Shown here: positions 1 through 32,294 of the stretch, in pieces
How the letters are laid out: the number at the start of each line of letters is the position of its first letter
Numbering within the stretch: the stretch's first letter is position 1
Origin: Rhizaria sp. SCN 62-66
Lineage: Eukaryota
Length of the DNA stretch: 32,294 bases
Direction of reading: 5' to 3'
NCBI GenBank assembly: GCA_001724265.1
Contig: MEDY01000205.1
Location: 62,001 to 94,294, forward strand
Notes under the pieces: generated by a model
What the model saw: the letters and a program-made list of their open reading frames with translations, nothing else
Told to the model about the DNA's origin: nothing
Databases searched by the model: none
Program-made: the position numbers and the translations under genes

Positions 1-2662
1 CGCTTTTAACCGGAGAGCCGCAGACGCCCGCGGCGGCATTCGCCGCGGCGGAGCTGCAGCCAGCGCCGCGGAGCGCGGCCGCGATTGCAGCCGCAGCCTC
101 GGCGGGCGTGTCGTCGCAGTAGCGCGTGTGCGAGCGGCGGATGTACATCAGCATATACGCCCCGGTGCCGCTGCGCCTGTTGCCGCCGCCGCCGCCGCCG
201 CCGCCGCTGTGGAGCCCCCAGTCGTTGGCCACGCCGCCACAGGCCAGATCGCCGCCGGCGAGGGCGGTGGCGGCGGGCTTGAAGGCGTCTGTACCGAAGT
301 TTGCGTCCACGGCGTCGACTTCGGAGACTGGGGTGACGGAGTCGTCATCGAAGCGCCACCACTGGCTGCGGGTGTAAGCGGGACCGACGACCGGCACGGT
401 AGCGTCTGCGGGAACGTTATCATCAACATCGTCATCAGAGCCAGAGCTCAAGCCAGACGTTTCGCTCTTGTGTGAGTCGCTCATAGCAGTCTTCTTGTTG
501 CTGAGACGAGAGTCAGAGATGTTGTTGTTGATGGCCGCCGCAGCCGCAGCGGCAGCAGCAGCGGCGGCTGTCGCCTTGTCAGCGAGAGAGCTACTCGTGT
601 CCTTGTCCTTCTTCTTACTCCTGTCGCTGTTCGCATCAGAGTCGCTGCTGCCGTTGCCGCCGGCCTTGCGGAAGGGCGCGCGCGCAAGCTCCGCCGCAGA
701 GCGCACCGGCAAGATAGGTCGCACAAAGTTATAGTAGTGTCCGCCGTCAATGCCGCCAGAGTGTACTAGCACAGCGTGCAGATCGTACACGAGCGTCTCG
801 GGAGCGCGCGCGCCGTCAAACGGGTCTTCAGACACCCACACGTCCGATCCACTGGCGTTGGCGCCCTTCGGCCACGCAACAATCACCTCGTTGTCCTTGT
901 TATTGCCAGTCGCATCGGCGGCGGCGTTTGAGTTCGCCGCTGTGGGGGCAAGCGCAGGAGGCGCAGCGGGCGTCGCGGTGTTGCTGCTGCTGTTGCTGGT
1001 CGCCGCGGCATCGGCAGCGTGCAGCGTGCCAGTGAGCGTGGCCGCGTTCACGGTCACGGTTGTCGTCGCATACTTGAGCTTCTGCTGCCGCTCACGTTCA
1101 GCCCTCGCTTTCTCACCCGTGACGTCGTCATCGGCATGGGTGTCGCGCGCAGCTCCAGGCCCAGCAGCAGCAGCAGCCGCCGCAGCAGCAGCCTCGGCTG
1201 CAGCAACCGCGGCCTGCTCGGCGATCCTCGCCGCGGCGGCCGCGATAAGCGCTAATTCCTGCGACACAAACGGTGCGAGATCGATCGACGTGGGAAACTC
1301 GAACCGGTCGTTGACTTTTTCCATACTATCGCTCATCACATCATACTGGAAGCGTTTGAGCTGGACTTGCAGCACCGGTGGCAGCCGCAGCAGGCGCGCC
1401 GAGCGCCGCATGGCCTGACGGCCAAACTTCTCAGTCTTGATCATGTTGTCGCCGTCCATGACCTCCGCCGCGAGGTACGCCTGCAGAGACTCGGCCAGTC
1501 CACGGTGGCCGCGCACAGCGAGGCTCAGGTCGTAAAAGCGCTGAATGTGCATCGTCCGCAGCGGCACGTTGAGCGCCTCTGAGCAAGTAGCTTCTAAGCC
1601 GCAGAACAGGCGCGCAACGCAGCCCTCGACGACGGAGTCCTGGGTCACGTGTTCCAGCTTATCCAGCAGCAGCCGGGAGAACTCCTGAGCGTCGTGCTGC
1701 GTAAACGCCTCCGCCGTGCCCCAGCCGAACGCGCCGGTGAGTCCGACCGTGCTCGCAGCGGTGCCGGGCCGCGACTGCATCTGGTAGAAGAGCCGCTGCA
1801 TTTCGCGCGCGAACCCGCGGTCGCCCTCGGAAGCGGCGGGCACCGGCGGCAGCAGCGCTCGCAGACGCGCGCGCACGGCGGGCGAAGCACCGCGGACGGC
1901 GGCGTCGAGACGCGCGCGGAGACTGCCGCACGGGTCCGCGGCGCCCGTTTGCTGCGGGGCAAAGTAGACCATCTTGCGAAAGCGGGGGATGTGGAACAGC
2001 GCCTGCATGTAGCTGTTGAGGTAGCACGTCGCGCCCTGGTTGAACAGGCCCGCGAAGCCGCGCGCGCCCGCAGTGCCCGCGGCGAACGCGGTCGAGCGCC
2101 GGTGTGAGCGCCACTGGGCGAGCGCGGTCGCCACCGGCACGCGCGCCGCTGCGGCACGGTTGGCGAGGAATGAGCTCCGCAGCAACGCAGCGTCCTCGGC
2201 AGTCCCGGCGCGGTCGCGCGCGGCGGCAGCGACTCGGAGACAGGTGTTGCGGTACTTCTCGTGTTCAATACGCGCTTGCTTGACAGCCTCCTCGTACATG
2301 TCGTCTTCGATGTCCACGAAATCGCGGTAGCGCTCGACCGCAGCGGCAGTCAGCACGACGCGCAGCGAGAGCACCGGCACGCAGTCGGGCGACACGTCCG
2401 CCGGCCGCATCGGATCGTCCGCGCTGACGTTGCTGTAGCTGTTGTTACTGCTCCCAGAGGCCTTGTCTTTGTCCTCCTTGTGTGAGGCGTAGACGATCGA
2501 GGGGTGCGTTGACACAGGGTGGAACTGATCCGGGTGCGCGAAAGCTGTGGTGTAAGCCTTGGTGACAACCTCGGCGGCAGTCGAATCGAGCGCATGGAGC
2601 GGCACCCAGTGCAGAAACCGACGCATCGCGAAGACACGTAAGTGGGCATGCAAGCCTTGTGG
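1..2662 (-). CDS. USP7: Ubiquitin-specific protease (peptidase C19), USP7/Ubp15-like; exon 2 with the complete catalytic domain; 3' end lies outside the window
   Basis: Manual translation from the acceptor at 2662 gives the Cys box GFAGLFNQGATCYLNSYMQALF (Cys codon 2024-2026), QHDAQEFSRLLLDKLE, EVMDGDN, LPPVLQVQLKRFQYD..KVNDRFEFP, the His box YDLHAVLVHSGGIDGGHYYNFVRP (His 737-739), WWRFDDDSV and AYMLMYIRR. The frame stays open to base 1, which explains its absence from the ORF track. The symbol denotes family resemblance, not proven orthology. Confidence 0.92.
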
Positions 2663-2870
2663 CTGTGGATGTGAGAGAGAGCGCAAATAAATGGGGGAAA
2701 AGCAACAACAGGGAGCCAAAAAATGTGATGTGAGAGCGAGCGGCTCAAGAGAGAGGGGTTGAGGCCATATAAAGAGATTTAACGCAGAAGATATGTCGTG
2801 ATAGGACAGCAACAACAAAAATAAAACCACATGTTCGTCAGCGAAGTGCTGAGTTGCATACGAAACGTAC
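2663..2870 (-). other. Spliceosomal intron (208 nt, phase 0) in the USP gene
   Basis: Minus strand reads TCG|GTACGT...CTCTCTCTCACATCCACAG|CCA. It is T/C-rich, and splicing joins ORF 2838..5414 in frame to the USP catalytic exon. Confidence 0.88.
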
Positions 2871-5800
2871 CGATGAAGGACAGTTTTTGCCTTGAATAAG
2901 GAACACCGAGTCAATTTTGCTGGGTGGAACTGCCGAGCTTTGCAGCGTCTCTCGGGGGAAAGCTGGCGCCAAGCCCACAGACACAGGCATCAGCGGCGGC
3001 CCCCCGTCGCGCATCACATGCAGAAAGAACATCTCTCCGCCGATGTCCCAAAACAACCGCACGCGCACCTCCACGAACTCCGTGGTCATAAACCGCGACT
3101 GCTCGCCCAGCAGCAGCAGCCCGCGGCGCGGCGGAACTGCCCCGCGCGCGCCGCGGTGCTGATGCAGGATCGCGTCGCGCAGGTGCATCGGCAGCGGAAA
3201 GACGAGGCAGGCCGCGTCCACGGTGGAGTCGTCCTCCGGGTTCAGCCCAGGGGGAGCCGAGAGGGAGCCAGTGATGTAGGGACGGACGAAATCGAGCGAC
3301 AGTGTGGTTGGCACAGCGGCCACGGCAGCCGCGGCAGCCGCTTCGGGCGTGAGAAGAGCGTTGTCTGAGCCTTCGGCAGCGGTGTCTTTGCCCTCCTCGT
3401 CAGCGTCTCCAGCGGCGGCACTGGCAGAGTCTGGCCGGCCGGTGAGGTGGCGCATCTCGGCAGCGAACTCGGCCCTCGTGACGGCCGCGGGCGCGTAAGC
3501 CAGCGCGGTGCCCGCCGCGGCGTCGTCGTAGCCCTTGGGCACAACGTCGCGGTCGTACCAGTACTGCGAGTTGGAGCCGTCAGCTACGTCCGTCGGCAGC
3601 GGCGTCAGCGGCCGCGGGGCGCCCAGCTCGGTCAATCCGACAGCAGTCTGGCCGAGGCCACTGAGAGCGCCGCCGGCACGGAAACCAGCGCCAGTGCTGG
3701 GGGTGAGGCCGAAGGGCAGCGCTTGCACTGCGGCAAGCAACGGGGCTCCAGTCGGGAGGACACGGCCCGGCTGATTCGGCTGCGGCGGCGTCTGCTGCTG
3801 TTGCTGCTGCAATTGTTGCTGCAGTACTGGTTCTGAGAGCTCCACCGGAGGCGGCGGCAACAAGCCACAGAGGGGGGTGAGAAAAACATTATCCACGTCG
3901 TCAGCATGTGTGGTCACAGCTGGATTCTGAGGCTGGGGATGTGGCGGAGGTACTAGATTCCGCAAAGTATAATGCAAATTCTGATCATTCCTCTGCCGTT
4001 GCTGCAGTCTCTGTTGCTGCTGCTGTTCTTGTTGTTGTCGGTTAATGCCATTGACAAGATCAAACGGATCGTATTGATCCACACCAAGGGTGCCGTCGTC
4101 GATGTTGCCGTCGTCGTCCACGTCGTACTCGAGGTCCGCACTCGGCTGCTGCTGGTTGTTGCCATACATCGCGTCGCGCTCTTGCTGATGCTGTTGTTGC
4201 TGCTGCTGCAGACGCTGCTGCTGCTGCCGCTGCTGGCGCTGCTCTGGAGTCACTATAGAGCCGTTGGCCATCTGAGCCCAGCCCTTCGGGGCCGCCAGTA
4301 TCTGCTGAGATCCTGAGGCAGGCTCGAAGTTGTAGTCGTCATACGCCTCAACGCCACCGCCGTCGTCGTTGTTGTTATTGCTATGGGCGTCTCCTCCATC
4401 ATCCCGGTCCGCGTCGTCGTCGCCATAGAGCGCGCTTTGCCTGTTCAGTGTCTGTGCTTGCCCAATGCCGCCGTAAGCTTGAACAACGCTGTCACTCGGC
4501 GTCCGCGCACCGGTTTTGTTCGCAGCAGCAGCGGCGGCAGCAGCAGCAGCGGCGGCGGCAGCGGGAGAATGGGGCACTAGAGCAGCGGGAGCGGCGAGAC
4601 CCCCCTGGCGGTAGCTGCCCTCAGCCCAGAGCTGATGTGTCTTGGCGCTAGCGGCGCGGCGCTCATGCTCCTTCAGCAAGTGCAGCTGCTGCTGCTGCAT
4701 CTTCTGTTGCTTCTGTTGCGAACGCGCATCGGGGTGGCGGTCGCTGATCTGCACCTCAGAGCCGTCTCCCTCGTCATCAGCCACGTCGGCAGTCTTCGCA
4801 GCCTCAGCGTCAGCGTGAGGGTGAGGGTGAGAGTAGACTGCATCGTCCTCGTCGCCGTCATCGTCCCCAGAGAAGAGCGAGCGCGCTTTGTTGTTGCGAA
4901 CGTTTGTCTTGTTCGCACCGCCAGGGAGGTTCGGGTTAGCAGCAAGCTCAGCGTCAGACGCGCCCTCGCTCACGGTCTCCTCGTCTTCGCTTTCGCTGTC
5001 CATCTTGCTCTTGGCGCGCTTGTTCTGGACCGGCCGCACGGGAAGCGAGCTCATGAGGTCGTGGCGGCCCATGTCACTGACCAGGCTGCTGTATCCAGGT
5101 TTGCTCTGACTCGGAGGGCGCGGCTGCTGCGGCCGCTGCTGCGGAGGCGACAGCTCCCCTCCGTCAGCATCGGGCAAACGCTTCACCTGCTGTCCACCCC
5201 CGCTACCGCCGCCGCCGCTGCTGCTGACTGTAGGAGCACCGAGCCGCGATGACTTGGCGGCAGCGCTGTCACCGGGTGCGGCGGCCTTGCGGGGAATGCG
5301 ATAGGGAGGATTCGCACCGGCGTTTGCGGTGTTGTTAGTGCCTGCAATGCTGCCAGAAATGCTGTCACCAAAGTCGCTCAACTTGTTGTTGTTTTGCTGC
5401 GCTTGCTTCATCAACTGCTGCTGTCGACTCTGTGTACTTTGCTCCAGATGCTTCTTCTGAAACAGCTAATACGCCGCTTTCTGCGAACGTAATTCCTCCT
5501 CAGTATGCCCGGAAGTCGCGTCGCCCAACCCGGAAGTCAAGCCGCTTCCGGAGGCCGTGGCGACGGCGATGGCACCGCGCGAGGGCGGAGGCACCGGCCG
5601 CGGCAGACTGCCCGGCTGTGTCAGCTTATTGTAGAGCTGCTGCTGTTGCTGTTGTTGTTGTTGTTGGCTGACTCTGCTGCTCTCGGGGCTCGCGCGCGCG
5701 CTGCCAGCCTTACTACCGACGCTCCAAGCAGGCGCAAGTCCCGAGCCGCCGGAGCTGTAACCGGTACTGCCAGCACCGCGAGAGCCGCTCGCAGCGGCGC

Positions 5801-6455
5801 TTAAGCTTGTCGTAGTGGGGGCGCTGGGACCGGTGGAGCCGCGGCTGGATGCAGGAGCGGGCGCGACAGCGGGCGCGGGCGCGCGCGGGGGCGTTGGCGC
5901 GGCGGGCGCAGGCGCAGGCGTCTTAGTCATGATGTCAAACATCGTCTCGGCGTCGTTGAGGTCGAAAGGGACACTGGCAGTGTCACCGGCGGCTGTGGAG
6001 TTACGGTTACTCACCTTGCCAATATTATCGGGCGCGGTGGGAGTGCGGAAAGCGCTGACAACGTGTTTGCTGTGCTCGCGGGCGTCGAAGCGAGCAGCAG
6101 CGCTCGCGTCAGCGCCAGCGCCAGTGCCTGTGGTTGTAGCGCCTGTCGCAGCCTCAGTGGTTGCAGTGGGGGTGCGCTTCTTGGCCCTGCTGGTGCTGCT
6201 GCTGTCACCTTGATCCTCTTCGTCTGTGAACGTGTCGAGGGAGTAGGTGCTGGCAATGCGGGGCGCGGGCGCGGCCGCGGGGGCTGCAGCGGCAGCGCCG
6301 TGGCTGTGGCGCGCGTCTCTGTTCGCAGTGTTGTTGTTGTTGATAGTGTCTTCATTGTCACTGTCGTCGCTGAGGTAAATGCCGTCCGATGTGTTGTTGT
6401 AGAGCACGCTTTTACCCGCGGCGCCGTGGGGACGGTGCGGAGGGTGGCCGCTCAT
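2871..6455 (-). CDS. Exon 1 of the USP7-like gene: long low-complexity N-terminal region (Gln/Ala/Asp/Asn-rich), with one in-frame TAG at 5466-5468
   Basis: ORFs 5466..6455 and 2838..5414 share a frame and are joined by TAG plus 17 sense codons (…SQKAAY*LFQKKHLEQSTQSRQQQLMKQAQQ…). ATG 6455 follows a pyrimidine-rich leader with upstream in-frame stops. The last ~130 codons look globular, possibly a degenerate MATH/TRAF region (unproven). Confidence 0.7.
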
Positions 6456-7226
6456 CGTGCGGAAGGGGTGCAGCCGCGACGAGAGAGCAGGGAAGTGAAC
6501 GAACGAGAGAGTGGGCGCGAAGCCTGGGTGTTGATTGCGCGGGAACGAGTCTAGACTTGGACAAGACTGTGTGACCTGGCGTTAGACTGAAATGGTCTAA
6601 ATATGAAACCAACAGGTAGATAGTTAGTGTTTCTGTGAGTTCGGAGTGTGATCAATGAAACACCAAGTGTTTCTATCCTACGGGAGGATGCGTGGGGGTG
6701 ATCGGGATGGGAAATGAGAGGCTCGGTTCAGGGAATGTGAAGATCTCACTCGACAGGGCAATAATAGTTGCGGCTGCAGAAAATGAATATGCACTAAAAA
6801 GAAGTAGTCGAATTAATTTAGTAGGTGCATAAGAAGTAAAAATAAACGATTGTAGGACTCACAATCTTCCTGCAAAATTGAGATCTGCCTGGCGGGAGCT
6901 AAGCCAGAGTGGGTGGAACTGTCAGGCACGAAGAGCGTTTGTGGTGAAACTGTTACAGAGGATATCTCTTGGCAGAAGAACGTCTGGAGCTTATTACAAG
7001 TGTCATGTCTGTATTGTTTTCTTGTTTTAATTATGTAAAGCTTATAAAATCAGGTGTCTGCACACGCATACTGCTGTCGAGACGTCCTGGTGATCACGCA
7101 AAGAGCAGAGCCCCAAACCAACAAATGGTTGCTCACTGTTATTTTGTTATATTTCTTGTTGTTGTTTCTGTTGCTTCTACAGCGACGACATATGCACCGC
7201 AACCCGGTGTCACGCGCACGGCACGC

Positions 7227-7685
7227 TTACTTGTGAGTGGCAGTGACGATAGCGTCGACGAAGTCGCTCTTCTCGAGGCAGCCCGTGGTGTTGACGCCCT
7301 GGAGCTTGGCCTGCTCCTTAAGTACCGAGACCGCAAGCTCAGCAATCGCCTCGCGGGTCATGTTTGCGAAGTCGAGCTTCTTAGGCGCGTTGGCCTTAAT
7401 GAGCGCGCGCTCAAAGCCGTCGTCGGCAGGGTGGCCGGAGAAGACGACCTTCTTGTCGACGATGACGAAGGCGTGGGGGATGCCCTGAACGCTGTACTCG
7501 TCGCTGTACTCGGCCAAGTCGCCGGAGAGGACGTTGTAGCACATGTCAATCTTCTTGATAAAGGGCTCAATGCGCGAGACGGGCTCGTTAGAGACGCCGA
7601 TGAACTTGACGTTGGTGTACTTGCGCGAGAGCTCCGAGAGGTGGGGGATCATGCGCACGCAAGGAGGGCACCACGTGGCCCACAT
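7227..7685 (-). CDS. TlpA/ResA-like thioredoxin-fold disulfide reductase, exon 2, with a C-terminal SAP/ARMET_C-like helical module
   Basis: WATWCPPC active site, IPHLSEL..KY, FIGVSNE and cis-Pro motif VQGIPHAFVI. C-terminus LAVSVLKEQAKLQGVNTTGCLEKSDFVDAI. Stop is TAA at 7227-7229. Confidence 0.93.
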   Translation of the reverse strand: MWATWCPPCVRMIPHLSELSRKYTNVKFIGVSNEPVSRIEPFIKKIDMCYNVLSGDLAEYSDEYSVQGIPHAFVIVDKKVVFSGHPADDGFERALIKANAPKKLDFANMTREAIAELAVSVLKEQAKLQGVNTTGCLEKSDFVDAIVTATHK

Positions 7686-7854
7686 CTAAAGGCGAGATTT
7701 GACAGTAGTAGACAAACAATGGAAGAATTGTGTTAGTTTCTGTGTAGGTATCAATTTCGTCTTTGTGGGAGTGTTACTGATTTTGCGTTAGAGTGAGATG
7801 AAGAGGACAAAAATTGGGTTAGAAAGAGCATGTAAGGCAAAGATACGAGCTTAC
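7686..7854 (-). other. Spliceosomal intron (169 nt, phase 0) in the thioredoxin gene
   Basis: GAG|GTAAGC donor, ACTAAC branch-like motif and CCTTTAG|ATG acceptor. Splicing yields …YVVE-MWATWCPPC, matching the family pattern VVEFWATWC. Confidence 0.92.
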
Positions 7855-7953
7855 CTCAACAACGTAGGCGTTGCCATCGAGGACGTCGTAGGTGGAGCCC
7901 TGAATGACCTTAGCGCTGGAAGGAATAGCAAAGGCAGTGCCGCTGGTAGCCAT
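7855..7953 (-). CDS. Thioredoxin-like gene exon 1 (33 codons: MATSGTAFAIPSSAKVIQGSTYDVLDGNAYVVE)
   Basis: ATG at 7953 in AAGATGG context; the 99-nt open frame ends at a GTAAGC donor and supplies the beta-strand preceding the CxxC motif. Spliced protein is 185 aa. Confidence 0.88.
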
Positions 7954-9428
7954 CTTGGGAAAGTGGGGGAACTGCGACGAGAGGTAGAAGGCAAGAGAAA
8001 GAGCGACGACGCAGAAGATCGGGAAGGCTGTGAGAACTGGGCGGATCTGAAGCGGTCAGATCATGCACAAAAGCGACGCAAAACGCGTGCAAGTATTTAA
8101 ACAAAAAATAAAAGAAAACAAAAAACTCAATCATCAACTTACAGCTCGTTGCACGAGCTGGAAGTACGATTGTTTAAGTTTTCCATAACGATCAAGGTCT
8201 GCTGTTTCGGTCGCTCGAGTCGACTCAAGCTTGGGCGGCGTGCTCGCTCTGACCACAAATGCATTTCGAAAATTGGTTCGTGGTGTGAACGATAAATCTG
8301 CGATTTAACGCGAATTACATTCTTTGATCGTGCATATTTTTTTATTTTCACGTTGAAACAACTTATACATACTCAGAAAAATTGTTATTTCTTGGATTTA
8401 ATTCCGATTTATGGCGTTATATCTTCCGGAATGTTGGCTTTTGCTTTGTTCGCATATGCTCAACGTTTTTCGCAGATGAAGTCATGCAAATTAATGGTAT
8501 AGCCAAATGTGCGTATTGCACAGCATTATTGAGATCTAGCTAGTTGTAGAAACGCTCCGTCTGCGACAGTTGCTTACACATGCATATGTTGCCTTTTTAT
8601 CAAGTCTTTAATCTGGCACATGATTTCACTTCAAGTGAGGTTCTCGCTCTATCCAGCAAAGAGTGCCCGTTAGCCGTAGAAACATGATTAAAACGCATAA
8701 AGTGCTATGTAATTGATAATGATCTCACGTTGATTTTAGTGCAGTCGAAGAGAACCGTGTTCAAAGCTTCCTTTGTAATCCTGAACGTAGCATTTGTCCT
8801 AAACCCTTTAATTAACGCACGTGAAAAGTGAGCCCATGATAAGATAAAACAACTATCATGTTGAAGCTGCATTGTTGTGTGCTATATTTGATTTTTAGGC
8901 GTGTTCTCAAGCTTGAAGACTCGCATATCCCGGGAGAAGTGTTTTTTTGCGCCGCTTGTGCTCACAGCGCGTGGCGAAAGCAAGGGGGTGGTGGTGGCAG
9001 CAAGTGCAGTTTGTTGGCTCAAATCTTCGACTTCTAAATCGGCGGCCTTCCGTCGTGAAATTGCATCATCGATACTGTTTCCGGGCTTTTATGGCTGTTT
9101 GTTTTATAATCACTTTTAACTTTCGCGAAATGTCGTTTAACTGTGCTTAGCCTGGCCGACTCAACTCGAAACGTTTCATTGGTATCATCCGGCCCTCTTC
9201 TTCACCACTTCTCCCCACGCCCACGCGTTATGCCCTCCTTCATTCGCGCTCAAACCCGCGCACGTAGACACGTTACGTGGTCTAAATTAGTGATAGTTTG
9301 CATCTAAGGCTCTTGCGCGCCTTTGCCCCTCTCAACCGCTCTCTGTTCTCCTGAACAGAGTGTTCTGCCACAACTTCCACAGTCTCGCTTCCGCTTCGCT
9401 GTGCGCGTGTCAGTCGTCATCACCGCGC
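7954..9428. promoter_or_regulatory. Divergent intergenic region (5' UTRs and promoters of the thioredoxin and myotubularin genes)
   Basis: AT-rich, no convincing ORF, and flanked by head-to-head start codons with pyrimidine-rich leaders on the respective sense strands. Confidence 0.55.
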
Positions 9429-11286
9429 ATGTCTTCTCTTCCCGCGCCACCGCCGGCCCTCGCGCCGCTGCTGTGGCCGCGCGAGACTGTTCTGCTGACG
9501 GCCGGTCCAGTTCTGCTGCCTTTTCACCCCCTGCGTCCTCCATACAACACTGACAACACGTACACCAACAACGCGCATCGCTACGCCGATGCCAACGCCT
9601 CCGCCGTCGCTGCTATCAACGCTGGTGGCAACATCAATGCTGCTGATATGTCGCAGCTGTTGCCGGAAGGCATTGCTGTGCTGAGTGCTGATGTTTTACC
9701 ACCGCAGACACTGCTAAAGCCTTCCCCGTTGGCTGGCTCCGCCTCCGCCCCCGCGTCTCTAACTGCGAACTCTGACACAGCTACTACTGCTGCTGCCGCT
9801 GCGTCGAGTGAGTTTTCCGCGGTGAGTCGAGTGCGCACTGCTGTGGCAGCCGCTGCGGCCGCAGCCGCCGCCGCTGCCGCCGAGCCAGAGTCAGTTTCGG
9901 CCGCTCCAGCGGAGTCTGCATCCACTGCAACTGAGGCGGGGCCGGTCGCCAAGACAAACTCCACTGAGTCTGCGTCTGCGTCTCCGCGTCAGAGTCTGAT
10001 GCCGCCACACCGGGCTGCCGTGACGGCCTCAGCCAGTGCGCCTGGCCCTGGCCGCCACAACGCCAGTCGCAACAACAACAACAGCAGCAGCAATGACTGT
10101 GCTGGCCGCGACAGTGACAGGAATTGCGTGCCACATGCCGTCGGGTCGCTCGTTCTGACGACATTCCGCCTCCTCGTCGTCGGCCTCAACAGCTCCGCAA
10201 CTGCCCCTAGCGCCTGCACTTCAAGTACCAGTGCCAGGACCAACGCCAGCGCCGGTGACTGCGAGACGCCAGAGCCAGTGGTAGAGCCAGAGTCAGGGTC
10301 AGATGCGCGTGCACGTGTGTTGTTTAGCGTGCCTCTGAGCGGACTGGCCACTGTGGACTCGATTACGCTTCCCTCGCTTGCACTCGCACTCAACACTCCT
10401 AGCGCTGGCTGCGACAGTCACTGCAAAACTCAGTCTCAAGCTCAAGCTCAAGCCCAGTCGCAGTCTCAGGGACTGGGGTTGTTGTGTCTCGGCATGCGGT
10501 CACCGCACGCTTGGCAGCAGCCGCACGCGCACACTGCCATTGCCGCGACAAACACAGGCTGCGCGCACCGTGACGCCAACAACACAGCCGCAAGCACAAG
10601 TTGTGACGGCAGTGCTCAGAATACATGTCGTAACTCGAGCGCGTTCGAGAAGGCTGTGAAGGCGGGCAACACAGCCCGTGCCCGCGCGCTGCTCGCTCTT
10701 GCCTTCACTCTGGCTCCTGCTGCCGCTGCCGCAGCACTCGCTGGTGCCGCTGGAGTCGATGGAGCGACGAGGCTTGACTTTGAGCAGAGGCGGCTTAACT
10801 TGCGCGCGCTGCCGCCTCGCGTGGCTGCAGATGTGCTGCTTTCGTTCCCAACTCTCCTCCCGCTTTTTTGCGAACCCTCGCCATCGCGGGTCTCGAGTAA
10901 TAACACAAGCCTGAGCACAAACGCCTGCATGACTGCGCCTGCAGCTGTAGCGGAGGCGAAGAGTGCTACCGAGACAGAGACAGAGACAGAGACTGCCAAC
11001 TCCGGTGTCATAGTTACCCTAGAGGAAAAAGCCAAGGCAGAGGCTGAGGCTAAGGCTGAAGCTGAGGCTAAGGCTGAAGCTGATGCGACGGCCGCCGCCG
11101 CTGTTGCCGCCGCTGCTGCCGCCGTATGTACCAGCGCTGCAGTGGCGAATGCATTGCGCACGCCGGCCCTCTGGAGCGAAGGCTGTGGCACGGTCGTTCT
11201 GGCCTTTGTACCGCCGCCATCGCACAGTGTAAACCCCAACCCCAACGCCAGCGCCAGTGCCGGCGGTAATGCTGCTCACGGTCACC

Positions 11287-11332
<46 letters not shown>

Positions 11333-14300
11333 TAGTCAGGCGTTTGTGGTTGCGTCTGCTGCCGCGATCGCGATCGCCACCGGCAACGCTGTCAAGACCA
11401 ACAGCTGTTCCGACACTGACAATGTCACTGCCACTGGCACTGGCGCGGGCGCGGGCGCGGGTCATGTGACTGTACCTGACCCTGCGACTGTGGCCGCCGC
11501 CGGTGCCGCTGTCCGCGCTGCCTGGCCCGCTTTCGCTCTCAGTACCCCCTTACCCGCGCATCTAAGTACCCCGGCGGCGAGTCTAAGTGCCTCGATGACC
11601 GCGCTTGTGGCCGCGGTGGAAGCAGCCGCGTTTGTTGGACCCGCGGCTCGGCTAAACCGTGCGGTTGCCCTTGGCCCCACCACATTGCTACAACAGCAAC
11701 ACACGGTTCACCGCAATATGACGAAGACTGAAACAGAGTCGAAGTCTCGCTGTGACGGTTGGGAGCTTGCCGAGACTGAAACTGACCTCTCTCAAGTCGG
11801 CTTTGGTGCATACTTTAACTACACCACCGCAAGCACAAACAAGAATGATAGTGATCACCGTAATGATAGCGCTGTGAACGACGATAGCTGTTCTGCGTTG
11901 CTTGAGAGCCACGCCCGCGCAGTACGCCGTCGCATCGCGGATACTATCACACTGGCGCCCGTCAACTCCAACCACGGACTGTGCTCCTCGTACCCGTCTT
12001 TGCTCCCGCTGCCGCGCAAAGCCACCTCCGCAGCGCCCGCTGACGCAGCCACAGCGCCCCCTGACATCGCGAGCGCTAATGCGCAAACCGCATCTGACGC
12101 TACCAGCTCTAGCGCTGGCACTGGCACTGGCTCTGGCACTGGCACTAGTTTTAGCGCTGGCTCCGGTACTATGAGCGCTGGCGCTGGTTTGCTGGCTGCT
12201 GCGGCAAAGTTCCGCGCCCGTGGCCGCCTACCAGTCGCCGTGTGGGCGCACCCACTGACCGGCGCGGTGCTACTGCGCGCCAGCCAGCCGCTGGCGGGGC
12301 TGGTGGGGCGCCGCTGCGAGGCCGATGAGGCGCTCGTCTCTCTCGCCGCGCAGGCCGCTGTTACGCACTGCGCGAACAGCAATAATAACAGCAATAATAA
12401 CAATAGTAATTGCTGTAAGCAAGCTAGTGCGAAGTGTGATAGGGATGATCAGCTGTTAGTTGCCACCGGTGTTGCAGGAATTGTTTCCCTCGCACACAAC
12501 AAGCAGCAGCAACAACAGCCACAACAGCATAACTCGAGTTCTGGTCCTGGCGCTCCTCCTTCTGCGACTCCTTCGCGTGCTACTGCTGCGCGTGCTCCTG
12601 CCGTCACGGCAGCGGCAGCGGCGTCGCAGCTCCCCCGCGTCGCGATCATAGACTGCCGGCCGTGGACTGCCGCTTTGGCCAACGCTCTCGTCGGCCGCGG
12701 CTACGAAACAGCGCGCAACTACGGCCCCTTTAGTGCGCATTGTGGCGTTGCATTCATGGACATTGGCAACATCCACGCGATGCGCAACGCATTCGACGCG
12801 GCAGCAGCGGAAACCACTGCGCCGGTGCTCTGCGGCTACGGTCTTTGCAACAACAGCACTTACCACAATAACGATAGTGACGTTTTGCGTGTTTCTGTTT
12901 CCGGCACCCCGTGTCCTTCGCTCTCGCTGCGGGCCTCGGCCCATCCGGCGTTGCTGCAATGGCTCGCGCACTGCCGCGCAGTCCTGGCCGCGGCCGCCGC
13001 CGCCGCGTCCCGCTTAGCGGACGACGGCGCTACGGTGCTCGCCCACTGCAGCGACAACTTCGACCGCACGACGCAGCTCTGCGTGCTGGCCCCGCTGCTG
13101 CTGGAGCCGCGCTACCGCACTTTCACCGGCTTCGCTGCACTGGTGGAGCGCGAAGTCGTGGCCGCGGGCCACTGCACCGCGTCGCGCGGCGCTGTTGCAG
13201 TCGGCAGGCGCAGGGGCGGCAATTTAAACATCGCTGGCAGCAACAGGAACGGCACCATTAATGGCTATGGCATTGGCTATGGGAACGGCTGCAGCTCTGA
13301 GAGTAAGTTCGATATCACAGTGAGCGTAGGTGGCAAAGGCCATCGCAATAACAACAACAACAATGACTGCAGTGTCAAGGCTGACAATGCTGCTAACGCT
13401 AGCGCAAGCTCTTGTGCGGAGGCTAACAGTGAAAACACTCAGTTTAGCCTAGCTGTCAATGGTGCCAACGCACACAGTGAAGAGCGTAAGCAGACATCCA
13501 GTCCTTCGCAGCCAGACTCCCGCCCTCGGTCAAACGACAGCGACGGTCCGAGTAGAACTGTGAACGCAGACACAAAGAGCAGCGTCTCTGGTGCTAGGGC
13601 TGGGTCCGGTCAAGTTCCCAGTCCAGTGCCGAGCCCTTCGTCGGCGGCCTCGACGCTTTTCTCATACGTCTCCGCCGCCGCCGCCGCAGCCGCCTCCTCT
13701 TGGTTCGCCGCGCCTGACAACAACAGCAACAACAGCTCTAGTGCAAGCTCAAACTCTAACTGCGGCTCCAATAGTTCGTCCTCTTTGGATAGTACGAATA
13801 TGGTTGATTTGCGTTCTCGCTTTGTCCCCCTCGCCCGCGCCGAGGCCCTCACAGTGCACGCCTCCCACTCCAGCTCGCGGTCACCCATCCTGCTCCAGCT
13901 GCTCGACTGTGTCCACCAGCTCGCAGTCGCGTTCCCCGCGGCGTTTGAGTTCACGCCTCTCTGGCTAGCCCGCATCGCCGCCGCGGCCACGGCAGACCCG
14001 GCGGGCGGCGCGGGCGGCACGTTTGCCTGCGACGCGCACGCGGCGACTCTGGCGCTCAGGAGCGCTGTGACAGGCGAGTTGCTCCCGCCGCCACTCGCCA
14101 CGTCTGCCTCCGACTCTCCCGCCAACGACAATCACATCGGCAACAACAATAACAGGGACAGCAGCGGCGGCGGTAGCGGCAACGGCGGCGGCGATATCGG
14201 CAAGGCTTGCAACAGTGTCTGCAGCGACGACGACGGCAGCGCGACTGAGGCTGCTCGGATGGGCCCCGCGACCGCCGCGCATCCGCTGGGGCCGTCCCCA

Positions 14301-15776
14301 GCGCCCCCAGCAGGGCGGCGCCCACCGACGACTTCAGTCCGCGCCGGCACCGACTCAGCCTGGCTGCGCCTGCTCCACTGCCCCGCCGCGCGCGCCGAGT
14401 GCCGGAACCCGCGCTACGAGTTGCCGCGGCCCGGGGCGCTGGGGGCGGCGCGCGCGCGGCTGGTGCTGCCGGCGGCGCTGACTGGCGCGCCGCACTTGGC
14501 GCACAGTCACACGCAGGGGCAGGGGCACGCACACGGTCACTTTTCTCACGGTCACTCCGCTGCCCACGGCCACTCCGCTGCTCACGGTCACTCTGCGAAT
14601 AATGGCACTGACACTGGCGCTGGCGCTGGGGCTGGCACTGGCGCTGGGGCTGCGGCGGTGAGTGAGAGTAAGAGCAATGGTGCGGAATGCGACTGCACAA
14701 GCAGTAGCTGTAGCAGCAGCGTTACTGTCAATCCCAATGTCGCAGCGAATGCCGTCGATGCGTCTGCTGTTGATAAAGCGTCTCACGAAAGCAGCGACAC
14801 TGAGAGTCACAGTCAGACTGACTACCACAGTCTCGGTTTCGATGAAGTCGGGGTGAACGACGGTCTGGCTGTCTGGGGTGAAGTATTCCTGTCGCACTTA
14901 CTTCCAGAGAGTACTCACGCGCAGTCTAAGGGTCATTGCGTGAGTACTTACACCGAGTGCAGGTGTGGCGGTGCAAGCATGCACGGTCTTGGCTGGGGCA
15001 ACCAACTCGATCACCCTAGTCCTGTTCTTGATCACATTAACAATCACTATATCACTCACAACAACAACGACACGAGCGTTAATAATGTTAATGCAAACAC
15101 AAACGAGAATAAGCAGGTCGCAACCGGTGCAAGTGATCCGAATGGCAGTAATCGTGATGGTATGGCGCAATATCAATACCAGTACCAATATCGCCCCCTG
15201 ACCCAGTCAAAACAGTCGCATCCTCTGGCACCCGCTCGGAATCACTGCAACGCATCTAAGTGTGGCTCTAAAGGGTCATCTAAGGGGTCGAATGGTGCGC
15301 TGACACTCTTTTCAGTCCCTCGTCATCACATCACTGCAAACTCAACCCCGCACATCGACAGCTGCGACAGCTATAACGGCAGTTGCACTGTGAGTGCAAA
15401 TGCGAATGCGAAGACTGAAGCTGCGGTCAGGGCTGCTGTTGCAGCGCGTCAAAAGCGTCGTGTTCCTGCAAACCCGCGCCGTGCGAAACCTGACTGCTGC
15501 GACGCAGCTGCTGCCGCTGCTGAGGCTGAGGCTGAGGAGGCTGAGGCTGAGGCTGAGGAGGCTGCGGCTGAGGCTGAGGAGGCTGAGAATGATAGTGACG
15601 GTGCACTGGGTTGGAGCGGACTGTTGCGCGGTATCGTGTCCTTGCCGATGCAGGTGTACGGCATTGCTGCCTCTGCACTTGTGCCTCCGATGACAACCAC
15701 AACTACGAGCACAACAGCAACAACAACGACTCAGGTCGCAACGAAAGCGACAACGTCCGAAGAAGCGAACGAGTAA
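9429..15776 (+). CDS. Myotubularin-family phosphoinositide 3-phosphatase (~2115 aa) with extensive low-complexity insertions
   Basis: First in-frame ATG at 9429. PH-GRAM-like fragments (LLWPRETVLL, GSLVLTTFRLL, SVPLSGLATVD) precede DGW, NSNHGLCSSYPSLL, AAKFRARGRLPVAVW, LLRASQPLAGL..RRCEADE, IIDCRP..ALAN…GYE, FMDIGNIHAMRNAF, VLAHCSDNFDRTTQLC, EPRYRTFTGF..LVERE and SPILLQLLDCVHQL…FPAAFEF. Stop is TAA. Confidence 0.93.
14547..14597 (+). repeat. 18-bp coding tandem repeat (about 3 copies) encoding HGHSAA
   Basis: CACGGTCACTCCGCTGCC / CACGGCCACTCCGCTGCT / CACGGTCACTCTGCG. Confidence 0.85.
15519..15587 (+). repeat. Coding (GCTGAG)n-type microsatellite encoding an Ala-Glu tract
   Basis: Repeated GCTGAG/GAG units translate as AEAEAEEAEAEAEEAAAEAEEAE. 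A similar AEAKAE tract lies at about 11030-11082. Confidence 0.8.
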
Positions 15777-16690
15777 TATCGCTTGGGACTTGAAATAACC
15801 TTAAATATCAAATGGCATTAACGATTTGAATGTGATTCTATATATAACCGAAACAATTGTTACAATAAACCGAACTTTTTTTATAGCCCACGCAAGGATC
15901 AGCAGAGATCGCTTGCATTTGACGAATGCACGCATGAGGCGTGTGGCAGTGGGTGGGGTGGCTGGTGGTTCGCAAAAATTTGGGGCTGGGCTGGAAAGTT
16001 GATTTTTGTCAAGTTTGGGATATGACGAGCTCTGTGAGACTGTCCTGGTCGTGGTTTGTAATTTAATGAGCATCGAACGCGCAACAGTACTCGAACGCCG
16101 CGAATCTCTTGTTTGTGGCTCGCTGCGTTGCATCGGCCCATGTGAATTCGACCCACAAAGCGAAGTCTCTTGGCAATCCGACGAAGGGCAGGGCCGCTCT
16201 AGCTTCCCTACGCGACGCCCCCCTGGCCACCGCAGTGGGTTCTAACCCTCCGATTTAAACTCCGGTGCTGCTCGTTGTGCTTTTGTTGCGCATGGCCGTG
16301 CTAGAGCTTTGTAGCTGCCTACTCTGCTGTATAAAGTCGCTTTGGTAGCAGACAAGCGAGATACCCTTCACCTGTGTGGACCACCACAGGCTCGCGCCGG
16401 CCTTTGAAATGCCGTCTCCAGCCGTGCGTGTCGCCGTTGTTTACTCTTTTCCACCCTGTTCTAGCTTACGTTATTGTATTTCGTTTTCATTTTATGCGCT
16501 TTTCCTCTCCCACTCTTTAGTCTTCTCAGGAACCAGGCTCCGAAAGCCCCACCTCCCTTCCTTCACTCTTTCTCTCCGCTTTGCTTTGCTGGTCACACCA
16601 GCAGCCGTCCCTCGTCACCTCGCGCTCCGCCGACGCTCTCTCTCTCCGTCTGCCCCGCGCTCCGACGCGTGCGCCTTCTCTTCTCCCCAC

Positions 16691-16765
16691 ATGAGCTCTA
16701 CCTCTCAGGGCCAAGGCTCGGGCGGTGGTGGCCTCAACCCTCGAGGCAGCCACAACAACAACGCT

Positions 16766-16798
<33 letters not shown>

Positions 16799-19700
16799 GC
16801 GCTTGAAGTCGCCGGCTTCGGCAACTCCGACCTTTTCCCGTCCCCTGACTCTCCCTCATCCGCCGACCTCGCCGCCGCCGCCGCCTTCGCGCGCCACAGC
16901 GGCGGCTCCCGCGCCTCGATCATGCCCGTCGCCCGCACTGCGATGCGCTTCCCCGCGCCCGGGGTCTCCGTCGCCGCGCTGAACGCCTACGCCGCCGCCA
17001 CGGCCGCGGGGCCCTCGGTCGCCCCCGCGTTGTCCACGTCTGCTTCTGCCGCCGCCGCATCCGCTAGCACTGCTGCAACAACGTCCTCATCCTCATCGTC
17101 GTCCTCTACTGCGAAAGTGGTGAGTTCTAGCGGCACCAACCCCGCCTCGACCTCTGGCGCCGCCGGGCTCGCACCCCTGGTCACGCGCCCGGGCCTCCGC
17201 CCCCGCAAAACCGCCGCCCGCGCCACCGACCCGTCATCATCCTCCTCTCACTCTGCTGGCTCTGGCGCTGGCTCTGCGACGAGCGGTCTACAGCCGGGCA
17301 AAGGCCCCGGGTTCGCGTCCTACAACTCCATCTCCGGTCGCAAGTGCCTCGTTGCCGGTTGCAAAGACATGCGTCTCGCCCGCGGCTACTGCAATAAGCA
17401 CCAGCGTCTCCTCGGCCGCGCGGGCCCCTCGGCCTCAGACTCCGACTCCGACCCCGCCTCGGCAGCCGCCGCCTCCTCGGCCTCCCAGTCCGCCCCCGGC
17501 GGCAGCGCCGGCGGCGCGAGCGGCGGGCCCGGCGGCGCGAGCGGCGGCCCCTCGCTCTCTCTGACCGCGACCACCGCGCACGACCTCACTGCGCCGTCTT
17601 TGTCTGCGCTCGACACGCTGCTCTCGGCCCACCCGCTCTCGTCAGCGAGCCCTTATGTGCTCTCCCTCTGGGGCGCGGTCCGGGCCCTGGCGGCTCAGGT
17701 CACCGCCGCCACGGGCAAGCCCGTCGCCATCTGCTCCGCCACGGCCACTGCCGCGGCTGAGCCTGCCTCCGCCGCTCCTTCTTCTTCTGCCGCCGCCGCT
17801 GCTGCAGCTGCTTCAGTGTCTTCAGGAGCGAACTCCGTCGCCGGCGCTGGTCACAAGGCGCTGCCGCCGCCGCTGTCTCTGCACCGCGACATCTTCGCCC
17901 TGTCGGAGACGCTGCCTCTGGCGCACGCCGTGCTGGCTGCCGCCGCCGCCGCCGCCGCCGTGGCCGCGACCTCGTCCTCCTCCGCTGCCGCCCCGTCTGC
18001 CAGCGGGCCTGCCAGCGGTGGCCACGCCTACGCCTACGCCACCACGTCCGCCGCCGCCGTGGCCAACGCGGGCATCACCGCCGTCGCGCCCTCCGCGGCC
18101 GCGCTCGCCGCCGCCACCGCCGCGCACAACGCGCTGTCGCCCGAGTCCCGTAGCTTGGCGGCGGCCGCGCATGAGCCTGACGCGATGTCGCCGCTGCCGG
18201 CCCCCGCGCTGGCGCCGCCGCTGAACAGCGTGAGCGCCACGACGTCGAGCTCTCGCAACGGCGGCGGCAGCACTGGCAGTGGCAACGGCTCTGGCAGCTG
18301 CGGCAACGCGGCGACGCAGAGTGGGTTGGTGGCATTGGGGCCTGCCGCGGCCGTCGGTGCGCGCGCCAATGCAACTCTTGCTCTCTTCAACAACAACAAT
18401 AGCGGTGATAATAACAATAACAGCAATCACGCTGCCGTGTACACTCCGCGGACTCCCTCGGCGCGCGTGGCCCTGCCGAGCTACTCGGTGCCGCCGCCGT
18501 GCGCGCGCGAGCCCATCGTCGACGTGCAGGTCGTCACTGCCGCCGCCCGCAAGACGCCGCCCACGGGCTACACCGTGGTGACCAAGACTGTGGGCGGCCG
18601 CTCGGCGGACCTCAACCCGCAAGGGCGCAGCATGTTCCTGGCCTACCGCCGACGTCCCGTCCCCCCCGCGGCCGCAGCCGCTGCTGCCGCCGCCGCCGCT
18701 GCTGCTACTGCCGCTGCTGCGAACAACAACTGCGGCGGCAGCGGCAGCAGAGCTGTGAGCATGAGCGACAGTGCGGCTTCGTCGTCCAACGCCCCGCTGG
18801 GCCCCGCCCTCGCGCCGCAACAGGTGGCGTACTATAATGGCAACAACGCCGTCACCAGCTCAAACTCAAGCTCCAGCGCCAGCTCTTCTGCCTCCGCCGC
18901 TGCTGCCAATGGCGGCTACGACGCCTCCGCCGCGAGCACCGACTACACGCAGAGTCTCAGCATGAACAACTCCGCCTCGCTGGCGGCCGCAGCAGCCGCG
19001 GCCGCGGCGGCGGCGAGCGCTGAGCCCGTCACCCTGCGGCCTCTGACCGCGCTGTCAGTGCTCTTCGCCGAGGCCGGCGAAGAGCCCCCGCTGGGCTTCG
19101 AGCTCATCGCGCGCACGCTGCCGTCCAACCCCGCCGGCACCGGCGCCGGCGGCTCCTCCGCGTCGTCCTCGGCGGCCGCCGCTGCCGCCGCGGCCAACGC
19201 CGCCGACTCCGTGCCGCTGCCGGCGAACCTCAACTTGGGCACGCCCTCGCCGCGGTGCGTGTTCCTCGCGGCCCACCGCGCCGCCGCCGCCCTCGATACC
19301 ACCCACCTCACAGCCAGCGATGTGGCGTCCTACTGCGGGCCCGCCGCCGCCGCCGCGCTCGCCGCCACGCACGTCTTCGCCAACGCCGTCGCCGCGGGCA
19401 AGCCGCCGGTGGCGGCCGCGGCGGCCGCGGCGGCAGTCGGACCGGTGTTGTCGGCGCGCGCGGCCGCGCAGATCGAGACTATTCTGTCGTTCGGGTACGG
19501 GTTCGGGCCCGGCGCGGCCGTTTTCTCAGAGGCGGCGCTCTTAGGCGTCGGCCCTAGCTCGAGCGCGAGTGCGAGTCTCGCGGCTGCCTTCGCTACCGCC
19601 CCCGCCGCCGGCCCTTCCACCGGCGGCTCCAGCACGGCTGCTGCGACTGCCGCGGTGTCATTTGCGCAACAGACGGCGACCGAGGCGATGGCTTTTTTCG

Positions 19701-22700
19701 GAACCGTGCCGGGCGTCCCGCGCCTCGGCTGCAACAGCGCCGGCGGCCCCTCCGGCACCACCGGCGGCGCTGAGAGCTCCGTCGCAGCCTCTCTGCTCTT
19801 CGGCGCGCCCTGCTCCCGCCCCAGCCTCACTCCAAACAACTCGAATAGTAGTGGCGCATCGAACATTGTTATGCAGAGCAAGATGCACGGCGGCTCGCGC
19901 GGCTGCGGCGCGCCCATCGTCAACGTCGGGATGTATTTCCCCCAAAAAGAGCGGCTTCCGGTCGACTGGCACGTGATCAAGTGGACGGCGCTCGGTCACC
20001 GCGCCAACATCAACGCCGGCACGGACGCTCCCGAGGCGCGGCTGGCGTTCGAGGTCGACGTTCACCCCGTGTTGCACGCCGTGTACGGGCCGATGCTGGC
20101 TGCGGCACCGCTGTACGACGCCGTCGTCGCGGCGGCGACCGCGGCCGAGGGGCACAGCGGCCACGGCTTCGGCCACCCGTACGGCTACGGCCACAGCAAC
20201 AGCTCTTCTTACAGCAACAGTTCTGTCGCGGTCGCGGGGTCCAGCTTCGGCCTCGCAGTCGCCGCCTTCACCCGGCTTTGCGCCATCATCACGACCGCGC
20301 TCTACTGCGCTGACGAGTCGCTGGTCCTGGCCGCGCTGGCCACAGTCCGCCTGCTTCCGCTCGCGTCCTGCCCTCCCGGCGCTCTCAACGCGCTCATCTA
20401 CACCGTGTGCGACGCCGTGCCGTGCTTCCTGGCGTACTTCTCGACCCACGGCCACGCCGAACTGCTCGTCTGGCTGCAGTCTGTCGCGCAGACGTGTTTC
20501 GCGCAGCTCACTGTCCACACCGTGCTCCGCGTGCTCGACGTCTGCTTCCTGCTGCGGCACGAGGACCGTTCCTGCGACGGGTCGAAGAACCTCGTCGACG
20601 CGCTCATCACGGAGGGCAACAAGAGCTCGTCGCTGCTGATGCCGCCCTCGTACCTATGGCCGTCCTCCGCCGCCGCCACCGCCGGGCTGGGCCATCTGCT
20701 TCACCACAACAACAGCGTCGGGCCCGCGGCGGCCAGCGCGGGCGCGAATGTCAGCGCGTCGTCCGCGGTCGGCAGCGGCGGTCAGCTCGCCACGGTGCCG
20801 TCGTTCTCCTCCTCGCTCTCCAATAATCTCCCTGCGAACAGTAACAACAACGTGATCGAGATCGATACCAGTGCTGCTGCCGCTGTCGCTGGGGGGCTCA
20901 CAGTCCCTGCCTCAGGCTCTGGCTCTGGGGCTGGGAGTTTGTCCCAGCCCTCGACCCCGCTGAAGCAGCGGTTCGGAGGAACGCACAGTGGCCTCCGCCC
21001 CCAAAAGCACAACAACGCACACAGCTCAACCGCGAGTACGATGCCTGCGTCAGTCCCGGCGTTGGCCCCCGCCGGCGCACTCGAGCTTTCTCTCGTAGAA
21101 GCGACGCCTCTGGCCAGCAACAATGAGGGTGGCGAGGAGCACTTGGACCTCGTGCTGACGCCGCCCCGGTCGAGCCTGTCGCTGTCACCGTCCCCCGCCG
21201 CTGCCGCCGCAGCCGCCGCAGCCGCCGCGACCGCCACTCCTGGTCCCGCCTCAACCCCTGAGGCCGTCGCCGCCGCCGCTGCGGCCGCCGCCGCCGCGGC
21301 CGCTGGCGCAGAGGCCGAGGCCGAGGCCAATGACCAGGTCGAGCGTATGCACCGGGAGCTTATTGCAGCTGCGAGGGAGAAGAAGGCCCGCCGTGAGTCG
21401 CTCACTCTCGGTGCAACTCCCCATTCTTCTTCGGCAAACGCCAACCACGCCGCGAGCAATGTCTCTGGCGCGAACAGTGTCGTCGCAGTGACTGGCGGCG
21501 CGGGCCCCAACGAGGGCCGGTCGCTCCTGCAGAGCCCCTCCCCCGCCCCCGGGCCCGGCTCCGTCTTCAGCAACAACGCTGGCGCCAGCGCTGGGAGCAA
21601 CAACACTGGCGGGACGAGCGTCGCGAGCGCCATGACTGTCTCCGGCGGCGGCCACGTCAGCGGCCTGATCCACCACGCACACCCCGCTGCCGGTGGCAAC
21701 CACGGCGGCCTCGTGCTCGGTCACCACGCGGGCCCCGGCGGCAACTACGCCACTCTTAGCGCCGTCAGCGCCGCCACCAACCCCTTCGCCGCCATCGGCG
21801 CCGCCGCCGCGGGTGCCGGTGCGACTGGCGGCGCGGGCGCGGGCTCTGCCGCTGCGAGCTCGACGGGCGCTAGCGCCGCCGGGTCGCTGGCGGGCACGCT
21901 GACGGGCGCGGGCGTCGCGGCCGCCGCTATGGCAGTGGCCTCGGGCAACGTCTCTCGCTCGGTGCACGACTTTTGCGCGAATATCATCCGCAGCATCGCG
22001 GATATGGTGGTCGACGCCAGCGAAAACGCGCTCCTTGTAGGCGAGCTGCTCGGGGGTGCCGACTCAGGCTCCGGCGGCGGCGGCGGCAGCAGCGGCAGCT
22101 GCAGCGACGAAACCGTCGCCAACATCTCGCTCCTGGTGAGCAAAGTCATCGCAGAGCGTGTGCCGCGCAACTGGCTGCTGCTGCCGCCGCAGGGCTACAG
22201 CATCAACCCCGTGCTTTTGAAGCGGCCGTCGCTGCAACACGGCGGGTTTGGCTCTGCGACGCTGCCCCCGGGGGGCCTCGCGTCGCTTGCGCTCGCGCAG
22301 CCGCTCTCAAACAGCAGTAACCACATCAGCTCCAGCTCTAGCGCGAGTGGTCGCAATGTGAATGGTAACACTGCGGCGGCGACGGCGTTGGCTGCCCCCA
22401 GGACGCACTCGCCACTGCCGACCCTGTCCCCTCAGGACTCGGTGGCCTCGCTGCCGCCGCCGCCCGCGTTGGTCTCCGGCGAAACCACGCCTGAGCTGTC
22501 GACGGGCTCGCTCTCCGCCTCCAGCTCAGCCAACGGCGGCGTTGCCACCGCTACAACGGCGACTCCTGCGGCTGCTGCGGCGGCTGCGAACGCGAACGGT
22601 GATACCGCAGTCACGGCGATTGGTGAGGATGCGTTTTTCCTCCCGCCGTCGCTCTCCAACATCAGCGACGGCGACGCGAATGGGAGCGTTAACGCGTCGC

Positions 22701-25700
22701 CTGAGCTTGAGCCTAAACAACCCAAGCAGCAGCAGCAGCAGTCGACTAAGAAGAAGCTCGGCGCTCGGTCCAGCAGCAACCTCAACGCCAGTGGTGCCAT
22801 CCCAGACATCAGCGCACTCGCCCGCTCCCCGTCCTTCGCCGCCACTGCGTCGGCTAATCCGAACGCGACTACAAGCGCAGCTTCTGGCGCCGAGCCCGCG
22901 ACGAGTGGACTGGTCACCGGCTCCGGCTTGAACCGGATGTCCTCGCTCTCCCGCAGCAAGACGATGGCGCTCGATACGCTCCGCCAAACGCTGCTGAACC
23001 GCAAAAACAAACAGCAACTCGGCGCAAACGCCCCTAGCGCGAACATCGCGACTGCTGCTGCTGTTGCTGCTGCCTCGCCTGAAGCAGGCTCCAGCGCGCT
23101 CACAGTCACCTGCGCTGACCCTGAGTCCACCGCGACTACGACTGCGACCGTTGGTCCTGTGAAGCTGTGGGCGTCCCCGCAGTCGACCGCCACGGCCGCC
23201 GACCTCGCGACCGCGCTCGCCGTCCCTAGTGCTGCAGCGACGAACGTGCCGTCGCCTCTCGTGCGCCCCGGGAGCGGCGGCAGCAGCGCGCGCCTGCCGG
23301 CGCCAACGCCGCTTGTCACCTCGGCCGCGGGCACTCCCCTCGCCGGCACCAGCAGCAGCAGCACTGTTAACGGCAGCGGCCGCCACACGTTCTTCTCCCC
23401 TCAGCACCAGCAGTCGAGCTCTCTCTACGGCACCTATAGCAGTAGCAGTACCAAGACGTGGACGCGCGTGTTCCACCCGAGCCCTGACGTAAACCCTGAC
23501 GGCACCCCGTTCGAGTACCGCTACCTGCGCATCGCCGACCCGGCGCGCGCGCTCGAGACGGCTTCGGAGCGCCGCGCGCGCCGTCAGCTGGAGCAAGAGC
23601 GCGCCGACTCCGGCCTCCACGCCGCCGAGTGCCGCGACGCCATGGTCCACGCCGCCGCGGTGCAGCACGAGCTGCGGACCCGCGCCGTGCTTGCGCACAG
23701 CCACAACGCGCACGTCGAGCACAAGGCTGAGCGCGCGCTGCTGTCCGTTGTGCTGTACGTCTGCCGCGTCGCCGCCTGCGAGTGGCGGCCGGCGGTGTCG
23801 CCTGCGCAGCCGCCGGCGCCGCTGCCGCCGCTGGGACTGCCGGCCGGAGACATCGCAGCCGCCGCGGCGGCGGCGGCCAATAGCGCTGGCCCTGGCGAGT
23901 CGCCCCACGCGGCCGCGCTAGCCGTGCTCGCCGCCGCCACCAGCAGCGGCAGCAGCAGCAACAGCAACAGCAGCGGCAGCGGCGCTGGAGTCGACGCCGA
24001 GTCGGTGTGGACCACCGGACTCGGCTTCGGCGTCGCCGCGCCCGTGTACCCGATCCCGCTTTCGTGGTCCGCACTGTCGCGGTCCGAGGCCACGAAGCGC
24101 CGCGTCCACGCGCTCAACCTGCTGCTGCACGTGCTGCAGCGCTCAGAGGGCTTCTTCAAGTCCAACAAGGCGTGCGCGGCTGTGTTGAAGCGTGTCGTGG
24201 TGCCTGCGCTCGTGCAGTGCTGCAGCGCTCACTGGGAAGCGCCGACGGTCTTCCGCGCCGCGCTGCAGGTCTTCGTGCACTTGTTCCAAGTCTTCCGCGA
24301 CGACCTGGTGCTCGAGCTCGGCGCGGTCATGGACGGCGTGCTGACGCCTCTGCTGTCGTCCTCCCTCGTCGCGGTCGACACGAAGCGCGACGTGCTCGAG
24401 ATGATCGCGCATTTGCTCTCAGGCCCCTCCGCGCTCTTGTCGCTGTACGCCGCGTACGACGTGTCGTTGCGCCGCTACGGCCTCACCGTCTACCAGGGGC
24501 TCGTGACGGCGCTCGCGGCCGTGGTGCAGGGCGACGTGCGCCCCGTCTCGCTACTATTGCCCGACGCGGGCGCGCCCCCGCAGGCCGCCGCGGAGGCCCG
24601 CTTTACCGCCCTGGCCGGTTGGCACGGCGTTGCCGCGGCCTACGCCGCCGAGCCTGCCGCCGCTGCCGCCCTCCGCCGCGCCGCGCTGCGCGTCCTAGTT
24701 CTCCACCTGCACTCGCTGGCGCAGTGGGCAGGCGTACCTGCGCTCGAGCTCTCGGCCGAGGCGCGCGCCGCGCTGCGCGCCACGTGCCAGACGTTTCTCC
24801 CCGTCCTCCAGCGGTCGCGGCGCTTTCCCTGGCGCGCCGGCACGACGGCCACCGAGCGCGCCGAGGCCGCCGGTCTCGCCCCCACACAGCTGCAGCAGCA
24901 GTCTAGCAACGGCGCTGGTTCTGCGTCTGTGGCGGCGAGTCCCAGCAACATGGACGGGTCGATCGCCTTCTCCTCGATGTCGATGTCGATGGATGACATC
25001 GACGACGCGGCCGCCGCGGGCGAGCTCACCGGCGGCGGCGGCGGCGTCGTGCCGACCCCCGGCCTCCGCTCCGCCAGTCTCCGCGCGCGCGCCGCGCTGG
25101 CCGAGGTCGCCCGCCGGCTCGCCGTGCGGGAGGAGGCGGCGACGATGCTTCCCTGCCAGGTCGAGGGCGTGCTGGAGGACTTCGTGCGGCTGCACGTGCG
25201 CGCGCGCCGCCGCCGCGCCGTGCGGCGGCTGCGCGCCCGGCTGACGGCCTCCGCGATCGCGGGCGCGCGCGGGGGCGTCGTGTCCCCGCCGCCCCCGGAG
25301 GGCGACGAAGAGGCCAGTCTCCGCGAGGCCGTCGTGGAGGAGGAAGAAGAGGAGGAGGAGGACGCGGCCGAGCGCGCCTCCACCTCGCGGTTGGGCCCCT
25401 CACCGCAGCTGCCGAATGTCGTCGAGGGCCGGCGCCGCGGCGGCGGCGGCCGCGGCGGCGCGTTGACCGGCGGGTTCGACTCCGCGCTGCACGACGACCA
25501 CCACGACGACGAGGACGACGACGACGAAAGCGACGACGAGGACGACGACGAGCGGGACGTCGCCGCCGCCGCCGCAGCCGGGGTCGACGTGGCAACAGCA
25601 AAGGCTGCTCGGTGTGCCGCGGCCGCCGGTGTCGCCGCCAGTGCGGAGCACCTCGACGCCCTCGTTACCGACAGCATTTTCAACAACAACTCGAGCGCTA

Positions 25701-28700
25701 ATCCTAACGCTGGGAGCAATTCTAGTAGTTTCTATGCGTTCTCGAACGCCGGCAGCAGTGTCATCTCCCCGTCTTCGGCCGCGACTGGCTCCCATAACGC
25801 CATCAGCGGCAGCGCGAACATGTTGACGGGCTCGAACGTGCCTCTGACGCTGGCAGTGCTGGCCGCGGGCCGCGCGCAGAGCGACAAGTGGCAGCGCGCC
25901 TGCGCCGCGGCCACCGCGGCAGTGCTCGGTCTGCCGGTCACTCTCCCGGAACCCGAGCCTGAGCCCGAGGCCGAGCCCTCTGAAACCGAGGCCAAGGCCA
26001 AGAATGCGACCGCTAATAAGAATAGCTGCGAAGAGGATAGCAAGGAGTCCCAGCAGCCGCAGCCCTCGCCGGCGTCCTCCGTCGCCCCCGCTGCTTCGAC
26101 CACGGTGGTGCTGAAAAAGGGCTCTCTGCACACCGCTGTGTCCGTGCTGCGCGCGTTTGACCGCGCCTGGGCGACTCTACCGATGATCGCACTGTACCTC
26201 TACACCAACTCGGTGCTCGACAAGAGCCTCATCGGTGACTTCATCGCCAGCGGCTACGACAAGGTGTGGACCGCCGGCCAGTTCGCAGACCTGCGCCGCG
26301 TCTACGGCCGCCTGTTTGACTTCACGGGTATGCGGTTCGACGCGGCGCTGCGGCTGTTTCTGTCGGGCGCGGGCAACTTCCGGATGCCTGGCGAAGGTCA
26401 GAAGATCGACCGCATGGTGGCGATGTTCTGCGACGCCTACTGCCGCGACAACCCGTCCGCCGTGGCGGCCAACACGCCGACCACGAACCAGACCGCCGAG
26501 CTGGCCGTGGCGCGCGCGGCGACCTTTTCGCCCAACGAGACAGTCTTCGCGTCCGTTTCAGCCGCGCATTTGGTGTGCTTCGCGCTGATCATGCTCAACA
26601 CTGACCACCACGACCCGCGCCTGTCCAAGGGCGGCGCCGGCGCCGGGGCGCAGCAGCAGCAGCAGCGTAAGCGTATGACGCTCCCGGCGTTCTTGCGGAA
26701 TCTCCGCGACGGCAACGGCGGCTACCCGATCGACCCGCGCTTCCTGACGGCCGTGTACAGCTCGATCGCGGCCGAGCCCATCGAGTGGATCGGCGCCGGC
26801 GGCACAAACAACTCCGCCGCCGCGATGGGCGAGGACGACCATGCCCTCGTGCTGGCCGTCCACGGGAAGCTCAGCGCGCTCGCGGGCCCCCGCCCCTCTT
26901 CTATGGCTGCCGCCGCCGCGCAGTCGCCGCTCTCCCTCTCGCAGCCTCAGTCTCCGTCTCCGCAGTCGTCTCAGACTCAGACAGCGCTCGGTCTGCAACA
27001 GCTCGCTTTCCGCGGTAACGGCTCCGCGTCCTCCGCCGCCGCCGCCGCACTGCTGAGCTCGATGCTCGACTCGTGCGCCGCCGCCGCGCCGTCGTTCGCG
27101 GCCGCCTCCCCGGCCGCCGTCGTCGCCTTCACCGGCCACGGGCTGGGGGCGGGCATCACCGCCGCGGCCGCCGTGCCCGCCGCGCCCTCCGTTGCCGCGA
27201 CCAGTTCCCCGGCATTCGCTCTCGTCCCCGTCGCGCTCCCCGGCCTGACGTATATGCCGCTGCCGGCCGCGCTGCCGGCGGGGGAGAACGAGCTCGCCGC
27301 CGCCGCGCTCGCCGCCGCCGCTGTCGCCACCGTGCCCTCATCCTCGTCGTCGTCGCACCAGGTGCTGTTGCCGAACGGCACGCCGGCGCCCACCGCGGCG
27401 CAGCTCGTGCAGTTCACGCGCGCACGCGTCGGTTTGACCCGCGCGGGTGTGAGGCAGACGCTCGGCCGTTTGCGCCACCTCGCGATGGCTGTCGCCACCC
27501 CCGCCTCTCAACAGCAGCAGCAGCAGCAGCAGCAGCAGTCGATGGGCGGCGGCGGCGGCGCCACGATGGCCGCGGCCATGGCCTCCGCGCTCGCCTCTGG
27601 GCTAGTCTCGGCCACTGGCGGCTTCGCCTCAGGCGGCTCAGGCTCTCTGGCCGGCCTCAGCAGCGCGCTCACCGCCGGCGCCGTCGTCCCCGCGGGGTCC
27701 ACGACCTGGCTCTGGCCCTCGGCGTCCTCCCCGGCGCTGCAGACGACGACTCAGATCGCCGCCGAGATGTGGGAGACGGTGTGGATCCGCGTCGCCGCTG
27801 CGCTCGCCGCGCGGGTTGACGCCTCGGTGTTTGTGAACTCGAGCGTGAACGATGCCAATAACGCACGCGCCAACAGCAACGGCGAGGACCACACAGACGG
27901 GGAAGTCGACACGCTCCACCTCTGCGTCGATGCGCTCGCCTATGCCTCCACGCTGTCGGCGGTGTTCTCGCGCGCCGACGCCGCCGCGATGCCGCAGCCG
28001 GCGCCGCGCAACGTCTTTCTCGCCGGCGGCCGCACGGCCGTCTTCGCGAGGCTGCTCGTCTTGCTCACCCACGCGCTCGACGGCGTGGAGTCGCGCCGTC
28101 TGCGGCATATGCTGCAGCAGCGGATTCAGTCCCGCTCGCTCTCGCGCTCGCTCGTCTCTGTCGCCGGTGCGGGCAACGGCAACAATAACTACAACAGCAG
28201 CAGCAGAAGCCTTGGCGGCAGCATCGGCGGGGGCCGCGCGGCGTCACTGAGTGTGTTCGGCAGCTCCGGCGGCGCCGGCAGCAATGCAGGGGGGCAGCTC
28301 GGCTCTGGCGCTCTGCAGAGCAACAGCAACGGCGGCGCCAACTCTTCGGCGAACGGCAGCAGCAGCAGCGGCAGCACCGGTAGCAACAGCGAGGACAGCA
28401 AGCGCCCTGAGAACAAGCTCGAGCTCCTGCGCAAGCTTCTCTTCTCGTCCGACCTGTCTGATTTGACGACTGCATTAGTGGACCACTTCCACCAGCGGCG
28501 CCAGGACCAGCGCCAAGAGGCGCGCCGCCGGTCCCCGCGCAACAACCGCCCCAGACTGATGTCCGCCGCGCCGCTCGTGGTGCTGCCGGCGTCGCCGGTG
28601 AGCGCGGCTGGGTGGTGCAAGGCGCTCTTCCTCGTCGCGTCCGTCGCCAAGAAGGCCGTCAGCACGCAGCGCCGCATGGAGGTGCTGCGCCAGCTGCAGC

Positions 28701-29116
28701 GAGAGTTCGGCGGCGAGGTCGCGCTTGTCCTGGCCGTCCCGCCCGGTCTCGCCGGCGCCGGGCCCGGGGGCGCGGCGGGCGGCGCGGGGCTCGGCTTCGC
28801 GGGGCCGCTGCTGGGCGCGAACGGCGCGCTCCAGGTGCGCGGCAGCCTCTCGGGCGCCTCCGAGGCCGACCGCCACACGACCGCGCTCGTCACGGCCGCC
28901 GCGGCCGCTGCGGGCGTCGGCGGCATCGCGGGCGGCATTGGCGCCGGCAGCGCTCTGTCCGGGTCCGCGCTGGGCGCCGCGGGGGCCGCCGCGGGCAGCG
29001 TCGTCGGCGCGGTCGCGGGCGAGGCGGCGGGCGGGCCCGCGGCCGGGGGTGCCAGCCGCTCCCTGATCAAGGCCGGGCAGCTCGTCAAGATCGCTTCCTC
29101 CACGGGCAAGCACCAG
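16691..29116 (+). CDS. Large Sec7-domain Arf guanine-nucleotide exchange factor (BIG/GBF-like core), exon 1 (12.4 kb)
   Basis: ATG at 16691 follows a pyrimidine-rich leader. It contains a CX4CX9CX2H motif (17345-17401), three MABP-like repeats (about 18509-20056) and a HUS-like region (about 24090-24470, …LLSLYAAYDV). The Sec7 domain (about 26110-26790) shows LDKSLIGDFI, FDFTGMRFDAALRLFL, FRMPGEGQKIDR (Glu finger 26393-26395) and FALIMLNTD. HDS1-like MWETVW and the PH start RSLIKAGQLVK follow. Confidence 0.92.
16766..16795 (+). repeat. (CAG)10 polyglutamine microsatellite
   Basis: Ten perfect CAG units; another CAA(CAG)9 tract lies at 27509-27538. Confidence 0.9.
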
Positions 29117-29260
29117 GTACGCATCTTACATATTACATATTCCACCATATATCTCGCAATTCTATAAAAATCGAAAATATTGTTTGTTTACATTATTTTC
29201 AATCTACTTTATCTCACTTTACTTTTTCGTCTGCCTCCTTTGTTTTGTTCGTATCTATAG
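29117..29260 (+). other. Spliceosomal intron (144 nt, phase 0) within the PH domain of the GEF
   Basis: CAG|GTACGC…TTTGTTTTGTTCGTATCTATAG|GAG; AT-rich with an in-frame stop. Splicing gives KIASSTGKHQ-EYAFFLLSDLLLYA, a contiguous PH strand pattern. Confidence 0.93.
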
Positions 29261-30634
29261 GAGTATGCGTTTTTCCTGTTGTCGGACCTGCTGCTGTACG
29301 CGACATCCTCCGGCGGCAGCGGCGACGAGTCCCGTCGCCTGCGCTTGCACCGCGCCCTGCACCTCTCGCTGCTGCGCATCGTCAACATGCAGGGCCCGCG
29401 CCCGTCGCAAACCTCATCTGGCGGCGCGAGCTCGAACAGCAACAACGGTCCGCACTTGTTCAAGGTTGTGTCGCCGCAAAAGACGTTCGTGGTTAGTGCG
29501 AGCGATGCGCGCACTAAGGCGGCGTGGATGTCCGCGATCACGGCCGCGGCCAAGGCGCAGGTGGCGAAGCGCGCCGTGTGGGTGCGCACGACGCTCACGG
29601 TCATCACACTGCCTCCCGTCGCGGGGCCCGCGCCCGCGCCGCACACGCCCGCGTCCACGTCCGCGATCTCCGGCGCGGCGGCGGGCTCGTCCGCGCTGCT
29701 GATGCCGCCGTCGGTGTCGACTTCAGCGATGACCTTCGCATCCACGGTTACCGGCACCGGCATGATGACGCGCACGGGCGCTGGCGCTGGCGCGGACGGT
29801 GCGCGACTCACGCTCAAGATCACCGAAGAACGCTCCGGGTCGCGCGCGGACGACGACGATGACGACGACGATGATGACGCCGCCGCGGTCGCGCTCGGCC
29901 TCGCCTCGCCGCGCCACCGCAACACCGAGAAGGCCGCCTCCCACGCTGGCGCTAACGCTGACGGCGCGGTGCTGTCGCGCGTGCCGTCCTCGGACCCTTC
30001 GCACCCGGGGCCGCACGCGATGTCGCACCGCGGCAGCCTGGATATGACCGCCGCGCCTGCCGCAGCCGCAGCAGCCGCTGCAGCAGCAGCAGCAGCAGCA
30101 GCTGCGGCGGCGCTGGCGGAGGGCTCTGGCCAGGCGCAGCGGCACCGCCGCACGCAGTCTCTCGCCGCGGCCCGCGGGTCGGGGTTCGGGCCCGGCAGCG
30201 GCGCGCGCGCGCTGATGGCGTCCGCGACGACGGCGCCGCTGAGCGAGCTGGAGCGGATCCGGCGGTACTCGCACTACGCGGCGCACTCGGCGCTGCCGCT
30301 GCCGCTGCCGCTGGCCGTGCCCGCCGAGGCGACGCCCGCGGCTGTCGCCGCCGCGCAGCAGCAGCTGCTCGTGGTGCAGCAGGGCCAGGGCCAGGTGCAG
30401 GCCAACCACTGCCGGTTGTGTCTGCGCGTGTACACGCTGTTCCGCCGCAAGGCCGTGTGTCCGCTGTGTCGCGTGCACGTGTGCAACGAGTGTCTGGACA
30501 AGCGCGCGCCCGTGCCCAGCGGGGAGACGCCCGGACAGGGCAAGACGACGATGCAGAAGGTGTGCGACTCGTGCTGGGGCTTCTTGACCAAGATGATTGG
30601 GGACCACCACCACATCTTCTCCGCCAGTGAGTAA
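29261..30634 (+). CDS. Arf-GEF exon 2: remainder of an FGD/Phafin-type PH domain plus a C-terminal FYVE-like zinc finger
   Basis: FFLLSDLLLYA…FKVVSPQKTFVVSASDARTKAAWMSAI, then the eight-Cys finger CRLC..RRKAVCPLC..VCNEC..KVCDSC (30410-30574). Stop is TAA. Spliced protein is about 4599 aa. Confidence 0.92.
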   Translation, partial: EYAFFLLSDLLLYATSSGGSGDESRRLRLHRALHLSLLRIVNMQGPRPSQTSSGGASSNSNNGPHLFKVVSPQKTFVVSASDARTKAAWMSAITAAAKAQVAKRAVWVRTTLTVITLPPVAGPAPAPHTPASTSAISGAAAGSSALLMPPSVSTSAMTFASTVTGTGMMTRTGAGAGADGARLTLKITEERSGSRADDDDDDDDDDAAAVALGLASPRHRNTEKAASHAGANADGAVLSRVPSSDPSHPGPHAMSHRGSLDMTAAPAAAAAAAAAAAAAAAAAALAEGSGQAQRHRRTQSLAAARGSGFGPGSGARALMASATTAPLSELERIRRYSHYAAHSALPLPLPLAVPAEATPAAVAAAQQQLLVVQQGQGQVQANHCRLCLRVYTLFRRKAVCPLCRVHVCNECLDKRAPVPSGETPGQGKTTMQKVCDSCWGFLTKMIGDHHHIFSASE

Positions 30635-32050
30635 AAGCACGCAACTTTGCAATCAAAGCTCGTTCGCTTCAGCAATAACAAAAATATGGCCGTGCAGCAT
30701 GAAGGAATGTTTATATGGCTAAAAGCTGTTCCCCTTTTCTGTGTCGTTTTGTTCTTGCGTCTTCATAACCCGTGTGTGTGTCTAAAACAACAACTGTGTA
30801 TGACTTCCTGTAGTGAGGTCTGGGACTGACTGGCATACTTACTTTGCTTTGCTTGGCTTTGCCTCTCTCTTGGTTCTCGTGCGTGCATTTCTCTTCGTGA
30901 TGTTTGTTTCTCTCTCAGTCTTCTTTTTGTTTGTCTTGCCTGTACATGTCTGTCTGTCCGTCCGTCCGTCCGCTCACCTGTTTATATATATACGATGTAT
31001 AAGTCCATTTTTTATTTCGATATGCGTTTTTGCTCGCTTCACGTATTACGTGTTGCTAGTTTGTTGGCGCCCTATGATTGTGATGATTCTCTTGAGTATG
31101 TAGTTGCGTGTTTTGCTGCTTAATGATGTGTTCAAATCTGTTTCAATGTGTGTGCTTGTTACTCTGCGTGAGTGAGGAATGTGTTACTGAACAAATGACC
31201 TGATACTTCTATCTTAATGGTGTTGTGCTGACCTTGATCTTGTTCTAAAGATCATCACGACAATCGGTCAGAAGATGATAAGGAAATGCTCAGTTCGTAC
31301 TACATTTCCTTGTGTCTGTTGAGTCTCACTCGGTTATTTCTTATTTTCTTTTGATCTGCTTTGTTCACACATTCTTTTTATCCTCTTAACATCAAAATCA
31401 CAACAACAACTCTCGGTGCAACATCAATTCCACTTAGTCATCGTTCAACAGTCACTTACTAATGCACATTCTTGTGTGCATTTTTTACGTCCACAACACA
31501 TCGTAGTATCAGATTTCAATGCGTCCGCTGTGTGCTCCTTGTATATATATAAACCCATAAACACAACAGTTCTTTTATTTCATTCAAATCTATCGAATCT
31601 CATCTCTGTAATTATTTGGTAAGCATCCCTGAATTTTCGTCGTTGTGATTCCACGTAAGCAACTAATACGAATACGAAGTGTAGACTGAATGATGTCTTC
31701 TTTCAAATTGCAAATTGTATTGGTTTTGTAGTATTTTGTTTGCAAACTCACTCTAAACACGGACTGGCGGTCGCTAAATGCTGCTGAAGTTGGGATATAA
31801 TAGTTATGTCCAGCAACATCGCGATCGCAGTCAGTCAGTCAACCAGTCAGTCCCCACGACTCTGTTTGCTTTCTCAGCTATTCTAAGTATCTTATTGGAA
31901 CATGTTTTGTCCCTATCGGGCACGCTACGACTCTCCCGTCTCGAATCTAGATGACTCGAGAAGGCTCTTGTCTCTAGACTCGAAGACTCCATTCACAGCA
32001 GCCTTGTTCACTCCGCATTGTTAAGAGTCTTGCGTGTCTGCGTCTTGCGT

Positions 32051-32280
32051 TTACGCTGAGTCCTTAGGGGGCAGCGCCTTGTCGCGCATCTCCTTATCAA
32101 ATGTCTTGAGCGCGGCGAGAATGGCCTTGACGCCCTTGGAGCGGAAGCCCTGGAGCGCGGCCGTGCGCGCGGGCCCCTCGGCGCCCTCGAGCTTGATGCG
32201 CGTCACGTCGTGGTCGTCGGAGCCGAAGGAAACCTCGGCCAGGTAGCACGAGCCCGTCGCGGAGAAGTCGTCGAGCTCGA
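32051..32280 (-). CDS. 3' end of a gene, probably an Aha1 N-domain (Hsp90 ATPase activator-like) protein; 5' part lies outside the window
   Basis: High-GC3 codons. GSCYLAEVSFGSDDHDV…FRSKGVKAILAALKTFDKEM resembles the end of the Aha1_N fold (G-x-x-x-I-P-x-L-S, acidic loop, terminal amphipathic helix). Stop is TAA at 32051-32053. Coding status is clearer than the family call. Confidence 0.6.
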
Positions 32281-32281
32281 G

Positions 32282-32294
32282 ACACACACACACA
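32282..32294. repeat. (AC)n dinucleotide microsatellite at the window edge
   Basis: ACACACACACACA; may be intronic or a contig-end artefact. Confidence 0.6.

Follow-up and report, generated by a model that had tools for sequence, protein, structure and literature searches.

A single in-frame UAG codon in the long N-terminal coding region of a USP7-like gene

How is a USP7-like enzyme obtained from a gene whose coding frame is interrupted by a stop codon? In the window, the whole 32,294-nt stretch of DNA analyzed here, translation of the minus strand gave a frame of ~1,200 codons (2838-6455) whose sole internal stop is a TAG at 5468-5466. The reality of this codon, the coding status of the sequence on either side, the RNA that carries it, and the meaning of UAG in the organism were scrutinized in turn, and the possible explanations were then weighed against each other. 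The features on which the argument draws are collected in Table 1.

Table 1. Features of the USP7-like gene around the in-frame TAG, in order of transcription.
Feature	Positions	Strand	Basis
5' untranslated region, up to the limit of RNA contigs	6456..6698	-	X8 record 31 (6438-6635), X5 record 23 (6509-6698)
ORF A: 329 codons, low complexity, without predicted fold	5469..6455	-	ORF opened by the first AUG in transcribed sequence
Single predicted 54-residue helix, beginning 11 residues before the TAG and continuing 42 beyond it	5340..5501	-	AF2
TAG (UAG) in frame, with C as the next base: UAG CUG UUU	5466..5468	-	Read directly from the sequence
ORF B: 865 codons, same frame as ORF A, mostly low complexity	2871..5465	-	Ends at the inferred splice donor
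Next in-frame ATG, the 19th codon past the TAG, context cagcagttgATGaag	5409..5411	-	Sequence
Inferred phase-0 intron, 208 nt, GTACGT...CACAG, GC 0.45	2663..2870	-	Sequence and statistics
Exon with UCH catalytic domain, running off the window	2..2662	-	PF00443

Results and Discussion

The TAG Codon Is Genuine

Around the site the minus strand reads CAG AAA GCG GCG TAT TAG CTG TTT CAG AAG AAG CAT CTG GAG...TTG ATG, exactly as quoted in an earlier note on this DNA, which had recognized the 329-aa and 858-aa ORFs as one frame broken by one TAG. These ORFs were listed at 5466..6455, starting at an ATG, and at 2838..5414, with stop-to-stop extents of 5466..6581 and 2838..5465, respectively. The same note had counted this as the sole in-frame TAG in roughly 9,000 codons, and a recount agreed, finding one in the ~9,100 exon codons of the window.

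The TAG was unaltered in contigs of the public runs X3, X4, and X5, three of the four runs compared, which stem from different studies, and it was common to all three of the distinguishable haplotypes found across them. The DNA contig from X3 (record 5, 4672-5629) showed no differences, and its depth was uniform with no break at the site, while the X5 contig (record 19, 5304-5629), at a depth of 7.2, also showed none. In X4, a DNA run carrying another haplotype, the bin 5310-5503 was fully covered at a contig depth of 5.5, the sole listed difference being A>T at 5492. No letters other than TAG were listed for 5466-5468 at the 5% threshold in the X3, X4, and X5 contigs, which are assembled sequences with depths of 5 to 7 and as such lose rare variants. 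The stop is present in genomic DNA beyond one assembly (X3 and X4), and no sense codon was seen at the site in other strains, all of the runs that cover it (X3, X4, and X5) showing TAG. The fourth run, X8 (poly(A) RNA), was without cover at 5310-5697 and is hence uninformative on the TAG either way. The codon is thus genuine, and the CAG>TAG base-call error that had earlier been kept as a caveat is refuted by the same TAG in three sets of contigs.

A Predicted Helix Joins Both ORFs in One Coding Frame

At the GC content of ~0.65, ~0.025 stops are expected per codon and 329 open codons would arise by chance with a probability of ~2e-4 (arithmetic); the frame of ORF A is therefore not open by chance. 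Codon log-likelihood was highest in frame 0 for both ORF A (-3.82 vs. -4.30 and -4.49 in the other frames) and ORF B (-3.95 vs. -4.31 and -4.61), and by the same statistics frame 0 was the top-scoring frame in every 60-codon window across the TAG site. AF2 modeling of 5259-5651 on the minus strand, with the TAG entered as Q, placed a helix at residues 51-104, the TAG being residue 62, and mean pLDDT per 10-residue block was 91 to 95 over helix residues 51-90. When ORF A was modeled alone, mean pLDDT was 46.7, and a 7-residue helix stub was left at 319-325, in blocks with a mean pLDDT of ~55. As judged from these models, the two ORFs form one coding frame with a predicted helix spanning the TAG. 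By codon scores and helix alike, coding signal continues in frame past the stop, in agreement with the earlier view that both sides of it are coding.

Downstream of the TAG, 865 + 887 codons (at least 1,752) follow without a second stop or frameshift. The differences between strains were non-synonymous in 10 of 15 cases, with one 3-nt deletion as the only indel; haplotype divergence, at ~0.3-0.6%, does not suffice to tell selection from neutrality, and for the same reason the absence of downstream decay does not count against a recent event.

The catalytic domain itself lies farther downstream. UCH family PF00443 was found (E 6.7e-42) in a third ORF (2..2989, in another frame), which would be joined to the 858-aa ORF via the inferred 208-nt GT-AG intron (2870-2663), whose junction lies outside the cover of RNA contigs. 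The catalytic core is 43% identical to P0016, and the aligned stretches include the Cys box (NQGATCYLNS), the His box (HSGGIDGGHYY), and the FDD motif (WWRFDDD). The intact catalytic domain proposed in the earlier note therefore stands, with its Cys, His, and Asp boxes, and its location is to be corrected, as neither the 329-aa nor the 858-aa ORF carries it. Pfam families were found in neither of these two ORFs, and a protein search with ORFs A and B as query, the TAG given as X, returned no matches to the N-terminal region. P0022, matched by a 718-residue query with the TAG as Q (E 1.9e-4), was rejected as an orthologue across the TAG; the composition-adjusted BLASTP E was 2.7, and the match was classed as low complexity. 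Searches with the UCH exon found three related loci in metagenome contigs, at 22 to 28% identity and too distant to use, and none in viral contigs or prokaryote genome contigs.

RNA Contigs, Start Codons, and Stop Context

Run X5 behaves as cDNA, with a spliced thioredoxin joint (7685>7855) at a depth of 36.3 and intron bins holding exon-derived depth only. Poly(A) RNA contigs of X8 covered 6119-6635 and 4688-4893, and no intron or intergenic bin. ORF A was covered by RNA contigs from X8 (6119-6451) and X5 (5768-6377), and the X5 RNA contig at 5304-5629 bridges the TAG unspliced and unedited. The possibility raised earlier that transcripts start downstream of 5466 fails for at least some RNA, given the poly(A) contigs over 6119-6635. 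Splicing or A>G editing at the TAG, also raised there, was seen in neither form in the single RNA contig over the site, a consensus of one sample (X5) that minor or stage-specific forms may escape.

No ATG occurs in 6700-6456 on the minus strand, and the transcribed leader has its first AUG at 6455; GC in the 5' untranslated region falls to ~0.5. Under scanning rules, strict termination after a 329-codon upstream ORF should almost abolish synthesis of the downstream enzyme. Such near-abolished synthesis is to be expected here if termination is strict, because AUG 6455 is the leader's first AUG and heads the 329-codon ORF. AUG 5411, the next in-frame start past the TAG, has T at -3; a purine is found at -3 in three of the four other starts of the window.

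UAG-CARYYA and UGA-CUAG are known leaky contexts. The UAG CUG UUU found here is not of the CARYYA type, and only its C at +4 fits. The 141 nt from the site folded no better than shuffled sequences (z 0.14; 115 of 200 shuffles as good), giving no sign of RNA structure downstream. The three true terminators in the window are UAA, with U, A, or G as the next base.

Genome-Wide Reassignment of UAG Is Unlikely

Across the four genes and ~9,100 codons of the window, CAG occurs 258 times and CAA 69 times, and TTG/CTG is 78/286 (0.27). As an ordinary, equilibrated Gln codon, TAG would be expected ~70 times (TTG/CTG x CAG); it was observed once. Genome-wide reassignment of UAG is unlikely because of this difference between one in-frame TAG and ~70 expected in ~9,100 codons. 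Of the UAG decoding envisaged earlier, reassignment throughout the genome accordingly falls away, and decoding as Gln at this site, or a switch between short protein and enzyme, is a reading that would go beyond the data. Since each of the three complete genes in the window closes with TAA, no TAG terminator is exemplified in the organism, three genes being too few to show TAG avoidance. CAG>TAG is the commonest single-step path to a stop in this Gln-rich sequence (258 CAG vs. 69 CAA), and the identity of the stop is therefore what random nonsense mutation would be expected to give. RNA-gene scans of the window found no Rfam families and no tRNA genes, and the literature searched for wastewater eukaryotes with stop reassignment, or for USP7 with an in-frame stop, held nothing relevant.

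A Tolerated Nonsense Change Is the Favored Reading

We favor, at about an even chance, an ordinary nonsense change that is tolerated: a premature stop fixed in the lineage, in an organism with the standard code, where only minor routes lead to the enzyme. Two caveats of the earlier note, a nonsense allele and initiation at ATG 5411, still give the most economical account. The TAG, itself genuine and transcribed, would be a premature stop, fixed in the lineage, in a long non-folded N-terminal arm, and the host is an uncultured, GC-rich eukaryote of wastewater and bioreactor communities with an otherwise apparently standard code. Ribosomes would load at AUG 6455, translate 329 codons, and presumably terminate at the UAG, and the released protein, without predicted fold, would end 11 residues into the former 54-residue helix. 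The catalytic part may come from a minor route, either near-cognate readthrough at a basal level, UAG-C being a comparatively weak stop, or initiation at AUG 5411, from shorter transcripts or by inefficient reinitiation. The allele would then be a tolerated hypomorph or an N-terminally shortened form, and not a recoding system.

Counted for the nonsense reading are the dispensable look of the affected part (no Pfam family, pLDDT 46.7, 10 of 15 differences non-synonymous), the presence of the TAG in both DNA and RNA, the scarcity of TAG elsewhere, and the lack of a readthrough signature. Counted against it are the position of AUG 6455 as the first AUG, the poor context of AUG 5411 (T at -3), the occurrence of the TAG in three haplotypes, and the at least 1,752 intact downstream codons with intact catalytic motifs, a pattern as under selection for expression. 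Also on this side are the TAA endings of all complete genes and the lack of any orthologue, among the matches found, with which a sense codon at the site might be seen. Natural nonsense alleles and young unitary pseudogenes with the stop in the N-terminal part and rescue from an AUG downstream are similar in that one premature stop, located in a dispensable-looking region, interrupts a gene that is otherwise intact, with an in-frame AUG shortly after it and a stop of the kind most easily reached by mutation here (CAG>TAG). Unlike in those alleles, the TAG here is found in three haplotypes from different studies and years, no decay is seen in the at least 1,752 downstream codons, and the 329-codon upstream ORF makes reinitiation unlikely. 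If the ordinary reading is true, the locus amounts to a natural nonsense variant, well documented and located in a dispensable part of the gene, and its main lesson is one of caution in calling genes on eukaryotic metagenome contigs.

Readthrough and Other Alternatives

It is somewhat unlikely that UAG is decoded at a useful rate, so that a non-folded protein of 329 aa and a USP7-like deubiquitinase of >2,080 aa both come from one mRNA of an uncultured, deeply unsampled protist, which would make this a two-product gene of the kelch kind or the earliest sign that UAG is ceasing to act as a stop in this lineage. Under such useful-rate decoding the N-terminal helix might be completed only on readthrough, with the visible terminators all UAA, a view that we hold just as tentatively. 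Functional stop-codon readthrough in the strict sense, an ORF1-stop-ORF2 arrangement of the sort found in Drosophila kelch or viral replicases, in which one mRNA yields both the 329-aa product and, with a set frequency, the full-length enzyme of >2,080 aa, we consider unlikely. Favoring it are the coding signal in the same frame directly past the stop and the confidently predicted helix across it, the UAG followed by C, vs. UAA followed by U, A, or G in the three true terminators, and the retention of the TAG in three haplotypes with downstream ORF and catalytic motifs intact; a leader without an AUG before ORF A, moreover, leaves the enzyme without an obvious other route. However, neither a recognized readthrough motif nor structure downstream (z 0.14) was found at the site, no orthologues were found that show the stop conserved, and a recent nonsense change would look identical. 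In the Drosophila kelch gene the stop is reportedly a UGA, with evidence at the protein level and across species. As described for kelch, one transcript holds two ORFs, the second long and bearing further domains, with an in-frame stop separating them, and coding signal continues past that stop, all of which resembles the present gene (10.1101/2020.06.22.165522, PMC3840789). The stop here is a UAG, and neither a known leaky motif nor a structure was found for it. If the UAG is read through, the gene would be a rare cellular, non-insect case of a long ORF1-stop-ORF2 gene with the enzyme itself dependent on recoding, and it would be worthwhile to look for weakened UAG termination in this uncultured wastewater eukaryote; the check is cheap, as the organism is present in public DNA and poly(A) RNA runs.

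Two products might also arise without recoding, if ORF A were a separate cistron and the enzyme were made from AUG 5411 or a later start under an internal promoter, the common frame being partly coincidence. This is quite unlikely, even though an ATG stands 19 codons past the TAG with none between, a shared frame plus 18 open codons would occur by chance in ~1 in 5 cases (arithmetic), and local GC dips to 0.45-0.52 over 5500-5321. The spacer would measure 55 nt here vs. 630 to 1,300 nt of AT-rich sequence between other genes of the window, the predicted helix crosses the TAG, an RNA contig bridges the site, ORF A is without fold, family, or homologue, and AUG 5411 has T at -3.

Very unlikely, too, is removal or repair of the codon at the RNA level, whether by an exitron (donor GTATTA at 5472 to AG at 5362 or 5350) or by conditional A-to-I editing of UAG to UGG. 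Spanning the TAG are 98 frame-preserving GT..AG pairs, the lowest-GC ones of which (111 and 123 nt, GC 0.46) match the GC of a real intron. However, none of the 98 combines a GTRNGY donor with a YAG acceptor, and the sequence there is purine-rich, has no pyrimidine tract, and scores best in frame 0; with no credible intron among these pairs, the earlier observation that no AT-rich intron covers the codon holds. Two micro-introns were also rejected: a 16-nt GT..AG intron (5472-5457) shifts the frame into a TGA within 14 codons, and a 36-nt frame-preserving one around the TAG has no intron features. As for editing, the A of the UAG has U at -1 and, in the MFE fold, lies in a 6-nt loop (GUAUUA) of a small hairpin with a 5-bp stem that includes two G-U pairs, the region as a whole being not unusually structured. 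Ascomycete A-to-I editing is reported at such sites, with U at -1 and a hairpin loop (PMC7306014). Where it acts on premature stops, it resembles the present case in that the UAG interrupts a gene that is otherwise complete and its A follows a U and lies in a small hairpin loop, here a predicted one; it is described as specific to the sexual stage (PMC7306014, PMC10776026). Unlike in those fungi, the RNA contig here (X5, 5304-5629, depth 7.2) is unedited as well as unspliced, and the organism is not recognizably an ascomycete, with no close ascomycete homologues and best matches only 27 to 43% identical.

That UAG is a sense or dual-meaning codon, through a nuclear code change for UAG alone like that of Rhizaria sp. 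exLh (UAG=Leu) or Iotanema spirale (UAG=Gln), is a slim prospect. As in those two organisms, UAG is the only stop codon seen in frame and the terminators seen (three of three) are UAA, which matches the terminator bias reported for both (PMC5304391), and the organism comes from an unsampled lineage. However, one TAG stands against ~70 expected, and the window holds no tRNA gene. The figures reported for exLh are 384 in-frame UAGs in 71 genes and for Iotanema 204 in 126 genes, averages of 1.6 to 5.4 per gene, vs. one in four genes here (PMC5304391). That the assembled TAG is an error, or that a heterozygote's other allele has a sense codon, is scarcely credible, for although the evidence is all from contigs, which lose rare variants, with depths of only 5 to 7, three assemblies from three studies agree, no other letter appears at the 5% threshold, and the X3 contig is unbroken.

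Relation of the Enzyme to Known USP7 Proteins

Like USP7/HAUSP, the enzyme has a UCH catalytic domain in which the Cys and His boxes and the Asp are present, and its best matches, P0016 and P0017, have the architecture MATH_2 + UCH + USP7_ICP0_bdg + USP7_C2. Unlike USP7/HAUSP, it has ~1,200 low-complexity residues before the folded part and large insertions in the catalytic domain. A MATH domain was not picked up by Pfam, and the C-terminal domains fall beyond the window, the gene running off at base 2. In the search for MATH, with E values up to 5, Pfam returned no family for the 250 residues preceding the intron or for the 200 that follow it, flanks that were searched unjoined and between which a domain would be split by the intron. 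The best matches to the UCH domain were scattered over taxa such as Pyropia, Vitrella, Ascobolus, and Scytosiphon, at 27 to 43% identity. A search with the Sec7 domain returned generic eukaryote clusters only.

Gene layout around the stop codon

The minus-strand sequence quoted in the earlier note was found letter for letter, with the TAG at 5468-5466, and translation of 6455-2838 (-) contains one internal stop, in agreement with its description of a single frame broken once. Neither the frame before the TAG (ORF A) nor that after it (ORF B) contained a Pfam family, and a third frame, at 2-2989, encodes the UCH domain (ubiquitin-specific protease, PF00443, E 6.7e-42). From the sequence, ORF B would be joined to this catalytic frame by an intron whose junction lies outside the RNA contig cover.

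Parts of the interrupted deubiquitinase gene (window coordinates)
Feature	Position	Strand	Details
ORF A	from ATG 6455	-	329 codons
ORF B	continues to 2871	-	865 codons
Putative intron, ORF B to catalytic exon	donor GTACGT 2870, acceptor CACAG 2663	-	208 nt, phase 0, GC 0.45

The catalytic exon core shares 43% identity with its best protein match, P0016, with the Cys box, His box, and FDD motif aligned. Both P0016 and a second best match, P0017, have the full USP7 architecture (MATH_2, UCH, USP7_ICP0_bdg, and USP7_C2). The label "USP7-like" is reasonable by best match, but Pfam (E up to 5) detected no MATH domain in the 250 residues before the putative intron or the 200 after it, and the C-terminal domains fall beyond the window. 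No orthologues of the N-terminal region were found in protein libraries, one search returning 0 matches, and the single compositional match was rejected by BLASTP; nor were close relatives found among metagenome, viral, and prokaryote contigs. Window genes are eukaryotic, with AT-rich GT-AG introns and a GC of 0.60 to 0.74, vs. 0.40 to 0.52 between genes. A possible 5'-leader intron of the USP gene, spotted by eye at window ~6774-6862 (-) (GATT/GTGAGTCC ... TTTTCTGCAG/CCGC), lies upstream of RNA cover.

The TAG recurs in independent runs and in RNA

The window DNA, whole or in part, turns up in metagenomes from bioreactors, wastewater, and microbial fuel cells (13 rows from 6 studies, 2015-2025), with at least half of the sampled words present in 4 of the 13 rows. 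Contigs of four public environmental runs (X3, X4, X5, and X8) were compared with window:2400-8200. In X3, DNA from a study other than the likely source, a 994-letter contig over 4672-5629 showed 0 differences. X4, which is DNA since introns are covered, covered bin 5310-5503 at exactly the contig depth of 5.5, the sole difference listed there being 5492 A>T, a Leu>Ile change in ORF A; 11 more differences and one 3-nt deletion (at 4685) in ORF B mark it as a separate haplotype. X5 yielded a 362-letter contig (depth 7.18) that matches the window at every position of 5304-5629, and its own differences at 4445, 4455, and 5803 indicate a third haplotype. The TAG is thus unchanged in all three, refuting a CAG>TAG base-call error. 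The haplotypes, at least three, are ~0.3 to 0.6% apart in the low-complexity part of the USP gene; 10 of 15 strain differences are non-synonymous, and they fall in low-complexity sequence and carry no power.

The X5 library bears the tool label "RNA? (probably DNA)". We take it as cDNA for the organism of the window because its joint 7685>7855 (depth 36.3), which skips 169 nt bounded by CT..AC on the plus strand and so by GT..AG on the minus, coincides exactly with the thioredoxin-gene intron, and flanking bin depths match the exon parts alone. This internal control is a thioredoxin-like gene with a WCPPC motif at window 7227-7953 (-), its 169-nt intron at 7854-7686. The poly(A) metatranscriptome X8 covered 6119-6451, 6438-6635, 4688-4893, and the thioredoxin exon, leaving the TAG outside its cover, with zero depth in intron and intergenic bins. 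At consensus level the TAG is present in RNA, unspliced and unedited, contigs being blind to minor forms. Transcription spans ORF A and the leader to at least 6698, on contigs that cannot place all parts on one molecule. Over the CAG/GCN repeats at 3758-4339 and 5116-5309, contig depth reached hundreds to thousands in 4/4 runs with many false joints; this pile-up is low-complexity sequence of unrelated organisms, and the joints and an A>G at 3812 there are to be disregarded.

Interpretation of the interrupted frame

The simplest account, to which we give about an even chance, is that a premature UAG has become fixed in this lineage, with the standard code retained, in an N-terminal arm that is dispensable and non-folded. 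CAG>TAG is the easiest nonsense change in this Gln-rich sequence, and the enzyme would then come solely from basal readthrough or AUG 5411. The latter is the first in-frame ATG past the TAG (codon 19) and has T at -3, a position occupied by a purine in 3/4 other window start codons. The leader 6700-6456 contains no ATG, so scanning ribosomes should start at ORF A.

The main rival is functional readthrough of the type seen in Drosophila kelch (ORF1-stop-ORF2), which we consider possible but rather unlikely. In its favour, there is no obvious other route to the enzyme, the TAG is common to three haplotypes, and all sequence downstream is intact. The predicted fold of the 141 nt from the TAG is no more stable than those of shuffled sequences (z 0.14), giving no sign of a stimulatory RNA structure, and the +4 C is the one feature of the context UAG CUG UUU that is known from leaky contexts.

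Separate cistrons appear improbable. Using a codon table from ~7,600 codons of other exons, frame 0 scored highest per codon in ORF A (-3.82 vs. -4.30 and -4.49), ORF B (-3.95 vs. -4.31 and -4.61), the catalytic exon (-3.77 vs. -4.32 and -4.49), and every 60-codon window over the TAG, supporting the claim that both sides are coding. AlphaFold2, run on the single sequence of fragment 5651-5259 with the TAG set as Gln, predicted one helix over residues 51-104, running through the TAG at residue 62, with 10-residue-block pLDDT means of 91 to 95 over residues 51-90. For ORF A by itself, mean pLDDT was 46.7 and the helix shrank to a 7-residue stub (block means ~55). This is moderate evidence that the TAG interrupts a once-continuous coding sequence and is not a boundary between two genes, long charged helices being readily predicted.

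Removal or repair of the TAG by minor splicing or editing is quite improbable. Of 98 frame-preserving GT..AG pairs of 30 to 400 nt across the TAG, not one has both donor GTRNGY and acceptor YAG; GTACGT, GTAAGC, and GTACGC are the donors of the three real introns. The lowest-GC candidates, with donor GTATTA at 5472, are purine-rich and without a pyrimidine tract. As the earlier note held, no AT-rich intron like the real ones covers the codon. The X5 contig is unspliced there. The A>G editing raised in the note is not borne out, the A being retained in the X5 RNA consensus. In the minimum free energy fold, a weak stem of 5 bp closes a 6-nt loop that contains the UA of UAG; ascomycete editing sites are mostly in hairpin loops, according to PMC7306014, and no close fungal homologues of the organism were found. 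Within ORF A, a perfect-looking donor and acceptor bound 22 nt at 5995-6016 (-) (AAG/GTGAGT...CCACAG), a length that is not a multiple of three; this stretch is unspliced in the X5 contig 5983-6196 and probably arose by chance.

A code change making UAG a sense codon is very improbable. The TAG is indeed the sole one in frame among ~9,100 exon codons of the window, and these contain no in-frame TGA or TAA beyond two terminators counted. With T or A replacing C at synonymous first positions at a ratio of ~0.27 to 0.32 (CTG/TTG 286/78; CGG/AGG 84/27), an established Gln codon would be expected ~70 times (258 CAG x ratio) vs. 1 observed. Unlike this window, two protists with nuclear UAG reassignment carry many in-frame UAGs, as given in PMC5304391: exLh (UAG=Leu) 384 in 71 genes and Iotanema (UAG=Gln) 204 in 126. 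Both comparisons make a long-standing reassignment very unlikely. TAA terminates all three complete genes (myotubularin-like, 15774-15776 (+); Sec7-family, 30632-30634 (+); thioredoxin-like, 7227-7229 (-)), with no TAG or TGA terminators among them at a coding GC of 60 to 74%, a weak hint of a changed code. A hidden allele or artefact is most improbable, given the contigs of three runs.

Other genes in the window

The myotubularin-like phosphatase gene (9429-15776 (+), ~2,100 aa, PF06602 E 1.3e-64) is a single exon with big insertions in the domain. A giant gene of ~4,700 aa, heavily padded with low-complexity sequence, occupies two exons (16409-29116 and 29261-30634 (+)) and encodes HUS and Sec7 (BIG/GBF type) domains, followed past a 144-nt intron (29117-29260, GC 0.29) by PH and FYVE, an unusual combination.

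Follow-up and report, generated by a model that had tools for sequence, protein, structure and literature searches.

Among the large Arf-GEFs, all BIG orthologues retain the HDS4 domain, according to the portion of PMC6727740 available to us, and the HDS1 domain of yeast Sec7 is the site of an activation that depends on both membrane and Arf-GTP (PMC3520889, available portion). The MABP domain, in turn, has been proposed as a membrane adaptor (PMC2881412, available portion). The same source, de Souza & Aravind (2010), describes a Phaeodactylum protein, PHATRDRAFT_49198, in which MABP is fused to Sec7; this is the only printed mention of a protein with MABP and Sec7 that we found in the text available. 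A Bigelowiella natans protein of 1,184 aa, BnatBIGd, is listed with the domains "Sec7_N, Sec7, FYVE Zinc Finger" and filed as a BIG paralogue (PMC6727740 supplement); the words "FYVE" and "MABP" do not occur in the main text of that paper.

Here we analysed one gene of a stretch of 32,294 nucleotides (hereinafter, the window). The order of its domains is [Cys/His motif]-MABP-(DCB-like)-HUS-Sec7-HDS1 (N-terminal part)-PH-[FYVE-type finger]. We propose, with a probability of about 0.7, that it represents a subfamily of large, Golgi-type Arf-GEFs with a BIG/Sec7p core, in which membrane-binding modules stand in place of the usual tail.

Gene Structure

The gene extends on the forward strand from the ATG at 16691 to the stop codon at 30634, contains one intron, and codes for a product of 4,599 aa:

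16691..29116, forward strand: exon 1 (P0003), 4,142 codons in an open frame, GC3 0.85, 60% identity with the relative P0005
29117..29260, forward strand: intron, 144 nt, GT..AG, AT-rich (29% GC), with in-frame TAA and TAG
29261..30634, forward strand: exon 2 (P0002), 457 codons plus stop in an open frame, with Pfam PH and FYVE matches

The first frame is open over 4,272 codons (16349-29167) and the second over 457 codons (29261-30634). Translation likely begins at the ATG at 16691, because GC3 rises there from 0.55 (16409-16690) to 0.78 (first 600 nt past it), the value for the whole of exon 1 being 0.85. This exon has no internal AT-rich gaps except for two Asn-rich coding stretches (48% GC). 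Moreover, the PH domain is made whole by the splicing of 29117-29260: against the family PH HMM, exon 2 by itself aligns at positions 31-114 with a score of 44.2 bits, the spliced product aligns through the junction at positions 11-114 with 59.8 bits, and the unspliced read-through gives no match. The peptide at the exon joint is identical in P0005. The gene is real and intact, and the open frames, the GT..AG intron, and the PH domain completed across the junction confirm the original prediction both in its coordinates and in its claim of one spliced ORF.

A fusion, in the reading, of at least two adjacent genes (e.g., a MABP protein, a GEF, and a PH-FYVE protein) is very improbable, even if GC-rich DNA yields many long spurious ORFs (the longest in the other frames of the gene region reaching 463 aa) and about 74% of the 4,599-aa protein is low-complexity linker; against it stand the 4,142 stop-free codons at a uniform GC3 of 0.85, the PH domain that is whole only when both exons are joined, and the compact relatives of about 1,340-1,970 aa, in each of which a single polypeptide holds these domains in identical order.

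Family Membership and Distribution

The gene belongs to a conserved, essentially undescribed protist family, with an architecture that is unusual but not unique. The family proteins are mostly about 1,250-1,970 aa long, and the named members come from one diatom and two chrysophytes; P0005 is one giant relative, 60% identical and with the same domains. The window copy is about 2.5 times larger than the family size because it is swollen by Ala/Ser/Gly/Asn/Gln-rich inserts, and the recognised domains cover about 26% of it. An exhaustive search of 1.84 billion proteins with the MABP3 plus DCB-like piece retrieved 37 representatives at E<=1e-3. The 18 compact relatives scanned harbor Sec7 (18), PH (17), HUS (16), Pfam MABP (12), and FYVE (5). 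HUS, Sec7, a PH-type domain, and FYVE occur together in 16 of the 39 relatives scanned (5 of these 18, and 11 of 21 long ones taken from the 37 representatives); thus, the protein, which had been taken for a chimera of unrecognised architecture, is not singular. That the architecture had not been described is correct in that the family is barely described, but the pair MABP and Sec7 (PMC2881412, available portion) and the set Sec7_N, Sec7, FYVE (PMC6727740, available portion) are in print.

Domain Recovery and Loss of the Distal HDS Domains

The Pfam scan of the window protein gave E values of 8.4e-33 for Sec7, 2.1e-17 for HUS, 1.4e-8 for FYVE, 1e-5 for PH, and 0.34 for MABP (DUF2464). The first four predicted domains were hence recovered by Pfam and MABP by the family HMM, whereas no Pfam model finds DCB, HDS1, or the Cys/His motif in the window sequence. 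The Pfam families Sec7-like_HDS, BIG2_C, and TPR_28 are absent from the window and from 39/39 relatives scanned: HDS2-4 have been lost in the window protein, as the original prediction held in speaking of distal HDS domains swapped out. Its further claim of modules at both ends also agrees with the data, MABP being N-terminal and the PH domain and the FYVE-type finger C-terminal. Two more segments are conserved with P0005:

21947..22210, forward strand: conserved block of unknown function, residues 1753-1840
23456..23776, forward strand: conserved block of unknown function, residues 2256-2362

The first block is matched by none of the family, BIG, and GBF profiles; the second likewise has no profile match, and Pfam detected nothing in nt 21941-23800 (residues 1751-2370), a span that includes it.

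The N-Terminal Region

The following features precede these blocks:

17345..17401, forward strand: Cys/His motif C-x4-C-x10-C-x2-H, residues 219-237
18509..18652, forward strand: MABP blade 1, residues 607-654 (family MABP HMM i-E 9.6e-10; AF2 pLDDT ~85-90)
19031..19279, forward strand: MABP blade 2, residues 781-863, with an insert of ~30 aa (HMM match 781-809, i-E 3.5e-6)
19898..20062, forward strand: MABP blade 3, residues 1070-1124 (HMM i-E 6.9e-12; pLDDT ~90)
20246..20662, forward strand: DCB-like six-helix block, residues 1186-1324 (family profile E 2.9e-19)

The Cys/His motif recurs in 9/42 family proteins and in 0/125 of the other proteins compared; it matches no Pfam entry, PDB sequence, or known family, and its residues probably bind zinc.

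The MABP HMM was made from 15 compact relatives, leaving out the window protein and P0005. It matches 40/42 relatives and, in the window protein, residues 607-654, 781-809, and 1070-1124 (whole-protein E 5.5e-25). It also matches the whole domain of DENND4C (E 1e-28; E 6e-21 with the whole-family profile, A2), and does not match one BIG protein, one GBF1-type protein, or the neighbouring gene. The second half of blade 2 (ANLNLG...FLAAHR) was recognised by visual comparison with P0005, in which it is conserved; alignment A4 misaligns it, and the AF2 model gives it low confidence. The mean pLDDT of this model is 56.8; its top Foldseek match is the MABP domain of MVB12B (3tow; E 0.055, prob 0.98), over one blade only (54 columns), and no match reaches E<=0.001. 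Judging from the HMM matches, MABP is real in the window despite the Pfam E of 0.34, as a predicted beta-prism of three blades, between which lie low-complexity inserts of 126 and about 206 aa.

The original prediction had overlooked the DCB-like block between MABP and HUS. In profile-profile comparison, the block of the family aligns with the BIG DCB at E 2.7e-4 (prob 41%), and the piece made of the window protein and P0005 retrieves nothing significant (E 0.2 versus BIG, 0.011 versus GBF). The AF2 model (pLDDT 86) resembles the BIG1 DCB (5ee5; Foldseek prob 0.98, TM 0.50), with no match at E<=0.001 and with generic armadillo repeats scoring alike. We tentatively regard residues 1186-1324 as DCB-like.

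The Catalytic Core and its Relationship with BIG, GBF1, and Cytohesins

23999..24835, forward strand: HUS and flanking conserved helices, residues 2437-2715 (Pfam Sec7-like_HUS core 2466-2593, E 2.1e-17)
26105..26791, forward strand: Sec7 catalytic domain, residues 3139-3367 (Pfam E 8.4e-33, profile positions 36-183)
26393-26395, forward strand: Glu finger E3235, in FRMPGEGQKIDR, inside the Sec7 domain
27707..28144, forward strand: HDS1-like region, N-terminal part only, residues 3673-3818

The window Sec7 domain carries inserts of ~27 and ~12 aa, and the first ~35 profile positions are unmatched in it and in P0005. It aligns with solved Sec7 domains, PGE..QKIDR and MLNTD being conserved.

A profile built on 15 compact relatives gives one uninterrupted alignment with a BIG profile (P0008 483-1629 versus BIG P0021 63-1115; 889 columns, E 1.2e-81). 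On the BIG side, the alignment takes in the Pfam-defined DCB (55-246), HUS (401-559), and Sec7 (753-935) and ~125 residues past Sec7; the HUS region listed above lies within it. With the GBF1/GNOM profile, the match is both weaker (E 2.5e-51) and more limited, going from HUS no farther than early HDS1. On the strength of these profiles the core is BIG-like, in line with the predicted large-GEF core, over DCB-HUS-Sec7-HDS1. The partial HDS1 would follow transitively: the piece from the window protein and P0005 matches the family (E 5.3e-6), whose HDS1-like block matches the BIG HDS1 (E 3.1e-12; 1.4e-3 versus GBF), whereas the direct match to BIG, in the correct place, has E 0.013 and Pfam detects none.

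In the Sec7 tree (76 rows, careful search, cytohesin sequences not among them), the family forms one clade of its own (98/94), and the window protein falls in a FYVE-bearing subclade (100/98). With IQSEC as the root, the family comes out next to BIG+GBF, as their sister group (94/88), and not inside BIG; the AU test fails to reject a family+BIG clade (p 0.125). The family is a distinct Sec7 clade. The phylogeny called for by the original prediction thus places it outside BIG and GBF, in a comparison without cytohesin rows.

This position outside both groups would also suit a mosaic origin, in which a cytohesin-type Sec7-PH cassette was joined to a BIG-like N-terminus, with no loss of a BIG-type tail. 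Cytohesin-derived GEFs readily gain and lose domains, which BIG and GBF1 do not (PMC6727740, available portion), and the PDB sequence matches of Sec7 do not discriminate (BIG1 5e-14, yeast Sec7 6e-14, ARNO 6e-13). Nevertheless, we consider such an origin improbable, given that the BIG alignment is unbroken from DCB through HDS1, that the HDS1-like block with its E of 3.1e-12 lies between Sec7 and PH, and that these two domains, adjoining in cytohesins, are separated by ~750 residues in the window and by ~220-310 in compact relatives.

The C-Terminal Region

29054..29569, forward strand: PH domain, intron-split, residues 4122-4245 (coding 29054-29116 plus 29261-29569)
30404..30586, forward strand: FYVE-type zinc finger with eight Cys and non-canonical motifs, residues 4524-4584 (Pfam E 1.4e-8)

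The PH domain is matched by Pfam on exon 2 (E 1e-5, profile positions 22-104) and by the family HMM across the junction (E 1.3e-20). The FYVE-type finger has weak PDB matches to ZFYVE19 and RUFY1.

According to the available portion of PMC2837644, the PI3P pocket of FYVE domains is made of the WxxD, R(R/K)HHCR, and RVC motifs. The window finger lacks WxxD and the HH pair (it reads RRKAVC), and has KVC in place of RVC. Among the 18 family fingers examined, WxxD and the HH pair occur in none and RVC in six. The finger probably does not read PI3P in the classical way, and targeting to PI3P, endosomes, or phagosomes, as originally predicted, is without sequence support because these motifs are missing. 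It is therefore unlikely, although somewhat less so than a cytohesin origin, that the protein activates Arf on endosomes or phagosomes under the direction of PI3P, with a finger that reads this lipid as in EEA1, FGD, and Phafin. The Pfam FYVE match with all eight Cys kept, the order PH then FYVE, the link of MABP with endosomal proteins (PMC2881412, available portion), and, suggestively only, an upstream neighbour that is a myotubularin-like PI3P-phosphatase gene are in its favour; the motif losses shared by 18/18 family fingers speak against it.

Proposed Function

Both the Glu finger and the MLNTD motif are preserved, from which we infer, on what is established for Sec7 domains, that the protein catalyses GDP/GTP exchange on an Arf-family GTPase. 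By analogy, the retained part of HDS1 may keep a membrane- and Arf-GTP-dependent activation of the yeast Sec7 type. The MABP prism, together with the PH domain and the FYVE-type finger, may take over the recruitment role of the lost HDS2-4; Arf activation might then sit, via coincidence detection, on some post-Golgi/endocytic membrane.

Comparison with Known Systems

Cytohesins and their derivatives (TBS, ARCC) share with the window protein a Sec7 domain with PH downstream. However, they lack HUS, DCB, and HDS (PMC6727740, available portion), and the window PH lies far from Sec7, behind the HDS1-like block. MVB12B and DENND4/Crag share MABP, DENND4C being matched by the family HMM and 3tow being the top fold match; the catalytic partner here is an Arf-GEF, and not a Rab-GEF or an ESCRT-I subunit, and the window MABP is split by inserts. 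In FGD and Phafin, PH likewise precedes FYVE, whereas the window finger is without the PI3P motifs.

GBF1/GNOM/Gea1-2 share HUS and Sec7 and are the next-best word-search matches after the family members; they differ in the weaker profile alignment (E 2.5e-51), in their TPR_28 C-terminus, which is missing here, and in forming a separate clade (GBF 100/99). With BIG1/BIG2 (ARFGEF1/2) and yeast Sec7p, the window protein shares, in collinear order, HUS, Sec7, and the beginning of an HDS1-like region, probably also a remnant of DCB, as well as the conserved catalytic Glu finger. In contrast to them, it lacks HDS2, HDS3, and HDS4/BIG2_C, has gained MABP, PH, and the FYVE-type finger, and belongs to a separate Sec7 clade.

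BnatBIGd, known from a table in the supplement to Pipaliya et al. 2019 (PMC6727740), is rhizarian and is listed there with neither MABP nor PH. PHATRDRAFT_49198, which we compared by description only, has MABP and Sec7 in a stramenopile; in the portion of PMC2881412 available, these two domains are named, and not HUS, PH, or FYVE. It probably belongs to the diatom/chrysophyte branch of the family described here, among whose members is the Nitzschia protein P0127.

Gene structure and splice site

The gene was delimited on the forward strand through the following frames and intron.

16349-29167 (+), open frame of 4,272 codons, containing exon 1 (16691-29116)
29117-29260 (+), intron of 144 nt
29261-30634 (+), open frame of 457 codons, corresponding to exon 2

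The longest of the other frames in this region spans 463 codons. The window is GC-rich eukaryotic DNA, with a GC content of 60-74% over its genes (about 71%, with a GC3 of 0.85), falling to 39-45% outside them (about 39-55% in the intergenic stretches 6600-9300 and 30635-32294). Around the ATG at 16691, GC3 is 0.55 in the in-frame stretch upstream (16409-16690), 0.78 over the next 600 nt and 0.85 over the whole of exon 1; the jump at that point makes the start at 16691, as placed in the original prediction, a reasonable one. Two patches of exon 1 fall below 50% GC, both of them Asn-rich coding stretches, and the GC profile showed no further introns in this exon.

The intron starts with GT, ends with AG, has a GC content of 29% and includes an in-frame TAA and an in-frame TAG; its removal joins ...STGKHQ in frame to EYAFFLLSDLLLYA... 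On exon 2, the Pfam PH profile is matched only from its position 22 onwards. A PH HMM based on 15 relatives scored 59.8 bits on the spliced product (positions 11-114, across the junction) and 44.2 bits on exon 2 alone, with no match on the unspliced read-through. Moreover, the closest relative, the giant protein P0005, has an identical peptide across the splice point. The splice is thus supported by the partial PH on exon 2, by the HMM match across the junction and by the junction peptide of P0005.

The predicted product has 4,599 residues, about 2.5 times the usual size in the family of MABP-HUS-Sec7-PH(-FYVE) proteins, and is rich in Ala (21%), Ser (12.5%) and Gly (9.3%); recognised domains account for about 1,185 residues (26%). 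Tandem repeats in the window are short codon-level arrays only. The observation of a single spliced multi-domain gene is confirmed.

The catalytic core and its flanking blocks

Pfam recognised Sec7 (E 8.4e-33), HUS upstream of it (Sec7-like_HUS, E 2.1e-17) and PH (E 1e-5). The Sec7 domain (26105-26791) carries two inserts and leaves the first 35 or so Pfam profile positions without a match; in an alignment with solved Sec7 domains its Glu finger, FRMPGEGQKIDR, falls on PGE..QKIDR, and the MLNTD motif is also kept. In both the window protein and P0005 the Sec7 profile match begins at about position 32-36, and a poly-Gln-containing insert precedes the conserved RKRMT segment; the compact relatives mostly match from about position 3-15, and P0011 from 32.

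The family, represented by 15 compact relatives, was compared profile to profile with 20 BIG/Sec7p-type proteins and, separately, with 17 GBF1/GNOM proteins. The BIG comparison gave one continuous stretch of 889 columns (E 1.2e-81), pairing residues 483-1629 of the compact member P0008 with residues 63-1115 of the BIG reference protein P0021. According to the Pfam layout of P0021 (DCB 55-246, HUS 401-559, Sec7 753-935, an HDS2-type domain 1285-1367), the aligned part thus extends from the second half of DCB, across HUS and Sec7, to the first 125 or so residues of HDS1, with nothing aligned past P0021 residue 1115. The match to the GBF1/GNOM profile is shorter, from HUS to early HDS1 (E 2.5e-51).

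The HDS1-like block of the family, taken alone, matched BIG at E 3.1e-12, over the first 100-125 residues or so of HDS1, and scored 1.4e-3 with GBF; an HMM built from it recovered P0005 (2e-5) and a BIG protein (2e-7), with no match on the window protein. The corresponding window block (residues 3673-3818) matched the family profile at E 5.3e-6 and BIG directly at E 0.013 only, in the correct place. The partial HDS1 originally proposed hence has support at the family level, and for the window protein transitively, through the family.

A further block, between MABP and HUS, was missing from the original list of domains. This DCB-like block (residues 1186-1324), which is not N-terminal in the window protein since MABP comes before it, matched the family at E 2.9e-19 and nothing significantly in the BIG profile directly; the family block matched BIG DCB at E 2.7e-4, with a probability of only 41%. 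Its structural model (pLDDT 86.2) has six helices and was paired by Foldseek with the BIG1 DCB structure 5ee5 (prob 0.98, TM 0.50), generic armadillo repeats scoring alike and no PDB structure reaching E<=0.001. A DCB in the window protein is thus a tentative assignment.

Searched with Pfam at E<=10, the Cys/His, DCB-like, HDS1-like and middle regions (four of four pieces) returned no family. Two blocks between DCB-like and HUS, at 21947-22210 (residues 1753-1840) and 23456-23776 (residues 2256-2362), are strongly conserved with P0005. Neither of them matched the compact family profile or Pfam, and against the BIG and GBF profiles nothing significant was obtained for them or for the linker after HDS1. 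The two middle blocks may be confined to the lineage of giant proteins.

As for the distal HDS domains, whose absence had been predicted, the Pfam profiles for HDS2/HDS3 (Sec7-like_HDS) and HDS4/BIG2_C gave no match in the window protein at E<=1. None of HDS2, HDS3, HDS4/BIG2_C and the GBF1 TPR_28 (PF23325) was detected in any of the 39 relatives scanned, or in the window. On this profile evidence, the core is BIG-like and larger than first listed.

N-terminal modules

The most upstream element is a short Cys/His motif.

17345-17401 (+), Cys/His motif, C-x-x-x-G/D-C ... Y/R-C-x-x-H

In the form C-x4-C-x(8-13)-C-x2-H it occurs in 9 of the 42 family proteins, every time upstream of MABP (besides the window protein, in P0006, P0007, P0008, P0135, P0136, P0138, P0139 and P0163), and in none of 125 non-family proteins. 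A PDB sequence search gave no match at E<=10, as was the case with Pfam. The motif may represent a small zinc knuckle not yet characterised.

The Pfam MABP profile (DUF2464) matched the window protein at E 0.34 only. An MABP HMM was therefore built from the 15 compact relatives, with the window protein and P0005 excluded, and it matched the window protein at residues 607-654, 781-809 and 1070-1124 (whole-protein E 5.5e-25). The same HMM found the full domain in a crocodilian DENND4C (1e-28) and 40 of the 42 family proteins, and did not match a BIG protein, a GBF1-type protein or the neighbouring gene. As far as profile matches can tell, the window MABP domain is real, and the three matches are putatively the three blades of one beta-prism, with low-complexity inserts (126 and about 206 residues) between them. 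Aligning the window MABP piece to full-length relatives was also tried and dropped, the fragment being smeared over the whole alignment.

In an AlphaFold2 model of residues 598-1150, the mean pLDDT is 56.8 and that of the blades 85-93. Its best PDB match is the MABP domain of MVB12B, 3tow (prob 0.98, E 0.055, 54 columns), none of the PDB structures reaching E<=0.001. The MVB12B domain, as Boura and Hurley reportedly found in 2012, binds acidic lipids. The fourth-ranking match is 2qp2, the MACPF+MABP protein plu1415 (PMC2881412). In the model input, though built with sub-stretches, blade 2 was misaligned over its second half; the fold comparison is therefore consistent with MABP and not decisive.

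C-terminal modules

PH is found about 750 residues downstream of Sec7, and the DH-associated PH models (SOS1_NGEF, alsin, ARHGAP20) and generic PH match it about equally well. The FYVE-like finger of the original prediction was recovered: it has eight Cys in residues 4524-4584, reading ...ANHCRLC...FRRKAVCPLC...QKVCDSC, and scores 35.1 bits with Pfam FYVE (E 1.4e-8), over a cutoff of 27.8.

The PI3P pocket of FYVE domains is described by the motifs WxxD, R(R/K)HHCR and RVC (PMC2837644). The window finger lacks WxxD, and reads RRKAVC where R(R/K)HHC would stand and KVC where RVC would; none of the 18 family fingers has WxxD or the HH pair, and RVC is found in 6 of 18. Eight Cys without the PI3P motifs therefore support a FYVE-fold zinc finger and not a PI3P reader.

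Family members and their distribution

A length-matched search retrieved a single giant relative, P0005, which has Sec7, HUS, PH and FYVE; it is 60% identical and, with its N-terminus incomplete, 3,557 aa long. The Sec7 domain alone retrieved 164 proteins at E<=1e-5, the best matches being proteins of 753-1,968 aa, and not BIG or GBF1; they include a Paraphysomonas protein (P0016) and one from Ochromonas danica (P0022). Of 18 proteins scanned with Pfam, all have Sec7, 17 PH, 16 HUS, 12 MABP, 5 FYVE and one ACBP. The latter is found in P0010, a family member from the Sec7 query, where ACBP follows PH. A profile search added a protein from the diatom Nitzschia inconspicua (P0127), with a cross-match to DENND4C (6e-21).

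Furthermore, 1.84 billion representatives were scanned exhaustively by HMMER with the MABP-blade-3 and DCB-like piece of the window protein, and 37 proteins were retrieved at E<=1e-3, 20 of them at E<=1e-10. Three proteins from this query, P0163, P0166 and P0167, have a DEP domain and no PH or FYVE match. The 21 longest of the 37 comprise 11 with HUS, Sec7, a PH-type domain and FYVE, three with HUS, Sec7 and DEP, two with HUS and Sec7 only, and five fragments without Sec7. The ends of this Arf-GEF family look modular. A protein-atlas search with P0008 gave only weak leads (0.82 for a Bacillariophyta Sec7-PH cluster, 0.79 for BIG clusters), which were not counted as evidence.

The window protein has the collinear domain set of the family, and its Sec7 domain falls within a monophyletic family group. 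Rather than a one-off chimera, the window gene is a member of a conserved family, whose domains it shares with P0005 and the compact relatives.

Phylogeny of the Sec7 domains

Besides that of the window, 122 complete Sec7 domains were extracted by HMM, leaving out the partial P0048, P0111 and P0115 and also P0128, which has no complete Sec7 match. After thinning the abundant plant GNOM copies, 78 sequences were kept; P0130 and P0057, whose branches are very long, were then dropped, and the final tree has 76 rows and 197 columns.

The family (22 rows) forms one clade (98/94), and so does GBF (100/99), with the family excluded; BIG was not recovered as a single clade. Rooting on five IQSEC sequences places the family as sister to BIG+GBF (94/88), and a clade joining the family with BIG was not rejected by the AU test (p 0.125). 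The flanking domains would argue for a BIG-type ancestry of the family, which is to be read beside a tree built without cytohesin sequences. Within the family, the window protein pairs with P0005 (100/98) inside an eight-member subclade (100/98) to which the FYVE-bearing proteins belong; the diatom and chrysophyte proteins, which end after PH, fall in the other subclade.

Neighbouring genes

Other open frames of the window are the following.

2-2989 (-), open frame running past the window start, with a UCH ubiquitin-hydrolase domain (E 7.3e-42)
2838-5465 (-), open frame without Pfam match
5466-6581 (-), open frame without Pfam match
9297-15776 (+), open frame of 2,159 codons with a myotubularin-like phosphatase domain (Pfam E 1.3e-64)

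The three minus-strand frames abut or overlap, and may therefore be either the exons of a single gene or distinct genes. The stretch 6581-9297 parts divergently oriented genes, and the intergenic stretches 6600-9300 and 30635-32294 are much less GC-rich than the genes. The upstream neighbour of the Arf-GEF gene has an intact C-x5-R motif (CSDNFDR) and is likewise swollen by Ala/Ser/Asn-rich inserts. Finding a gene of apparent PI3P-phosphatase type beside that of a FYVE-type Arf-GEF is a curiosity. Scans for tRNAs and Rfam families found none anywhere in the window.

Possible mechanism and significance

The conserved catalytic residues suggest that the window protein would be an active Arf-GEF. 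In yeast Sec7, activation depends on Arf-GTP and on the membrane and involves HDS1 (PMC3520889); with the start of HDS1 retained, the same activation may be kept here. Functionally, MABP on the N-terminal side and PH on the C-terminal side would take the place of the recruitment tail lost with HDS2-4, PH being joined there by a FYVE-type, DEP or ACBP module, or by no further one. The domains themselves are shown in the sequence, and we infer both this recruitment logic and the compartment. The original interpretation is partly supported: a large-GEF core with its distal HDS domains replaced has stood, in a gene that belongs to a family and with a finger that lacks the PI3P motifs.

In evolutionary terms, the family might represent a third, old lineage of large Arf-GEFs, either the sister group of BIG+GBF1 or a branch that left BIG early, spread across stramenopiles and perhaps Rhizaria, in which the HDS2-4 tail was traded for membrane readers (MABP and PH, then FYVE-type, DEP or ACBP). 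We consider this reading tentative, with a probability of roughly one in three. If true, it would imply that the family marks a lineage-specific Arf-controlled trafficking route, and it would contradict the published rule that HUS and HDS occur only in the invariant BIG and GBF1 architectures. The family is, moreover, a natural experiment on the membrane recruitment of large Arf-GEFs, and a candidate marker of such a lineage-specific route in diatoms, chrysophytes and the GC-rich host of the window.

Comparison with known Arf-GEFs

The most comprehensive survey of Sec7 GEFs is that of Pipaliya et al. 2019 (PMC6727740), where the BIG and GBF1 architectures are described as highly conserved, every BIG orthologue as retaining HDS4, and HUS and HDS as occurring in no other protein families. 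The window gene and its relatives are a counter-example to these claims, having a BIG-like core of HUS and Sec7 with DCB-like and HDS1-like blocks, HDS2-4 shed, and swappable lipid- or protein-binding ends. Neither 'FYVE' nor 'MABP' occurs in the main text of the survey. Its supplementary file 1 gives Bigelowiella natans BnatBIGd as 'Sec7_N, Sec7, FYVE Zinc Finger' and several stramenopile 'BIG/GBF' paralogues with Sec7_N and Sec7 only; going by that file, such proteins were evidently lumped among 'BIG paralogues'.

An MABP-Sec7 fusion in Phaeodactylum, PHATRDRAFT_49198, was reported by de Souza & Aravind 2010 (PMC2881412), who proposed MABP as a membrane adaptor, and 'Sec7' is absent from the main text of two FYVE surveys. 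The architecture was not found described as a family in full-text literature searches, which are thin on subscription journals. This family of BIG-like large Arf-GEFs, with its alternative set of membrane modules, is known to the literature in fragments only.

Compared to BIG, the window protein has in common the Sec7 domain with its Glu finger and the upstream HUS, and lacks HDS2-4. The family differs from GBF1/GNOM in having no C-terminal TPR_28 and in lying outside the GBF Sec7 clade. Lastly, in cytohesins PH follows Sec7 at once, with no HUS, DCB or HDS, whereas the window protein has HUS and an HDS1-like block, and its PH stands well apart from Sec7.
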